Both the position numbers and the translations under genes were made by a program. DNA of 64,000 nucleotides from Acidimicrobiia bacterium (GTDB lineage: Bacteria > Actinomycetota > Acidimicrobiia > IMCC26256 > PALSA-555), in contig SHUY01000001.1 in NCBI GenBank assembly GCA_009694435.1, positions 345-64,344 on the forward strand, written 5' to 3'. Under the pieces are notes generated by a model. That model saw nothing but the letters and a program-made list of their open reading frames with translations. It was not told the DNA's origin and did no database searches. Positions 1 through 64,000 of this stretch are shown piece after piece. Within the stretch, counting starts at the first letter, position 1. Every line of letters starts with the position of its first letter.

Positions 1-185
1 GGCCAGCCCGGCACGAGCCAGCCGGCATCGAACAATGTTCGCTGCCAAGAACGCGCCCAATCAGGGAGGTCGGCACTCGATCGCCGAGGCTGGCTCAGGA
101 CACTTCGCTCAGGAGAGTTAGCGTCAAGCCAAGCAGTCAATTCGGCCCTAAAGGCTTCTTCGATTTTACTGGTCTCTAGTTTCAC
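1..185 (-). CDS. acyl-CoA dehydrogenase, N-terminal fragment (gene runs off the window start)
   Basis: Absent from the ORF track because it is truncated. Minus-strand translation from GTG at 185 gives VKLETSKIEEAFRAELTAWLDANSPE...DWARSWQRTLFDAGWLVPGWP. This resembles the N-terminus of the ACAD at 13760..14923 (AEQAFAGEIRTWL...WGRNWQAQLATDRWVGIHWP). Confidence 0.55.
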   Translation of the reverse strand, partial: MKLETSKIEEAFRAELTAWLDANSPERSVLSQPRRSSADLPDWARSWQRTLFDAGWLVPGW

Positions 186-206
186 GATACAAACGATAGT
201 CAGTTG

Positions 207-1436
207 TCAGCGACGCTGGGTTAACAACATCGCCCCCGCCATCGGACCACCGCCAGCACAAGCCACCGCCACTTCAGGGTTACCGCTTACTTGGCGCTCC
301 CCGCCCTCGTTCCAAAGTTGAACGCAGGCTTCATGGAGAAAACCAAAACCGTGCAGCCGACCGGCCGAGAGTTGACCTCCATGAGTATTCAGTGGAAGTT
401 CACCGTCACGAGCAATACGGCTACCTCCTTCGACGAATGGACCGGACTCCCCTTTCCCGCAAAAACCCATGGCTTCAAGCCACGTCATGGTAATGAAAGA
501 AAATCCGTCGTACATCTCAGCGACCTGAACGTCTTGGGGTTTTAGATCGGTTCGTCCCCACACCTGAGACCCTGCGTCACGAACCGCCATCGTAGAAAGA
601 TCGTCAAATTGGTCCCATGATGGTCGACCGTGTAATGCCGTTCCCAGTGCTTCCACCTGAATAGGCGGCTTGCGCAGATCATCCACTGTGTCTATTCGCG
701 ACACGATCACCGCGGTGCCACCATCACAAGGCACATCACAGTCGTAAAGACTTAGCGGCGTAGAGATCATTCGAACGTTTAGATAGTCGTCCATAGTCAT
801 CGGGTCGCGATAAATGGCGTTGGGGTTAAGGGCAGCATTCTTTCGGGCGTTAATAGCAATTTGTCCCAGCTGCTCTCGAGTCGTTCCGTACTCATGAAAA
901 TGGCGATTGGCCATCATTGCTATCCACATAGCCGCCGATGGAGCCGAGTACGGAAGTAACCATTCCATAAAACCACTAGCGCGATAACTCGAGCCTGGAC
1001 TACCGCCGGGCATAACCGCGGAGCGGCCTTCATTGCCTTGAGCGCTCCCTTCCCACACACTCCGGAAACATAAAACGTGTTTTGCTAATCCCGCCGAAAC
1101 TGCAAGACAAGCGTTAATGACCGCTCCTAGTTGAGACGGCAACTCCATTGACCCAGTCCACCAATTGAGATTTAGCCGCAGCGCGTCGTGCACTTCAGTA
1201 ATTCCCGCTCCCGAAAAACCCAATGGAGCTTCCATGCCTCCGGGGTAAGTCGACAAGCCATCAATGTCGCTAGTGGTCAGGCCCGCGTCACTTACTGCAG
1301 CCAGACACGCATCGAGAGTCAACTCGAGCGGGTCACGATAAAGTCGCCGTCCGATATCGGATTGCCCAGCCCCAGAGATAACTGCGCGTCTCTCACCTAT
1401 TAGGTCAAATGATTCAGAGGAATCCGGTGAACTCAT
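207..1436 (-). CDS. thiolase-like lipid-transfer protein (SCP-x/Ltp type)
   Basis: 409-aa ORF with thiolase-fold hallmarks and a C-terminal HGGQLSAGRLHGFG...GGGP region. Its start overlaps the stop of the upstream DUF35 gene by 4 nt. Confidence 0.8.
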   Translation of the reverse strand: MSSPDSSESFDLIGERRAVISGAGQSDIGRRLYRDPLELTLDACLAAVSDAGLTTSDIDGLSTYPGGMEAPLGFSGAGITEVHDALRLNLNWWTGSMELPSQLGAVINACLAVSAGLAKHVLCFRSVWEGSAQGNEGRSAVMPGGSPGSSYRASGFMEWLLPYSAPSAAMWIAMMANRHFHEYGTTREQLGQIAINARKNAALNPNAIYRDPMTMDDYLNVRMISTPLSLYDCDVPCDGGTAVIVSRIDTVDDLRKPPIQVEALGTALHGRPSWDQFDDLSTMAVRDAGSQVWGRTDLKPQDVQVAEMYDGFSFITMTWLEAMGFCGKGESGPFVEGGSRIARDGELPLNTHGGQLSAGRLHGFGFLHEACVQLWNEGGERQVSGNPEVAVACAGGGPMAGAMLLTQRR

Positions 1437-1864
1437 GGACGCTCACTTTCATCAGGGGTGAACAGCGGAATCCATACTTCTTCATCTTCATGAGCTTCAA
1501 AAATGACTTTTACTGGCATACCGATTTTCACTTCTTCTGGATCGCAGCCAACGATATTGGTGGTTATTCGCAAATCGTCTTGCTCTAGGCAACGAACTAC
1601 TGCCAATACGAAAGGAACTTCAAGACCGGGCATCCACGGCTGGTAGTTGATGGTGAAAGTTAGGATTTCGGCTTTTCCGGAGACTGCTTCAATGACAATA
1701 TTTTTAGAGTGGCACAACGGGCACAACACTGTGGGCGGGTGAAGGTAATAGCCGCAGTCGGCACAGCGCTGAAACCGTAGTTCTCCGTCGCGCCCACCGT
1801 GCCAGTAATGCTCATTACGTTTTCCCACACGGGGAAGAATACGGAACGGGACTTCAGTACTCAT
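1433..1864 (-). CDS. DUF35 Zn-ribbon/OB-fold protein (thiolase partner)
   Basis: 143 aa. It has a four-Cys zinc ribbon CADCGYYLHPPTVLCPLCHS followed by an OB-fold-like region. It is translationally coupled to the genes on both sides. Confidence 0.8.
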   Translation of the reverse strand: MSTEVPFRILPRVGKRNEHYWHGGRDGELRFQRCADCGYYLHPPTVLCPLCHSKNIVIEAVSGKAEILTFTINYQPWMPGLEVPFVLAVVRCLEQDDLRITTNIVGCDPEEVKIGMPVKVIFEAHEDEEVWIPLFTPDESERP

Positions 1865-2214
1865 TGGTTTTCTTCTTCGTCAACATCAGCAGCATTAGAA
1901 AATCCTTCTCGAGCAAACGGGATTGCTTCAGCGGCGGGAAGTAAACCGAAGCCCGGAACAGTTAGCATCACTGAGCCCAAAACTTCATCCCACGATGCGC
2001 CGACCTCTCGGGCCAAACCCGCATGGCGTGCCACTCCTTCACCGTTACGCAAAATAACTCCACACGCCAAACGAATTAATTCATGAGTTTTACGATCGGG
2101 GGCAGACAAGGAATCGACTTGAGCCATCCACGCGCTTTGTGCTTCATGAAGCGCGGGAAACACTTCGTGGATGGGTTCCTCGAAAGGAAAGTTCCAGTCG
2201 GATTGGGTGCTCAA
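1861..2214 (-). CDS. carboxymuconolactone decarboxylase (AhpD-like) family protein
   Basis: 117 aa with CMD-like helices (HELIRLACGVILRNGEGVARH). The canonical CxxC of AhpD is absent. The start is TTG, so the start is uncertain. Confidence 0.6.
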   Translation of the reverse strand: MSTQSDWNFPFEEPIHEVFPALHEAQSAWMAQVDSLSAPDRKTHELIRLACGVILRNGEGVARHAGLAREVGASWDEVLGSVMLTVPGFGLLPAAEAIPFAREGFSNAADVDEEENQ

Positions 2215-2265
2215 GTCAGGGTCTCGCTTTCCGGATTAGGGCGTGGTGGCAGCGTGGCCGTTAAC

Positions 2266-2279
2266 TGACGCTGCTGTCA
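2266..2279. promoter_or_regulatory. TGAC-N6-GTCA palindrome (candidate operator), copy 1
   Basis: TGACGCTGCTGTCA lies in the divergent intergenic region between the CMD gene (start 2214, minus) and the isochorismatase-family gene (start 2357, plus). Confidence 0.45.
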
Positions 2280-2356
2280 ATTTAACCGTAGCGGCTTTCC
2301 CCCGCCTCGGATCCAAGGACCCGACCGAGTAAAGCCTGGAGCCTATTGTTTTACCC

Positions 2357-2995
2357 GTGGCTCATGATTTTTCCGCAATGTTCATCCCCTCCCAATGTGC
2401 CGTTTTGACCATGGAATTACAAAACGGAGTCGTGGGTGAAAGCGCAACCATTGGCGATCTGGCCCAAGAGGTAAACCGAGTCGGAGTTATTAGCAATACC
2501 GCGCGAGTGTTAGCCAGCGCTCGTAAGGCCAAGGCCACCGTCGTTCATTGTCTGGCCGAGTTCAATGTCGACCGTAAACTTATGCGCGCGAATGCGCCTT
2601 TGTTAAGAATGATCGCTCGATCCGACCCCCACCTAATTGCTGGCAGTAGCGAAGTTGCCCTAGTGGCCGAACTAGGACCGGAACCAACTGATTTAATTTC
2701 ATCGCGCCAGCACGGCTTGACTCCATTCCCAGGAACAGACCTCGATCAAATACTTAGTGCTAGATCGATAAAGACAATCGTCGCTACTGGAGTTTCGGTC
2801 AACATCGGAATTACCGGACTCGCCATGGTGGCAGTTGACTTGGGTTATCAAGTCGTTTTGGTAACTGACGCAGTGGCGGGAGTGCCGCATAAATATAGCG
2901 AATCGGTAATTGAAAACACATTGAAACCCCTTTGCACTTGCCTCACCACCGAAGAAGTAGTTGGGTACTTCGAAGGGCAGACCCGAGACGCGTAG
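2357..2995 (+). CDS. isochorismatase-family hydrolase
   Basis: 212 aa with the family pattern ...TIVATGVSVNIGITGLAMVAVDLGYQVVLVTDAVAG. The usual nucleophile Cys position reads Gly (VNIGIT). GTG start. Confidence 0.75.
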   Translation: MAHDFSAMFIPSQCAVLTMELQNGVVGESATIGDLAQEVNRVGVISNTARVLASARKAKATVVHCLAEFNVDRKLMRANAPLLRMIARSDPHLIAGSSEVALVAELGPEPTDLISSRQHGLTPFPGTDLDQILSARSIKTIVATGVSVNIGITGLAMVAVDLGYQVVLVTDAVAGVPHKYSESVIENTLKPLCTCLTTEEVVGYFEGQTRDA

Positions 2996-3002
2996 GGGTT
3001 AT

Positions 3003-3077
3003 TGGAGGCGGCGGCGGGAATCGAACCCGCGTCCAGGGTTTTGCAGACCCTTGCCTGAACCACTCGGCTACGCCGCC
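3003..3077 (-). tRNA. tRNA-Cys (anticodon GCA)
   Basis: The reverse complement GGCGGCGTAGCCGAGTGGTTCAGGCAAGGGTCTGCAAAACCCTGGACGCGGGTTCGATTCCCGCCGCCGCCTCCA folds as a cloverleaf. It has a 7-bp acceptor stem, the anticodon stem-loop AGGGT-CTGCAAA-ACCCT, the T-arm GCGGG-TTCGATT-CCCGC and an encoded CCA. Confidence 0.95.
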
Positions 3078-3153
3078 AAGAATAAGCGTGAATTAATAGA
3101 GTACCGGCAGACGTGTTCCTCGCCTTCGCTTCGGTCGCCTAATATCACCAGTC

Positions 3154-4545
3154 GTGATCTCTAGCATCAATATTCTGGCGGTAGGAGCCTCGGGCCCAGA
3201 CTGGCGCCTAGACCGAGCAGAGATAAACGCGGGTTGGGGTAGCTCGGGCGGAAAAGGCCAAGTCGCCGTATGCGCCCCAGACGAAGACGCCCTCACTCTT
3301 GGGGTCCAAGCCGCACTAAGAGCACTCGATGCCTCTGGTCTTCAAATTGACATCGTTGACGGTCTCTGGTGGGGAACTAGTCGTCCTCCGTTTGCTGAAG
3401 GACCCAGCCACGCAATAATGGCGCGCGCCATTGGACTTTCAGCGCGATCTGCGGGCGCGCTTTGTTCGGGTTCAACCCACTCCGGAATGGAAGCATTGTT
3501 CGGAGCGGCCGACGCAATTGGTTCCGGTACGGCGCGAGTTGCCTTGGTGGTTGTTTCTGACGCGCTCATTCCCGGCCTCGGAACAAATTACGAAACCCAT
3601 TCGGGAGCGGGAGCGGCCGCGGTGGTCCTCGTGTCCCACGGAGGAAACGCCACTTTAGGAGCAAGAGTTACCCGAACCAATCCTTATCTCGATCGCTATC
3701 GAGGCGACGGAGAAACTTCTACTCGAGATTTTTACGACCCTCGCTTGTTTCGAGAAGAGATATTTCTTCCTTCAATGCAAGAAATCGGAGAACACCTAAG
3801 CGTGCGGGACATAAACAACTGGTCAATCCCTGATCCTGATGGTCGCCTTGGATCTACCGCGGCCCGCCAACTCGGAGTTAAAAATCTTGTCTCAGATTTC
3901 GCCAACACCGAACTCGGTGACACTGGAGCCGCCGCGGCTCTTCTAGGTGGCATTGGTTCACTTGATGTCGCGGGATCGCTGGCCATTATCGGCACTGGTG
4001 GTGGCCGAACAAGCGCGGTAGAGATTAAAGCCAAAGGACCAGTACCCGGAGCGAGTGAAGTGAGGGGGGATATTTCGGGGGGAACTTCAGTTAGGTATAC
4101 CGCCGTAGCCCGAGCCCGAGGTCAACTAGTTGGTTCGGGAGAAACGGTTCCGATGGGAGTCCCGCCCCAAAGTGCACAGTTTGTGCGCGGTGGAGACGAA
4201 ATGCTCACTTTATTAGGCGCTCGCTGCGTTGACTGCGGAACTATTAATACCCCTCCCTCTATTCACCCTCACTGTATTTCTTGTGGAGGAACAAAATTCG
4301 TGCTTGAGCAATTGTCCCGCCGAGGACGAGTCCACACTTTTGTTATTAATCAAACCATGCCCGCCCCTTTCGTGGCTCCGTTACCCATAGCAGTAGTTGA
4401 TCTTGAAGACGGCGCTCGCATCATGCTGCAAGGAGTGGGCGACGGGTCTGATATGGAAATCGGAATGGACGTTGAATTGATATTGCGCCGTTACGCCCAC
4501 GAACGCGGAGTTCCGGTTTACGGATACAAGGTAAAAGCCCTATGA
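3154..4545 (+). CDS. HMG-CoA-synthase-like (thiolase-fold) domain fused to a C-terminal DUF35 Zn-ribbon/OB-fold domain
   Basis: 463 aa. The N-terminus follows the archaeal HMGCS pattern (PDEDALTLGVQAA, LCSGSTHSGMEAL, SGAGAAAVVL). The C-terminus has the ribbon CVDCGTINTPPSIHPHCISCGG plus an OB-fold. GTG start, with a 4-nt overlap to the thiolase gene. Confidence 0.7.
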   Translation: MISSINILAVGASGPDWRLDRAEINAGWGSSGGKGQVAVCAPDEDALTLGVQAALRALDASGLQIDIVDGLWWGTSRPPFAEGPSHAIMARAIGLSARSAGALCSGSTHSGMEALFGAADAIGSGTARVALVVVSDALIPGLGTNYETHSGAGAAAVVLVSHGGNATLGARVTRTNPYLDRYRGDGETSTRDFYDPRLFREEIFLPSMQEIGEHLSVRDINNWSIPDPDGRLGSTAARQLGVKNLVSDFANTELGDTGAAAALLGGIGSLDVAGSLAIIGTGGGRTSAVEIKAKGPVPGASEVRGDISGGTSVRYTAVARARGQLVGSGETVPMGVPPQSAQFVRGGDEMLTLLGARCVDCGTINTPPSIHPHCISCGGTKFVLEQLSRRGRVHTFVINQTMPAPFVAPLPIAVVDLEDGARIMLQGVGDGSDMEIGMDVELILRRYAHERGVPVYGYKVKAL

Positions 4546-5726
4546 GTTGGAATCGCGTCGCGGTAGTAGGCGGTGGCCTAATAAAATTTGGAGAATTATT
4601 TGAACAAAGTTATGAGCAGATGGCCGCTGGAGCCTTTGCCGCCGCGGTGGAAAGCGTCGACGAAGGCTTCGAACCGACTCAGGTCGAAGCGGCGTTTGTC
4701 GCCACCCAGCGCGGCACCCTTTGGGGCCAAGAGGGAATAGGGGGAAATACCATTCCGAGCGCTATCGGTCTTCCCGGAATCGCCTGTACCCGAATCGAAA
4801 ACGCGTGTCCCTCAGGATCTGATGCATTTCGTATTGGAGCGATGGCCGTGGCTAGCGGAGTCCACGACGTTGTTCTCGTTATCGGAGTAGAAAAAATGCG
4901 CGATAAATCAGCCGAGGAAGGGCTGTTGGCTCGAGCCGCCGCGGGACACCCAATTTTCACTCGGGGAGAAACTGCGCCCGTTCTTTTTGCTCCATTCGCC
5001 ACTCGCCATATGCACGAATTCGGAACCACTCGAGAGATGCTGGCTTCAGTAGCGGTAAAAAATCATCACAACGGCGCACTCGATCCTTACGCTCACTTTC
5101 AAAACGAAATAACTATTGAAAACGTCATCAACTCCCCCGCAGTTTGTTCTCCTCTTCACTTGCTTGATTGCTGCCCGCAGACCGACGGAGCCGCCGCAGT
5201 TCTTCTAGTCAGCGCGGAAATAGCCAAGCGTTACACTAAAAATCCAGTCTGGGTCGCAGGGTTCGGTGTAGCTACTGACCACCCCTATCTGCACGAAAAA
5301 TCAACTTTCACTTCCATGCAGGCCACCGAGATGGCAGCAGAACGGGCTTACGCCATGGCCGGCATTGGGCCGAACGATATCGATTGTGCTGAAGTCCACG
5401 ACTGTTTCACTATTACCGAAATTCTTGATATCGAAGACCTTGGTTTTGTGGAAAAAGGCAAGGGAGGTGTGGCTTCGTTGGAAGGAGACACCTCTTTGAC
5501 GGGACGGATCCCGATCAACACTTCGGGTGGGTTGCTCGCTAAAGGCCACCCCATTGGTGCTACTGGAGTAGCGCAAATGGTTGAGTGCTGGTGGCAGTTG
5601 CGAGGCGAAGCACAAGATCGCCAAGTCGCAACGCCTAACGGTTACGCCCTTCAACATAACGTTGGTGGCCGAGGATCAGGAGTTTCGGTAGTAAATATTC
5701 TCACCAATAAGCGCTCCCCGAAATGA
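4542..5726 (+). CDS. thiolase (archaeal/SCP-x-type acetyl-CoA C-acyltransferase family)
   Basis: 394 aa. Active-site Cys context IENACPSGSDAF, then GVEKM, HPIGATGV and NVGG. Confidence 0.85.
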   Translation: MSWNRVAVVGGGLIKFGELFEQSYEQMAAGAFAAAVESVDEGFEPTQVEAAFVATQRGTLWGQEGIGGNTIPSAIGLPGIACTRIENACPSGSDAFRIGAMAVASGVHDVVLVIGVEKMRDKSAEEGLLARAAAGHPIFTRGETAPVLFAPFATRHMHEFGTTREMLASVAVKNHHNGALDPYAHFQNEITIENVINSPAVCSPLHLLDCCPQTDGAAAVLLVSAEIAKRYTKNPVWVAGFGVATDHPYLHEKSTFTSMQATEMAAERAYAMAGIGPNDIDCAEVHDCFTITEILDIEDLGFVEKGKGGVASLEGDTSLTGRIPINTSGGLLAKGHPIGATGVAQMVECWWQLRGEAQDRQVATPNGYALQHNVGGRGSGVSVVNILTNKRSPK

Positions 5727-5736
5727 GCGAGTATCG

Positions 5737-6528
5737 ATGATTCGCTACGAAGTCGCCGATGGCGTTGGGGTAATTACCCTTGACCGGCCCGAATTTAAAA
5801 ATGCTCTTACGATTGAGATGCGCGACGACATCTTGGCGGCGGTGCGTTCGGCTAGATCTGATGCCAATGTGCGAGCACTATTAATAACCGGTGCTGGCGA
5901 TGCATTTTGTGCAGGAATGGACTTAAGTGCGTCCACGGTAGCCACCGCGTCTGAGCCGGGATACGAACCCCGTAGTACCAGCGAAGCTCTGCGTATTGGG
6001 GTACAGGCATTTATTCGCGAACTCTGGGATCTTGATAAGCCCACCGTGGCCGCGGTTAACGGAGCTGCGGTCGGCCCCGGAGCCCATCTCGCTTTGGCGT
6101 GCGACTTCGTGATCGTTCATGAAAAAACCCGCTTTATTTGGTCATTCGCTAAATGGGGTTTAGTGGTCGACGCCGGCGGTGCTTACCTTCTACCTCGTTT
6201 AGTGGGACTACCTCGAGCTAAGGCCATGGTTCTACTCGGTGAAGGGGCGGTTGGCCAAGAAGCCGTTGACCTCGGACTCGCCTACCGATGTGTCGCGACT
6301 TCGGATCTGACCAACGAAGCGAAGGCGCTCGCGACGCGCTTGGCTGCCGGCCCCACCCGGTCACTAGGTCTGTCAAAATCCTTGCTCAACGCTTCGTTTG
6401 AGACCGACCTCGCTCATTGTCTTGACCAGGAGGGCGCTTACCAATCACTAGCCGCCACTTCGGTTGATCTAGCCGAAGGCATGGCTGCATTTAAAGAAAA
6501 GCGCGACCCCAAATTCACCGGTCGTTGA
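5737..6528 (+). CDS. enoyl-CoA hydratase/isomerase (crotonase family)
   Basis: 263 aa with LDRPEFKNALT, LITGAGDAFCAGMDL and FKEKRDPKFTG, which are typical crotonase motifs. Confidence 0.9.
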   Translation: MIRYEVADGVGVITLDRPEFKNALTIEMRDDILAAVRSARSDANVRALLITGAGDAFCAGMDLSASTVATASEPGYEPRSTSEALRIGVQAFIRELWDLDKPTVAAVNGAAVGPGAHLALACDFVIVHEKTRFIWSFAKWGLVVDAGGAYLLPRLVGLPRAKAMVLLGEGAVGQEAVDLGLAYRCVATSDLTNEAKALATRLAAGPTRSLGLSKSLLNASFETDLAHCLDQEGAYQSLAATSVDLAEGMAAFKEKRDPKFTGR

Positions 6529-6611
6529 GTTTGGTTATTTTTGACTAAAACGACTAAAACATTGTTTGAGAAAATATTTTAATAACTATCAACTATTACC
6601 AGAGGAGCGTA

Positions 6612-7526
6612 ATGGGTTTGTTCGACGGAAAAGTAGTAATTGTCACTGGAGCTGGGCGCGGCATTGGGCGAGAAGAAGCGCTGATGTTTGCGCGCGGTGG
6701 AGCTTCGGTCATCGTCAATGATTTGGGTGGTGCTCGTACCGGTGAAGGATCAGATGTGGGCCCAGCCCAACAAGTAGTAGAAGAAATTATGGCCGAAGGT
6801 GGGAAAGCTCAAGCTAATACTGACGACATTGCCACTTGGGTCGGGGGAGAACAAATTGTTGCTCAAGCAGTAGAGACTTTTGGTGGCCTTGATATTTTGA
6901 TCAACAACGCGGGAATCTTGCGGGACAAGATGAGTTTCAATATGACCGAAGAGGAATGGGATTCGGTTATCGCGGTCCATCTTAAGGGGCACTTTGCTCC
7001 CGCGCGATTTGCCGCCGCCTACTGGAGACAAAAAAGTAAAGATTCTGGCGAATCGGTTAACGCAAAAATAGTTAATACTTCGTCTGAATCTGGTCTCTAC
7101 GGAAACGCGGGCCAAGCAAACTACGCCGCGGCTAAGGCGGGCATAGCTTCGATGACAATCGTTCTCGCGCGCGAACTCGAACGCTTTGGAGTAAGAGTTA
7201 ACGCTATTGCCCCCGTGGCTCTAACCCGGCTCACCGAAGACCTCATGGGTGGGGTGGTAGACGACACCGCGGCCAAGGCTTCTCTCGATCCCGCCAATGT
7301 CGCCGCCGCGGTTGGCTGGTTGGCCTCGGATCTATCCGACGGAGTCAACGGCCAAGTCGTCAAAATCGGCGGTGGGGTTTGCCAAATCGTCGAAGGCTGG
7401 CGACCGGTGAGCGAGCTCAAGAGCGATGTTCCCTTCACTATCGAATCCATTGCCGCAGGACGAGAAACCTTATTTAAAGCGTCAGATCCGGGCATTCCTC
7501 CGTTCTTGCTTCAAATAGAGCGCTAA
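6612..7526 (+). CDS. short-chain dehydrogenase/reductase, MFE-2-like roughly 300-aa type
   Basis: TGAGRGIGRE Rossmann motif, NNAG, and the YAAAK catalytic Tyr/Lys. RBS AGAGGAG upstream. It is a paralogue of 18938..19840. Confidence 0.85.
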   Translation: MGLFDGKVVIVTGAGRGIGREEALMFARGGASVIVNDLGGARTGEGSDVGPAQQVVEEIMAEGGKAQANTDDIATWVGGEQIVAQAVETFGGLDILINNAGILRDKMSFNMTEEEWDSVIAVHLKGHFAPARFAAAYWRQKSKDSGESVNAKIVNTSSESGLYGNAGQANYAAAKAGIASMTIVLARELERFGVRVNAIAPVALTRLTEDLMGGVVDDTAAKASLDPANVAAAVGWLASDLSDGVNGQVVKIGGGVCQIVEGWRPVSELKSDVPFTIESIAAGRETLFKASDPGIPPFLLQIER

Positions 7527-7575
7527 CGCCAAAGGTCGCTACGAGCGCGGCTCGGTTCGTCAGCGGATACGCTAC

Positions 7576-7595
7576 ACCTGACGCTAACGTCAGGT
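7576..7595. promoter_or_regulatory. TGAC-N6-GTCA palindrome, copy 2 (extended perfect 8-bp arms ACCTGACG-CTAA-CGTCAGGT)
   Basis: Read directly from the sequence. It lies between the SDR stop (7526) and the hydantoinase B gene, and is followed by TTTATT. Confidence 0.5.
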
Positions 7596-7628
7596 TTATT
7601 GACCGTCAATCCGCAAAGGGGGCCCGCA

Positions 7629-9452
7629 GTGGATGTTGACCTCGTCGAACTCGCAAAACGGCGGGACCGAACATCGGACAATCCGAGTGTTGATCCCGTA
7701 ACCGCGGAAGTCGTGCGCGGCGCGCTCGAAACTGTGTGTTTCGAAATGGCCACCTACGTATCCCGCACGGCCACAACTCCGATTCTTAATCAGAGCAATG
7801 AGCGCAACGCAACCATTCTTGATGCTCGCGGTCGCTTGGCCGCGCTTTCAGTTGGAATTCCCCAGTTCATGCTCACTTCAACTTTGCCGGTTCGTTTTGC
7901 TTTAGATTTTCTTGGGCCCGAAGAATTCCGCGAAGGTGATGTTTTCGTCGCCAACGATCCCTATCACGGTGGAGGACATCTTCCCGATTACAACGTCTTC
8001 GCGCCAATTTTTGCTGACGACCACGGAACTCGCCGCATGGTTCTTATTGCCAGCATCCAGTGCCACCACGGCGATACAGGCGGAGGGGTGCCGGGTGGTT
8101 ACAACATCACTGCGTCTGATCTTTGGGGTGAAGGCGTGCGGTGGCCAGTAATAAAAGTTATTGATCAAGGAAAAGAACGGCGTGATGTCCTTTATGCGCT
8201 TTCGGCTAATAATCGCATTCCGGGTTACATCGGAGACTTACGCGCTCAAATTGGTGCCGCCCAGTTAGCTGCGCAGCGGTTAGGAGTAGTGCTGGAGCGC
8301 TACGGGGCAACCACGGTTGAAGAATCAGTTGACTTTATGATTGATTACGCGGCTCGCCGATTTCGTGAAGAAGTTACCAGTTGGCCGGATGGAGTTTACG
8401 AAGCTGACGCCTACGTCGATCACGATCCCCTAGGAAACCCCGATGTTCATCTACACGTAAAGATTACGGTGGCGGACGACAAAATAAAGATTGATTATTC
8501 TGGATCTGACGACCGACAAGAGTTGCAGGCGTGGTCGACTTTTGGTAACACCCGCGGCTATACCGTGGGGCAAATAGCGGCCATGATGGACCCAGAGATT
8601 CCAAAAAATGAAGGATTTTTTGAACAGATCGAGTTAGTGGTACCCCCCGGGTGTGTACTAAATCCTCACCCGGGAAAACCGGTAAGTGCGGGTACTCATC
8701 ACCCCGGAGCCGATGTGGGTGAAGTGATAGCAGTGGCTATGCAACACGTGCTGCCCGATAAGGCTGTTCCCCAAACTTATAAAACTGGAATCCCTACCAT
8801 CATTGTTGGTGACGACCCCCACACCGGTCTCCCCTTTACCGATCATTCCGCGGAGGTATACGCCGGATGGTGCAACGCGGCTAAAGGGATGGATGCTTGG
8901 GGGGCTCAGGCCGCCAGTTTTGGAAACCTTTGGAAAGCCACCGCAGAAATAAACGAAAGTCTTTTCCCTCACATTCAGTGGGGTCGTGATTACCGCATTG
9001 ACTCGGGTGGGCCTGGGCAATGGCGCGGTTTGTGTGGAAGTCACTACGAAAAAGAAGTATTGGTTGACGCCAAGGTTTATACCTACGTCGTAGGAATGAA
9101 GTACCCGATGCCGGGAATCTGCGGAGGTATGCCTGGCGCCCCTAACGAGATGATTATTCGATACGGATCGGACGACCCGTATCGGGTAAAGCACACCGCA
9201 GATTGGGTTCCGGTTAAAGCCGGCGACCGAATTATGTACGACTACGGTGGCGGTGGTGGTTGGGGTGACCCGCTCGACCGCGAACCGCAAGCAGTGCTCG
9301 ATGACGTACTCGATGAATACGTAAGTGTCGAACGAGCCGAGATCGATTACGGAGTCGTCTTGACCGGTTTACTTGATGATCTGACCTTAGAAATCGACGA
9401 AGACGCCACTAAAAAAATTAGGTCCGAGCGTCAAGCACGAGCGGGATCTTAA
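7629..9452 (+). CDS. hydantoinase B/oxoprolinase family protein (HyuB-like)
   Basis: Family-typical length and motifs (DPYHGGGHLPD). The ORF track begins at TTG 7599, only 3 nt after the palindrome. The in-frame GTG at 7629 is preceded by the RBS AAAGGGGG and is preferred here. Start uncertain. Confidence 0.8.
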   Translation: MDVDLVELAKRRDRTSDNPSVDPVTAEVVRGALETVCFEMATYVSRTATTPILNQSNERNATILDARGRLAALSVGIPQFMLTSTLPVRFALDFLGPEEFREGDVFVANDPYHGGGHLPDYNVFAPIFADDHGTRRMVLIASIQCHHGDTGGGVPGGYNITASDLWGEGVRWPVIKVIDQGKERRDVLYALSANNRIPGYIGDLRAQIGAAQLAAQRLGVVLERYGATTVEESVDFMIDYAARRFREEVTSWPDGVYEADAYVDHDPLGNPDVHLHVKITVADDKIKIDYSGSDDRQELQAWSTFGNTRGYTVGQIAAMMDPEIPKNEGFFEQIELVVPPGCVLNPHPGKPVSAGTHHPGADVGEVIAVAMQHVLPDKAVPQTYKTGIPTIIVGDDPHTGLPFTDHSAEVYAGWCNAAKGMDAWGAQAASFGNLWKATAEINESLFPHIQWGRDYRIDSGGPGQWRGLCGSHYEKEVLVDAKVYTYVVGMKYPMPGICGGMPGAPNEMIIRYGSDDPYRVKHTADWVPVKAGDRIMYDYGGGGGWGDPLDREPQAVLDDVLDEYVSVERAEIDYGVVLTGLLDDLTLEIDEDATKKIRSERQARAGS

Positions 9453-9461
9453 GGATTTCTC

Positions 9462-11525
9462 ATGGGTTATCGGGTCGGGGTTGACGTAGGAGGAACTTTT
9501 ACCGACCTTATTTGTATAACTCCTACCGGAGATGTCGTACTGGATAAAACCCCCACCACCCTAGAAAATCAGTCAGTAGGGGTAATGGTCGGCTTAGGTC
9601 AACTAGCAGAACAATTCAATCTTTCTCGAGAAGAGTTTTGCTCAGAATTAGATATTTTTGTTCACGGAACCACTACCGCAGACAACACCATGATCGAGAT
9701 GAACGGCGCCGCTACTGGCTTGTTAGTGACCGAAGGTCATCGAGACGAAATAGAAATGCGACGGGTTCACAAAGAGAAAATCTGGGACCCGTCTTACCCT
9801 GCGCCTACGCCAATAGCCAAGCGCCGAGCGCGAATAGCGATACCGGAGCGGATGGACTCAACTGGATCGGTACTTCTGTCTCTCGACGAAGAAGCGGTAA
9901 GAGTTGGGACCCGTCGGCTGCGCGCCTTGGGAGTGGAGTCGGTTGCGATCATGTTCCTTTTCTCCTACGTCAACCCTCAACATGAATTGCGCGCCGCACA
10001 AATCGTGCGGGAAGAGTTTCCTGATGTAGCCCATATATCGCTATCGCACGATGTCATGTCGCGGGGACCTGAATTTGAAAGAGTATCCACCACACTGGTG
10101 AACGCTTACGTCGCACCGCGCATTAGTTCTTACATTGATCAATTAAAGACCAGCCTGCTGGAAGCGAAATACACTGGGCCACTTTTGATTATGCAATCGA
10201 CTGGCGGAGTAATGCCCCCCGACTACGTGGCCAAGCGAGCGGTGTCACTCTTAGGGTCAGGACCGACCGGTGGAGTTATGGGGTCAGCCCTTGCGGCTCA
10301 AGCGGCCGATATCCTCGATTTCGTATCGGTAGATATGGGCGGAACCAGTTTCGATGTGTGTCTAGTTCGTGGGGGCCGGCCAGAAATAAAAACTGATTGG
10401 AATTGGCGTTACCGCTATTACATCGGACTGCCAATGGTTGACGTGCAGAGCGTGGGTGCGGGGGGTGGGTCAATAGCCCGCGTTCGCCAGGGTGCACTGC
10501 TAGTGGGCCCAGAAAGTGCTGGGTCTAACCCGGGTCCAGTTTGTTATCAACGTGGCGGTATACGCCCCACCGTCACCGACGCTGACGCGGTACTGGGTTA
10601 CTTGCCCTTAACTAGTTTCGCTAACGGGAGAATGAAACTTGATGTTGATGGGGCACGAGCAGCAATCGAGCGTGAAGTGGCTGAGCCGCTAAAAATAGAT
10701 GCAACCGAGGCGGCTTGGGGCATCGAACGAATCGTCAACTCGAACATGGCCAATGAAACTCGCCGAGTTCTTGCCTCACACGGAGCCGACCCCCGAATGC
10801 TTTCAATGATTGCTTACGGAGGAAACGGTGCCGTGCACGCATGGGCAATCGCCCAAGAACTAGGCATCAAGCAAGTGATTATTCCTAAAGCGGCGCCCGC
10901 TTTTTCGGCCCTGGGTGTACTGATCGCCGATTACGTAATCGATATCGTGCGGGCGTACGTAATCCCGCTAGCACAAATTGATCTGAATCGAGTTGAAAGC
11001 TTGATTCGCGACCTACACGCTGAAGTTGACCAAGAGATCGCCCCTCTCGGTCTGAGTTCAGACGACATAGACCTAGGCGTTTATGCCCAGATGTGCTATC
11101 CCGGACAAAACTTTGACATGAGTGTTCCGCTATCAAGCGAAACTAAAATAGAGGACGCCACTCTTATTGATCTGGTCGAACGGTTCCATGACCAGCACGA
11201 GGCTGAGCGGGGTTTCTCGTTCAAGGCTCAAGCACCCATCCTTCGCGGCGTACGGCTGGCTGCCCGGGGTTACACCCCCAAGCCCGACCGACTCGCCGAA
11301 ATGGGAGTCGTAAGCGACGCCAGTAAAGCCCAGAGTGGCACCCGGGCGGCTTATTTCGGCGACGGGTTTATTGACACCCCGGTGTACGAAGGGCGACAAC
11401 TTGGGGCCGGAGCCAAGATTGCGGGACCAGCATTGATAGAAGAGCCTTTTACCGTAGTAGTAGTTCCGCCTGGCGGCAATATCGTAATTGATGAGTCAGG
11501 AAATTATTTACTCAAACTAAAATAG
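9462..11525 (+). CDS. hydantoinase A/oxoprolinase family protein (HyuA-like, ATP-hydrolysing)
   Basis: 687 aa with the N-terminal GVDVGGTFTD motif and the later DMGGTSFD motif of the HyuA/acetone-carboxylase beta family. Confidence 0.85.
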   Translation: MGYRVGVDVGGTFTDLICITPTGDVVLDKTPTTLENQSVGVMVGLGQLAEQFNLSREEFCSELDIFVHGTTTADNTMIEMNGAATGLLVTEGHRDEIEMRRVHKEKIWDPSYPAPTPIAKRRARIAIPERMDSTGSVLLSLDEEAVRVGTRRLRALGVESVAIMFLFSYVNPQHELRAAQIVREEFPDVAHISLSHDVMSRGPEFERVSTTLVNAYVAPRISSYIDQLKTSLLEAKYTGPLLIMQSTGGVMPPDYVAKRAVSLLGSGPTGGVMGSALAAQAADILDFVSVDMGGTSFDVCLVRGGRPEIKTDWNWRYRYYIGLPMVDVQSVGAGGGSIARVRQGALLVGPESAGSNPGPVCYQRGGIRPTVTDADAVLGYLPLTSFANGRMKLDVDGARAAIEREVAEPLKIDATEAAWGIERIVNSNMANETRRVLASHGADPRMLSMIAYGGNGAVHAWAIAQELGIKQVIIPKAAPAFSALGVLIADYVIDIVRAYVIPLAQIDLNRVESLIRDLHAEVDQEIAPLGLSSDDIDLGVYAQMCYPGQNFDMSVPLSSETKIEDATLIDLVERFHDQHEAERGFSFKAQAPILRGVRLAARGYTPKPDRLAEMGVVSDASKAQSGTRAAYFGDGFIDTPVYEGRQLGAGAKIAGPALIEEPFTVVVVPPGGNIVIDESGNYLLKLK

Positions 11526-11572
11526 CTACAACAATTTCGTGTTTGTCCCATGCGCGTGCGACAATGAAGTGA

Positions 11573-12295
11573 ATGAGTTATTCGTGCGTACTTTTTGATT
11601 TCTACGGAACCTTGGCTCGCGCGACTGAGTGGATGTCCGTTGATGTCGTATTGGCCGAACATGGAGTCGAGCTAACTGACGACGTGCGCAAAAAATGGTG
11701 GGACAACGGCCTTGATGGTGCCGATCATTCAGAGCATTCTGAAACTCGGGAACACTACGTAGAGTGGCAACGAGGTCGGCTTCTTGGTGTACTGGCTGAG
11801 ACTGATCTTCACCCGGGTGAGTACGAAATCGTGGTAGAGAAATTACGCAACGGTAACGAAAGTCGAGTTCTGGAGGCCTACGACGAAACCTCCGAAGTGC
11901 TTGCCACTTTAAGAGATCGAGGCATTACTTTGGCTATTTGTTCCAACTGGGATTGGGATCTCAACGAAGCGGTTGCGGAAGCGGGATTGACTGATGCGGT
12001 CGATACGGTGGTGTCGTCAGCGTGGGCGGGAGCGCGTAAACCCCACCCTCGGATTTTTGATTACACCCTCGAAAAAGTTGGCGTTAGTTCCGAAAATGTC
12101 GTATTCGTTGGTGATACTTGGGGCCCAGATGTTATCGGACCCCAATCAGCGGGCATGACTCCGGTGTATCTCCGTCGAGACGGCCACTGGCCTGACGATA
12201 CCGCCCCCACCCAACTTGACCCCGACGCTCGGTCTCATGAAGGAGTCATAATTTCGCCCGATCTTCGAGTCGTCCTTGATTTATTCGATGAGTAA
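11573..12295 (+). CDS. HAD-superfamily hydrolase (haloacid-dehalogenase-type motif I DxYGT)
   Basis: 240 aa. Motif I is LFDFYGTL, followed by ICSNWD, ARKPHP and FVGDTWGPD. Confidence 0.75.
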   Translation: MSYSCVLFDFYGTLARATEWMSVDVVLAEHGVELTDDVRKKWWDNGLDGADHSEHSETREHYVEWQRGRLLGVLAETDLHPGEYEIVVEKLRNGNESRVLEAYDETSEVLATLRDRGITLAICSNWDWDLNEAVAEAGLTDAVDTVVSSAWAGARKPHPRIFDYTLEKVGVSSENVVFVGDTWGPDVIGPQSAGMTPVYLRRDGHWPDDTAPTQLDPDARSHEGVIISPDLRVVLDLFDE

Positions 12296-12355
12296 GACCA
12301 AATAACGGTTACCTAGTAGTGTCATCATCACTTTGGCCCTACGAGAGGATCCGTC

Positions 12356-13744
12356 ATGACTAGCACTATCTCCCCTGCGCAGCTTGACCACACCGCCGAG
12401 CGTTTACGCAAGGTATTTAACACTGGTCGTACTCGCCCACTCGCTTGGCGCCGCGAACAACTAAAAGGACTGCGGTCAATGCTGATAGAGCGAGAAGAAG
12501 ACTTTCTCGCGGCATTGGCGACTGACCTCGGAAAACCTCGGCTAGAAGCCTGGGTAACCGAGATCGGTTTCACTATTAACGAAATAAATCTAACTCTAAA
12601 AAATCTCAAGCGCTGGACTAAGCCCAAGCGGGTAAGCACGCCCATGTTTATCAAGCCTGGGTCGGGGCGGGTGATAAGAGAACCTCTTGGAACCGTGCTG
12701 GTGATTGCCCCTTGGAATTACCCTCTTCAACTCGCTCTCGCTCCGTTGATAGGAGCCTTGGCGGCCGGAAACACAGTTGCCCTCAAGCCGTCAGAGATCT
12801 CGTCCGCAACTTCGAACACCATCACTCGTCTTGTTCCCCAATACGTTGACGCCGAAGCCGTATCTATCGTCGAAGGGGGTGTGAGCGAAACCCAAAACCT
12901 TCTGCAACAAAAATGGGACTACATCTTTTACACTGGTAACGGTGCTGTTGGTCGTCAAGTTATGGCCGCAGCAGCACAACATCTCACTCCCGTTACGCTT
13001 GAACTCGGCGGGAAAAGCCCAGCCATCATCGATAAGTCAGCCAACCTCGAGGTAGCGGGGCGGCGATTGGCTTGGGGAAAATTCCTTAACTCGGGCCAAA
13101 CTTGCATTGCTCCCGACTACGCCCTGGTAGATAAAAGCGTAAAGGATGAACTGGTTAAATACATCCAGGCGTCTATCACCGATTTTTATGGCTCTGACCC
13201 GTCGACAAGCCCCGATTACGCCCGGATAATTAACGATCGTCATTTTGGTCGGCTTACCGCTTTGATTGATTCGGGTTCGGTTCTTATCGGCGGCCAACAC
13301 GATGGTTCCACTCGTTTCATTGCTCCTACTGTGCTTGATGGAATAAGCGGCAACTCGGCGGTAATGCAAGAAGAGATATTCGGTCCAATTCTTCCGTTGA
13401 TCACAGTTAACAGTTCCGACGAAGCGATTGCTTTTATAAATGAACGCGATAAGCCTTTAGCGCTTTACGTTTTCGCCCAAGACGACAAAGTTATTGATCG
13501 AGTTTTAGATCAGACCAGTAGCGGTGGCGTTTGTGTCAACGGCGTTATCCTCCAGGTTGCTGCCCCGAACTTGCCTTTCGGTGGAGTAGGAGAAAGTGGA
13601 ATGGGCAATTACCACGGTCGAGCCAGTTTCGACATATTCACGCACGCTAAGCCAGTATTACGACGCGGCACTCGCCCTGACCCGGCTTTGGCGTATCCGC
13701 CTTATACAAAAAAGAAAGAAAAAATGATTCGGCGGTTTTCGTAA
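12356..13744 (+). CDS. aldehyde dehydrogenase (class 3 / fatty-aldehyde type)
   Basis: 462 aa with ELGGKSP, the catalytic Cys context GQTCIAPDY, and FGGVGESGMGNYHG. RBS GAGAGGA upstream. Confidence 0.9.
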   Translation: MTSTISPAQLDHTAERLRKVFNTGRTRPLAWRREQLKGLRSMLIEREEDFLAALATDLGKPRLEAWVTEIGFTINEINLTLKNLKRWTKPKRVSTPMFIKPGSGRVIREPLGTVLVIAPWNYPLQLALAPLIGALAAGNTVALKPSEISSATSNTITRLVPQYVDAEAVSIVEGGVSETQNLLQQKWDYIFYTGNGAVGRQVMAAAAQHLTPVTLELGGKSPAIIDKSANLEVAGRRLAWGKFLNSGQTCIAPDYALVDKSVKDELVKYIQASITDFYGSDPSTSPDYARIINDRHFGRLTALIDSGSVLIGGQHDGSTRFIAPTVLDGISGNSAVMQEEIFGPILPLITVNSSDEAIAFINERDKPLALYVFAQDDKVIDRVLDQTSSGGVCVNGVILQVAAPNLPFGGVGESGMGNYHGRASFDIFTHAKPVLRRGTRPDPALAYPPYTKKKEKMIRRFS

Positions 13745-13759
13745 TCTAATTACGCGACC

Positions 13760-14923
13760 TTACCCACGGGGTAGACCTAAAATTCGCTCGGCGATTATGT
13801 TGCGCTGAACTTCGGAAGTCCCCCCCGCGATTGAAGCCGCCCCGCTCCAGAGCCACTGACGCTGCCACTTGCCGTCGCCCGGCAAATTTTCACTTCCCCG
13901 CCATAAAGGTGCTGCGGGGCCAGTAATATTCAATGCTCGCGCTGATAGCGCCTGGCTCATTTCGCTCCAAAAAAGTTTGATCCAACTGGTCTCAGACCCC
14001 GGTTCTTCACCGCGCGCCAAACGCGACAGCGCCCGCCAATTGTGCAGGCGTAGAATCCTCACCTCAACGAAAGATTGAGCTAAGGCGTCGGAAGTTTCAA
14101 CATCGTCGAGCAGGCCTTCGACTTGTGCCAAAGTATAAGCCTCAGTCAGAAACACCTCATGAACGACTTGCTCTTTAAACGCAAATACCGTTCCCCGCTC
14201 ATGAGAAAGCGTAGTGCTGGCAATAGACCATCCCTCATTTACCCCTCCGATCACATTGTCGTCGGGAACAAACACATCCGAGAAAAAAACCTCATTGAAC
14301 TCCGCTTCACCAGTTATTTGTACAAGCGGTCGAATTTCAATTCCGGGTGCTTGCATGTCAACTACGAGGTAGGAGATTCCCGCGTGACGAGATGCCTCGG
14401 GGTTGGTGCGCGCCAAAGCAATCCCCCATCGGGCCCACTGGGCATAACTGGTCCAGACTTTTTGGCCGTTTAACAACCATCCGCCTTCGACTTTCGTCGC
14501 GGTAGTGGACAATGATGCAAGATCAGAACCCGCTCCGGGTTCGCTAAACAACTGACACCAAATTTCAGTGGCGTCAAGTATTGAAGGGAGCCACCGCTTT
14601 TTTTGTTCGTCGGTGCCAAAGGCAAGGAGCGTGGGTCCGACGTTGTTTATGCCAACTCGATTGACCGGTTGCGGGGCTCGCGCCCGAGCATATTCCAAGT
14701 TAAAAAGCGCGACCTCTACTGGAGTAGCCGCCCGGCCTCCGTATTCAACCGGCCAATGGATTCCCACCCAGCGGTCGGTGGCGAGTTGGGCTTGCCAGTT
14801 ACGGCCCCACTCCACCTCTTCGCCTAACGATGAGAACGCAGGGGGCAACTCGAGATTATTAGTCAGCCAGGTACGGATTTCTCCCGCGAAGGCCTGCTCG
14901 GCTTCAGTGAAAGCGAGGTTCAT
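13760..14923 (-). CDS. acyl-CoA dehydrogenase
   Basis: 387 aa with FadE-like organisation. The C-terminus reads GGTSEVQRNIIAERILGLP. Its start overlaps the stop of the acyl-CoA synthetase gene. Confidence 0.85.
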   Translation of the reverse strand: MNLAFTEAEQAFAGEIRTWLTNNLELPPAFSSLGEEVEWGRNWQAQLATDRWVGIHWPVEYGGRAATPVEVALFNLEYARARAPQPVNRVGINNVGPTLLAFGTDEQKKRWLPSILDATEIWCQLFSEPGAGSDLASLSTTATKVEGGWLLNGQKVWTSYAQWARWGIALARTNPEASRHAGISYLVVDMQAPGIEIRPLVQITGEAEFNEVFFSDVFVPDDNVIGGVNEGWSIASTTLSHERGTVFAFKEQVVHEVFLTEAYTLAQVEGLLDDVETSDALAQSFVEVRILRLHNWRALSRLARGEEPGSETSWIKLFWSEMSQALSARALNITGPAAPLWRGSENLPGDGKWQRQWLWSGAASIAGGTSEVQRNIIAERILGLPRG

Positions 14924-16704
14924 AAATCGTAGAACTGTTCGCGTTGGTGTCGAATAAACGAATCCCTCAGAGCCGACTCATCAGCGGCGGCAAAGGGTCG
15001 GTAGGCGCTATCGTCCCACACGAAAACTTGATCTTGCTCCACCCGATCGAGTCGCCATTTTTGATGTACCAATGTTCGTTTGATGATCTTATTGGTACCA
15101 GTGGTCGGTGGATCATTTAATAGTCGCAAATAACGCGGCCGCCACTTAGGCCCAATATCGTCAAGGGAAAGCAACCAAGCACTGAACTCAGCCAGGTTAA
15201 AGTCGGCGCCGTCGCGCAATACCAAGCCGGCCATGACTTGATCTCCAGCTTGATGGTCAGGAACCCCATAGACCGGAGCAAGCACTACGTCAGGGTGACG
15301 GCTAAGAGCGGTTTCAATGGGCTGGGCGGGAAAGTTCTCACCGTCAACTCGCAACCAGTCGGCATTGCGACCAGCGAAATAAAGATAGGAATCTTCATCG
15401 AGATAGCCCAGATCCCCAGTCCAATACCATCCAAAACGCAAGGTGCGCTCATTGGCAACATCGTTGTTGTAATACCCCTCAAAGGGGCCAGCACCGTTGG
15501 TGTTAACTATTTCCCCCACACAATCTTGCGCATTCATTAGCCGACCGTTTGAGTCAAATTGAGCTCGGGGTAACGGCTCACCGTCTTCACTGACTACTTT
15601 TATGAAATCTTCTACTTGCCCTAATGCACCAGGACGTTCTTCACGGTCACTATTTACCGCAATACCGCCTTCAGTGGCACCATAAGCATCGATTACGTCT
15701 ACTCCAAAACGTTGGGCGAAAGAATTCACTACTTCTGGTGACCCTTCGTTGCCAAACGCAACTCGCATAGTGTTGTCGGCATCATCAAATTTTTCGGGAG
15801 TAGAGAGTAAATACGCCAAGGGTTTCCCGGTGTAGTTGAAATAAGTTGAGCCGTAGTTACGAACATCACTTATCCAGCGCGAGGCAGAAAACTTACGAGC
15901 CAGACCAACTGATGCTCCTACCACTAAAGCGGGCGCCCAACCCACCATTAAAGCGTTGGAATGAAATAGAGGCATGCATATGTAACCCACATCGTCGGGG
16001 CTTAAATTCATCATGATCCCCATTCGGGTACCGGTGACAAGGAACCGGCGTTGAGAACAGATCACCGCCTTGGGGGCATCCGAAGTCCCGGAAGTGAAGA
16101 TGAGCGCCCAGAGGGCTTCGGGTCCAGGAGTAATGCCCATCTCGGTGGCTAAATCCCCGCCACCGACAAGATCGAGCGCCTCATCAAGATCATTCCCAAT
16201 AGACCCAGTCGGAGCATCAGGGTCAGTCTCAAGGTACCGATTAGACACCAATAATTCGGGCAAAGCGGAGGCAACCGGTTCGAGGAGGGCTAGATGTTTA
16301 GGTTCGCTAATGACTAAGTCGCAGTTGGAGTGTTGAATGTCGCGCAGCAGGTGTTGCTCTCGGCGAGTGTGATTAAGGCCGACAATTGCCGCTCCGGCTA
16401 GCGCCGCACCACCGAAAGCAAAAAGATATTCGGGAGTGTTATCCAACAAAATTCCAACGTGGATTCCTCGATTTAAATGTTTAGGCCGTTTTTTTTGCCG
16501 ATCGAGAAAAAGGTTGGCGAATTTTTGCGCCTCGGCTAAAAATTCAGCGTGGGTGAAAGATTTATCCCCAAAGGCCAAGGCGGGACGGTGGGCGAATTTT
16601 GGATCAGTGCCGTTGCGGCGCAACAAAGCGGCGGCGTCAACAGCCGGCATCGGTGCTTCGCCGGGGGCAGGAACCGCGCGCGGTGATGGGTGCGAGTTAG
16701 ACAT
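14920..16704 (-). CDS. AMP-dependent acyl-CoA synthetase/ligase
   Basis: 594 aa with the AMP-binding motif FTSGTSDAPKAV, YGATEG, and the GDLGYLDEDSYLYFAGR core. Confidence 0.9.
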   Translation of the reverse strand: MSNSHPSPRAVPAPGEAPMPAVDAAALLRRNGTDPKFAHRPALAFGDKSFTHAEFLAEAQKFANLFLDRQKKRPKHLNRGIHVGILLDNTPEYLFAFGGAALAGAAIVGLNHTRREQHLLRDIQHSNCDLVISEPKHLALLEPVASALPELLVSNRYLETDPDAPTGSIGNDLDEALDLVGGGDLATEMGITPGPEALWALIFTSGTSDAPKAVICSQRRFLVTGTRMGIMMNLSPDDVGYICMPLFHSNALMVGWAPALVVGASVGLARKFSASRWISDVRNYGSTYFNYTGKPLAYLLSTPEKFDDADNTMRVAFGNEGSPEVVNSFAQRFGVDVIDAYGATEGGIAVNSDREERPGALGQVEDFIKVVSEDGEPLPRAQFDSNGRLMNAQDCVGEIVNTNGAGPFEGYYNNDVANERTLRFGWYWTGDLGYLDEDSYLYFAGRNADWLRVDGENFPAQPIETALSRHPDVVLAPVYGVPDHQAGDQVMAGLVLRDGADFNLAEFSAWLLSLDDIGPKWRPRYLRLLNDPPTTGTNKIIKRTLVHQKWRLDRVEQDQVFVWDDSAYRPFAAADESALRDSFIRHQREQFYDL

Positions 16705-16751
16705 GGCGCCAACATTATCTCGCCTCCGGACAACGGATTCGCCCTAGGCTC

Positions 16752-17399
16752 ATGCCCGTGGAAGATCGACTGAACTCTGGACTTTACTTAGAGATGACCG
16801 ATATGGATACCGCTACTTACGCAACCACTCGAGTCCCGGAAGTAAAATCACTTACCGGAGTTGAGCGAGCTTCGTGGTGGACCAACGCGCAACGCGACAG
16901 AACTGACTTGCCCCGGGTTTTGCCCGAATTTACCTTGTTGGGGGTGTACGAAGTCGGTGACGATTTCGACGCCCCCAGCCAAACTCCTTTGGGCATTACC
17001 GGCTATCACTTTCGTCGCACCCCTCGCCCCGGCCAAGGGTCACTGTCTGGACAACCCACTATCGGCTTGTCGCTAGTTTTGATTAGTCCTCGAACGGCAA
17101 AAGATGCGAGGGCTTTGCGCGACTGGGGTGACTTCATTCACTTGCGTCATATTGCTCAAGTTGGAGTTCCGGGCTACACCATGGTTACTCCTTACGAAAG
17201 TGCTGATAAATCCGATCCGCGCTTTCTTCATTTCTACGAAATGGACACCACTGATCCAGAAAAAGCATTTAAATCTATGACTCCTCTAGTCGAAGAAAGA
17301 ATAGGGAAACCGGGTACGGAAAAATTTGATCAGTGGGCTAATCATGAGTCTTTGCGTATTATGTATGTAAATACTTTCCGTCGAGTTGGTAATGACTAA
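16752..17399 (+). CDS. hypothetical protein (no family recognised)
   Basis: 215-aa ORF coupled to the next gene by a TAATG overlap. No motif could be assigned. Confidence 0.5.
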   Translation: MPVEDRLNSGLYLEMTDMDTATYATTRVPEVKSLTGVERASWWTNAQRDRTDLPRVLPEFTLLGVYEVGDDFDAPSQTPLGITGYHFRRTPRPGQGSLSGQPTIGLSLVLISPRTAKDARALRDWGDFIHLRHIAQVGVPGYTMVTPYESADKSDPRFLHFYEMDTTDPEKAFKSMTPLVEERIGKPGTEKFDQWANHESLRIMYVNTFRRVGND

Positions 17400-18013
17400 T
17401 GGATGACGATTTTTTTTCGGTAGTTAAACGCCAGCGTGCGTGCCGGCGTTATCTGGACAAGCCTGTTAGCGATTCTTTAGTAGAAGAAGTGATTACTGCC
17501 GGCACCTTTGCCCCCAGCGCAGAGAATTCACAACCGTGGGAGTTTGTCGTAGTACGAGACAAGTCTCTTCGTGACCAGATACACGATTTAGCGCAGAGAG
17601 CGTGGAGTGGAGGTGGCCGTGATTTTTCTCTCCGCCATCTTGACGAAAAAATACTGGCTGACGTTGATGATGGGATTAGTGGAGGGGGCTACGCCACTGC
17701 TCCGGTGATGATTATCGTGGCCGGCGATACCGAACGCTGCCACCCAAAAGCGATTTCGGCGTCAATTTTGCCCGCAATTCAGAACATGCTTCTCGCGGCC
17801 ACCGCCCTAGGCCTTGGTTCTGCTCTCACCACGATCACTTTAGGATTTGCCTCCGAATTACAAGCAATAGTCGCTCTCCCTGATTCGGTAGTGCCCCAGG
17901 CGATAATCCCTTTAGGCTTTCCGGCTCGTCCCTTAGGGCCGCCGCGACGAGAATCATTTTCTCAACACACTCACTGCGATCAATTCGGTAATGCGTGGGG
18001 CCAAGCTCAATAG
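17399..18013 (+). CDS. nitroreductase-family protein
   Basis: 204 aa. RACRRY...APSAENSQPWEF is the typical FMN nitroreductase N-terminus. Confidence 0.8.
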   Translation: MDDDFFSVVKRQRACRRYLDKPVSDSLVEEVITAGTFAPSAENSQPWEFVVVRDKSLRDQIHDLAQRAWSGGGRDFSLRHLDEKILADVDDGISGGGYATAPVMIIVAGDTERCHPKAISASILPAIQNMLLAATALGLGSALTTITLGFASELQAIVALPDSVVPQAIIPLGFPARPLGPPRRESFSQHTHCDQFGNAWGQAQ

Positions 18014-18933
18014 CCTTCGTCCACTTCAACGACTCCTTCAAGGGGCTCACCGGCCATGAAGTGAACTAAATTCACCGCGAAAGCCTGACGGATGCGTTCA
18101 AATGCTCGAGGAGAAGACCACGAAACGTGAGCCGACAGATGCACTCGCGGGTGAGAATAAAGCCAATGGCCGACCGGCAGCGGTTCCGGATAAACCGTAT
18201 CGAGGCTGGCGTACCGTACTCGCCCATCATCGAGGGCATCCCGCAGCGCTTCTTGATCGATTAATTCACCTCGAGCGATATTGACTATGTGTATTCCGGG
18301 TTTAGCTAAAGCCAATGATTCGGAGTTTAGGAGATGTCTAGTACTGCTAGTGCTGGGAGCAGCCAATACCAAATGATCAGCGGAAGCCAACAAGTCAGAA
18401 AGATCGTGAGCGATTTCTACACCAGGCAATAAAAATTTTTCTGGTTGGCGGCGTAACCCCCGTACCCGCAGGTCAAAAGCCAGCGCCCGCTTTGCCACTG
18501 CGGTGCCAATGCCGCCCATGCCTACGATCCCTAAAGTTTGGCCCGCTAATTCGCCTAGCGAGGCAAGATTCCAGTGCTCCGGCGGCTCGGTCAACCAGCT
18601 TGAAGGGAAGTTTTTTTCGACCGCCAAAATTGATCCCATGACGAACTCTGATATTGGTATCGCACTAACTCCTCGGGAGCATGTAACTATTCGCCCTCGA
18701 AGCAGCCCTGGATCCCAAGCATCGATACCTGTCCCCGGAAGGTGCATCCAAAGAACGCCCATTGCACCGAGTTGTTCGTAAATTGAGTGCCCGGGCCAAG
18801 CGGCACACAGCACTTGCGCGCTCGAGTTTGGCTCTATTGTTTCGTCCGCGGTGATACTGACGACTTCGGCTTCGGGGGCGATGGCGGCGATAGTTTCAGC
18901 CATCTGAGTGCCCATCATGTTTATGATGCGCAT
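18007..18933 (-). CDS. D-isomer-specific 2-hydroxyacid dehydrogenase family, NAD-binding
   Basis: 308 aa with the GIVGMGGIGTAVAKRA Rossmann motif, NIARGELID, and a C-terminal catalytic His context. Confidence 0.8.
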   Translation of the reverse strand: MRIINMMGTQMAETIAAIAPEAEVVSITADETIEPNSSAQVLCAAWPGHSIYEQLGAMGVLWMHLPGTGIDAWDPGLLRGRIVTCSRGVSAIPISEFVMGSILAVEKNFPSSWLTEPPEHWNLASLGELAGQTLGIVGMGGIGTAVAKRALAFDLRVRGLRRQPEKFLLPGVEIAHDLSDLLASADHLVLAAPSTSSTRHLLNSESLALAKPGIHIVNIARGELIDQEALRDALDDGRVRYASLDTVYPEPLPVGHWLYSHPRVHLSAHVSWSSPRAFERIRQAFAVNLVHFMAGEPLEGVVEVDEGY

Positions 18934-18937
18934 TTAA

Positions 18938-19840
18938 TTACGACCCTTCTTTGCGCTCCATGCCACCAGGCATAACCATTCCAACCGTTTGAAGATGTTG
19001 ACCTAGGCCGACATCAAATTGTTCGGCCACTAATTCGGGAGTCCAGCCACTATCGCGCCACATGCTAGCAATCGGTTTGGGTTGTTGAAACAATGTGAAA
19101 GCGTATTCACTACGACCCAGAATTTGCCCGTTGACATGACTAGCTCGTTCAGAAGCCAAAAATGTAACTAAAGGAGCATTGAGCGAAGGGTCTTGCTCGG
19201 GTGGTGGAGCGGTACCACTGCGCTCAAACAGTGCGGCCGTCATACGAGTCGCCCCGGCCGGAGCGACAGCATTGACAGTTATCCCCGAGCGAGCCAACTC
19301 AAGCGCCCAAACGAATGTCATACCCATAATGGCGGCTTTAGCGGCACCGTAGTTGGTTTGACCAAAATTGCCGCGCAAGCCCGCCGAAGAAGTGATATTT
19401 ACAATTCGCCCATAACCTTTTTCTTTCATTATCGGGGCGGCGTGACGAGTGCAATTAAATGTCCCTTTCATATGCACTGCGACAACGGCATCGAAATCTT
19501 CTTCGCTCATTTTTACCAGTGTTCGATCACGTACGATTCCGGCGTTGTTGACTAATACGTCAATTGTGCCAAATTCTTTTACTGCCGCCACGATAATTTT
19601 TTCTGCGCCATAAAAATCGGTAACTGATTCGTAGTTAGGAATAGCAGCACCGCCGAATTCGATGATTTCTGCACACACCGCAGCGGCGGGATCATCTTTG
19701 GTTCCTTGGCCGTCGAGGCTTACTCCAACATCGTTGATAACCAGGCTCGCGCCTTCACGAGCCAAGGACAAAGCAAACTCGCGACCAATGCCGCGACCCG
19801 AACCAGTAACTACTGCAACGCGACCATTAAGAAGACCCAT
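18938..19840 (-). CDS. short-chain dehydrogenase/reductase, MFE-2-like roughly 300-aa type
   Basis: TGSGRGIGRE, NNAG and YGAAKAA. It sits immediately downstream of the MaoC hydratase gene, giving a split MFE-2-like arrangement. Confidence 0.85.
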   Translation of the reverse strand: MGLLNGRVAVVTGSGRGIGREFALSLAREGASLVINDVGVSLDGQGTKDDPAAAVCAEIIEFGGAAIPNYESVTDFYGAEKIIVAAVKEFGTIDVLVNNAGIVRDRTLVKMSEEDFDAVVAVHMKGTFNCTRHAAPIMKEKGYGRIVNITSSAGLRGNFGQTNYGAAKAAIMGMTFVWALELARSGITVNAVAPAGATRMTAALFERSGTAPPPEQDPSLNAPLVTFLASERASHVNGQILGRSEYAFTLFQQPKPIASMWRDSGWTPELVAEQFDVGLGQHLQTVGMVMPGGMERKEGS

Positions 19841-19844
19841 CTCG

Positions 19845-20252
19845 TCAATTCTGGTCGAGAGCGGTGGCAGAACCGTTAAGCGCTTCTACTCCGTCTTGAT
19901 TAGAGCAAGTGCATTCAAGATCAACAAAAGTTTTACCTTCTTCTTCACGGATGGCCGTCACCGTAGCGGTAAAGGTCAGCGTGTCCCCTGGCCACACTGG
20001 TTTAGAAAAACGCACCTGGAACTTACGCAATGCTTCGGGTCCAAACTCATCGGTGAGTACCCGAGCCATCAATCCAGCCGTGAGCATTCCGTGGCCGAAC
20101 ACTGAAGGATTTCCGGTTGCAGTGGCAATAGTCTCGTCGTGATGCATAGGGTTAAAGTCTCCGGAGGCGCCGGCGTATTTGACAAAATCGGTACGGCTGA
20201 TTTTTTCAATCACTATTGGCGTCAGTTGCTCGCCTACAGTCAGATTCGTCAT
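19845..20252 (-). CDS. MaoC-like (R)-specific enoyl-CoA hydratase (hot-dog fold)
   Basis: GDFNPMHHDE motif. The ORF track extends to 20291, but the ATG at 20252 (MTNLTVGEQL) leaves a realistic divergent promoter region. Start uncertain. Confidence 0.75.
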   Translation of the reverse strand: MTNLTVGEQLTPIVIEKISRTDFVKYAGASGDFNPMHHDETIATATGNPSVFGHGMLTAGLMARVLTDEFGPEALRKFQVRFSKPVWPGDTLTFTATVTAIREEEGKTFVDLECTCSNQDGVEALNGSATALDQN

Positions 20253-20285
20253 AGGTAGGCAGCGTATCGCAAATAGGGCTGAACG

Positions 20286-20299
20286 TGACACGACCGTCA
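20286..20299. promoter_or_regulatory. TGAC-N6-GTCA palindrome, copy 3 (divergent MaoC/TetR promoter region)
   Basis: TGACACGACCGTCA lies between the preferred MaoC start (20252) and the preferred TetR start (20322). Confidence 0.5.
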
Positions 20300-20321
20300 G
20301 TTGCCCCTACGCTTAGCCGCA

Positions 20322-20963
20322 ATGAAGCCCCTAACGCCCGAAAGCGACCTTTTACCGCGGGGGCAAAAAACCCGAGATCGCCTCCTTGGCGCGGGGTCGC
20401 GGGTATTTTCTGAGCGGGGATACCACAGCACGCGGGTGGAAGACATAGTTGTCGAGGCTAAAACTTCCCACGGCACCTTCTACCTATACTTCTCCTCAAA
20501 ACAAGAGCTTTTCGAAGTACTGGCGGGTGAAGTCGTAGAAGAACTTTCAACCGTGGCCGATTCGTGTCCCGACTTAAGCCAAGACATTTTGGTGCAAGAG
20601 TGGTTGGTCCGATTTGAAGTGGTGTACGAAAAACGCCACGCATTTTTACGGACTTGGATTGAAGCAGAAATCGTTAGCGGCGAAATAGGCCGACTAGCCG
20701 AAGGGATCGTGACTCGCTTTACTCAGGCCTTAACTCGCCGGCTGGAAGAAACTCCGATTGGACTCGCGCCACGACCAGCGGCAGTGATACTGATATCTAT
20801 GGTGGAGAGGCTTGAGTACTACGTCCATGGCCGAGCTATTGACGCTAAACCTCTCGAAACTATTGCCACGCTCGCCGGGGTGATTTCGGCCCTTGTGGGT
20901 ACTACCACTACTTCTAATGGCTTAAACACTGGGTCTGAGCGCCGTGCAAAGGCAAGAGCCTGA
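20322..20963 (+). CDS. TetR/AcrR-family transcriptional regulator
   Basis: N-terminal HTH region TRDRLLGAGSRVFSERGYHSTRVEDIVVEAKTSHGTFYLYF. The ORF track starts at TTG 20301, and ATG 20322 is preferred here. Confidence 0.85.
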   Translation: MKPLTPESDLLPRGQKTRDRLLGAGSRVFSERGYHSTRVEDIVVEAKTSHGTFYLYFSSKQELFEVLAGEVVEELSTVADSCPDLSQDILVQEWLVRFEVVYEKRHAFLRTWIEAEIVSGEIGRLAEGIVTRFTQALTRRLEETPIGLAPRPAAVILISMVERLEYYVHGRAIDAKPLETIATLAGVISALVGTTTTSNGLNTGSERRAKARA

Positions 20964-20976
20964 CGCTAGTGTCAGG
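20959..20976. promoter_or_regulatory. TGAC-N6-GTCA palindrome, copy 4 (CCTGAC-GCTAGT-GTCAGG)
   Basis: Read directly from the sequence. It overlaps the TetR stop codon (20961..20963) and lies about 50 nt upstream of the next gene. Confidence 0.45.
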
Positions 20977-21025
20977 TGCAAGTAAAGCAAGCGTCCAAAT
21001 GAGCCAAAACTATTGAGGGGGGAAT

Positions 21026-21559
21026 ATGCAAAAGAAATTTGTCGTAGCGATCGTAACTGCTCTAGGAATTGCCACGCTGGCCGTTGGTGCGACTGGAGCT
21101 AACGCCGCACCAACTAAAAAAGCCAAAGTTTCTCTATGTGCGGGTAAAACTAAAGCCGCTGCTATCAAGGCCATTAACACCGCTTACGCCAACGTTCTAG
21201 ACGGAAGTAAAGGTCTTACCGGTGAACAAAAGACCGAGTCTATCCAGTTTGCCAGCGGTGCAAAAGTAAATCAAGCGTGGCGAGATGCGTTTCTTGCCAG
21301 TTCGGCCAAGAACTCCGCCGCCGCGAGCACGACGTCAGTTGCCGTTGACAAGGTGACTTGTGCTGGGAAAAAATCTGCTGACGTTATCTTTACTCTTGTG
21401 TTGGGTGGATCTCGCGCCGAGGGACTAGCTCCCCCCGGAACTGCAGTCCTAGAAGGGAACACATGGAAAATTAGTGCGATAACCATGTGTGACATGCAAG
21501 CTCTCGGAGACGCAACCGTGCTTGAAAATGAGCCCTGCTTGTCAATCGCTAGTTCCTAA
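21026..21559 (+). CDS. secreted protein of unknown function
   Basis: 177 aa with the N-terminal signal peptide MQKKFVVAIVTALGIATLAVGATGANA. Strong RBS GAGGGGGG. Confidence 0.6.
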   Translation: MQKKFVVAIVTALGIATLAVGATGANAAPTKKAKVSLCAGKTKAAAIKAINTAYANVLDGSKGLTGEQKTESIQFASGAKVNQAWRDAFLASSAKNSAAASTTSVAVDKVTCAGKKSADVIFTLVLGGSRAEGLAPPGTAVLEGNTWKISAITMCDMQALGDATVLENEPCLSIASS

Positions 21560-21582
21560 AACAAAAACTGAAAGAGTAATTA

Positions 21583-21610
21583 GTGGAGCCGCCCTTCGGG
21601 GCGGCTCCAC
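21583..21610. terminator. GC-rich hairpin between convergent genes (likely bidirectional terminator)
   Basis: Perfect 12-bp stem GTGGAGCCGCCC-TTCG-GGGCGGCTCCAC, read directly from the sequence. Confidence 0.7.
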
Positions 21611-21621
21611 TCGCGTTATCT

Positions 21622-22398
21622 TTAGGCGTTAGTTTCTCCGTGTACCGCAGGCATAATCTGATCCGCCAAGTCGCCCAACTCGTCGGTTCGCCCCGATAGG
21701 GCAACTTTTCCTTTAGCCATCACTACTACTGTGTCCGCCAGACTGAGTGCTTGGCGCACGTGCTGTTCAACAATGATCAAAGCGGTGCCCGATTTGCTAA
21801 TAACGTCAAGCGTCTCATAGACCTCATCGATAATTACCGGAGCGAGCCCAAGAGACAGCTCATCGGTCATTAATAGTTTTGGCTCATGGACTAGCACTCG
21901 GGCGAGAGAGACCATCCTCTGTTCACCACCCGACAAGGTGCCCGCGAGTTGCCCTCGTCGCTCCCCTAGCCGGGGGAACAAGTCGTAGGAACGATTAATC
22001 GCCAACTTGGCTTTTCGCCGGCCAAAAACTTGACGAAAAGTAAGAAGAAGGTTTTCCTCTACGGTAAGAGAAGCGAACACTGAACGACCTTCAGGGGCGT
22101 GAACGATCCCCATCTGCGCCAAACGATGAGTTGCGACTCCGGTTATATCTTCACCCTTAAAAAATATTTTTCCCGCGGTGGGCTTGACTAAACCACAGCA
22201 CACTCGCACCACGGTTGTCTTGCCCGATCCGTTAGAACCCAGCAGCGCAAGAGCAGATCTTTCTTCCACCTTGAGAGAAACTCCAAATAAGGAGCGAAAC
22301 GGTCCGTAACTTGCTTCCACGTCGCGCAGTTCAAGTAATGGCGGTGAAGCCGTGGCCGCATTTTTCACTATCGCTGAATCGGCATTCGTCGAACTCAT
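21622..22398 (-). CDS. ABC transporter ATP-binding protein (LivF-like)
   Basis: 258 aa with Walker A GSNGSGKTT, signature LSGGEQ and Walker B LLMTDE. Confidence 0.9.
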   Translation of the reverse strand: MSSTNADSAIVKNAATASPPLLELRDVEASYGPFRSLFGVSLKVEERSALALLGSNGSGKTTVVRVCCGLVKPTAGKIFFKGEDITGVATHRLAQMGIVHAPEGRSVFASLTVEENLLLTFRQVFGRRKAKLAINRSYDLFPRLGERRGQLAGTLSGGEQRMVSLARVLVHEPKLLMTDELSLGLAPVIIDEVYETLDVISKSGTALIIVEQHVRQALSLADTVVVMAKGKVALSGRTDELGDLADQIMPAVHGETNA

Positions 22399-23166
22399 TT
22401 ACATATCCCCCAAATAAGCTCGACGAACGTTAGCGTCGCCCAGTACGTATTCCGTTTCTCCGGAAGCGATCACCGTGCCGAAATCTAAAACATAAAGGCG
22501 AGTTACTAGGCTTTGCACCATCTCAACATCATGTTCAACCAACAAGACGGCCAAATTGCGAAGTTTTTGTACCGATCGCAGCCGCATCGCCAAGGCGGCA
22601 GTTTCTTTAACGTCAAGCCCCGATGACGGCTCGTCCAGCAATAAGAGCCGAGGCTGAACCATAAGAGCCCGGCCGATCTCAACCAAGCGACAGCGCCCCA
22701 GACTCAAGGATTCCACTGGGCGATCGGCTTCGGATTCAAGTTCCAGTAACGCCAGCATCTGATTTACTAGTTCACTCTCGGCTTCAGTCGGAGCCGAACG
22801 ATTGAGTAAATCTTTCCAGAGACGACCCGTTCCGTTACGGCGACGCTCCGCCACCATGAAATGTTCCCGCACTGTCATTCCCGCAAAAAGTTCAAGTCGT
22901 TGAAATGTCCGCCCAATTCCTAACTGAGCTCGTTTGTGAATTGGCAAAGAACTGATGTTGATACCGTCAAAGTAAACATCACCGATTTCGGGGCGGAGAC
23001 TTCCGTTGATGCAATTGAACAAGGTCGTTTTACCCGCCCCGTTAGGGCCAATGAGTCCAACCATTTCACCTTGTTGCACACTTAGATTTATATCGGTTAA
23101 AGCGCTAATGCCCGAAAAATGTTTGGTGACATCGTTGACTTCAAGTAGTCCAATAGGCCCTCGCAT
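22399..23166 (-). CDS. ABC transporter ATP-binding protein (LivG-like)
   Basis: Walker A GPNGAGKTT, LSLGRCR and LLLLDEP. The ORF track extends to 23325, which would overlap the permease gene by 122 nt. ATG 23166 (MRGPIGLLEV) or GTG 23199 are more plausible starts. Confidence 0.85.
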   Translation of the reverse strand: MRGPIGLLEVNDVTKHFSGISALTDINLSVQQGEMVGLIGPNGAGKTTLFNCINGSLRPEIGDVYFDGINISSLPIHKRAQLGIGRTFQRLELFAGMTVREHFMVAERRRNGTGRLWKDLLNRSAPTEAESELVNQMLALLELESEADRPVESLSLGRCRLVEIGRALMVQPRLLLLDEPSSGLDVKETAALAMRLRSVQKLRNLAVLLVEHDVEMVQSLVTRLYVLDFGTVIASGETEYVLGDANVRRAYLGDM

Positions 23167-23203
23167 TGACCCATCAACGCTCGTTCGTGGATCTTCCTGC
23201 ACT

Positions 23204-25948
23204 TCAAACACCCCCCGAATCAATTTGAGCGGGAATGGAAGCGCTTGATTCTTCGTCAATGTTTGAAACCGACTCGTCGGGTGACTCAAATCCTTCGCCC
23301 CCGATAGCGAGTTCGTTGCTCGCACCTTGGACTCCGGCGACCCACTGAACCCAAGTGATCACAAAAATTGCTACGAGAACAAATACCGGCCACCCGGAGG
23401 GCGGGAAACCGTGATTGATAAAACTCCCGGTTGAACTACTGGCGTCGGTGACTGAGGTGCGGAAGAATAAAAAAGCACCAAAAAGCAGAAAGCCAAACGG
23501 CGCTCGTCCTTCTCGCCAACTGATGGGGCTAGAAAGCCAGCCGCGATTATCGGCAATTCGGTTGATCTGAACGGGCAACAAGAAAAACGCCACCGAAGCA
23601 ACGCCCGCGGGGATCCCTGCGAGCACGCAGTGCAGGAGTTCGGCTCTCGGGACCCAGCCTTGGTTGTAGAACAACGCTCCCACTAACGCACCCACCACAC
23701 CACCGGCGAATAAATAGATCCAGTCGCGCGCAACACCGCCCGCTTGATGCAGACGATGGCTGGTAGCGAACATCCACACCAACGCAAACAACAGGCTTGG
23801 CACTAGAAAAACCAGAAGAGTAACTGTGTGGATAGCGACCCAACGACCCTGTATCGGGCTACGAACTAATACGTAAAGCAGATACAAAGCCGGGCCAGCT
23901 AGTACTGGGGCAACCACTTGCCACACCGGACGGTAGGTGGTGGGTAGTTTTTCGACTCTTACCAACTCCTCGGCCCGTTTTTTTAATGTTCGCTGACGGG
24001 CAGTAGCCAAAATACTCTTACGGGTTTGAAACTCGACGATGCCCTCGGGGTGGCGGGCATAAGTTATGGCTCCAAACCCAAACCCAATAATGGCAATTGC
24101 CGGGGGCAGGCCTAGTGCTTCAAACAACCACTGAAAGACCACAAAGCCAATAGCCGCATTTACGGCACCGTCAACCGTGCGCGACCCTAATGTCACGACC
24201 AAAACTACCCACACCACACCAAAAAGAGCGGGGTAAGTCGCCACTGGTTCAACTCGTCCCTGCGCCATCCCGATAAGAGCGCCACCGAGACCGGCAATCC
24301 CGGCTGAGAGGGAGAATAAAATGATTCGTAATGAAGTCGCGTTAATCCCAATAGATGCGGCGGCATTTTCACTACCCCGTAAGGCAGCAAGGTATTGTCC
24401 GATAGTCCCTTTGCGAATAAAAATCACCAAAAAAGCCACTAAGGCGAAAGCAATAAAGACCACTAAAAACCACATTCGATCGCCTTGGGCAAAATCGGGT
24501 CGGCTCACTGCTATGCCGTACTCGCCTTGTGATATCGCTTCCCGACGAAAAATAACTTTTTCCGCCATAAAAGCAAACGCCAGCGTGGCCAACGAAAGAT
24601 AAAGTCCCGCCAAGCGCACTACTGGTCGGCGAAGAATAAAACGACCGATCAACGCGGGAAGTCCATCGATAAACAAGACAAATAAAGCTCCGACTATTGC
24701 CGCCACTATCGCGCCGATTACCAACGCCAACAATGCCGGAACATTAAACTGTTCGGCTGCATTCGCCATTGCGAAACCACCAAAAGCGGCAAAAGACGCC
24801 TGGGCTAACGAAATTTGACCGCCAAGGCCAGTAAAAATAGTGATGGACAAAAAGACTACGGCGAGAGCGAAGGCGTCGGTTAGGCGTGTCACCCAAAGCG
24901 GACTGACGATTGTCATCATCACTAAAACGAATCCAGCAATAAAAATTGGGAAAGCGATCTTTGACATTCGTTGCAAATTGGCATCTTTGTATTCGTGAGC
25001 CATTGCCGGAGGGGGTGGATCTACCCCCGAGAGTGGGTCTGAGACCACCCTTTGCTCACGAAGTTTGGGCCAAAAAACTAGTAAAGCGAAGAGAACGATA
25101 AACGGGAAAGACGGACGAACGTCTTGGGCGAACGAACCGGTGGTGCCCACGATGTCAGGTAGGGCCCTTTCACCGACTCCGAGCAACAACCCCCCCAGCA
25201 AAGTAAACGGTATGCTCACAAAACGCCCCACCGCGGCGGCGGCGATGGCAGCAATGATCAGCAGCGTGTAGGTATTGCCGTCGAGAATGAAATAAAGCGG
25301 AGCCAAAAGCACGCCTGCTAATCCGGCCAAAGTGCTCGAAAGTATCCATGAGGTCATGCTTACGCGGTCGGCATCGACCCCCGCCAACTCCACCATGCGA
25401 GGGCTTTCCACTACTGCCCGCATCTGGAGCCCGATTGAGGTGAAGCGAAACATTAAACCGAGAAGAATCACCGCTACTACCGTGAAAACAACCGTAGTGA
25501 GTCGATCGGCCGAAATGAAATAACCACCGACATCAAAAACTTTAAACTTATCAATGCCGATAAGTGGAGCAATGCTTGGCGGCGCTTCGGCGGGTTGAGC
25601 ACCAAAAAACAACTTAACTATTTCCGGTAAAGCCAAAAGTAACCCCAAAGCGGTAACGAGTTTTACTTGCCATGGCGCGGTTCGCATATAGCGAAATAGA
25701 GCTCGGTCAAGTAATAATCCTAATAACGGGGAAAAAATTAGTACTGCGAAAACAAACCCCAGCCACAAGGGCCAGTGGCTATTGATAACCGTCTCATAAA
25801 ATACTGCCCCCGAAGCAAACGCCTGCGCGCTAAACGCGAGGTTAAATACTCCTGAAGTTTTGTAAGTAAGAACGAGCCCAACCGCAACTAGAGCGTAAAT
25901 GCAACCAACGGGAGCACCCTCAATCAGCCAAGAGATGAACTGGTTCAC
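23204..25948 (-). CDS. fused LivH-like + LivM-like ABC permease with an extra C-terminal membrane domain
   Basis: 914 aa. A LivH-like N-terminus (GCIYALVAVGLVLTYK) is followed by a LivM-like middle (TGLGGQISLAQASFAAFGG). The last roughly 270 residues add further hydrophobic helices not present in the 660-aa paralogue at 50753..52735. Confidence 0.8.
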   Translation of the reverse strand: MNQFISWLIEGAPVGCIYALVAVGLVLTYKTSGVFNLAFSAQAFASGAVFYETVINSHWPLWLGFVFAVLIFSPLLGLLLDRALFRYMRTAPWQVKLVTALGLLLALPEIVKLFFGAQPAEAPPSIAPLIGIDKFKVFDVGGYFISADRLTTVVFTVVAVILLGLMFRFTSIGLQMRAVVESPRMVELAGVDADRVSMTSWILSSTLAGLAGVLLAPLYFILDGNTYTLLIIAAIAAAAVGRFVSIPFTLLGGLLLGVGERALPDIVGTTGSFAQDVRPSFPFIVLFALLVFWPKLREQRVVSDPLSGVDPPPPAMAHEYKDANLQRMSKIAFPIFIAGFVLVMMTIVSPLWVTRLTDAFALAVVFLSITIFTGLGGQISLAQASFAAFGGFAMANAAEQFNVPALLALVIGAIVAAIVGALFVLFIDGLPALIGRFILRRPVVRLAGLYLSLATLAFAFMAEKVIFRREAISQGEYGIAVSRPDFAQGDRMWFLVVFIAFALVAFLVIFIRKGTIGQYLAALRGSENAAASIGINATSLRIILFSLSAGIAGLGGALIGMAQGRVEPVATYPALFGVVWVVLVVTLGSRTVDGAVNAAIGFVVFQWLFEALGLPPAIAIIGFGFGAITYARHPEGIVEFQTRKSILATARQRTLKKRAEELVRVEKLPTTYRPVWQVVAPVLAGPALYLLYVLVRSPIQGRWVAIHTVTLLVFLVPSLLFALVWMFATSHRLHQAGGVARDWIYLFAGGVVGALVGALFYNQGWVPRAELLHCVLAGIPAGVASVAFFLLPVQINRIADNRGWLSSPISWREGRAPFGFLLFGAFLFFRTSVTDASSSTGSFINHGFPPSGWPVFVLVAIFVITWVQWVAGVQGASNELAIGGEGFESPDESVSNIDEESSASIPAQIDSGGV

Positions 25949-25983
25949 ATTTACTACTTAAACGAGAGGGACAATTCTTACCG

Positions 25984-27330
25984 CTACGAGCCTGCGGAAG
26001 TAGTCGTGGTCGTGCCCGTCTTGGCGGGAAGGTAGTACGGGTCGTCCAGAGTCGGGGGCCGAGGGTTGTCGGGGAAACAGACTATTGGCTGCCCGGGCTT
26101 ACCGAAACGAGGAACGAATTTTCCGTTGACCGCTTCAACGTAGGCGGCACACGCCTGAGTGTCAGGACCATGACCGTTACTCCAGTTCTGCGGCGGAAGC
26201 ATTCCGTTGGCAGTGAAGGCGGTGAAACTGTTGATTGCATCGACTACCGAAGCCTGAGTGAAGTCTTTGCCCGCTTTCAATAATCCGTCGACGAACATAT
26301 TGGCGTTGATCCAGCCCGCTTGGGATTGCTCGCTAGGAGCAATCCCTTTTTGTTTCATTGCTTTGAGGTAAGCCTTGGCTCCAGCGGGGAGCACCTTTGA
26401 CTGCCACGGAATAAATGCGAAACCAAAAAACCAACCGTTAAGTTGGGAACCGTATTTTTTGATAGTTGATTCACGATAACCTTCAGGGGCGTAAAAAGTT
26501 ACTCCGGTGCCTCCAGCTTGTTTGAGCCCTTGAGATATCTTGAACGCTCCACCAAAATCCATACAAGTAGAAACGAAGTCGACATTTTTATCTTTGAGTG
26601 CCTGAACATCGGCACTTACGTCGCTGAAGCCGAACTCGAGACTCGTGTCTTCGTAGACCAAGTCAATTCCGTATTGCTTAAATCCTGCGCGAGTACCTTC
26701 CGCACAAGCAGCAGAAGAGGAGTGCGTATAGGTAAATAAGGCTGCTCGCTTAGCTCCTTTTTTAAGAGCAACGTACGCGGGACTAATTTGTCCACAACTA
26801 AAGCAAATGAACGAACCCTTTTCACCAAAGAGAGTCGGACGAGGGCAAACTTTGTCGTACTTGCCCGCAGCTATTGCGTCCTCAACCGCCCGATGTTCCG
26901 TACTGGTTCCACACCAGCCAGCGTCAATGTTGAGACCAAAGGTTGGAACATTTTTACTCGCGAGGTAAGCGCTGCCAGCAAACGAATTGGTCATCACCGG
27001 CATAACGGCAAAAACTTTTTTCTCTTCGACTAAAGATCGGGCGGCGCGAATGTTTCCCGAAGGCGAACCCAAGTCATCAAGTTGCGCGACCAGTTTCAGT
27101 TTTTTCCCGTAGACCCCACCTTTTTTATTGATGGTGTCAAAATACGCGTTTACGCCATCAAAGCCGTCGGCGTAGGGAACATTGAGGACGCTCATTGGGC
27201 TGGATAACCCGCCCACTTTAATCTCGGTCGCGGTTACTCCCGGACGACCCGCGCCTTGGGCTTGAGCGGTACTGACCGTTCCCAAACCAATCGTGCTTAG
27301 CGCCACTACCAATACCAGTAGACGTTTCAT
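25984..27330 (-). CDS. ABC substrate-binding protein (Liv/type-1 periplasmic binding fold)
   Basis: 448 aa with the signal peptide MKRLLVLVVALSTIGLGTVSTAQA. RBS AGGGGGG. It is the first gene of the SBP-permease-ATPase-ATPase operon. Confidence 0.85.
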   Translation of the reverse strand: MKRLLVLVVALSTIGLGTVSTAQAQGAGRPGVTATEIKVGGLSSPMSVLNVPYADGFDGVNAYFDTINKKGGVYGKKLKLVAQLDDLGSPSGNIRAARSLVEEKKVFAVMPVMTNSFAGSAYLASKNVPTFGLNIDAGWCGTSTEHRAVEDAIAAGKYDKVCPRPTLFGEKGSFICFSCGQISPAYVALKKGAKRAALFTYTHSSSAACAEGTRAGFKQYGIDLVYEDTSLEFGFSDVSADVQALKDKNVDFVSTCMDFGGAFKISQGLKQAGGTGVTFYAPEGYRESTIKKYGSQLNGWFFGFAFIPWQSKVLPAGAKAYLKAMKQKGIAPSEQSQAGWINANMFVDGLLKAGKDFTQASVVDAINSFTAFTANGMLPPQNWSNGHGPDTQACAAYVEAVNGKFVPRFGKPGQPIVCFPDNPRPPTLDDPYYLPAKTGTTTTTSAGS

Positions 27331-27368
27331 AGCCCCCCTATCAATCAGTTGTGGGCACTCTATCCAAA

Positions 27369-27386
27369 TCTGACGGCCGTGTCAGG
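27369..27386. promoter_or_regulatory. TGAC-N6-GTCA palindrome, copy 5 (TCTGAC-GGCCGT-GTCAGG)
   Basis: It sits in the divergent intergenic region between the Liv SBP gene (start 27330, minus) and the PIG-L gene (start 27432, plus). Confidence 0.5.
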
Positions 27387-27431
27387 GTCACTCGCCTTGA
27401 TCAACTGCCCCGAGGTGGCACAATGTAGCCA

Positions 27432-28244
27432 ATGGCCACTTTGGTTTCTTTTCACGCCCACCCAGACGACGAATGTATTGCCACTGGGGGAACCCTGGCG
27501 GCGGCGGCGTCAGCGGGACATCGAGTAGTCCTAGTTTTAGCCACTCGAGGCGAAGAGGGCGAAATCGCTGATGGGGTAATGGAACTAGACGAATCCCTCA
27601 GCGATCGCCGAGTGGCCGAAACCGCCCGCGCCGCGGCTCGACTCGGAATTGCCCGTACCGAGTACCTGGGCTACCGCGATTCAGGGATGGTGGGAACGCC
27701 CCAAAACGAAGCCCAAGAGTGTTTTTGGCAAGCTGATATCGAAGAAGCCGCCAATCGGCTAGCGGAAATACTGGCTGAAGAACACGCCGATGTACTTACT
27801 GTTTACGACGAAAACGGAGGCTACGGCCACCCGGATCACATTCAGGTACATCGAGTGGGAGTTAGGGCGGCGGAGATAGCAAAAACCCCCCGGGTCTACG
27901 AAGCCACGATGAATCGAGACGCTATTAAGAGATTCGCTATTACCCACCAAGCTGAGGCTCGGGATCGGGGAATCGAAACACCCTTTGAAAACCCTGAAGA
28001 AATAACGATGGGAACGCCCGAGGCAGATATCACCACCACGGTTGATGTCCGCGAGTTCATAGATATCAAGCGGGCGGCCCTAGCCGAGCACGCCAGCCAA
28101 GTCGACGGAAACTCCTTTTTTCTAGCCATTCCAGTAGAAATCTTTCGAGATCTGTTTGGCCAAGAGTGGTTTATTCGGCGAGGCTCCTCCCCCTTCGGCC
28201 AAGACGGGCAACCGGCGCGGGAAACTTCACTTTTCGGTCCCTGA
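27432..28244 (+). CDS. PIG-L/LmbE-family N-acetylglucosaminyl deacetylase
   Basis: 270 aa with the N-terminal metal-binding motif FHAHPDDE and the later HPDH. Confidence 0.85.
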   Translation: MATLVSFHAHPDDECIATGGTLAAAASAGHRVVLVLATRGEEGEIADGVMELDESLSDRRVAETARAAARLGIARTEYLGYRDSGMVGTPQNEAQECFWQADIEEAANRLAEILAEEHADVLTVYDENGGYGHPDHIQVHRVGVRAAEIAKTPRVYEATMNRDAIKRFAITHQAEARDRGIETPFENPEEITMGTPEADITTTVDVREFIDIKRAALAEHASQVDGNSFFLAIPVEIFRDLFGQEWFIRRGSSPFGQDGQPARETSLFGP

Positions 28245-28355
28245 TTTTCTAGGCCGGGGCTCGCTCTTGACAGTGACCCAAAACGATCTAGAGTTCCGGT
28301 GCAACATAAAAAGTTGCTGACCTAAATCAGACCAAACTAACCAAATGGGGGAAAA

Positions 28356-29987
28356 GTGATTCGAACATCTAGAGTGTTAGCCGCAATCGCGGTAGTTGGC
28401 GCAATGGCGCTAGCAACAACAACCGGAGTGGCGAGTGCAAATAATCAAAGTAGCGATCATCGCGCGGCTAGCGGGGGTGATATCACCTTCGGTCTAGAAG
28501 CCGAGTCAAATAGTTTTTGTACGACTAAGGCACAACTGGCCATTTCAGGCATTCAAGTAGTGGCCGCGGTATACGACACACTTACTGTCCCTAACGACAA
28601 GGGCTTGTCAGTTCCTTACCTAGCCAAATCAGTAACTCCTAACTCTGATTTCACCATTTGGACTATTGGTCTGCGTGACGGAGTTAAATTCCACGACGGA
28701 AGCCCAGTCGATGCGGACGCAATCAAGGCCAACCTTGATTCTTTTCGAGGTGCGCCGGGAGCAGCTAACGCAGGATCTCTTCTTCCGATCGTATTGAGTT
28801 TCATGCAAGACGTTACGGTGACAGACCCCACAACGGTAACGGTTACTCTCAACACTCCCGTGTCAACTTTCGCTGACTATCTATTCTTGGTTGGTCGAAT
28901 GGGAATCATGGCACCAGCACAGTTGAACTCAGAAAATTGTGCTACCGACTTGATTGGAAGTGGACCATTTAAGTTTGTTTCACAATCACTTAACGAGAAG
29001 TTGGTCGTGACCAAAAACCCGGACTACTGGCAAAAGGGTTACCCCAAAGCCAATCAGATTACGTTCGTCCCTGTACCTGATAGCGCAGTTCGGGTGAACC
29101 AGCTAAAAGGTGGACAACTCAACATGCTGCACACTTCGGGTGCAGTAGATATCGATACGCTTAAAAATGACTCTTCGGTCAACACTCTGATTCAAAAGCC
29201 GGGTTATCGCGAAATTCGCTACTACGCCATGCTTTCGGACAGTGCCCCGTTTAATAACCCCGAAGCACGTTTGGCCTTTTCCCTTGCGCTGGACCGCAAT
29301 AAAATTAACTCCATCCAAAACAAAGGGTTGTTCACTCCAGCCAATGGGCTGATGGACATCAAGGCTCCGGGCTACCTTAAAAATGCGGGCTACCCGAAAT
29401 TCAGTTTGACTAAAGCCAAAGCACTGGTCACCAAAGTAAAAGCTGCTAACGGTGGAGCGTTTGATGTGATACTCGGAACCACTACTGATCCAACGAACAC
29501 CGCCGAAGCACAACTCGTACAAGAGCAACTGAAAGCGGCGGGAATTGAGGCCACTATTGCTCAGTACGACCAAGCCACCTTGATCAACAAGGCTTTGGCC
29601 GGAGATATTGACGTGCTGTTCTGGCGTAACCTCCACGGTGGTTACTCCAAGTCGTCTGATGCCGACAACTATCCATGGTGGTCGAACTACAACACGCCAG
29701 CGGGCAAGAAGAACTTCATTAACTTCTCCCGCTTTGACGACACCGCCACTCAAGATGCCCTCACCAAGGGACGTACTGAGTCGACTGTGAGCGCGGCCAA
29801 GACCACTTACACCGCCTTTAACAAGGCATTTGCGGCCGGAAACTACATTCTTCCGGCCTGGTACATCAACTGGACTATTGCTAGCCAAAAGAGTGTCAGC
29901 GTCAACTTGCCGGCCTTGCCGGACGGTGGGGGCAAACCACTCTTCGTTTACGGGCGTATTCCCGTACTCGGCTTGAGCAGCAAGTAA
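28356..29987 (+). CDS. ABC substrate-binding protein, family 5 (peptide/nickel, DppA/OppA-like)
   Basis: 543 aa with a signal peptide. It heads a five-gene Dpp-type operon. A TTGACA ... TAGAGT promoter-like pair lies upstream at about 28276..28305. Confidence 0.85.
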   Translation: MIRTSRVLAAIAVVGAMALATTTGVASANNQSSDHRAASGGDITFGLEAESNSFCTTKAQLAISGIQVVAAVYDTLTVPNDKGLSVPYLAKSVTPNSDFTIWTIGLRDGVKFHDGSPVDADAIKANLDSFRGAPGAANAGSLLPIVLSFMQDVTVTDPTTVTVTLNTPVSTFADYLFLVGRMGIMAPAQLNSENCATDLIGSGPFKFVSQSLNEKLVVTKNPDYWQKGYPKANQITFVPVPDSAVRVNQLKGGQLNMLHTSGAVDIDTLKNDSSVNTLIQKPGYREIRYYAMLSDSAPFNNPEARLAFSLALDRNKINSIQNKGLFTPANGLMDIKAPGYLKNAGYPKFSLTKAKALVTKVKAANGGAFDVILGTTTDPTNTAEAQLVQEQLKAAGIEATIAQYDQATLINKALAGDIDVLFWRNLHGGYSKSSDADNYPWWSNYNTPAGKKNFINFSRFDDTATQDALTKGRTESTVSAAKTTYTAFNKAFAAGNYILPAWYINWTIASQKSVSVNLPALPDGGGKPLFVYGRIPVLGLSSK

Positions 29988-30039
29988 CTAAGAACTAAGT
30001 AGGGAAAAGCTCGGTAGGAGACGGATCAGGTTATAGAGA

Positions 30040-31029
30040 ATGGAGCTAACGAAGCTCATAGCGCGACGCGCGGTGCAATTGATCATCGTGCTGTTGTTTG
30101 TGAGTTTTTTTACCTTTCTCCTGGTTCGGCTCTTACCGGGCGACCCGACTGACGTCATTATCCCGTTTGGGACCGCGGCTAAAAAAGCTGAGCTGCGGTC
30201 TGACCTCGGGCTCGGCAAGCCTTTTTTTGAACAATACGCTGATTACCTCAACAACGTTTTGCACGGAAATCTCGGCAAGCAGTACTCCTCGGGTCGCCCA
30301 GTATCAGATCTAGTAACCCAATCATTCCCAGTTTCGATTCAGCTAATGATCTACGCGCAATTCTTAGCGCTGCTTTTTGCCATCCCGCTGGGCATTTACT
30401 CGGCTTATCGAGCTGGATCTCGAGCCGATACGACTATAAACACCACTGGGTTCGCCTTGCTGGCTATCCCCAATTTCGTGGTGGCGCTATTTCTTTCTTA
30501 TTTTGTTGGCGCCCAATTGAAGTGGTTACCTACGGGAGGTTACGCGCCTGGATGGTTAGACCCTTTATTTGACGGAACTCGTGGTGCCGACATCGGCGAG
30601 CATTTCAACTACATGCTGCTACCCGCGATAACTCTGGCCTTAGGTCAAATCGCTATATACATGCGCTTATTGCGCAGCGACATGATTGCCACCTTGCAAG
30701 AAAACTTTATTAGCATGGCACGCTCAAAAGGTATCTCTAATCGCCGGATTCTCTGGCGCCACGCCCTAAGGCCTTCGAGTCTGACCCTTTTGACCGTGGT
30801 CGGCCTCAACGTTGGCGCGCTCATCGGCGGCGCCGTCGTGGTAGAAGTGATTTTCGGCATTCCCGGCATGGGGCTAAAAATTACTCAGGCTATTTTCTCG
30901 CGTGAATATATTGAGCTGCAGGGTTACGTTTTAGTCATTGCGGTTTTATTCGTGTTGATCAACTTCACGGTTGATTTCCTCTACACCATCCTTGACCCTA
31001 GGATTCGCCGTGGAAGATCTGCGACCTGA
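30040..31029 (+). CDS. ABC permease (DppB/OppB-like)
   Basis: 329 aa with the N-terminal RRAVQLIIVLLFVSFFTFLLVRLLPGDP motif and the EAA-loop region ARSKGIS. Confidence 0.9.
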   Translation: MELTKLIARRAVQLIIVLLFVSFFTFLLVRLLPGDPTDVIIPFGTAAKKAELRSDLGLGKPFFEQYADYLNNVLHGNLGKQYSSGRPVSDLVTQSFPVSIQLMIYAQFLALLFAIPLGIYSAYRAGSRADTTINTTGFALLAIPNFVVALFLSYFVGAQLKWLPTGGYAPGWLDPLFDGTRGADIGEHFNYMLLPAITLALGQIAIYMRLLRSDMIATLQENFISMARSKGISNRRILWRHALRPSSLTLLTVVGLNVGALIGGAVVVEVIFGIPGMGLKITQAIFSREYIELQGYVLVIAVLFVLINFTVDFLYTILDPRIRRGRSAT

Positions 31030-31057
31030 CGCCGTACCCGGCGGGTCCGGGTCGGCG

Positions 31058-32032
31058 ATGGAAGAAATCGTTGGGGAGTCAATCAATCGCGGCCTGCTGG
31101 GCGCTCCAGCAGAAATCTCGATTGCGGCAATCGAGACGGGTGGCGAAGGAGAATCTTCGCGCCACAAACTGAGCCTAGGAGCAAAATTCGCCATCGGATG
31201 GATGGTTTTCGTTATTCTCTTCGCGATATTCGCCAAACTAGGAATAATCACTTGGGGCGACCCTAACGAAAGTTTTACTCGGTGTGCCCGCCGCGGTCCT
31301 TTTTCTAAAGAAGGATCTGTTTCAGGGTTCTTGGCCGGTTGTGATAGCAACGGGCGAAACATGATGGCCCGACTAGCCCTGGGCGCTTGGAGCTCACTTT
31401 ACGTTGCTATTGGGGCAATAATTCTAGGCTTTACCATTGGAGGAACGCTCGGCGTTATCGCAGGGTATTTCGGGGGCAAGGTCGACACTTTCCTTACTGG
31501 TTTATTTAATATTTTCCTCTCTATCCCTGGAGTTGTCTTGGCTCTCGCCTTGGTCGCGTTTTTGCAAGGAAGTGCCGAACAAGCTCAAGACGCAATCTTG
31601 TCTCCTGAGTTAATCCTCATTATCGCCATAGGGGTTGTTTCCATCCCCCTCGTTGGTCGAATAGCCCGAGCCAGTGCTCTTAGCTGGACACAGCGAGAGT
31701 TTGTTCTTGCCGCTCGATCTCAAGGAGCGAAACATCGGCGAGTAATAATCAAAGAGGTCTTGCCCAATGTACTGCCCGCCATATTTTCTATCTCGTTACT
31801 GGGGGTTGCGATCGCGATTGTGGTCGAGGGAACACTGGCCATTTTGGGGGTAGGAATCAAACCCCCCACCCCCTCGTGGGGAAATATCATCGCCACCGAC
31901 CGAGGGAATCTTTTCACTTCACCCCATATCGTCTTTGAAGCATCGATGATGATTTTCTTTACGGTGCTTTCGCTCAACATGTTGGGTGATGTCATCCGGT
32001 CTCGCTTTGATGTGCGCGAGGGGGTCCTATGA
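31058..32032 (+). CDS. ABC permease (DppC/OppC-like)
   Basis: EAA-loop ARSQGAKHRRVIIKEVLPN. The ORF track starts at 30971, inside the preceding gene. ATG 31058 is the first start after its stop. Confidence 0.85.
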   Translation: MEEIVGESINRGLLGAPAEISIAAIETGGEGESSRHKLSLGAKFAIGWMVFVILFAIFAKLGIITWGDPNESFTRCARRGPFSKEGSVSGFLAGCDSNGRNMMARLALGAWSSLYVAIGAIILGFTIGGTLGVIAGYFGGKVDTFLTGLFNIFLSIPGVVLALALVAFLQGSAEQAQDAILSPELILIIAIGVVSIPLVGRIARASALSWTQREFVLAARSQGAKHRRVIIKEVLPNVLPAIFSISLLGVAIAIVVEGTLAILGVGIKPPTPSWGNIIATDRGNLFTSPHIVFEASMMIFFTVLSLNMLGDVIRSRFDVREGVL

Positions 32033-33174
32033 GTAAACCTAAGCCCACTGATATAGAGAAACGGGTATCGGCCGCAGGGTCAACCGTTACCCAATCAAGT
32101 GAAACTCTACTTGAGGTTTCTGATCTGACTACCTATTTTCGCAGCAGCCGGGGGCTAGTGCGCGCGGTTGATGGGGTGAGTTTTAAATTAGATCGAGGCA
32201 AGACTTTAGGAATTGTGGGTGAATCTGGATCGGGTAAAACCGTACTCGCCCGTTCAATTATGGAATTGCTGCCCCGATCAGGGTTAGAGCGAAACGGATC
32301 AATTCTTTTTGAGGGAACCGAATTAATTGACTTTGGCCCTAAAGAAATGCGGCCGTACTGGGGAGCGCAGATGTCGATGATTTTTCAAGACCCCATGACT
32401 TCTCTCAATCCGGTTATGAAAATTGGCAACCAGATCAGCGAATCGATACGAGAGCACCTTGATGTGTCTAAGCAGTACGCCAAAGAACTCTCTGAGCAAC
32501 TCCTAGTATCAGTTCGTATCCCTGAAGCCGCCCGACGACTAGATGAATACCCGCATCAACTTTCGGGAGGAATGCGTCAAAGAGTGTGCATTGCGGTAGC
32601 ACTGGCGTGTGGACCGAAGTTGCTTTTTGCCGACGAGCCCACCACCGCCCTTGACGTAACCGTGCAGGCGCAAGTGCTCGACCTGATGGCCACAGCTCAG
32701 AACGAAAGATTCATGGCCATGATCCTCATCACGCATGACCTTGGTGTCGTGGCGGGGCGAACCGACGAAATCGTCGTCATGTACGCCGGACGCATTGTTG
32801 AGCGGGCCGACACCAAGACCCTCTTTTCTAATATGAAGATGCCTTACACCGAAGCTCTGTTGAAGTCGATTCCTCGAGTGGACCAACCTAGTCACTTGCG
32901 TTTGTCCACCATTCCTGGCCGACCGCCCGATCTCGTCAACCCGCCCGAAGGATGTAAATTTGCTCCCCGCTGCGCTTACGCACAAGACCGCTGCACCCAA
33001 GAAGAACCTCCCTTGCGAGAAATAACCCCCGGGCACGAATATCGATGCTGGTTTCCAGTTGGCACTCCGGAGGGAGCGGGTGCACTAGCGAATAACCGCG
33101 CTCAAGGAACTACTGCTACCGGCCTGGTATTTCAAGAACCAGAAGTCGCTACTACTACCAGAGGAGACGGCTGA
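32029..33174 (+). CDS. ABC ATP-binding protein (DppD/OppD-like)
   Basis: Walker A GESGSGKT, LSGGMRQR and FADEPTTALD, plus the C-terminal oligopeptide-ATPase Cys motif. Confidence 0.9.
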   Translation: MSKPKPTDIEKRVSAAGSTVTQSSETLLEVSDLTTYFRSSRGLVRAVDGVSFKLDRGKTLGIVGESGSGKTVLARSIMELLPRSGLERNGSILFEGTELIDFGPKEMRPYWGAQMSMIFQDPMTSLNPVMKIGNQISESIREHLDVSKQYAKELSEQLLVSVRIPEAARRLDEYPHQLSGGMRQRVCIAVALACGPKLLFADEPTTALDVTVQAQVLDLMATAQNERFMAMILITHDLGVVAGRTDEIVVMYAGRIVERADTKTLFSNMKMPYTEALLKSIPRVDQPSHLRLSTIPGRPPDLVNPPEGCKFAPRCAYAQDRCTQEEPPLREITPGHEYRCWFPVGTPEGAGALANNRAQGTTATGLVFQEPEVATTTRGDG

Positions 33175-34208
33175 TGGCAGGAACCGGCGACGCCCACCTG
33201 CGCCCCGAAGAAGATTCACTTTTACGAGTTGAAGATCTAGTAGTTACTTTTTCGGCCGGTTCTAAAAAAGTGATCCAGGCGGTTAGCGGAATTAGCCTTG
33301 ATGTAATCGACGGTGAAACTGTCGGCCTAGTGGGGGAATCTGGGTGCGGTAAATCGACTACGGGCCGAGCCATTGTGCAATTACCTCGACCTGTATCAGG
33401 GAAAGTAATGCTGGACGGGGAAGATTTGACCACCCTTAAAGGAGAGGCCTTGCGCCGGATGCGCCCAGAGATGCAAATGATTTTTCAAGACCCCATCTCG
33501 TCGTTAAACCCTCGACGTAAAGTGCGAGACATTGTTTCCGAAGGGCTTGATATTTGGTCAGTTGGAGACAAAGCCAGTCGAGACGCCAAAGTTGATGAAG
33601 TTCTTAACGCCGTCGGTATAGACCCCGTCAACGGAGATCGGCTCCCCCACGAATTCTCCGGCGGCCAATGCCAACGCATCTCTATCGCTCGGGCCATGAT
33701 CACCAACCCAAAACTAATAATTTGCGATGAACCGGTTTCTGCTCTTGATGTATCGGTGCAGGCGCAGATCATCAACTTATTACAAGATATGAAGACTCGC
33801 TACGGCCTGACCTTAATATTCATTGCTCACGATCTGGCGGTAGTGAAAAATGTGAGCGATCGGGTGGTAGTTATGTATTTGGGCAAGACCTGCGAAGTAG
33901 GAAAGCCTGAAATTCTCTACCGCCAGCCCGCTCACCCTTACACCGCGGCCTTGCTCGCGGCCATACCCGTACCTGATCCAAACGTAAAAGTTTCGACGGA
34001 GAATATCTTAGGGGGCGAAGTTCCGTCGCCAGTTTCACCCCCAAGTGGATGCCGGTTTCGCACTCGGTGTCCTCGGGCAACTGAACTCTGCGCCGCGGAA
34101 GAACCAAAAATGCGCGAGGCCTTTTCTGGACAATACGTCGCGTGTCATTTTCCGCTATCCCCTGGTGAAACGATTGATTTTCACTCGCCCGTGACTGCTA
34201 AGAACTAG
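33174..34208 (+). CDS. ABC ATP-binding protein (DppF/OppF-like)
   Basis: Walker A GESGCGKST, FSGGQCQR and ICDEPVSALD. Confidence 0.9.
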   Translation: MAGTGDAHLRPEEDSLLRVEDLVVTFSAGSKKVIQAVSGISLDVIDGETVGLVGESGCGKSTTGRAIVQLPRPVSGKVMLDGEDLTTLKGEALRRMRPEMQMIFQDPISSLNPRRKVRDIVSEGLDIWSVGDKASRDAKVDEVLNAVGIDPVNGDRLPHEFSGGQCQRISIARAMITNPKLIICDEPVSALDVSVQAQIINLLQDMKTRYGLTLIFIAHDLAVVKNVSDRVVVMYLGKTCEVGKPEILYRQPAHPYTAALLAAIPVPDPNVKVSTENILGGEVPSPVSPPSGCRFRTRCPRATELCAAEEPKMREAFSGQYVACHFPLSPGETIDFHSPVTAKN

Positions 34209-34215
34209 AGGAAAA

Positions 34216-34875
34216 TTAAACAGGATTTCCCCACTGATTAGAAAAAGTAACGTCAGTGGCGGGAAGGCGGGATGCGGGTTTAAAGGTCTCACCCGTGTAA
34301 TAAGCCACCGGCAACAGCGCAGTCTGGGTTATCGAGTCAGGAATATTTAGCAATTCCGCGGTTTCTTTTTCGTACATCAAGTGCAGCGTCGTCCACGCCG
34401 AGCCTAAACCGCGGGCCCGGGCAGCCAGCATAAACGACCACGCGGCGGGAAGAATCGACCCGTAAGTAGAGGCTTGTGCTACTACTCCTGCTTCCTCAAC
34501 TCGACCTTCAACGCACGGAATTACGTGTACCGGGACATTTTGGAGATTTTCGGCCAAAAACCAAGCTGAGTCCACGACTCGAGGGGCGGCTTGGGCGCGC
34601 GGATCGGTAGGAGCGTACTGCGGTGCTCCGGGCATCGACGCGTAAATGAGAAGCGCTTCTTTGTACAGTCGAGCGAGTTCGGCTCGAATCTCTTTATCAG
34701 TAACTACGATAAAAGACCACCCCTGTCGGTTTGATCCGGTAGGAGCCTGCAACGCAATGTCAATGCAATCAAGAATTAACTGTTGAGGAACATCCCGGGT
34801 TAGGTCTAAACGCTTACGCACCGATCGAGTAGTGGTTAGAAGTTCGTCGGCGCGGACAATGTCTATTGAAGTCAC
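34216..34875 (-). CDS. nitroreductase-family protein
   Basis: 219 aa. TTRSVRKRL...APTGSNRQGWSF is the typical N-terminus. Confidence 0.8.
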   Translation of the reverse strand: MTSIDIVRADELLTTTRSVRKRLDLTRDVPQQLILDCIDIALQAPTGSNRQGWSFIVVTDKEIRAELARLYKEALLIYASMPGAPQYAPTDPRAQAAPRVVDSAWFLAENLQNVPVHVIPCVEGRVEEAGVVAQASTYGSILPAAWSFMLAARARGLGSAWTTLHLMYEKETAELLNIPDSITQTALLPVAYYTGETFKPASRLPATDVTFSNQWGNPV

Positions 34876-34952
34876 TTTTTCCTCTCGGCAAAGGTTGTTT
34901 TAGGTTCGTTCATCCTAAACCTAGTGGCTTTAAACCGATCTAGCCACCGCCC

Positions 34953-35633
34953 TTAACCTACGCAGGCCACTTTGTCGTGATTGGCATCAAATCGATGCGG
35001 ATCACTCCCTACCACCACAAAATTGCGGGCGGCGATTTCACCACAATCAAGATCAGGAGGGTATGAAGGTATGCACGGTCCTTGATAGTTAGGATCGCAG
35101 GCCCCAGGTGGAGCAGTCACGAGAGGTTTATTAGTGTCTCGCCGACTCGGGCCGCCACACGCGCCCCAGAGCCCCAGACTCGCGTTGCGAGCGTCGGCGT
35201 TTAACTGCACAAATTCATTGACGTGAGCAACATTTGGAGGATAGGTGTACACAGAAGCAAAACCTTGACGCACCAACTCAGCATTAATGAATAGCCCGTC
35301 GCGCGCTCGGTAGACGTAGGCCAAAGAGCGACCAAACCGGTCACTAGGCTCAACGTCACTGACTAAAACGATTTCAGTACCAGGAGGAATCAACGCCAAG
35401 TGGGCTGCGCTGGCCTCTTGGCCAAAACACTGCACTCCTTTGCGGGGATCTTTGGTCTCGGGGGTATCGATACCAATTAAACGAACCCTGGTTCCGTCGG
35501 TCGTACGGAGAGTATCGCCATCGGTGATACTGGCCACTCGAGTGCTTTGCCCCGGAGGAATTTCATTGCAGCCGTAAAGTACGAATAACAAGCAGGCTAA
35601 AGTCCCGGCTAGTAACCCCGCGCTAAACCTCAC
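34953..35633 (-). CDS. thermonuclease (SNase-like) lipoprotein with Excalibur-like C-terminal tail
   Basis: GTG start. The signal peptide ends in a lipobox-like LYGC. SNase motif GDTLRTTDGTRVRLIGIDTPE. The C-terminus DCGEI...DPHRFDANHDKVAC resembles an Excalibur domain. Confidence 0.75.
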   Translation of the reverse strand: MRFSAGLLAGTLACLLFVLYGCNEIPPGQSTRVASITDGDTLRTTDGTRVRLIGIDTPETKDPRKGVQCFGQEASAAHLALIPPGTEIVLVSDVEPSDRFGRSLAYVYRARDGLFINAELVRQGFASVYTYPPNVAHVNEFVQLNADARNASLGLWGACGGPSRRDTNKPLVTAPPGACDPNYQGPCIPSYPPDLDCGEIAARNFVVVGSDPHRFDANHDKVACVG

Positions 35634-35675
35634 TCCCTTAGTTTATGCACTCCTACTTCGGGTGGGAGCCGAGAT

Positions 35676-37091
35676 CTATTTCTTTTTCTTAGGCTTAGGA
35701 CTAGTCATATCCTGCGGACGAACAAGCCCGTCAAAATCTTTACTATCAACATGACCGAGCTCGTGGGCGGCCGCCTTAAGAGTGGTCTTGTTCTTATGAG
35801 CGTGCTTGGCAATTTCGGCAGCTTTGTCATAACCAATATGAGGATTAAGCGCAGTTACCAGCATGAGTGAATTTTGTACGTGTTCAGCGATTTTCTCTTC
35901 GTTCGCTTCAATACCTTCTACCGCGAACTTGCGGAAATTGGTACACGATCCAGCCAGCAGCTCAATAGAGTGAAGAAGATTGAAGATCATCACTGGTTTA
36001 AAAACATTTAACTCAAAGTTGCCTTGTGATCCAGCAATTCCTACTGCCGCGTCGTTGCCCATAACCTGAACGCACACCATAGTGAGTGCTTCACTTTGGG
36101 TGGGATTGACTTTGCCGGGCATAATCGATGAACCAGGCTCGTTTTCGGGAAGAATAAGTTCTCCCAGACCGGCTCGCGGCCCTGAAGCCAACCAGCGAAC
36201 ATCGTTGGCAATTTTCATTAGTGAAACCGCCAGAGTGCGCAACGCTCCACTAGCGAAAACGATCGCGTCGTGGGCCGCGAGGGCCGCAAACTTATTAGGA
36301 GCGCTGACGAAAGGGTGTCCGGTGATTTTAGCGATGTGCTTAGCCACTTCGTCGGAAAACTCGGGATGAGTGTTTATTCCAGTACCAACAGCAGTACCCC
36401 CGATAGCTAACTCGTATAGCCCAGGAAGAGTTGTGGCAATGCGATCAAGATCTGCATCTAGTTGGGCTACGTAGCCCGAAAACTCTTGTCCTAGCGTGAG
36501 TGGGACTGCATCTTGTAAATGAGTGCGACCTATTTTTACTATTCGATCAAATTCTTTAGCTTTGACCCCAAGAGCGTCGCGCAATGCTTTTACTGCTGGA
36601 GTAAGCGTTGAGATCATCTCCTCGACTGCGGAAATGTGCATTGCGGTAGGGAAAGTGTCATTAGAAGACTGGGACATATTCACTGAATCGTTAGGGTGAA
36701 TTGGCTCTTTGTCGCCTCTAACACCACCGGAGATTTCATTAGCCCTATTAGCAATGACCTCATTTACGTTCATGTTGGTTTGAGTTCCACTACCGGTTTG
36801 CCAAATAAATAATGGGAATTCATCGGTAAATCCCCCGGCGAGAATTTCGTCCGCGGCCGCTACGATGAGTTTGGAATCATCAGCAGACATTTCGCCAAGG
36901 TCTCGATTGGTTAAGGCTGCAGCTTTCTTCAAGATCACCATGCCGCGGATAAGCGCTTCGGGCATGCGGTCGTTGCCAATAGAGAAATGATGGAGCGACC
37001 GTTGAGTTTGTGCACCCCAGTACCGGTCTGCGGGAACCTCGATGGTCCCCATGCTGTCGGATTCGGTACGCGTTGATTCTGATTTGGCCAT
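35676..37091 (-). CDS. fumC: class II fumarate hydratase
   Basis: 471 aa with the lyase signature [15 protein letters not shown] and a FumC-type N-terminus ([23 protein letters not shown]). RBS GGAGGA. Confidence 0.95.
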
Positions 37092-37120
37092 TTAGAGTCC
37101 TCCGATTATTAACATCGACG

Positions 37121-37942
37121 CTACCGCGCCTCTCGTTCGGCTTTGCGCACATGGCGATCCATCGACCATCGCACGTAGGGGCCCAATAGCCCGCTGAGGC
37201 GAACTAGTGCTGCGCCGCCCAAATCCGCCGTCACCCACAGCCGATTACGCTCAATCCCTTTCACCATGGCGCGAGCGACCTCATCGGCGCTACGAACTCT
37301 AATTGCCCCCGATATAAGGGCAGTAGCAGCAGGCTTAGTCAAAGCCTCCGCAGCTAAACCCGGGGTGTCGGTGTCGGGTGGAAATACGCAACTTACTTTT
37401 ATCGAGTGAGGGCGCATCTCGCTGCGTAAAGTTTCGGCTAGTCCTTTAACCGCAAATTTAGTAGGCGAATAAGCCGAATAACCATAGACTCCGACTAAGC
37501 CGGCATCCGAAGATACCAACATCAAGTGACCTCGCTTACGAGAGATCATGCTCGGCAATACCGCGCGAACAGCATAAATAGTTCCGAGGTAGTTAAGTTG
37601 CATTTGTTCGGAAAATAAGTCAATTGGTAAAGACTCGATATGACCTGGTTGAGCAGCTCCCGCGTTAGCCACTAAAACATCAACCGGACCGTTCTGATCT
37701 ACTAGTTGTTTTACTGCTCGTGCTAGAGCGGCAGCGTCAGTCACGTCCGCACTTTGAGTAATTACTGATTTCTCGGAGTTTTCAGCGTTTAATTGTGCCG
37801 CCACTTTTATTAATCGAGATGAGTCGCGCGCGATAAGCGATACGCGCGCACCGCGAGACTGACACTGTCGAGCCAGCGCCAACCCAATACCTTGAGAACC
37901 ACCAGTTATTAAAACATGGGCATCAGCAAGACGAGTCATCAA
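37121..37942 (-). CDS. short-chain dehydrogenase/reductase
   Basis: 273 aa with TGGSQGIG, NAGA and YSPTK catalytic motifs. Confidence 0.85.
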   Translation of the reverse strand: MMTRLADAHVLITGGSQGIGLALARQCQSRGARVSLIARDSSRLIKVAAQLNAENSEKSVITQSADVTDAAALARAVKQLVDQNGPVDVLVANAGAAQPGHIESLPIDLFSEQMQLNYLGTIYAVRAVLPSMISRKRGHLMLVSSDAGLVGVYGYSAYSPTKFAVKGLAETLRSEMRPHSIKVSCVFPPDTDTPGLAAEALTKPAATALISGAIRVRSADEVARAMVKGIERNRLWVTADLGGAALVRLSGLLGPYVRWSMDRHVRKAEREAR

Positions 37943-38008
37943 CCCGACTGTATTACCGTGGTGGGTGCCTGAGGCGAGTTAAGCGATTTTCTCCAGTACG
38001 GTAGGGGT

Positions 38009-40264
38009 GTGAATAAAAGCCGTCACCGCCTCAGAATTGCCTTAGTAATAACGGTATTGGCCGCAGTAGGCGTAGCCCCGATCGAATCATCAGCCACCTC
38101 GATCCATCCTTTGTCTTATGTCAGCGACTCAAGCGAACCGCTCAAGGTTCGTGGCAGCGTCGGTCAGGTGATAGTACAAGGGGCACCAGCGGCGATAGAA
38201 GTCCGTCTGATCTCAAAGCGTAAAAAAATAGTTGACCAAGGTACTACTGATTCTTTTGGGTCTTACCTTTTTCGTTCGGTACGGGCTGGGTTGGGCTACA
38301 CCGTTTCGGTTGGATCTGGAGAAACCGAATCGACTTTAAGCTCACCGGTTAGAGTTTTAGCGAAGAAAGATACCCCCACTAAATCATTTTATAAAAACCA
38401 AAAACTAGTTGACGGCTATCAATATCTAGAGACTCGAGACGGAACCCTGCTAGCCGCAAACGTCACTTTGCCGGGGCCGATTGAACGAGGTCCTTACCCC
38501 ACCGTTATTGAATATTCGGGTTACGACCCCGCCAACCCAGAAGAACCCCAACCCACTAGCCAAATCGCGAGTTTGCTGGGCTACGCCGTTGTGGGGATCA
38601 ATGTGCGCGGTTCCGGATGCTCAGGGGGAGCGTGGTCATTCTTTGATGACCTACAACAAACCGACGGGTACGACGCAGTAGAAACGGTAGCCAGTCAGTC
38701 ATGGGCTTTGCACCACAAGGTAGGGATGGTCGGAATTTCTTACCCTGGGATTAGTCAACTTTTTGTGGCGGCCACTCAACCGCCGCACCTTGCCGGTATA
38801 ACTCCGCTTTCAGTGGTGGGCGATGTGTGGGCTGACGCGCTTTACCCCGGAGGGATATTAAATACCGGCTTCGTAGTGCCTTGGGCCGACGATCGGCAAT
38901 CTGACGCGCAACCAGCACCAAAAGGGGGCCAAGGTTGGGCAAAACGCCGCGTCCGAGCGGGTGATGAGGTTTGTGCGGATAATCAAACCTTGAGGCTGCA
39001 AACAGTTGACGTGAGGAAAAATATCGACTCTCAGGCTTATCGTTCTTACCAAGACACGGAATTAACATCGCCCAACCAATTTTCTCAAAATATAAAAGTG
39101 CCGGTGTTTTTAGCCGGAAGCTGGCAAGACGAGCAGACGGGGGCGGGTTGGCCCGATTTAATCCCTGGGCTGTTAGGTCGAGTGCCGCTGAAAGTTACTA
39201 TGACTAACGGAACTCATGCTGACTCACTTGGCCCCGGTGTAATTACTCGCTGGGCAGAATTTCTTGATTTTTATGTTGCCCGCAAGGTTCCTAGTATCTC
39301 GGCGGCGGCCCGAGCAACTGCGGCTACTGGTTACGCTCAATTAGCAGGAGAACCAGTTGAGTTGCCTCCTGATCGTTTCTTGCCGGAAGAAAACTTTAAA
39401 TCGGCACTCAAGAGATATGAGTCTGAATCACCAATTCGAGTTCTATTTGATAGTGGTGGGGGAAAAGCCGTAGGAGCACCCAAGGCGGTGTTTGAGGCCG
39501 AATTCGATAAGTGGCCGCCGCGACAAGCGCGAATAACTAATTATTACTTTGGTGACCAAGGAACGCTAACGGATAAAAACCCTACTGATTCGGGTGTCGA
39601 TTCTTTTCGTTACGAGCCCAGCGCATTGCCCGCGACCAGCCATTCGTCGGGTGAAGACGACTACTTCAACGCCTTACCTGACTACGATTGGACTCCGCTC
39701 CCCCCCGACTTGGGAGTCGGCTATACCAGTGAACCTATGACTAAACCCATAGTTCTTCTCGGACCAGTAAGCGCCGATCTGTGGGTGCAGTCTTCTCAAG
39801 CCGACGTTGATTTAGAAGTCGCTTTAACTGAAGTTAGGCCCGATGGCCAAGAAATCTATTTACAGAGCGGCTGGTTACGAGCTAGTCGTCGTTATCTCAA
39901 TAAAAAAACTTCAACTCGACTTCAACCTCAACCAACATTCACTAAGGCTGATGAGGAAATGCTTACCAAAAAAAAGCCGACACTAGTTCGGGTGCCAATT
40001 TTTGCCGTTGGCCATGCGGTTCGGGCAGGGTCGCGCCTTAGAGTGACTGTTCAACCCCCGGGTGGAAACCGCCCGAGATGGGCTTTTTCTGCTTTGCCGG
40101 GTTCGCAAACCGCCACCGTTAGCATCACCCACTCACGAAACTATCCGTCGCGAGTGGTGCTGCCTATCGTCACCGGAGTAAAAGTGACGGTAGATGCGCC
40201 GGCTTGCCCAGGGCTACGGGGTCAACCTTGTCGCGAGTTCGTCGCTACTGCTACGGGAGGGTAA
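38009..40264 (+). CDS. secreted CocE/NonD-family hydrolase (S15 X-Pro dipeptidyl-peptidase-like)
   Basis: 751 aa with a signal peptide. It has YPTVIEYSGY, the nucleophile elbow GISYPG and a C-terminal beta-sandwich-length region. GTG start. Confidence 0.75.
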   Translation: MNKSRHRLRIALVITVLAAVGVAPIESSATSIHPLSYVSDSSEPLKVRGSVGQVIVQGAPAAIEVRLISKRKKIVDQGTTDSFGSYLFRSVRAGLGYTVSVGSGETESTLSSPVRVLAKKDTPTKSFYKNQKLVDGYQYLETRDGTLLAANVTLPGPIERGPYPTVIEYSGYDPANPEEPQPTSQIASLLGYAVVGINVRGSGCSGGAWSFFDDLQQTDGYDAVETVASQSWALHHKVGMVGISYPGISQLFVAATQPPHLAGITPLSVVGDVWADALYPGGILNTGFVVPWADDRQSDAQPAPKGGQGWAKRRVRAGDEVCADNQTLRLQTVDVRKNIDSQAYRSYQDTELTSPNQFSQNIKVPVFLAGSWQDEQTGAGWPDLIPGLLGRVPLKVTMTNGTHADSLGPGVITRWAEFLDFYVARKVPSISAAARATAATGYAQLAGEPVELPPDRFLPEENFKSALKRYESESPIRVLFDSGGGKAVGAPKAVFEAEFDKWPPRQARITNYYFGDQGTLTDKNPTDSGVDSFRYEPSALPATSHSSGEDDYFNALPDYDWTPLPPDLGVGYTSEPMTKPIVLLGPVSADLWVQSSQADVDLEVALTEVRPDGQEIYLQSGWLRASRRYLNKKTSTRLQPQPTFTKADEEMLTKKKPTLVRVPIFAVGHAVRAGSRLRVTVQPPGGNRPRWAFSALPGSQTATVSITHSRNYPSRVVLPIVTGVKVTVDAPACPGLRGQPCREFVATATGG

Positions 40265-42056
40265 TCCGCTGGGCCGTGAGTGCGGCTTGTTCGGCGGCGT
40301 TTAACTGCTCCTCAATGATGCTTAACCCACCATCCCAAAATGTAGGGTCAGAAAGATCCACCCCAACGATGCGGCCTAACTCCTGAGGCGACTTAGAACC
40401 CCCCTGACGCAAGAGTTCAAGGTAAGAATCGACAAAACTGGTGCCCCTCTCTTCGTAAAGTCGGTAGACCGACAGGGCAAGAAGTTGGCCGTAGGCGTAG
40501 GCGTAGACGTATCCCGGAGTTCCGATGAAGTGTGGAATATATGACCACCACGACCGGTAACCCTCAGTCAATTCAACCGAGTCACCCAGCATGTCACTTT
40601 GAGAAGAAACCCATAAATCGCCAAATTGTTCTACCGAAACTTCTCCCTGTTCCCGCCTCCAAGTGTGGGCCGAGTCTTCGAATTGATTCATGGCCACTTG
40701 CCTAAAAACAGTGGCAATTTGTCCTTCGAGGCTCTCGGCTAATAAAGCTAGTCGCTGATTAGGCTCAGTCGTTTCGGAAAGTAGGCGACCGAAAGTTACG
40801 GTCTCACCAAAAACTGATGCTGTTTCCGCCAAAGTAAGAGGTGTATTTTGATGAAACACTCCTTGTTCGCGGGCAAGGTATGCGTGTAGCCCATGACCAA
40901 GTTCATGAGCCAAAGTCAGAACATCGCGCCGTCGACCTGTCCAATTAAGAAGTAAGTACGGATGGTGGTCAGGAACGGTATACGCGCAAAATGCCCCTGA
41001 GCGCTTACCTGGGCGTTGGGGGGCATCAATCCACTTTTCGTTAAAAAATCTTTCTACGACATCAGACAACTCAGGTGAAAACGATTTGTAAGCATCACTC
41101 ACTATTTCGCGTGCGGCACTCCAGCTAAAAGTTTCTTCCGTGTCGGAAACCAGCGCCATGCGGTCATAGTCGGAAATACGATCAAGCCCCAGTAATTTGG
41201 CTTTCAGGGTGTACCAACGCTGAGGAATGTCGTAACGACTAACTACTGCTTCAACTAATGCCGCTACCGATTCGTCGCTGGCTTCATTGTCAAGATTGCG
41301 GCTCGCCAGCCAATTATCAAAGTGCCGTAGCCGGTCGTCGGATCCCTTATCAGCCAAAAGCGTATTAAAAATAAATGCCCGGGTGCGAAGTCCGGGTTCA
41401 AGAGCACAGGTGACTGCTAGCGCCGCCTCTTTACGAACTGACCGCTCCGGTGACTGGAGGCGTGACAACCCTTCTTCTAGGCTGATTGTTTCGCCGGAGA
41501 TATCAACTTCAATAGTTGAGGTAAGTTCACTGAATAACCTCCCCCACGCACTTGAGCCAGTTACGGCCTTGTCAGCCAAAATCTTTTCTTCTGGTTCAGA
41601 CAAAAGATGCGGGCGATAGCGCCGAGCTGCGCTTAAGTGGTGACGACAAAAATCTAACTCGGGCTGGGTTAAAACCTCTTCTACGTGGGCATCGTCGGCC
41701 GCAGCCCACTCCAACTCAACGAAAAGCAAAGTATTAGATATCTCGGTAGACTTTTCGTCGGCGTTAGCCATCTGAGCGCCAAACTCGGGATTCGTAGTAT
41801 CAACCGAAAACTTAAGTCCAACGTATGATCCGACTCGACCGACACCATCACTTATTTGCGCGAGAGCGTGCATTGCTTTGGCTAAATCAGAGGCTGACAA
41901 GTACGCGATCCGACCTCGATATTTTTCTGAAAATTTTTCGGCCTCTTCGGCCGCTTCGGCTAGGAGCGAATCGACCGAACCGGTTTCGCCTAAAAGTGGC
42001 TCAAGGTCCCACGCCACATCGGTGGCCAACTGATCGGAGTCGGAAACTGCTTTCAC
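40251..42056 (-). CDS. M3-family oligoendopeptidase (PepF-like)
   Basis: 601 aa with the zinc motif HELGHGLH. Its 3' end overlaps the convergent gene by 14 nt. Confidence 0.85.
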   Translation of the reverse strand: MKAVSDSDQLATDVAWDLEPLLGETGSVDSLLAEAAEEAEKFSEKYRGRIAYLSASDLAKAMHALAQISDGVGRVGSYVGLKFSVDTTNPEFGAQMANADEKSTEISNTLLFVELEWAAADDAHVEEVLTQPELDFCRHHLSAARRYRPHLLSEPEEKILADKAVTGSSAWGRLFSELTSTIEVDISGETISLEEGLSRLQSPERSVRKEAALAVTCALEPGLRTRAFIFNTLLADKGSDDRLRHFDNWLASRNLDNEASDESVAALVEAVVSRYDIPQRWYTLKAKLLGLDRISDYDRMALVSDTEETFSWSAAREIVSDAYKSFSPELSDVVERFFNEKWIDAPQRPGKRSGAFCAYTVPDHHPYLLLNWTGRRRDVLTLAHELGHGLHAYLAREQGVFHQNTPLTLAETASVFGETVTFGRLLSETTEPNQRLALLAESLEGQIATVFRQVAMNQFEDSAHTWRREQGEVSVEQFGDLWVSSQSDMLGDSVELTEGYRSWWSYIPHFIGTPGYVYAYAYGQLLALSVYRLYEERGTSFVDSYLELLRQGGSKSPQELGRIVGVDLSDPTFWDGGLSIIEEQLNAAEQAALTAQRITLP

Positions 42057-42067
42057 TAATGCTCAGC

Positions 42068-44314
42068 CTAGGACGCTGGAGCGACGACTCGGTCAGGCAA
42101 AAGTGACTCTGGTAATGGCTCAGAGTGAACAACGGTAAGGTTTTGAGTGGCTCGAGTGAGCACCACGTAAAGCAGGCGCAAGCCCAAGGCATCGGATGTC
42201 ACTAGTTGAGTGGGCTCAACCACGATTACATGATCGAATTCCAACCCTTTGGCTCCCCGAGCATCGTAAATACCTACGGGGGCATCGAGGGCATCTACGG
42301 TGGCCGTAACGGCCCCCACGTCAGCCAGAGCCGCTACTAGATCAAGGTGATGGGGCCGAGGGGCGACCACGGCTACAGTTCCGCCGATCGCTATTGCTTG
42401 TCGAGCAGCCTCGCCGGCCGCGAGAACCAGATCACCGGACTCGACCTTTTCAAACTTAGGCCACACTCCGGTTTCGCGTACCGCCCGGGTGGGCTTGATG
42501 TCGGGCGCCCCGGCCGCTAACACGCCGTGCGCCACCGCCATAATTTCTGCGGGAGTTCGATAATTGACGCTGAGAGTCACTACATCAGACGGACGGCGCT
42601 CATCGAGAGTTTTCAATACTGCATCCCACGACGAGGCAGAACCGGCAGTGCTCGCTTGACCAAAATCGCCCACTACGGTCATTGAACCCGACGGGCAGCG
42701 CCGCACCAACATGCGCCACTGCATCGGCGAAAGATCTTGGGCTTCGTCGACGACCACATGACCAAAAGTTCGGGGTTCGTCACTACCAATGAACCCACCG
42801 TCTCGCGGATCAGCGTAGCGTTGCGCGAGTTCGTCAGGAGAGAAAAACCCTTCGACTCCCAGTTCGGCTACCACTTGGGCCGCGTCGGGATCAGCAACTC
42901 TTGGTTTCTGATTGAGTTTGGCCCGTGATGACTCAATCGGTCCGAGTAAAGAATCGGCCTCATCAATGAGCGCAAGATCAGACTCGCTCCATTTAACTTT
43001 CCGGACGTCATCTTGCCTCTCTCGCGCCAGCAACTCATATTCTTCGGGCTCGAGAATTCCGCTAGCGGCTGAGGCGATCAAACTGGGGAATGAAAACAGA
43101 TCGTGTAAAAGTTCGGCTCCGGAAAGAGTGGGCCACATGCGGATAAGGGCGGCGCGTATCTCTGGAATAGCCCGGATACGACGACCAAGTTCTTTAATCA
43201 CTTCAGGGTCATCTTCAATCACATCAACTCGAGCTTTTTGGTACTGAGACAAAAGATGGTCAGTAACAGTACGAAGCACCCGAATGCGCTTTTCGTTGTG
43301 TCGACCTCGAGCAGCCTTAGCCTTTTCAACCACACGATTAGAGAAATCTTTTCGTAAGCGTAAAATCGTTCCATCAAGGACTACGGCAACATTCTTGGCT
43401 AAAGCGTGCTCTCGATCGTTGAGGGCACGCTTTATGACCTGAGCCATACGAGCGTCGCCTTTGATGTGAGCCACCTCAGAATCATCGGCTGACCGAACCG
43501 AATACTGAGGCTTAAGGCTAATAGCAGTAGAGAGTTGCACATCTTGTTCGCCTAAGGCGGGGAGTACTTGATCGATGTAGCGCAAAAATAATGTATTGGG
43601 GCCAATGAGTAAAACTCCATCATTAACTAACCGATCTCTGTAGGTGTAAAGAAGATAAGCCGCTCGGTGAAGAGCTACTGCGGTTTTACCGGTTCCGGCT
43701 CCACCGGTGACGACTAATACCCCAGCCAACGGAGCCCGAATGGCTTTATCTTGCTCCGATTGAATAGTGGCAACGATGTCACCCATTCTCCCGGTCCGCT
43801 CCCGGTTTAACGCCGAAAGCAACGCGCCTTCACCCATAACTTCGTAACCAGCATCGTCAACTGCTTCTTGGTCAAATACTTCATCGTCGATCCCGACAAG
43901 CACTCGACCCTCGTTGGCTTTGCTAAGAAAATGTCGACGCCGCACGACGTCCATAGGTTCTATGGCTGTCGCGCGGTAAAACGCCTCGGCTACCGGTGCT
44001 CGCCAGTCGATAACTACCGGTGTGTGATCATCGTCAGTTACAGAAATGCGCCCGACGTAGTGCGTTTGGGTATCTTCAAGATCAAGGCGACCAAAACACA
44101 GGGGCAAGTCGCCAATCTCTAGCGAACCGAGACGGCGACGACTGGTTTCTTCCGCAGCTTCTCGCTCTAGACGAGCCTGATGGGTGCCCCCTTGTCCCAC
44201 CGAGGAGTAGCCCTTTGCTAAACGCCTAGCCGCATCCCGCATTGCGTCAAGATAGGAATAGGCGACATCGAGGTAAGCCTGCTCACTCTCGAGATCGGGG
44301 TGGGAATTCGTCAT
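42068..44314 (-). CDS. UvrD-family helicase, HelD-like
   Basis: 748 aa with Walker A GGAGTGKT, VVDEAQD, and a C-terminal UvrD_C-like LYVVLTRA. The N-terminal extension (EQAYLDVAYSYLDAMRD) is as in actinobacterial HelD proteins. Confidence 0.75.
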   Translation of the reverse strand: MTNSHPDLESEQAYLDVAYSYLDAMRDAARRLAKGYSSVGQGGTHQARLEREAAEETSRRRLGSLEIGDLPLCFGRLDLEDTQTHYVGRISVTDDDHTPVVIDWRAPVAEAFYRATAIEPMDVVRRRHFLSKANEGRVLVGIDDEVFDQEAVDDAGYEVMGEGALLSALNRERTGRMGDIVATIQSEQDKAIRAPLAGVLVVTGGAGTGKTAVALHRAAYLLYTYRDRLVNDGVLLIGPNTLFLRYIDQVLPALGEQDVQLSTAISLKPQYSVRSADDSEVAHIKGDARMAQVIKRALNDREHALAKNVAVVLDGTILRLRKDFSNRVVEKAKAARGRHNEKRIRVLRTVTDHLLSQYQKARVDVIEDDPEVIKELGRRIRAIPEIRAALIRMWPTLSGAELLHDLFSFPSLIASAASGILEPEEYELLARERQDDVRKVKWSESDLALIDEADSLLGPIESSRAKLNQKPRVADPDAAQVVAELGVEGFFSPDELAQRYADPRDGGFIGSDEPRTFGHVVVDEAQDLSPMQWRMLVRRCPSGSMTVVGDFGQASTAGSASSWDAVLKTLDERRPSDVVTLSVNYRTPAEIMAVAHGVLAAGAPDIKPTRAVRETGVWPKFEKVESGDLVLAAGEAARQAIAIGGTVAVVAPRPHHLDLVAALADVGAVTATVDALDAPVGIYDARGAKGLEFDHVIVVEPTQLVTSDALGLRLLYVVLTRATQNLTVVHSEPLPESLLPDRVVAPAS

Positions 44315-44396
44315 GGACTCTCCGCAAGTAAAGAACGTTCCAATCTACAGCCTTGCGGCCCCGCATCCAAACGGGACACGAAAAAGTTTGCCCGAC

Positions 44397-45047
44397 CTAG
44401 ATCTGGTCAGGAACGGTGAACTCAACTTGGTTGGGATCAAACAACAGGACGCTTTCCTCTAGAACGAATTCACCATCTTCGTAGCGAATCCATCGGCCCC
44501 CTAGGTTCGGCACCCGTTCGCGAATATCGCTCAGCAAATGTTCTACTGAGCGAATAACCCCTCCATGAGTAACAACTAAGGTCGTAGGAGCCGCAATGGC
44601 TAAATCGACTAAGACCGGAATAACTCGGCCGAGCAAAGGCTCATCTTTTTCAAATCCGGGGGGGCGACGCTGGGTCTCGATCCAGTCGGGGTAATCCGCA
44701 GCGATTTCGTCGTGGGTTAGCCCGGTCCATTCGCCGGCGTGGCGCTCACGCAAGCCCTCGTGGACAGAGACCTCGAGTTCTGGTGGTGCAATTAACTCTG
44801 CGGTATGGCGCGCTCGCTCTAAATCCGACGCCACTACTGCGTTGATATTTAGTTGTGTTATTGAGTCACGAGCCGCTTGAGCCTGCTGAACGCCGAGACT
44901 GGATAAAGGAGGATCGGCTTGACCCTGCCAACGCCCTTCGGCGTTCCAAGTTGATTGACCGTGGCGAATTAGAAGTAGGCGAGAAGACACGGATAACGAC
45001 GGTAGTAGATCAGGGCCGACAGGGGCGATTAGTCGAAGAATTCTCAC
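44397..45047 (-). CDS. histidine phosphatase family protein (phosphoglycerate-mutase-like)
   Basis: The RHG motif LLLIRHGQSTWN and a later H in VVTHGGVI. The start is uncertain, with GTG at 44990 as the alternative. Confidence 0.8.
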   Translation of the reverse strand: MRILRLIAPVGPDLLPSLSVSSRLLLIRHGQSTWNAEGRWQGQADPPLSSLGVQQAQAARDSITQLNINAVVASDLERARHTAELIAPPELEVSVHEGLRERHAGEWTGLTHDEIAADYPDWIETQRRPPGFEKDEPLLGRVIPVLVDLAIAAPTTLVVTHGGVIRSVEHLLSDIRERVPNLGGRWIRYEDGEFVLEESVLLFDPNQVEFTVPDQI

Positions 45048-45119
45048 TGCTGGTGGCCTCTAATAGCCCTGGGATAATTTCTGCTTTCGCGACCGTGCTA
45101 GAGGCGATAGCGTAGAGGC

Positions 45120-46166
45120 GTGTCCATAATCGTCAAACGCCCCGCCACTCTTGTCGTTAATGATGAGGAGCGAGCGATTTCCGTTGCCATTGAGAACCAT
45201 ACTTGGCTTATTTCCCCTCGCGACTTGGAGTCGGCTATTGGTTGGGAATTGCGGGAAGAAGGACTGTGTCGAGGCGACGTGTGCGTGCCGGTACGCGATA
45301 AAAATCTGCTCGAGGTGGGAAACGACATCGCTCTTGACCGAGTGGCCGAAACCCTACGACGCCCTTTTGCGACCGAATCCGATCCGCCTATGGCCGTTAT
45401 CGGAAATCCTGATAGCGGATCCCGACTCGGATCGGAAAGCGCCCCTAATTTTTCTTTACCCGATATCGACGGAAATCAGGTATCACTCGATGACTACGCC
45501 GGGCGCAAGCGTTTGCTTCTAGCTTGGTCTTCTTGGTGAGGTTGTCGCTGGGATCTGCCGGTCTGGCAGACACTGTTGGAAGAGTTAAAAGATTACGATT
45601 TTACGATTATTGCTATTGCGCTTGATGAAGACGTTGACGCTATTCGTCAGTGGGCGCGTGACGAACCCACTACTCCCCTGACTTATCCAGTATTAGTTGA
45701 TCGCGACTTTATTTTTGCCGAAACTTACGGGATAACGAACGTTCCGAGCACTGTTTGGATTGATGAAGCAGGCAATGTTGTACGACCACCCGCGATTACC
45801 CCCGGCGACGACACTTTCAAAGATTTCACCCAAATAGATTCTTCCGTACACCACGAAGCATTGCGGGCTTGGGTGCGAGAAAACACTCCACCGATGAGCC
45901 CGACTGAGCTGCGAGAACGAATCGTTCCCGCCGGCGAATCTCTCTCCCTCGCTCGAGCCGAGCGCCGACTCTCAATGCACCTCTTGCGGGCCGGTCACCA
46001 AGAAAGAGCTGCCGTTCATCTCGCTACCGCCATGGAACTCGCGCCCGAAGATTGGACTATCCATCGGGGCTCAATGCCGGTAAGAGGTGAAGACCCCTTT
46101 GGTCAAGCATTTTTCGATTTCTACCAAGCGTGGGAAACCGCCGGTCGGCCGGGATACGCTCCCTGA
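45120..46166 (+). CDS. TlpA/ResA-like thioredoxin-fold oxidoreductase with one in-frame TGA at 45537..45539 (candidate selenocysteine, alternatively a pseudogene)
   Basis: ORFs 45120..45539 and 45576..46166 share a frame and are separated only by this TGA. The context is ...GRKRLLLAWSSW-TGA-GCRWDLPVW..., which is the WCxxC position of the family. The downstream TlpA-like core is intact (FTIIAIALDED, YPVLVDRD, NVPSTVWIDEAGNVV). Confidence 0.55.
45554..45570 (+). promoter_or_regulatory. SECIS-like hairpin 14 nt downstream of the in-frame TGA
   Basis: TCTGCC-GGTCT-GGCAGA is a 6-bp stem with a GGUCU apical loop, read directly from the sequence. Confidence 0.4.
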
Positions 46167-46270
46167 GATTGATTCTCATCTTGTCTACGGCTGCTGGGGC
46201 GAGCCGACGCGCCGAGCGCGGTCGCGATAATGTTCACAACAATTCCGCCTAACCAAACAGGAGAACATTC

Positions 46271-47350
46271 ATGCGCGCTGCTGTATTCACTGAACTCGAT
46301 GGCCCCCTAAGCGTTGAAGAAGTAAAGCCTTACGAACCAGGACCGCGTGACGTAGTGGTACGTATTATTGCTAGTGGGATTTGTCACTCCGATCTTTCGG
46401 TCATGAACGGAACCTTGCCTATGCCCCCACCAGGAATTCTTGGTCACGAAGGCGCGGGCGTAGTCGAGTGGGTCGGAGAAGGCGTTACTCGTATGAGCGT
46501 GGGCGATCGAGTCATCGGATCATTTATCCCCGTCTGTGGAACTTGTTGGTACTGCAAAAACAATCAGTCCAACTTGTGTGAACAAACATTTATGGTTTCT
46601 GTACCTCACGCCGATCGGGCGGACGGTACTCCCCTTCCCGCTATGACTGGTCTCGGAACATTTGCCGAACAAATGACCTGTCACGAAATGTCGCTAGTCA
46701 AAGTTGAGACTGATCTTCCGGACGAGCAGTTGGCTCTAATTGGCTGCGGTGTCACCACCGGAGTAGGAGCAGCGCTCAATACTGCTCAAGTAGAGCCTGG
46801 ATCGATTGTCGTAGTTATCGGCTGTGGCGGAGTGGGGCAAGCGGTTATCCAGGGTGCCCGCATCGCGGGGGCATCACGCATTTTGGCGGTCGACCCCGTT
46901 GCGCTCAAGCGCGATACCGCGATGAAACTGGGGGCCACCGAAACTATTAACCCTGATGATGGCGATGTTGCCACCCAAGTGATCATGGCTACTGGTGGCC
47001 GAGGCGCCGACTACGTTTTTGAAGTAATAGGAAACGTTGATCTAATCCTGCAAGCGTTTATGTGTACTCGTCCGGGTGGAACCACCGTTGCCGTAGGAGT
47101 GCCTCGCACTGACACTATGGTTTCGATTCCAAGTTTTCCGTTGGTTTTACAAGAGAAAAAATTGATTGGCTGCGTTTACGGGTCGGCCAAGGTTCTGCGC
47201 GATTTCCCTCGCCTTATCGGGTTAGTCGAATCAGGAAAACTTGACCTCAGCGATATGATCACTAAAACTATTGTCCTTGACGATATCAACGAAGGGTTTC
47301 GAGCCATGAAAGACGGCGAAGTGATCCGCAGCGTTATCGTTAATAGCTAA
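46271..47350 (+). CDS. zinc-dependent alcohol dehydrogenase (MDR family, class III-like)
   Basis: 359 aa with GICHSDL, GHEGAGVVEWVG, the structural-zinc Cys cluster CGTCWYCKNNQSNLC, and GCGGVG. RBS AGGAGA. Confidence 0.9.
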   Translation: MRAAVFTELDGPLSVEEVKPYEPGPRDVVVRIIASGICHSDLSVMNGTLPMPPPGILGHEGAGVVEWVGEGVTRMSVGDRVIGSFIPVCGTCWYCKNNQSNLCEQTFMVSVPHADRADGTPLPAMTGLGTFAEQMTCHEMSLVKVETDLPDEQLALIGCGVTTGVGAALNTAQVEPGSIVVVIGCGGVGQAVIQGARIAGASRILAVDPVALKRDTAMKLGATETINPDDGDVATQVIMATGGRGADYVFEVIGNVDLILQAFMCTRPGGTTVAVGVPRTDTMVSIPSFPLVLQEKKLIGCVYGSAKVLRDFPRLIGLVESGKLDLSDMITKTIVLDDINEGFRAMKDGEVIRSVIVNS

Positions 47351-47374
47351 TCAGTTTTCAGACTAAGCGCCATC

Positions 47375-47779
47375 TCATATCGGCCCCGCGGCAACGATCA
47401 TCGCGGCCATTGCCGCGAGTAAACCATTACGAAGCAGTGCTTGTGGACCTACTGGTTTATCGCTTGATAACGAACCAAAACAATTGCAGCCGCCACCTTG
47501 GCCGCGCGTAATCGTGAACACCAACAAAGCCGAAAAAGCGATCAGCATAAACAATGCTGCCAGCGCAGCAAAAAATGCGGTTGCATTGACTAACAACAAG
47601 ACTCCTAGCACCACTTCACAAGGTGGTATCACAAAGGCGACCGCGGAGACTAACGAAGCAGGAACTCCCATGTTGGGAAGAGCAGAGGCGAAATGCTTGC
47701 GGGTGACAATCTTAGTGGCGCCGGCGCTTATGAATGTGGCCGATAAAATGATTCGTAAAATAATTGTGAATGCGCTCAC
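47375..47779 (-). CDS. MauE/DoxX-family membrane protein
   Basis: 134 aa with four hydrophobic helices and a GGGCNCFG motif. There is a 4-nt overlap with the upstream ATPase gene. Confidence 0.65.
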   Translation of the reverse strand: MSAFTIILRIILSATFISAGATKIVTRKHFASALPNMGVPASLVSAVAFVIPPCEVVLGVLLLVNATAFFAALAALFMLIAFSALLVFTITRGQGGGCNCFGSLSSDKPVGPQALLRNGLLAAMAAMIVAAGPI

Positions 47780-48513
47780 AATTCGTTTTCACCCAAATAG
47801 CTAACTTCGAGCCGATCAGGCTGAGCCAAGAGATCTTTAGCAACCCCTTCAAGCACACAATCGCCGTGACGCAGTACGTACCCTCGGTCGGCATATTCGA
47901 GAGCAAGTTGGACGTGTTGTTCAACCAAAATCACCGCAGTACCAGAATCGGCGATAAGGCGAATCATGGGGAGCAACTGCTCAACCACAATGGGGGCCAA
48001 ACCTAAACTCATTTCGTCGACTAAAAGCACTCGAGGATTAGTCGATAAAGCTCGGGCCAAAGCCAACATTTGTTGTTCGCCCCCTGACAGTAATCCTGCG
48101 GGGCGGGTGCCTAAATCGCGTAATACTGGAAATAGGTCCAAAGGATCTATAACTGATGAAGGATCTTGACTGCTTTTGTTAAACCTCCACCATGATTTTT
48201 TACGACTCAAGCGAAGATTTTCGTTAACCGTTAAGTCATAAAAAAGACCACGGTCTTCGGGGACAAAAGCCAAGCCTGATCGCGCAACTGCCTGTGGACG
48301 ATTAGGGCGTACGGTGTTTCCCAGAATCGTGATCGTTCCACTTAACGGGGCTAACAGTCCGGCTAAGGCGAACAGCGTCGTGGTCTTGCCGGCTCCATTA
48401 GGGCCCAATAAAGCGACCACTTCTCCTTCGTCAACGTACAGGTCGAGATTGCGCACCACCGCGATACCGTCGTAACCCACGGTCAATCCCTTAATTTCAA
48501 CTGCGTGCGTCAT
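47776..48513 (-). CDS. ABC ATP-binding protein (LivF-like)
   Basis: Walker A GPNGAGKTT, LSGGEQQ and LLVDEMSLGLAP. Confidence 0.9.
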   Translation of the reverse strand: MTHAVEIKGLTVGYDGIAVVRNLDLYVDEGEVVALLGPNGAGKTTTLFALAGLLAPLSGTITILGNTVRPNRPQAVARSGLAFVPEDRGLFYDLTVNENLRLSRKKSWWRFNKSSQDPSSVIDPLDLFPVLRDLGTRPAGLLSGGEQQMLALARALSTNPRVLLVDEMSLGLAPIVVEQLLPMIRLIADSGTAVILVEQHVQLALEYADRGYVLRHGDCVLEGVAKDLLAQPDRLEVSYLGENEL

Positions 48514-49298
48514 ACTTCTCGCTTAGGATTTGCCCCACTGTGACCCAGATAAGCGGCGATTACCTGGGGGTCGGAACGCACTTGGTTGGGCGGCCCACTT
48601 GCGATGATGCGACCAAATTCTAAAACGTAAAGGTCATCGCACACCTCTAATACCAAGCTCATATCATGATCAACTAATAACACCGTGAGACCATCATCGA
48701 CCAAATTCCGCAATGACTTTCCGAATTCGATTGACTCACTGCTATCTAATCCGGAGGCAGGCTCGTCAAGGAGAACAAGTTTTGGCTGAGCGACTAAAGC
48801 CCGCGCCACTGCGACTAATTTGCGTTGGCCCTGCGATAGATCCTTGGGCAAACGGTTAGCCAAATCTTGAATGCCGAGATTAACCAAAACCTCATCGATG
48901 ATGGGTGCGGCCACTGTTCTTTGAGGAGTAACCGCATCGATTAGAGACTTGACGATTCCTCGTCCTCGCAAACCAACGACCAGGTTTTGCCTAACGTCAA
49001 GGTCTTCAAATAATTCGAGTGATTGAAAGGTGCGCACCAAGCCTTTGCGGGCACGCTCGTGCGCCGGCAGATGGTCAATACGCTCACCCGCGAATCGGAT
49101 TGAACCCTGGGCCGAGACAAAACCAGTTAAAGCATCAATGGCGGTTGTCTTTCCCGCTCCGTTAGGGCCGATCAGGCCTACAAGTCGACCAGGAGAAACT
49201 GAAAGTGAGACATCATCGAGGGCCCGCAATCCACCAAAGTTGACCGTGAGATCACTGACCTCTAATAACACCCAACCCCCCCCCATCTCAGTCATCAC
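48510..49298 (-). CDS. ABC ATP-binding protein (LivG-like)
   Basis: Walker A GPNGAGKTT, LSQGQRK and VLLDEPASGL. The start is ambiguous among GTG 49298, ATG 49295 and ATG 49286. Confidence 0.9.
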   Translation of the reverse strand: MMTEMGGGWVLLEVSDLTVNFGGLRALDDVSLSVSPGRLVGLIGPNGAGKTTAIDALTGFVSAQGSIRFAGERIDHLPAHERARKGLVRTFQSLELFEDLDVRQNLVVGLRGRGIVKSLIDAVTPQRTVAAPIIDEVLVNLGIQDLANRLPKDLSQGQRKLVAVARALVAQPKLVLLDEPASGLDSSESIEFGKSLRNLVDDGLTVLLVDHDMSLVLEVCDDLYVLEFGRIIASGPPNQVRSDPQVIAAYLGHSGANPKREV

Positions 49299-49302
49299 CC
49301 CG

Positions 49303-49323
49303 CTTCTACCCGGTGGGTAGAAG
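49303..49323. promoter_or_regulatory. perfect 9-bp inverted repeat CTTCTACCC-GGT-GGGTAGAAG in a divergent promoter region
   Basis: Read directly from the sequence. It lies 5 nt from the LivG-like start region and about 90 nt upstream of the SBP gene. Confidence 0.5.
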
Positions 49324-49411
49324 GCATCGAGTCTCCGAAGCAGTTACTGTAGCGGTGTCGTTAGTAAACGGGTAGTAAGTCGGATAAAGATCGTCTCAGC
49401 ATGGGGGGGAA

Positions 49412-50731
49412 ATGAAATCAAAGTGGTGTCAACTCGCAGTTTTCTCAGTTGTTGGCTGCGTGGCGCTGGGCACAACTTTTACTAGCGCATTAGCCAAGAC
49501 CCAATCGACAAAAAATTCTAAACCAATTGTGGCTAAATATTGTAAAGAGGAGACTTCGCTCGGATCGCTACTTAGTTGCACGGCGAAAAAAGCTGCCGGT
49601 GAACCGGTAAAGATCGGAATGATAAATACTGAAACCGCGCCAATTGGTGCTTTCCCTGAACTCACTGCGGCGACCGAAACTGCGGTGCGGTGGATTAACG
49701 CCGAACTAGGCGGAGTAGGTGGCCGTCCGATAGAACTCATCACCTGCGATACCAAGTTTTCTCCGGAAGGGTCCCAGAGTTGTTCACAAAAAATGGTTGA
49801 TGCCAAGGTATCGGCAGTAGCCGGAGGAATAGACATTTACGCTGATACTGGGCTAAAAATTCTCGAAGACAATGTCATCCCTTACGTTGGTGGGATACCG
49901 GCAGCTTTTGGACAAGTTAAAAGTCCAATATCTTTTCAATTCAGCGGTGGCACCTGGGGAGCAGGGGTGGCATTTGCCGACTACGCAGTAAAAACTCTTA
50001 AGGCAAAAAATATCGGAATTATGTACGCGGACTTCGGCTCAATTAAAAATGCTGCTATTGAATACAGCGCGAACATCGCGAAAAAATTAGGGGCTAAAAA
50101 CATAGAAACTGTTCCGTTTGCTATTACTGCTACCGACTTCTTAGCCCCTCTAACGGCAGCCAACTCAGGTAACCCGGACGCAATATTCGTCTTTGCTGCC
50201 GATACCGCTTGCGTACCCGTGATGCGGGCGTCGCAAGAGTTAGGGATAAAAGCCAAAATGTTGCTGGTGGGAGCCTGTGCGACCCCTAAAAGTACAACCG
50301 AGGCGGGAGTGGGGTCGGAAGGAAAACTATTTAACATTGAAGGACCAATAAGTGGCGGGGACGACCCTGACACCGTCATGTACACATCTGTCGTCAATAA
50401 ATATGGACAAGGGCTTGATCCGATCGGGGCAGGGACAGTTTCATTTCGAGCCATGATGAACCTGTGGGTAGTTATGTCGAATTTGAAAGAAAAAGGGACT
50501 GAACCTCAAGCCATCATTGATGCGTTTCGGGCTTCGAAAGATTCGCCCAGCTTCATGGGGCACCCTTATACCTGCGACGGAAAACAAATCCCAGAATTTC
50601 CGGCGTTGTGTTCGCCTCAAGAGATAATGGTGCGCTACGCCAATAAAAAGTTAGTTCAGGCGAGTAAAGGGACTCCGAGCAATCCTTACGGATGGATTGA
50701 CGTGCCCGCAATTTTGAAAAAAGTCTCGTAG
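49412..50731 (+). CDS. ABC substrate-binding protein (Liv/type-1 periplasmic binding fold)
   Basis: 439 aa with a signal peptide (MKSKWCQLAVFSVVGCVALGTTFTSALA). RBS GGGGGGG. Confidence 0.85.
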   Translation: MKSKWCQLAVFSVVGCVALGTTFTSALAKTQSTKNSKPIVAKYCKEETSLGSLLSCTAKKAAGEPVKIGMINTETAPIGAFPELTAATETAVRWINAELGGVGGRPIELITCDTKFSPEGSQSCSQKMVDAKVSAVAGGIDIYADTGLKILEDNVIPYVGGIPAAFGQVKSPISFQFSGGTWGAGVAFADYAVKTLKAKNIGIMYADFGSIKNAAIEYSANIAKKLGAKNIETVPFAITATDFLAPLTAANSGNPDAIFVFAADTACVPVMRASQELGIKAKMLLVGACATPKSTTEAGVGSEGKLFNIEGPISGGDDPDTVMYTSVVNKYGQGLDPIGAGTVSFRAMMNLWVVMSNLKEKGTEPQAIIDAFRASKDSPSFMGHPYTCDGKQIPEFPALCSPQEIMVRYANKKLVQASKGTPSNPYGWIDVPAILKKVS

Positions 50732-50752
50732 CATAAGTACTCCCGATCTACC

Positions 50753-52735
50753 GTGACTGAATATCTACGGTTTGCCATCCTGGGATTAGGGGGTGGAGCA
50801 GTTATTGCTGCGCTCGCATTGGGAGTTGTCTTGGAGCATCGAGCCTCAGGGGTAGTCAACTTTGCTCACGCAGCAATGGGCATGTATATCGCTTTTGTCT
50901 ATTTCGAATTTCAGCAAAGCGGAGATCTTGTTCTCCCCTTTTTGGGCTTACCTGCTCGAATTCACTTGAGCGACCACCCTTCCACGATGACCGCGATAGC
51001 CGTGGCCTTTATCATCGCGGTGGTTGTCGGCCTTTTGGTCTTTGGCCTCATTTTCCGACCATTACGCAATTCTCCCCCCCTCGCGCGCGTAGTGGCGTCT
51101 CTTGGACTGCTCCTCTACCTACAAGAAATCGTTCGCTTGCGTTTCGACCAAGGATCGGCAGTCCTTTCGCTGACTTCGCTTCTGCCCAGCCAAGGAGTCG
51201 AAATACTCGGAACCATAATTCCCGTAGATCGGCTTTGGTTGACCGCAATAGTTTTGTTATTAACGATTAGCCTTATCGCTATTTACCGGTACACCAAATT
51301 TGGCTTAGTAACCCGAGCCGCAGCCGAGAACGAACGGTCGGCGCTCTTGCTTGGCCTTCACACTGACTACGTTGGAGCTCTTAACTGGGTCGGCGCTTCC
51401 GTTTTGGCCGGAGGAGCAATAATCCTGTCCGCGCCAATAAGCGGTCTGAGCCCGATAAACGCCTCATTGCTCATCGTCCCCGCATTAGCCGCGGCTTTGG
51501 CGGGCGGTTTTCGCTCTTTCGGTATCACGGCTGCTGCCGGTATCGCAATCGGGATGTTGCAGTCAGTGACTTTGAAGTTAGTAGTAGACACTCAGCCACC
51601 GAGTTGGCTTTCGGGTGCTGGCCTCCAACAAGCCATCCCATTTTTGATAATTATTGGAATTATTACTCTGCGGGGGCCATCACTTCCGGGACGCGGATTA
51701 AACTTGACTGCCCGATTTCCCTCCTCGCCTATCCCTAAAAATGTTTTCGTAACCACCACAGTGGGATTTATGCTTATTAGTGTTGGTCTTTTAACCCTTA
51801 GTTCACAATGGCGGCAAGGAATCATTACCTCAACCATCGCGGCCGTCGTATGTCTTTCAATCGTCGTCCTGACCGGCTACGTAGGTCAAATATCACTTGC
51901 CCCCATGGCTTTTGCCGGAGTCGCAGGTTTTGCGGTAGCAAAGTTGCAAGGTGAGCTCGGAGTACCATTCCCCCTAGCCCCGATACTCGCAGTTGGTCTA
52001 GCGGTAATGATTGGACTTGTCGCAGGGATCCCTTCAGTGCGAGTACGCGGACTCAATCTAGCCATCGTCACTCTTGCCGCCGCGATGGCAATTCAAGAGT
52101 TGATCTTTCGTTCGACCGCATTTGTAGGCAGCACCGGTGCCACCGAAGTTCCCAATCCAGAATTTTTAGGAATCAACTTTGGTATTTCCGCTATCGGCGC
52201 AGAAAACTTTCGGGCGACTTTTGGGATAATGGCCCTAGTGACTCTTGTCGTGACGGGAGTGGCGGTAGCCAATCTTCGTCGCAGCGCTACCGGTATTCGC
52301 TGGCTGGCGGTACGAGCCAACGAGCGAGCGGCGGCGGCGGCGGGAGTAAACGTGGCTCGCACCAAACTGGGCGCATTTGCGTTTTCGTCTGCCCTCGCCG
52401 GAATGGGTGGAGTGTTGCTCGCTTACCGCTATCAAGCCCTTTCGGTGGAGAGTTTCACCGTGTTTGCTTCACTATCACTAATCGCCCTTACCTACCTCGG
52501 AGGGATAGCCAGCATCACCGGGGCTCTGTTCGCGGGGCTCTTGATACCTGGAGGGATATTGACTTCATTGCTCGACCAGGGCGGGTCGGGGTCGCAATAC
52601 CAACTAGCCATAAGCGGGCTGGCCCTGATATTGGTAGCGGTGCTTTATCCCGAGGGGATTGGTGGAGCAATACGCAAAATTACGGCAACCCGTAAGGCCG
52701 CCAGACCAGTAGAACAACTAGCCCATTCCCACTAA
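50753..52735 (+). CDS. fused LivH-like + LivM-like ABC permease
   Basis: 660 aa. The N-terminal LivH-like half is followed by a LivM-like half (TGYVGQISLAPMAFAGVAGF). GTG start. Confidence 0.85.
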   Translation: MTEYLRFAILGLGGGAVIAALALGVVLEHRASGVVNFAHAAMGMYIAFVYFEFQQSGDLVLPFLGLPARIHLSDHPSTMTAIAVAFIIAVVVGLLVFGLIFRPLRNSPPLARVVASLGLLLYLQEIVRLRFDQGSAVLSLTSLLPSQGVEILGTIIPVDRLWLTAIVLLLTISLIAIYRYTKFGLVTRAAAENERSALLLGLHTDYVGALNWVGASVLAGGAIILSAPISGLSPINASLLIVPALAAALAGGFRSFGITAAAGIAIGMLQSVTLKLVVDTQPPSWLSGAGLQQAIPFLIIIGIITLRGPSLPGRGLNLTARFPSSPIPKNVFVTTTVGFMLISVGLLTLSSQWRQGIITSTIAAVVCLSIVVLTGYVGQISLAPMAFAGVAGFAVAKLQGELGVPFPLAPILAVGLAVMIGLVAGIPSVRVRGLNLAIVTLAAAMAIQELIFRSTAFVGSTGATEVPNPEFLGINFGISAIGAENFRATFGIMALVTLVVTGVAVANLRRSATGIRWLAVRANERAAAAAGVNVARTKLGAFAFSSALAGMGGVLLAYRYQALSVESFTVFASLSLIALTYLGGIASITGALFAGLLIPGGILTSLLDQGGSGSQYQLAISGLALILVAVLYPEGIGGAIRKITATRKAARPVEQLAHSH

Positions 52736-52783
52736 TATTGAGCCCATCGTCCTAGAGTCGTATTTAATGAGTAGGAGCAACCT

Positions 52784-54169
52784 ATGACCCAGGTAGCCAA
52801 CCGTCGGTCCGATCCTTTCCTGTCGGGCGACTACGCCCCCGTGGCGGACGAATTTTCTAATGAAGAGGTCGCGGTCATCGGTGAAATACCCAAGGGCCTA
52901 AACGGAACATTTTTACGAACGGGACCTAACGCTCAGTTTGAACCGCTTGGTCGTTACCACGTGTTCGATGGCGACGGAATGTTGCACGCTTTCACTATCG
53001 AAGACGGTAAAGCCACTTACTCCAACAAGTGGATCGTCTCCGCGGCTCTTGAATCGGAGAGGCGAGCTGGTCACGCACTATTTGGCGGAATGGCGAATTT
53101 CGTTATTCCTTCGCCCGAAGAACGAGGAGACGCCGGAATAATTAAAAACACCGGGAACACCAACGTAGTTCACCACGCGGGTCGTACTTTTGCGCTTATG
53201 GAAGCGTGCCCCCCGACCCTCATTGGTCCCGACCTCACCACACTAGGTGAATTCGATTTCGATGGGCGCCTAAAAGGTCCGTTTACCGCTCACCCTAAAC
53301 TCGATCCCGAGACTGGAGAAATGCTTTTCTTTGGCTACTCACCCATACCGCCGTATTTGCGGTATCACGCAGTCGACGCGGGAGGCACCCTTACCCGCAC
53401 CGTGGATATCGAACTACCCGAACCAGTAATGATCCACGACTTTGTCACTACTCGCGATCACGTAATTTTCTTTGACTCACCCGCAGTCTTTTCGATTAAA
53501 TCGTTGATGGCGGGCGGACCTATGGTCTCATGGAAGCCAGAAAATGGGACTCGCATCGGAGTAATGACTCGCAACGGAACTGAGGTTGAGTGGTTCGAAA
53601 CTGATAACTGCTATATCTTTCATTTCGTCAACGGATGGAGCGAGGGTAACAAAATTTTTGTTGATGCCTGTCGATCGCCAATAATGGAACTTGATCTAAA
53701 CAGTGACGAGAGCAGCGACACTTACGGAATTGGTGCGACCTTGGCTCGTTTCACAATTGACCTTGATTCAAAGCGAGTTACTTGGGATCAACTTGACGAT
53801 CGATCGGGAGATTTTCCTCGGATTGCCGATTCTCACGTAGGGATCAAAAATCGCTACGGATACTTGGCAGGTTTTCGCGAGCAGCGCGGTCACCTGTTTG
53901 ATTTTGACCGAGTGATCAAATACGACCTTGAGACCGGAACGGCCAACGAATACAAATCTGACGGTGTGGTTGGTGAGCCAATATTCGCCGCCGACCCCAA
54001 CGGTAAAAGTGAAGACGATGGCTGGGTAGTGACTCACAGCCGAGCTAACGGAGTGAGCGAGATGCTGGTGCTTGATGCTCACGACCTGAGCGCCGGGCCA
54101 GTAGCGCGATTGGTGGCGCCGCGGCGCATACCTTACGGATTCCACGGTGCGTGGATAAAAAAACCATAA
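52784..54169 (+). CDS. carotenoid cleavage oxygenase (CCD/RPE65 family)
   Basis: 461 aa with FDGDGMLHAF and the four iron-ligand His contexts TAHPK, MIHDF, IFHFVNG and GFHGAW. RBS AGGAG. Confidence 0.9.
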   Translation: MTQVANRRSDPFLSGDYAPVADEFSNEEVAVIGEIPKGLNGTFLRTGPNAQFEPLGRYHVFDGDGMLHAFTIEDGKATYSNKWIVSAALESERRAGHALFGGMANFVIPSPEERGDAGIIKNTGNTNVVHHAGRTFALMEACPPTLIGPDLTTLGEFDFDGRLKGPFTAHPKLDPETGEMLFFGYSPIPPYLRYHAVDAGGTLTRTVDIELPEPVMIHDFVTTRDHVIFFDSPAVFSIKSLMAGGPMVSWKPENGTRIGVMTRNGTEVEWFETDNCYIFHFVNGWSEGNKIFVDACRSPIMELDLNSDESSDTYGIGATLARFTIDLDSKRVTWDQLDDRSGDFPRIADSHVGIKNRYGYLAGFREQRGHLFDFDRVIKYDLETGTANEYKSDGVVGEPIFAADPNGKSEDDGWVVTHSRANGVSEMLVLDAHDLSAGPVARLVAPRRIPYGFHGAWIKKP

Positions 54170-54187
54170 CTAAAAAAAGGGGATAAT

Positions 54188-54934
54188 GTGGGTAATGCAA
54201 TTAGTGCGTATTCATTGAACGATTTTCAACTGGTCTACAACCTGGTTTCTTTGGCTGTAGCCGCCATGTTGGGGACGTTTGTGTTTTTGATTTTCCAACG
54301 TCGCTCGGTAGCTCCGGCTTACCGAACGGCCATAACGATTTCAATGGTGGTCTTATTTATCGCGGCTTACCATTACTTGCGAATTTTTGATTCGTGGGTC
54401 GAGCAGTTGGACGGAGTTTTGCCGTTCAACGAGGGATACCGTTACGTTGACTGGTTGATAACAGTTCCATTGCTTTTGGCTGAATTGGTTCTGGTTTTGC
54501 GACTCGATAAAGGGAAGACTAAATCGCTCATTACTCGACTAGCGGTCGCGTCGATATTGATGATCGCATTGGGCTATCCCGGCGAGATGTCTCCGAATGG
54601 CTCAACGGCTCGAATCGTGTGGGGAATAGTATCGCTGATTCCCTTCCTGTACATTCTCTACGTTTTGTTTGTAGAGATGACTAAGTCGCTTGACGACCAG
54701 CCCGCAGGGATAAAACCAATAGTTAGCGGCCTGCGCTGGATTATTTTAATAACTTGGTCGTTCTACCCAATTGCTTACTTCATTCCAGTTATTGACGGTG
54801 GAGTAACGGGAGACGTGATTCGCCAAAGCGGATACTCCATTGCGGACATTCTGGCCAAACCGGCGTTCTGCCTTTTGGTGTATTTGATTGCTCGGCGCAA
54901 ATCTGAGGCCGACAACTTTTCCGAAGCGGCCTAA
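54188..54934 (+). CDS. microbial (type 1) rhodopsin, DTE-motif light-driven proton pump type
   Basis: 248 aa with seven hydrophobic helices. Helix C reads RYVDWLITVPLLLAE (D88/T92/E99). The Schiff-base Lys is in SIADILAKP (D220/K224). RBS AAAGGGGA, 18 nt after the oxygenase stop. Confidence 0.9.
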   Translation: MGNAISAYSLNDFQLVYNLVSLAVAAMLGTFVFLIFQRRSVAPAYRTAITISMVVLFIAAYHYLRIFDSWVEQLDGVLPFNEGYRYVDWLITVPLLLAELVLVLRLDKGKTKSLITRLAVASILMIALGYPGEMSPNGSTARIVWGIVSLIPFLYILYVLFVEMTKSLDDQPAGIKPIVSGLRWIILITWSFYPIAYFIPVIDGGVTGDVIRQSGYSIADILAKPAFCLLVYLIARRKSEADNFSEAA

Positions 54935-54954
54935 TACACGAACGTAAATAAAGT

Positions 54955-55001
54955 CCCAGCCCTCGTCCCGAACCCAAGGGATGAGCGGCTGGGTTCTTTA
55001 T
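54955..55001. terminator. intrinsic terminator after the rhodopsin gene
   Basis: A long hairpin CCCAGCCCTCGTCCC...GGGATGAGCGGCTGGG is followed by TTCTTTATT. The opposite strand also carries a T-rich tail. Confidence 0.75.
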
Positions 55002-55020
55002 TGTCACAAAACAGTTAGGT

Positions 55021-55428
55021 GGTGGTGAGTCGGCCTATACGCCGGATTCTGTGTCAACACCGAAGTGCTAACGGTGACCATCCCTCTCGACCGACAGTTA
55101 CCCGCCGGCTCTAGCGGCCTACCCAGGGGTGTCCACGGACGGGCCGCCCTCCCCTTGTCTGACCTTGCTCCTGATGGGGTTTACCTAGCCACTCGAGTCA
55201 CCCCGAATGCTGGTGCGCTCTTACCGCACCTTTTCAACCTTGCCTGTTCAGCCCGCTCGCGAGCGGGAGGACTGCCATCGGCGGTTTATTTTCTGTGGCA
55301 CTTTCCTGCGAGTTCCCCCGACTGGGTGTTACCCAGCATCTTGCCCTTCGGAGTCCGGACGTTCCTCGGATCAAGTCACTCCTAAAAGCGACTCAACGCG
55401 CGGCCACCCAGCCAACTCACCACCACTT
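55021..55428 (-). ncRNA. rnpB: RNase P RNA, bacterial type A
   Basis: The reverse complement contains GAGGAACGUCCGGACUCC (P4 5' strand), GGUGCGGUAAGAGCGCACC, AGUGCCACAGAAA and ACAGAAUCCGGCGUAUAG (P4 3' strand). The termini GGTGGTGAGT and ACTCACCACC pair as P1. Ends are accurate to within a few nt. Confidence 0.93.
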
Positions 55429-55450
55429 CTAGTTTGGCACGCTTCTAAGA

Positions 55451-55945
55451 TCACCGCCAAAGGTATTTAGATGGCGACTCAAGCGATAGTTCGTACTCAA
55501 TCCAAGACGACCTAGTAGCCCCCGCTGAATCGTAAAGAGCCTGAGCACCCGTATTGTCTGGAGCCGTTGTCCAAACCAAGGCTTCGGCACCACGCAGGTA
55601 GGCATTAGCCGCGGCGGCTTTGAGTAATGCATCGCCCACCCTCTTGCGTCGATGCTCGGGCGATACATAAAGGTCGTGCAAACACACCACTGAGCGGGCA
55701 CTTACGGTATCGAGTCGCCAATGCAAACAGGCGTAGCCAACAATTATTGACCCGGTCAGGAATTTGGCTTCAAGCATCATTCCTTGATCTTTAGAGTCAA
55801 GTAACGAAGTAAAAAACGTTTTGTTGTGCTCGTGATTGGGTTCAACGCCATAAAAGCGTTGGTAATCTTCTATTAACGGTAAAAGTTCGTCGATACTATC
55901 AATCTCACTGGTTTTAACGGCTACGAAGCCAGAATTTTCGGTCAT
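55451..55945 (-). CDS. GNAT-family N-acetyltransferase
   Basis: 164 aa with the acetyl-CoA-binding motif region VSPEHRRKRVGDALLKAA. Confidence 0.8.
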   Translation of the reverse strand: MTENSGFVAVKTSEIDSIDELLPLIEDYQRFYGVEPNHEHNKTFFTSLLDSKDQGMMLEAKFLTGSIIVGYACLHWRLDTVSARSVVCLHDLYVSPEHRRKRVGDALLKAAAANAYLRGAEALVWTTAPDNTGAQALYDSAGATRSSWIEYELSLESPSKYLWR

Positions 55946-55947
55946 TA

Positions 55948-57306
55948 TTATCCGACTTTTATTCGGCGTCGAGCACGAACTAGGCGGTGCTCAGCCTGAA
56001 GACGAAATACTTGACGATGAACCGGCTGTAAAATTTTCCAGTAAAGAAAGCCCAAAACCCCTTTAGGACGCAAAATCCCCACTTGGATTAAAACCCCATC
56101 TTGTACTCGCCAACCCAACCAACCTTCACCGAAAAACCAACCTTCGGCGCGAAGAACTAGCTCGTTCGGAGAACGCTCTACCACCCGCCACCAGTCGACT
56201 TCGGCACCCGGTTCAACTGCTTCGGGCCGGCGAAGACGCCAGCGCTCGCCAAATAAGCGCCCGACCCACATTCGAATTCTCCACGCCGAGTCGAGCCCAT
56301 ACCAGTCAAGATCACCACCTATTCGATCAAAATCGTCATTTAGTTCTGACTCAAGGGCCTCATCAATAGGTATTTCTATCCGCTCAGTATAAATACCGTT
56401 GAGTAAGCCCGACTCTCGATCCATAACAGTTGCTTCCGCTGTTATCAATTGATCATCAAGCGCTTCTCGAATTGCTTGAGCAATAGGCGTCGGAATAATC
56501 GCAAACGCATCTTTAGTTTTCGTGGGGTTTCGTACTATTACCTCAGTTACTAAACTCTCAATTAGTGAGTGACTGACTTTGTTATTTACTGGGGTTACTA
56601 GATCAACCCAGTGGGAGGATAAGCGCGGAGTCAACAAAGGGATATCAACAATAACTGTTGACCATAGTCCACGCTCATGACCGTAAATACTAATCATGTC
56701 TCGATAGGTAGTTACTTCCCCACTACCAACTTCATATATACCTGGTTCAACTGATAATGATTTCTCTAAATAAAGCAAAACGTCACTCAAAGCAATAGGT
56801 TCAATCGCGGTGCGCACCCAGCGGGGGCACACCATAAACGGAAGGCGTTCAGTGAGGTAGCGAAGCATCTCGTAGCTAATACTTCCCGCTCCGATGATTA
56901 CTGCGGCACGCAATTCAACAACCTCAACTCCTTTAGCTCCCAGCGCGACTCCGACTTCTTGTCGGCTCAGCAAATGATCGGAGGTGGGATCTTCACCTAA
57001 ACCGCCAAGATAGACAATGCGCTTTACCCCCGCCGCTTTAGCCGCCTTACCAAAAGTTTTGGCCAGACTTAGATCACGAGCACGGAAATCGCCGACGTCT
57101 AGAGAATGAATTAGGTAGTAGGCCGCGTCGCAGCCTTCGAGCGCGCGGAGTGCCTCTTCGTAGTTGCCTACATCAACTGCTTGATTCGTCACGTTGCGAA
57201 AATCTGGAGCTCGTCGAGCCAGTGCCACTACCTTGTGCTCGCCCGCTAGAGCCTCCACTAGTCGCCGCCCCACAAATCCGGTGGCTCCAGCTACGGCTAT
57301 CTGCAT
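55948..57306 (-). CDS. NAD(P)-binding NmrA/atypical-SDR domain protein with DUF2867-like C-terminal domain
   Basis: 452 aa with the N-terminal Rossmann motif IAVAGATGFVGRRLVEAL. RBS AGGAGG. Confidence 0.7.
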   Translation of the reverse strand: MQIAVAGATGFVGRRLVEALAGEHKVVALARRAPDFRNVTNQAVDVGNYEEALRALEGCDAAYYLIHSLDVGDFRARDLSLAKTFGKAAKAAGVKRIVYLGGLGEDPTSDHLLSRQEVGVALGAKGVEVVELRAAVIIGAGSISYEMLRYLTERLPFMVCPRWVRTAIEPIALSDVLLYLEKSLSVEPGIYEVGSGEVTTYRDMISIYGHERGLWSTVIVDIPLLTPRLSSHWVDLVTPVNNKVSHSLIESLVTEVIVRNPTKTKDAFAIIPTPIAQAIREALDDQLITAEATVMDRESGLLNGIYTERIEIPIDEALESELNDDFDRIGGDLDWYGLDSAWRIRMWVGRLFGERWRLRRPEAVEPGAEVDWWRVVERSPNELVLRAEGWFFGEGWLGWRVQDGVLIQVGILRPKGVLGFLYWKILQPVHRQVFRLQAEHRLVRARRRIKVG

Positions 57307-57403
57307 ACCTCCTAGTGTGGCCGATTCTCACCCAACTCCCCCATTGGGTGCTTTTAACGCCCTAGGTGGTCATAGGAAGGCTCTAACCGGTAGCGTTTCG
57401 CCA

Positions 57404-58501
57404 ATGCCTATTGATCCCGCCCTGACTCACGCCGAAACCGCTCTCCTCGGCGAGCACCGGCCTTTGACTCGAGCCGAAGCCCAGGCGGTAGGAGCGGTGC
57501 CTCTCGATCAACTCCCCGACCTTATTGCCCTCGCCCATCGAGTTCGCCTTGAGTACTGCGGCGACACCGTAGAGTTGGAAAGTCTCATTAACGCCAAGTC
57601 GGGAGCGTGTCCCGAAGACTGTGCATTTTGTTCGCAGTCGGCTCAGTTTTCTACTCAAGCCGAGGTTTACCCGTTTCTTGATATCGATGAAGTGGTCGCT
57701 ACTGCTCGAGCGACCCGCGACGCGGGGGCAACACAATTCTGCATTGTGGTAGCAGTACGAGGTCCAGAAGAACGCTTACTGGCTAAAGTCATAAAAGCGG
57801 TTGCCGCGGTGCACCAAGAAACTGGATTAGAAGTAGCGTGTTCACTTGGCCTGTTGACTGCCCCTCAAGCTGAACGCTTAGCGGACGCGGGCGTGCACCG
57901 TTATAACCACAACCTTGAAACGTGCCGAGAAATGTTTTCAACAATTTGTACTACTCATACTTACGATGACCGAGTAGCGACTGCTCAACTCGCGCTTGAT
58001 GCAGGGATGGAACTGTGTTGCGGAGGAATCTTGGGTCTGGGTGAAACTTTAGAGCAGCGCATTGATTTCGCCTTTGAACTAGCAGAATTAGGACCTACCG
58101 AAGTGCCGATTAACTTGCTCGACCCTCGGCCAGGGACTCCACTAGAAAATCAAACTATGCTCTCGCCTCGAGCCGCTTTGCAAGCCATTGCTTTATTTCG
58201 TTTGATACTCCCCTCAGCTTGGTTGCGCTTAGCGGGTGGGCGCGAACGAGTGCTGGGTGAACTTCAAGGCATGGGACTACTGGCTGGCGCTAATGCTCTA
58301 ATCGTCGGCAATTACCTAACCACCACAGGTCGAAGCCCCGACGATGACATCGCGCTACTGGAAGCCCTCGGCATGCCTAAAGCCGAAGGGCCCGGAGAAG
58401 GTCGATTTATTGTCGACGGCAACGGAGCGCAATCACGTCCGGCAAAAGCACCGAACAAAAATTCAGTGCCCGTAGAGATCCTTAGCCCACGCTCGGGGTA
58501 A
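57404..58501 (+). CDS. bioB: biotin synthase
   Basis: Radical-SAM motif CPEDCAFCSQS, plus YNHNLET and GLGET. The ORF track starts at 57194, inside the divergent upstream gene. ATG 57404 (MPIDPAL) is preferred. Confidence 0.9.
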   Translation: MPIDPALTHAETALLGEHRPLTRAEAQAVGAVPLDQLPDLIALAHRVRLEYCGDTVELESLINAKSGACPEDCAFCSQSAQFSTQAEVYPFLDIDEVVATARATRDAGATQFCIVVAVRGPEERLLAKVIKAVAAVHQETGLEVACSLGLLTAPQAERLADAGVHRYNHNLETCREMFSTICTTHTYDDRVATAQLALDAGMELCCGGILGLGETLEQRIDFAFELAELGPTEVPINLLDPRPGTPLENQTMLSPRAALQAIALFRLILPSAWLRLAGGRERVLGELQGMGLLAGANALIVGNYLTTTGRSPDDDIALLEALGMPKAEGPGEGRFIVDGNGAQSRPAKAPNKNSVPVEILSPRSG

Positions 58502-59108
58502 CGGTTTCGTTAAAACGAGTCACGACGGGTCCAAACGGACCCAGAGTGATCTCCGTAATTGAAGCCACGCTTAATCGAAATCGCCACGCGAGTTCAGGTG
58601 AACCGTGTAAAGCCCACACCAGCGCTGCTTTGATGGGAGAAGTATGACTTACCGCCACCACTACTCCGCCGGGGCTGTCGGGATCGGGAGAGTGAGCCCG
58701 CCGAACTAAGTCATCAAGACATTGTCCGACGCGTATCTGGACTTGAGCCAAACTTTCTCCCCCTGGGGGTGAAAAATCAGGATCGACGCGCCACTGCTTC
58801 CAGACTTCAGGGGCAATTTCGTCCACCGGAAGCTGGTCCCACTCGCCATAATTCATTTCGATGAGCCTCTCGTCGACTTCGGGAGTGACGGCCAAGGCGT
58901 GACCAATGGCGGCAGCAGTTTCTTGAGTCCGCAGCAGCGGGCTAGTCACTACGGCATTGATCTTTCGCCCTGTAAGTTCTTGGGCTAAGTAATCGGCTAA
59001 AGCGGCTACTTGAACAATGCCAGTTTCATCAAGTCTTGGGTCGGCTCGACCTAATAGCAACCCGCGATGATTGGCTTCGGTGCGTCCGTGACGCACCAAG
59101 ATGATCAA
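58482..59108 (-). CDS. histidine phosphatase family protein (CobC/acid-phosphatase-like)
   Basis: The RHG motif ILVRHGRTEAN and a later H in AVSHTSPI. The preferred start is the TTG at 59108, which overlaps the upstream TGA as TTGA. The ORF track extends to 59168. Confidence 0.75.
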   Translation of the reverse strand: MIILVRHGRTEANHRGLLLGRADPRLDETGIVQVAALADYLAQELTGRKINAVVTSPLLRTQETAAAIGHALAVTPEVDERLIEMNYGEWDQLPVDEIAPEVWKQWRVDPDFSPPGGESLAQVQIRVGQCLDDLVRRAHSPDPDSPGGVVVAVSHTSPIKAALVWALHGSPELAWRFRLSVASITEITLGPFGPVVTRFNETVTPSVG

Positions 59109-59584
59109 TTTTCGCTCAGTTCTAGACGGCCGGTGCGCAAAAAGGCCCGGCGGGGCCCAGGCTGCCAAAGGTCATAACGACCCACCAGCCACCAACAAGC
59201 CACGATTCCTATTATCTCTTCTACGATCAGCACTACCCCGCCCGGGAAAACTGCGGAACTACCAAATCCGATTCCACTAAGTGGCCACCAAAATTGAGCG
59301 CCGTTAGTGAAAGCACCGGATAATACTAACCCGCTAAATATTCCGATCGGTAAACATAACCACCGCCGCCGCATTAGGCGCGGTTTGCCAATGGTGCTAA
59401 TCATTACCACCAGTAAAACTATTACCGGAAAAGCCAAGGTAGAACCAAAGACTCTATGCCCAAATAATAAATTTATCGCGTTGGGGAGTAACGCCCCAAC
59501 GGCGATCAGACGGTAATCGACTCCCACACTTTGAAACACCAACACGACAGCAAGAACCGAAACGCCGATATACCAAAAAAACAT
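59105..59584 (-). CDS. integral membrane protein, unknown function
   Basis: 159 aa with about four or five hydrophobic helices. It is tightly packed between the RNase H and phosphatase genes. Confidence 0.6.
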   Translation of the reverse strand: MFFWYIGVSVLAVVLVFQSVGVDYRLIAVGALLPNAINLLFGHRVFGSTLAFPVIVLLVVMISTIGKPRLMRRRWLCLPIGIFSGLVLSGAFTNGAQFWWPLSGIGFGSSAVFPGGVVLIVEEIIGIVACWWLVGRYDLWQPGPRRAFLRTGRLELSEN

Positions 59585-59586
59585 TT

Positions 59587-60015
59587 CTACTGCTCATACT
59601 CGACTTGAGCGTCAAGAGCGGCATTGACTAAAAAATCAGCCTCGGTATTTTTCTCGCGTGGCACATGATCAAGATCAAAAGCATGAGTATTTCGTAATAA
59701 AGCTAGCGCTTGCGCGTGCAGAGGTTTTAGGTGTGGCTGTTTCACTTTCCACACTCCTTGGAGTTGACGAATCACTAACAGTGAATCACTCCGTACTCGC
59801 AACAACTGCGCCGGAAAATTAGCGGAGATTTCAAGCCCCACGATCATGGCGCGATATTCGGCCACATTGTTCGTGGCTACACCAATAGTTTCACTGACCG
59901 AAGCCAGCACTTGGGGCGGTGAGGTGGACGGATCGTAAACCACTGCACCAATACCTGCGGGGCCCGGATTACCCCGTGCCCCACCATCGGTATAAAGCTC
60001 AACTACTTCTCTCAT
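59587..60015 (-). CDS. ribonuclease H (type 1 fold)
   Basis: YTDGGARGNPGPAGIGAVV, NNVAEYRA and the C-terminal EKNTEADFLVNAA. The ORF track extends to 60054, overlapping the upstream gene. ATG 60015 (MREVVELYTDGG) is preferred. Confidence 0.8.
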   Translation of the reverse strand: MREVVELYTDGGARGNPGPAGIGAVVYDPSTSPPQVLASVSETIGVATNNVAEYRAMIVGLEISANFPAQLLRVRSDSLLVIRQLQGVWKVKQPHLKPLHAQALALLRNTHAFDLDHVPREKNTEADFLVNAALDAQVEYEQ

Positions 60016-60020
60016 TTCGC

Positions 60021-60728
60021 TCACGGGACCAAAATGCAGCCACAGTTTTCGCACGAAGCGGCGGTACCTTCGGGTGCTTTACGAATCCGCTCGGCCTCTA
60101 CATTAGGAATAGTCAGGTGGCAGCCTTCGCACCTCACGCCGACCAGTCGCGCTGCTCCAGCCCCATTAGCCCGACGACGGTCATAGTCCGCTAAAAGTTC
60201 GGGTGCCACTGTAGAGGCTATCGAATTACGCTGATTGACTTCTTGGTCTATTTCAGAATCAATGGTTGCTAACTCAGCAGCCAAAGTGGCCGACAGAGTT
60301 TTGGTCTTCACATCGGCTTCGGCGCGCGCAGCTGTCACCTCGGCTAGTTGAGCGTCAAGGGGTTCACGGATTTCCATTGCCTCGAGTTGGAGATCTTCAC
60401 ATCCGCGAACCTGGCGTTTAAGTTGTTCAATATCAGCCTGTAAGGCTTGAAGTTCGCGGGGAGCAGTTACATCGCCCGAGTAAAGCCGAGCCTCGGCTAC
60501 TGCTGCGTGTTCAGAAAACTTAGCCACTTCATTGGCCCGCTTAGATTCGTCACGAGCAACCTCGTCACGCGCCGAACCGATGTCTGTGGTTAGCGCTTCG
60601 AGTTTGGTTATTTGACTATCAACGAGGGCAATCTCTTGGCGTAGCGGGTGGTGGGCGTGGCGGTACTGAAGTTGATCGATGGAGCGATCGTGTTCTTGCA
60701 AAACAAGGAGCGTTTTTAAATCGGCCAC
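60021..60728 (-). CDS. coiled-coil protein with C-terminal C4 zinc ribbon (COG1579/DUF164-like, Rv2229c-like)
   Basis: 235 aa. Long heptad-like helices are followed by RCEGCHLTIP...SCENCGCILV. GTG start. Confidence 0.7.
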   Translation of the reverse strand: MADLKTLLVLQEHDRSIDQLQYRHAHHPLRQEIALVDSQITKLEALTTDIGSARDEVARDESKRANEVAKFSEHAAVAEARLYSGDVTAPRELQALQADIEQLKRQVRGCEDLQLEAMEIREPLDAQLAEVTAARAEADVKTKTLSATLAAELATIDSEIDQEVNQRNSIASTVAPELLADYDRRRANGAGAARLVGVRCEGCHLTIPNVEAERIRKAPEGTAASCENCGCILVP

Positions 60729-60801
60729 CCTATGAAGGTACGCGCAAATGGGGGTCGAAGAGCGACTTCAGAGAAATAAAGGCTACGGTTTCTCAGGGTG
60801 G

Positions 60802-62901
60802 CTAGGGCTTACACCCAGGTAGCGTCACTGGTGGTATAGCTGCCGGATTGCACTGCGGCAAGGTGGTAGGAGGAGTGGTGGTCGAGCTGGTGGTGGTCGG
60901 GTTGATCACGATGATCGGTGGCACCAGCGTCGGGAGAGTGGAGTTCAAACTGGCCGAACCTCCTCGGCCGGCAGTCGTAATGGCGGCTCCCGCGCGCACG
61001 CAGTCGGGGCCGGCGGGCGGAAATTCGGCTGCGGGTTGATTGGCGAGCGCGGCGTCCATGAACAACTTAGAAATGCGAGCGGGGATTTGGCCACCAAAAC
61101 CTGCTCCGGAAATACGGGCGGTGGCGTTTCCGTGCCAGACGAAGTCAACCAAAGTGGGCGTAATTTGGATGAAGTTGGCGTCAGCTCGGTTGTCGGTAGT
61201 ACCAGTTTTACCCGCCGATACTCTCCCGTTTAATCGAGCCGCAGTTCCGGTTCCTCCAGTGATAACTCCGCGCAAAATATCAATCGTGCAAGCGGCCGCC
61301 GCGGAAGAAATGGCTCGGCGCTCAGGATTATTGCGGGCCGCAGTGAAAATAACTTGGCCGTCAGGTCCAATAATTTTCTCAACGAAAATAGGGTCGTGCC
61401 GTACTCCACCGTTAGCCAAAGTTGCCGCGACCGTAGCCATTTCGAGCGCGGTCGACTCAATAACTCCCAGCGTAAGGGTCAGGTAGGGCTTGAGGGTATC
61501 TTGCGAAATACCTAATTTTTTGGCTGTATCAATAACTTTTTGCGACCCCACCGATTGTTGCAATCGAGCAAAAGCACAGTTGACCGACCCTGAAGTAGCC
61601 GATCGCAGGGTCATAGTGCCCCCACCGCCTTCAGCGTTTTGTGTTCTCCCCAGCGCACCAAACTCACACGGTGAAGTGCCTTCGATGGAGTCGTTAGGTG
61701 AGTAGCCGTTTTCAATCGCAGTAGCGAGAGTAATAACCTTCCAAGTTGAACCTGCTTGACGACCCGGATAACTAGTAGCGATGTTGTATTGGCTTTCCCC
61801 AAATCCAGGCCCCGCGACCATAGCTTTTACCGCCCCCGTGCGAGGATCTATCGAAACCAAAGAACCCGTCCAGCCGGGTTTTTCGGGCAAAACTTGATCC
61901 ATTGCGTTTTGAGCGTCTTCTTGCATAACGGAGTCAAGGGTGGAAAAGATTTTTAGCCCTCCGGTGAGCACTGCGTTTTTTCGCTGCTCGCGCGTTGCCC
62001 CCAACATAGAAAACATTGGGGCGTCATAAAGTTGGTCTTGCACTTCTTCGGTCCATGAATTAGTAGGGCGCAACTCCGCGGACGGTTTTACGGTCGGCAA
62101 CGGCTCGGCGTTGCCCGCGGCTTCTTCGGCTTCGGTTATATACCCCTCCTTGACCATCGAGGCCAGCGCTAATCGCCTTCGCTCTTTAGTGCCGTCAGGA
62201 TTAACGAACGGATTATTCCCCTCAGGGTTAGAAATAACTCCAGCTAGTAAAGCCGCCTCGCCTATGGTCAATTCACTTAATTTTTTCCCTCGGGGAAACG
62301 GCTGGCCGGGGTCGACGGTTAAGAAAAATCGTTCGGCGGCTGATTTGATTCCGTAAGAACCTTGCCCAAAGTAAACGGTATTCAGATACTGCTCTAAAAT
62401 TTCGTTCTTAGAGTATTTCTCGTTGAGCCGTAAGGCCAAAACGATTTCTTTTACCTTGCGGTTTACGTCGCGAGAAGAAGAAAGGATGCGATTTTTTACT
62501 AGTTGCTGGGTGATGGTTGAACCACCCTGTTCTATTTTGCCCGAAGTCAAGTTGGTTACGAACGCCCGCGCCAGACCGTTAAGGTCGATTCCGTCGTTAG
62601 TCCAAAAAGTGCGATCCTCGACCGAGATGACCGCATCTTGAACTATCTTGGGCACCTCGGCTAAAGTGGCTTGTTCTCGGTTTTGGGTGCCCAAAATCCC
62701 GATCACACTACCCGCGGAGTCATAGACAGTAGACCGTTGAGACAAATCCCGCAGTGGGGCAACACCCCCGCTCACCGAAGTATTAGCTTGAGTCAAAGCC
62801 ACCACCCCAGGGATAAGGGCCGCAAAGCATGCTCCTATCACCACTCCCCCCACAACGATAGTTATGAGGAAATTGCGCGCAGCACTACCGGCTTTAAACA
62901 T
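60802..62901 (-). CDS. class A penicillin-binding protein (bifunctional glycosyltransferase/transpeptidase)
   Basis: 699 aa with an N-terminal TM anchor, the GT51 motifs EDRTFWTNDGID and GGSTITQQ, the transpeptidase motifs STWK and KTGTT, and a Thr/Pro-rich tail. Confidence 0.9.
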   Translation of the reverse strand: MFKAGSAARNFLITIVVGGVVIGACFAALIPGVVALTQANTSVSGGVAPLRDLSQRSTVYDSAGSVIGILGTQNREQATLAEVPKIVQDAVISVEDRTFWTNDGIDLNGLARAFVTNLTSGKIEQGGSTITQQLVKNRILSSSRDVNRKVKEIVLALRLNEKYSKNEILEQYLNTVYFGQGSYGIKSAAERFFLTVDPGQPFPRGKKLSELTIGEAALLAGVISNPEGNNPFVNPDGTKERRRLALASMVKEGYITEAEEAAGNAEPLPTVKPSAELRPTNSWTEEVQDQLYDAPMFSMLGATREQRKNAVLTGGLKIFSTLDSVMQEDAQNAMDQVLPEKPGWTGSLVSIDPRTGAVKAMVAGPGFGESQYNIATSYPGRQAGSTWKVITLATAIENGYSPNDSIEGTSPCEFGALGRTQNAEGGGGTMTLRSATSGSVNCAFARLQQSVGSQKVIDTAKKLGISQDTLKPYLTLTLGVIESTALEMATVAATLANGGVRHDPIFVEKIIGPDGQVIFTAARNNPERRAISSAAAACTIDILRGVITGGTGTAARLNGRVSAGKTGTTDNRADANFIQITPTLVDFVWHGNATARISGAGFGGQIPARISKLFMDAALANQPAAEFPPAGPDCVRAGAAITTAGRGGSASLNSTLPTLVPPIIVINPTTTSSTTTPPTTLPQCNPAAIPPVTLPGCKP

Positions 62902-63078
62902 CAGGTATCAAGAATGGCATAGTTCAAGGCCTATTTTCGTTCAGAGCCAACGAATCCGTAGTTTTAGCGGATTTCTCCCCCTTGCGGCGGCGCTTAGCTC
63001 GCGTGAACCCAGTCCAAGGTTTTACCCCGGGGTCGTATTCACTAGACAGTAGGCAAGAAAAGCCGAAAGGGGTAAAAA

Positions 63079-63828
63079 ATGATTTCACCGGAATCAAGAG
63101 GGAATTTGGTTTCGAAGGAACATTTCGGGCCTAACTCGCCGCATCAAATCGATAACCCGTTTATGACCCAAAAATGGCGAGACGCGATTTTTATCAATTG
63201 GCCGGTACCGGCCGCGGCGGTGGCTCGAGTTATCCCTAATGGACTTGAGCCTGATTTATTTAATGGCACAGCTTGGGTTTCGTTAGTTCCTTTTCGAATG
63301 GAAAACCTTCGTATTCGACACTTACCGCCGATACCAGGTACGAGGAATTTTGGTGAAGTTAATGTGCGTACTTATGTACGCGGCCCCAATGGGCCTGGAG
63401 TTTGGTTTTGCTCTCTTGATGTCCACGCAGCGCTCGCGACTTTGGTGGCCAGAACTTTTTACCGACTTCCCTATTATCACGGCGAGGTAAGCGAAACTCA
63501 GGCGGCTACTACCTCTAATTGGAAGGTAAGGAGAAAACGGCCAGAAGTAGTTGCCGGTGAACTAGAGATAGAAAAACTAAGTACGCCGGTAAACGACTTA
63601 CTGAGTGTTTTTCTTACTGCCCGATGGCGACTTTACTCGGGGCGATCTAAAAAACTCCGGGTGGCTCAAGTCGATCATCCTCCTTGGGATTTAGCCGAAG
63701 CTAAAATCAAAAAATGCACTACCGGATTAGTAGATCATGCGGGTTTTGATGTCTCTGAAGCAACACCCACTGCTTACTGGTCGCCGGGAGTGCCCGTTAG
63801 AGTGACAGCACCGAAACTAACCCGATGA
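63079..63828 (+). CDS. DUF2071 (YqjF-like) family protein
   Basis: 249 aa with WRDAIFINWPV and WVSLVPFRM family-like motifs. RBS AAAGGGG. Confidence 0.6.
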   Translation: MISPESRGNLVSKEHFGPNSPHQIDNPFMTQKWRDAIFINWPVPAAAVARVIPNGLEPDLFNGTAWVSLVPFRMENLRIRHLPPIPGTRNFGEVNVRTYVRGPNGPGVWFCSLDVHAALATLVARTFYRLPYYHGEVSETQAATTSNWKVRRKRPEVVAGELEIEKLSTPVNDLLSVFLTARWRLYSGRSKKLRVAQVDHPPWDLAEAKIKKCTTGLVDHAGFDVSEATPTAYWSPGVPVRVTAPKLTR

Positions 63829-64000
63829 GTGAAGTTGAACCCGAAAAACCCACGGTCTTTTACGATTCCGAATGTGGAGTGTGCTCGGCCATTGTTAGAA
63901 AAGCGGCTAACCGATACTCCGAAGTACAGTTTTGTCCTTCGACTCAACTAGCTGACACGAATAAAATTGAGCGGGCTAACCGCGAGATGCTCTTGACTAC
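63825..64000 (+). CDS. thiol-disulfide oxidoreductase DCC-family protein (DUF393), 5' fragment
   Basis: An ATGA overlap with the previous stop. The translation MSEVEPEKPTVFYDSECGVCSAIVRKAA contains the CxxC of the DCC family. The gene runs off the window end. Confidence 0.6.
   Translation, partial: MSEVEPEKPTVFYDSECGVCSAIVRKAANRYSEVQFCPSTQLADTNKIERANREMLLT

Follow-up and report, generated by a model that had tools for sequence, protein, structure and literature searches.

In an Acidimicrobiia genome, the gene of a TetR-family regulator and a MaoC dehydratase gene diverge from a gap of 69 bp that holds the palindrome TGAC-N6-GTCA. We asked whether this palindrome is the operator of the regulator and whether it joins other genes of the same 64-kb stretch of DNA (the window) into one regulon. 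The original prediction, made from the letters alone, had proposed an autoregulated TetR operator common to catabolic operons and a transporter. The regulator gene is as follows.

20322..20963, plus strand: gene of the TetR-family regulator (213 aa, start ATG 20322), which is proposed to bind the operators

The TetR_N domain (PF00440) matched residues 28-72 of the long ORF with E = 9.5e-16 (57.8 bits against a cutoff of 24), and the AlphaFold model (pLDDT 89.1) has nine helices in a TetR fold. The best Foldseek matches were all TetR-family structures with TM ~0.7, the nearest being regulators that sense lipids or acyl-CoA, namely EthR, FasR and the Sulfolobus and Bacillus FadR proteins (TM 0.65-0.74). 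No specific function name was found among the best 120 of 374 homologues, and those of the 120 with an organism label came from Acidimicrobiia or Actinomycetota. NCBIfam gave only sub-threshold matches to named TetR families, in the N-terminal region, and neither a sequence nor a profile search of the PDB returned a close solved relative. The recognition-helix stretch of the helix-turn-helix was invariant across homologues. Among the scanned window genes (1-46 kb) and the window-gene homologues mapped around TetR we found no other regulator.

An exhaustive scan of the window yielded seven exact copies of TGAC-N6-GTCA, compared with 0.78 +/- 0.82 copies (maximum 3) in 100 dinucleotide-preserving shuffles. 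Five of the seven lie in non-coding DNA or at a gene boundary (binomial P = 2.9e-6), the non-coding share of the window being ~4.3% by the long-ORF map. These five are the copies that had been listed originally, and their coordinates and sequences were all correct. Three of them extend to CTGAC...GTCAG (7579, 20961 and 27371), four start with TGACG (2266, 7579, 20961 and 27371) and the TetR reading frame ends on the TGA of the 20961 copy, all as described before. The original prediction had reported at least five copies, with every one found being intergenic or at a boundary; this holds for the five, but two copies had been missed and both are intragenic.

19549: extra exact copy inside the SDR gene 18938-19840 (minus strand)
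29168: extra exact copy inside the SBP_bac_5 gene 28356-29987 (plus strand)

Neither has a counterpart in the relative whose TetR is 66% identical, and they scored 3.7 bits (rank 69) and 4.6 bits (rank 42), respectively, with the matrix described below. Because they are unconserved and score poorly, we treated these intragenic copies as chance occurrences and rejected them as real sites. Copies with one mismatch numbered 25 besides the exact ones where ~19 were expected, a mild excess only. The five remaining copies are the candidate operators.

Operator 1, 20286..20299, TGACACGACCGTCA: in the 69-bp divergent MaoC/TetR region; 18.8 bits, window rank 4
Operator 2, 20961..20974, TGACGCTAGTGTCA: overlapping the TetR stop codon, upstream of the gene of a 177-aa secreted protein; 23.3 bits, rank 2
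Operator 3, 27371..27384, TGACGGCCGTGTCA: between the ABC binding-protein gene (minus strand) and the PIG-L gene (plus strand); 22.3 bits, rank 3
Operator 4, 7579..7592, TGACGCTAACGTCA: upstream of the hydantoinase-B/caprolactamase-like gene; 23.7 bits, rank 1
Operator 5, 2266..2279, TGACGCTGCTGTCA: in the divergent CMD/isochorismatase region; 16.6 bits, rank 5, the weakest of the five

The original prediction had suggested a matrix scan, a comparison of intergenic with coding sequence and a search of orthologous clusters, and the outcome of each agreed with it. The scoring matrix was built from 194 distinct sites, all from other genomes, and this independent matrix, to which the window contributed no site, placed the five intergenic copies at ranks 1 to 5 (16.6-23.7 bits). 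Non-coding placement, seen for 5 of 7 copies in the window, was also found in the related loci, where mapped coding sequence contained 7 of 177 and 0 of 43 exact sites instead of the 87 and 20 expected. In the genome loci, TGAC was the top half-site among 24 of the same composition (177 copies, with 79 for the next), and among spacings 0 to 12 only N6 was enriched (177 copies against 6-22). The extended consensus reads c-TGAC-R-c-n-n-g-Y-GTCA-g. Within TGACRCnnGYGTCA the C at position 4 and the G at position 11 are invariant, and GTCG is a common variant half-site.

Conservation was followed in stretches of +/-10 kb, including 80 Acidimicrobiia genome loci (L005-L084) with TetR proteins 36-47% identical to ours. 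Nearly all of the homologues and loci retrieved come from metagenome assemblies. The site recurred at junctions of the orthologous clusters, both in the 80 genome loci and in metagenome loci. A syntenic relative (TetR 66% identical) has exact copies at all five orthologous places, and the three places nearest TetR carry exact sites in L001-L003, with two in the shorter L004. These three junctions also keep exact copies in most of the 80 genome loci. In 53 of the 80, exact sites stood at -37 to -285 bp relative to the start of the TetR match, and 20 of the remaining 27 have a one-mismatch copy, TGAC(A/G)......GTCG, upstream of TetR, mostly with the same flanks. The junctions that recur in the genome loci are MaoC<>TetR, TetR>next gene, SBP<>PIG-L and AMP-ligase<>unk215. 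The metagenome loci have sites before HydB, SDR_a and the HMGCS-like gene and at CMD<>isochorismatase, on fetched stretches that lack a TetR gene, and a paralogue or another factor is therefore possible there. In the genome loci the TetR gene occurs in two contexts, beside MaoC or beside AMP-ligase, so paralogues may share the motif.

Each of the five operators could be followed individually. Operator 1 has exact or one-mismatch copies at the orthologous position in L001-L004 and most of L005-L084. Operator 2 is kept directly after the TetR gene in L001-L004 and 27 genome loci, and operator 3 is kept at ABC_SBP<[*]>PIGL in L001-L003 and many genome loci. Counterparts of operator 4 are exact sites upstream of HydB in L089, L105, L106, L108, L120, L130 and L148, and operator 5 and its flanks are kept in L088 and L148. 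A second palindrome, TTGACCGTCAA at 7598-7608, was not counted as part of the system because it is missing from orthologous HydB leaders. Together, these computational results show that the motif is non-random, intergenic and spacing-specific, is kept at orthologous promoters across the class and is linked to the TetR gene.

A matrix scan of seven other junctions of the window (isochorismatase/HMGCS-like, ECH/SDR_a, AMP-ligase/unk215, HydA/HAD, HAD/AldDH, PIG-L/SBP5 and unk177/ABC) found no weaker site above 2.9 bits. Relatives carry operators at three of these seven. The AMP-ligase<>unk215 operator of the relatives is absent from the window, the best match there having 3 mismatches.

The genes next to the five operators form the following candidate targets.

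18007..20252, minus strand: operon of MaoC dehydratase, SDR and 2-hydroxyacid dehydrogenase, by Pfam
21026..21559, plus strand: gene of a 177-aa protein with an N-terminal hydrophobic segment
21622..27330, minus strand: Liv-type ABC uptake operon (binding protein, fused permease, two ATPases), by Pfam and with its context kept
7629..13744, plus strand: operon of hydantoinase B/A (caprolactamase-like), HAD hydrolase and aldehyde dehydrogenase
2357..7526, plus strand: operon of isochorismatase-like protein, HMG-CoA-synthase-like/DUF35 fusion, thiolase, enoyl-CoA hydratase and SDR
207..2214, minus strand: operon of CMD-like protein, DUF35 protein (ChsH2-type OB/zinc ribbon) and thiolase-like lipid-transfer protein

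Operator 1 would serve both tetR's own promoter, giving autoregulation, and the divergent maoC-SDR-dehydrogenase operon, whose gene order 2HADH< SDR_b< MaoC< [*] TetR> is kept in relatives. A TetR regulator usually controls its divergent neighbour when fewer than 200 bp separate the two (PMC3511530), and the MaoC/TetR gap falls within this range. Operator 2 would control the downstream secreted-protein gene, whose orthologue has a weak Mtb12_C match. Operator 3 would control the Liv-type uptake operon, and operator 4 the hydantoinase/caprolactamase-like operon, in which the HydB start is probably GTG 7629, after AAGGGGG. Operator 5 would act on the divergent CMD-DUF35-thiolase operon, itself kept in L088 and L148, and on the isochorismatase-HMGCS-like-thiolase-hydratase-SDR operon, in which relatives have extra operators in front of the HMGCS-like gene and the SDR gene. 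The NCBIfam enzyme matches, all below cutoff and generic, assigned no substrate; among them were a CasI/FadD17-like ligase, a PimC-like acyl-CoA dehydrogenase, an MdlD-like aldehyde dehydrogenase and the caprolactamase-like pair.

The position of the palindrome relative to promoters bears on how it could act. At 173 of 215 non-redundant sites, TANNNT hexamers stood at a few fixed offsets (background 0.16 matches per offset, 430 oriented sites). In other genomes the enrichment lay at offsets +22 to +25, with peaks at +32 to +34 and -11. The palindrome was also found directly downstream of -10 hexamers (offsets -11, -8/-7 and -5) and, at offset +6, enclosing a -10-like hexamer. In the window the putative -10 elements are these.

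20308..20313, plus strand: putative tetR -10, TACGCT, 8 nt after operator 1 and 8 nt before the ATG
20261..20266, minus strand: putative maoC -10, TACGCT, 19 nt from operator 1 and 8 nt before MaoC ATG 20252
27357..27362, minus strand: putative ABC-operon -10, TAGAGT, 8 nt from operator 3, phased as at the tetR promoter
7568..7573, plus strand: putative hydB -10, TACGCT, 5 nt upstream of operator 4

Operator 1, separated from the downstream TetR ATG by 22 bp, is thus flanked on both sides by TACGCT-N8-ATG, and its left half-site, gTGACa, would be the -35 element of tetR with a 17-nt spacer. The tetR -10 region is a conserved island in alignment A2, where the maoC promoter block GAGCGTATCGC is also kept. 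Orthologous HydB sites have TAnnnT 5 nt upstream in every case, and with the hydB -10 at this distance operator 4 would cover the transcription start. The PIG-L gene probably has its own promoter downstream of operator 3, so that the regulated unit there would be the ABC transporter operon. At operator 5 we found only an imperfect -10-like hexamer, TAGCGG, which is in phase. A sigma-70 consensus scan of 20150-21100 found no promoter, and the promoter assignments thus rest on the looser actinobacterial TANNNT pattern. This phasing with -10-like hexamers points to repression by promoter occlusion.

Conservation, intergenic bias and the matrix all support the original proposal, and on this sequence evidence we consider it very probable that TGAC-N6-GTCA is the operator of the TetR regulator 20322-20963 and that the regulator represses by promoter overlap. 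With half-site centres 10 bp, or one helical turn, apart, a TetR dimer would contact each half-site through one helix-turn-helix. Because the operator overlaps core promoter elements, bound TetR would block RNA polymerase. Derepression would most likely follow the binding of a pathway intermediate, probably an acyl-CoA thioester, to the C-terminal domain. That the local TetR is the binder is what co-localization and the autoregulatory position suggest.

The palindrome could instead be a real operator of another factor encoded elsewhere, for example a global regulator, with the TetR gene as one of its targets. Many contigs do carry sites although the stretch retrieved from them lacks a TetR gene, and a 4-N6-4 palindrome could in principle fit other dimeric helix-turn-helix families. 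However, distant sites are expected for any regulon, an exact or close one-mismatch copy lies directly upstream of TetR in most of the 80 loci, and in 27 of them the motif is directly downstream. Furthermore, no second regulator was seen in the scanned window genes or the mapped window-gene homologues, and the invariant recognition-helix stretch of the homologues matches an invariant half-site. We therefore regard another binder as unlikely. Still less probable is a pure promoter element, with TGAC as the central part of a -35 box resembling TTGACA and the palindrome formed where two such boxes overlap in divergent orientation. The exact 17-nt distance from gTGACa to TACGCT at the tetR promoter would suit this reading, as would the TANNNT found 8-11 nt after GTCA at many sites in other genomes and the location of several sites between divergent genes. 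But the palindrome also occurs just downstream of -10 hexamers or contains them, which are not -35 positions, the sites at 7579 and 20961 lie between co-directional genes, and both half-sites and the N6 spacing are kept far more strictly than a -35 box needs.

There remains hardly any likelihood for an RNA hairpin with a 4 to 6 bp stem and a 6-nt loop, such as a terminator or stabilizer at the TetR stop. CCTGAC...GTCAGG at 20959-20976, at the 3' end of the TetR gene, could give a 6-bp stem, but no T-run follows the 20961 copy and a terminator scan did not flag operator 2. What is kept is base identity (constant TGAC/GTCA, with the variant GTCG) rather than covarying pairing, and the -10 phasing puts many copies upstream of or across the transcription start. 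Equally remote is the chance accumulation of a short palindrome. About 0.8 copies are expected by chance and the two intragenic copies do look accidental, but none of the 100 shuffles reached seven copies, the intergenic placement has P = 3e-6, the enrichment is confined to one spacing and one half-site, and the motif is kept in well over 100 loci, whose genomes span 52-75% G+C. The shuffles, the same-composition palindromes and the spacing controls refute chance as the origin of the five intergenic copies.

We then compared the proposed TetR operator with known systems. KstR (Rv3574 / MSMEG_6042), an autoregulated TetR repressor, controls lipid and cholesterol catabolism in mycobacteria; its promoter contains a 14-bp palindrome, more intergenic copies stand before many lipid or beta-oxidation-type genes, and the motif is kept lineage-wide (PMC1995591). 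The likeness extends to the types of targets (acyl-CoA ligase, acyl-CoA dehydrogenase, MaoC, SDR, thiolase/lipid-transfer protein and enoyl-CoA hydratase) and to the motifs, both being 14 bp with T at 1, C at 6, G at 9 and A at 14. However, the KstR operator core is TnnAACnnGTTnnA (PMC1995591), whereas the Acidimicrobiia motif has an invariant GAC at 2-4 and thus C, not A, at position 4. The KstR2 operator, AnCAAGnnCTTGnT (PMC3068626), does not match the Acidimicrobiia consensus either; the KstR and KstR2 boxes cited in the original prediction agree with the published ones, and both are unlike TGAC-N6-GTCA, as it had stated. The two systems also differ in lineage, that of KstR being Corynebacteriales and that of the window Acidimicrobiia. 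Neither the sequence nor the profile search of the PDB had a KstR chain in its 60 best matches, and no steroid ring-opening enzyme of KshA, KstD or Hsa type was recognized in the scanned genes of the first 46 kb.

The best solved relatives of the window TetR are EthR, FasR and FadR, with 25% identity or less. FadR (YsiA) of Bacillus subtilis, FadR of Sulfolobus acidocaldarius and FasR of Mycobacterium tuberculosis share the TetR fold with it (TM 0.62-0.72) and control fatty-acid metabolism genes, and an acyl-CoA ligand, as in FadR and FasR, is plausible for the window regulon. Such a ligand is suggested by gene content together with these 20-25% identical structural neighbours. The NCBIfam models for FadR (NF053878, 35.2 against a cutoff of 200) and FasR (NF053731, 35.4 against 330) matched below cutoff and in the N-terminal DNA-binding region only. 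FasR is an activator by its NCBIfam name, whereas the site positions in the window indicate a repressor. EthR of M. tuberculosis is the closest solved structure (TM 0.71-0.74), with 18-21% identity, and it alone matched full-length by profile (profile positions 4-206, E ~5e-14). It binds a long operator as a cooperative multimer and controls a single monooxygenase gene, in contrast to the dispersed 14-bp palindrome and catabolic regulon proposed here.

Closer in form are the operators of McbR, TAGAC-N6-GTCTA, and RutR, TTGACCAnnTGGTCAA, which share short inverted half-sites one helical turn apart, suiting one dimer. The RutR box literally fits TGAC-N6-GTCA but requires C at 5 and A at 6, bases found in 3% and 8% of the Acidimicrobiia sites, where R and C are preferred. 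Both RutR models scored far below their cutoffs (TIGR03613, 22.1 bits against 368; NF011584, 20 against 230).

Our literature search gave no relevant match for the motif string or for Acidimicrobiia TetR regulons, and it turned up no account of a transcription factor and its operator in this class. In mechanism, the proposed system is a conventional TetR repressor with its operator, useful rather than surprising. The operator offers a cheap experimental handle, consisting of 14-bp probes and one 213-aa protein. The regulon would join an uptake system, beta-oxidation-type enzymes, a caprolactamase-like pair and an HMGCS-like/DUF35/thiolase module, and the linked operons narrow the search for the substrate that these organisms consume.

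A wider reading, which we hold to be a genuine possibility while leaning slightly against it, is that TetR, together with its TGAC-N6-GTCA box, governs a master regulon throughout the Acidimicrobiia, in a role like that of KstR in mycobacteria. If so, it would tie dedicated Liv-type uptake to an R-specific beta-oxidation set (MaoC, SDR, AMP-ligase and acyl-CoA dehydrogenase), and, as two unusual modules, to a caprolactamase/hydantoinase-like ATP-dependent enzyme pair and to an HMG-CoA-synthase-like/DUF35/thiolase complex. The operator could then serve as a genomic marker that delimits a carbon-source pathway and helps to find its inducer, in abundant uncultured Acidimicrobiia of freshwater, soil and sludge.

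The TANNNT phasing also provides a first sequence-based view of promoter architecture in Acidimicrobiia, where starts appear to be leaderless or nearly so. It aids the choice of gene starts, for example ATG 20322 for TetR and GTG 7629 for HydB, and it favours MaoC ATG 20252 over a far-upstream GTG.

An exhaustive scan of the 64-kb window found seven exact copies of TGAC-N6-GTCA, compared with a mean of 0.78 (sd 0.82, maximum 3) in 100 dinucleotide-preserving shuffles; one-mismatch copies showed a slight excess only (25 versus about 19 expected). The original prediction had listed five copies, whose coordinates and sequences we confirmed, together with the extension to CTGAC...GTCAG in three of them, the TGACG start in four and the overlap with the TetR stop codon, which is the TGA of the copy at 20961. 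These five are intergenic or at a gene boundary, as the prediction said of the copies it found; the two unlisted copies are both intragenic. The non-coding share of the window is 4.3% in a long-ORF gene map, and five of seven copies being non-coding or on a boundary gives a binomial P = 2.9e-6; the proposed intergenic bias was found here, and likewise in related loci.

Exact TGAC-N6-GTCA copies in the window
20286: candidate operator 1, between the divergent MaoC and TetR genes
20961: candidate operator 2, between TetR and the following gene for an unknown 177-aa protein
27371: candidate operator 3, between the divergent ABC binding protein and PIG-L genes
7579: candidate operator 4, between an SDR gene and the following hydantoinase B gene (HydB)
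2266: candidate operator 5, between the divergent CMD-like (CMD) and isochorismatase genes
19549-19562: intragenic, inside SDR gene 18938-19840 (minus strand); 3.7 bits, rank 69
29168-29181: intragenic, inside SBP_bac_5 gene 28356-29987 (plus strand); 4.6 bits, rank 42

Genes of the window (52% G+C), from Pfam and NCBIfam scans
207-2214, minus: thiolase-like lipid-transfer protein, DUF35 (ChsH2-type), CMD-like protein
2357-7526, plus: isochorismatase-like gene, HMG-CoA-synthase-like/DUF35 fusion, thiolase, enoyl-CoA hydratase, SDR
7599-13744, plus: hydantoinase B and A (best match caprolactamase subunits, below cutoff), HAD hydrolase, aldehyde dehydrogenase
13760-16704, minus: acyl-CoA dehydrogenase, AMP-ligase (best matches CasI, FadD1 and FadD17, below cutoff)
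16752-18013, plus: unknown 215-aa protein, nitroreductase
18007-20252, minus: 2-hydroxyacid dehydrogenase, SDR, MaoC dehydratase
20322-20963, plus: TetR gene, the sole TetR found among scanned genes of the first 46 kb
21026-21559, plus: unknown 177-aa protein
21622-27330, minus: Liv-type ABC transporter
27432-28244, plus: PIG-L family gene
from 28356, plus: Opp/Dpp-type ABC system

Two sets of related loci were compared: 80 taken from species-representative genomes of 61-74% G+C, with a TetR 36-47% identical, and about 65 metagenome loci, found via the HMG-CoA-synthase-like/DUF35 protein (59-84% identical). Among the 24 palindromes whose half-sites are permutations of A, C, G and T with a 6-base spacer, TGAC was the most frequent: the window has 7 copies, the metagenome loci have 43 and the genome loci 177, the runner-up reaching 79 in the last of these. 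Across spacings of 0-12, N6 alone was enriched (177 versus 6-22). A symmetrised matrix from 194 distinct sites, all outside the window's genome, had the consensus c-TGAC-R-c-n-n-g-Y-GTCA-g with A/T-rich outer flanks. As a check of the prediction, it placed the five intergenic copies at ranks 1-5 (23.7, 23.3, 22.3, 18.8 and 16.6 bits), followed by a next-best match of 14.0 bits. Both intragenic copies have T at position 5, a base found there in 3% of real sites. We rejected these two because they are intragenic, score low and are absent from the relative with a 66% identical TetR. We conclude that the window holds five real sites and, probably, two chance matches, against about 0.8 chance matches expected.

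The same junctions recur in relatives. In the loci with the 66% identical TetR (L001-L004), gene order is the same as in the window; exact copies occupy the three orthologous intergenic places that these loci span, and none was found at the orthologues of the two intragenic ones. Locus L088, on the same contig as L003, has exact copies between CMD and isochorismatase and right after the SDR gene. Measured from the TetR match start, 53 of the 80 genome loci have an exact copy at -37 to -285 bp, and 20 of the 27 others have a one-mismatch TGAC(A/G)......GTCG there, mostly with the same flanks. Further exact copies occur at about +590 to +815 (27 sites) and about +5.5 to +7.3 kb. Mapping homologues of window genes onto these loci assigned recurrent sites to the MaoC/TetR divergence, the junction of TetR with its next gene and the divergence of the ABC binding protein and PIG-L, and to a fourth junction, between the divergent AMP-ligase and 215-aa protein genes, whose site has no window counterpart. 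No TetR gene was found in the fetched stretch of any metagenome locus; exact copies lie there upstream of HydB (L089, L105, L106, L108, L120, L130 and L148), between hydratase and SDR genes and directly upstream of the HMG-CoA-synthase-like gene. L088 and L148 have them between isochorismatase and a divergent CMD or MaoC gene. When coding sequence was mapped by tblastn, the genome loci had only 7 of their 177 sites in it versus 87 expected (P = 7e-41), and the metagenome loci none of 43 versus 20 expected (P = 3e-12).

At 14442 in L088 the promoter-operator cassette TACGCTgcaccTGACACCAACGTCAggg after the SDR gene is kept, and downstream of it the hydantoinase pair is replaced by an SDR-like gene and then an amidohydrolase; the control module is retained and its cargo exchanged. 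The relatives' operator between AMP-ligase and the 215-aa protein gene is exact in many loci and often fused to a TAGAGT hexamer; the best match in the window (16705-16751) has 3 mismatches and 2.9 bits, and the window's lower-G+C lineage has apparently lost this site. Between the hydratase and SDR genes (6529-6611), relatives carry the operator directly after a TAGAGT-like hexamer, and the window's spacer here is very rich in A+T, includes a tandem 9-mer (GACTAAAAC GACTAAAAC) and lacks the operator. G+C is 52% in the window, 54-57% in the closest relative and 61-75% in nearly all other regulon-bearing Acidimicrobiia loci; the predicted operator and -10 hexamers are kept across this 52-75% shift. 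Five contigs of 67-71% G+C with this Acidimicrobiia-type locus (L020, L040, L044, L055 and L058) are labelled as Bifidobacterium breve, Bifidobacteriaceae or Burkholderiales MAGs, probably through binning or labelling errors in public records.

The half-site centres are 10 bp apart, a spacing that, by what is established for the family, suits one TetR dimer. TANNNT is rare in the high-G+C relatives (0.16 per offset among 430 oriented sites), and 173 of 215 non-redundant sites have it at a few fixed offsets.

Offset classes of TANNNT
8-11 nt after GTCA: operator over the -35 box and spacer
18-20 nt after GTCA: operator over the -35 region of the divergent promoter
with its end 1-5 nt ahead of TGAC, or sharing the T of TGAC: operator over the transcription start
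within the N6 spacer

On its tetR side, operator 1 is followed by 8 nt, TACGCT (20308-20313), 8 nt and the TetR ATG at 20322. Its left half-site, gTGACa, would be the -35 box, 17 nt of spacer separating it from TACGCT, and the tetR message would be almost leaderless. On the minus strand, TACGCT (20266-20261) is 19 nt away from the operator and precedes the MaoC ATG at 20252 by 8 nt. When seven orthologous intergenic regions were aligned, the conserved islands were the palindrome, the hexamer on either side of it and the start codons of the two genes. From operator 3, the minus strand reads 8 nt and then TAGAGT, towards the transporter operon. Operator 4 lies 5 nt after TACGCT (7568-7573), an arrangement shared by all orthologous HydB sites. 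TACGCT-N8-ATG at both divergent genes (20250-20324, and in L001, L005, L009, L010, L014 and L062) suggests leaderless or nearly leaderless messages, and points to ATG 20252 rather than GTG 20291 as the MaoC start and to ATG 20322 rather than TTG 20301 as that of TetR. The gene caller's TetR start in L001, an ATG within the operator, is probably too far upstream.

A TetR regulator usually controls its divergent neighbour when less than 200 bp separates the two (PMC3511530), and the 69-bp MaoC-TetR gap fits this rule. The operator positions relative to the -10-like hexamers suggest that bound repressor would exclude RNA polymerase. Where transcription starts, that the operator mediates repression and which protein binds it are points that we infer. 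Judged from sequence, TGAC-N6-GTCA is almost certainly a functional operator, and the TetR protein very probably binds it and represses. Conservation, matrix ranks and promoter phasing all support the predicted TetR operator common to catabolic operons and a transporter.

Known regulators offer partial parallels. The boxes of KstR, TnnAACnnGTTnnA, and KstR2, AnCAAGnnCTTGnT, were given correctly in the prediction and differ from our motif, as it had said, although KstR is the closest analogue in logic, being an autoregulated TetR with a 14-bp palindrome over lipid-catabolic promoters, lineage-wide. The RutR box literally fits TGAC-N6-GTCA but needs C and A at positions 5 and 6, bases found there in only 3% and 8% of our sites. 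The protein passes no NCBIfam equivalog: RutR (22 versus a cutoff of 368), FadR (35 versus 200) and FasR (35 versus 330) were rejected, each match being limited to the N-terminal DNA-binding region. Among the best 120 of 374 homologues (E <= 0.001), no entry carries the name of a specific function, and every organism label given is Acidimicrobiia or Actinomycetota. An alignment of 46 sequences showed no variation in the recognition-helix stretch S-H-G-T-F-Y-L-Y-F. A literature search found no paper on the motif or on an Acidimicrobiia TetR regulon. The operator and its regulon are real, deeply conserved and of a standard type, mechanistically unsurprising and of use in the annotation and study of an uncultured class.

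Searches of the PDB by sequence and by profile gave distant relatives only, with EthR the single full-length match, and the structures nearest to the TetR model were EthR, FasR and FadR proteins (TM 0.62-0.74, 17-25% identity), FasR having been solved with C20-CoA. These neighbours, and a regulon comprising an uptake system, CoA ligase, acyl-CoA dehydrogenases, hydratases, 3-hydroxyacyl-CoA-type dehydrogenases and thiolases, make an acyl-CoA intermediate our best guess for the inducer, a guess that may equally prove right or wrong.

Some genes and leaders merit separate mention. The hydantoinase B/A pair (7599-11525) scored 256 and 592 bits against caprolactamase subunits (cutoffs 1000). HydB is 80-85% identical between the 52% and about 70% G+C genomes (L089, L105, L108, L130 and L148), far above TetR (36-47%) and adjacent genes. 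Its leader contains a TGAC-N1-GTCA palindrome, TTGACCGTCAA, at 7598-7608, 5 nt past operator 4, which was not found in the orthologous leaders of the seven metagenome loci with a site upstream of HydB. In the Liv-type system (22399-25948), a 914-aa permease ORF with two BPD_transp_2 regions is apparently a LivH/LivM fusion; it shares about 120 bp with the upstream ATPase ORF in its long form, and the ATPase probably starts downstream of GTG 23325. At 3154-5726, an HMG-CoA-synthase-like domain fused to DUF35 (zinc ribbon and OB) precedes an SCP-x-type thiolase, a set that we take to resemble the archaeal thiolase/HMG-CoA synthase/DUF35 complex, here placed in a catabolic-looking operon under a predicted operator.
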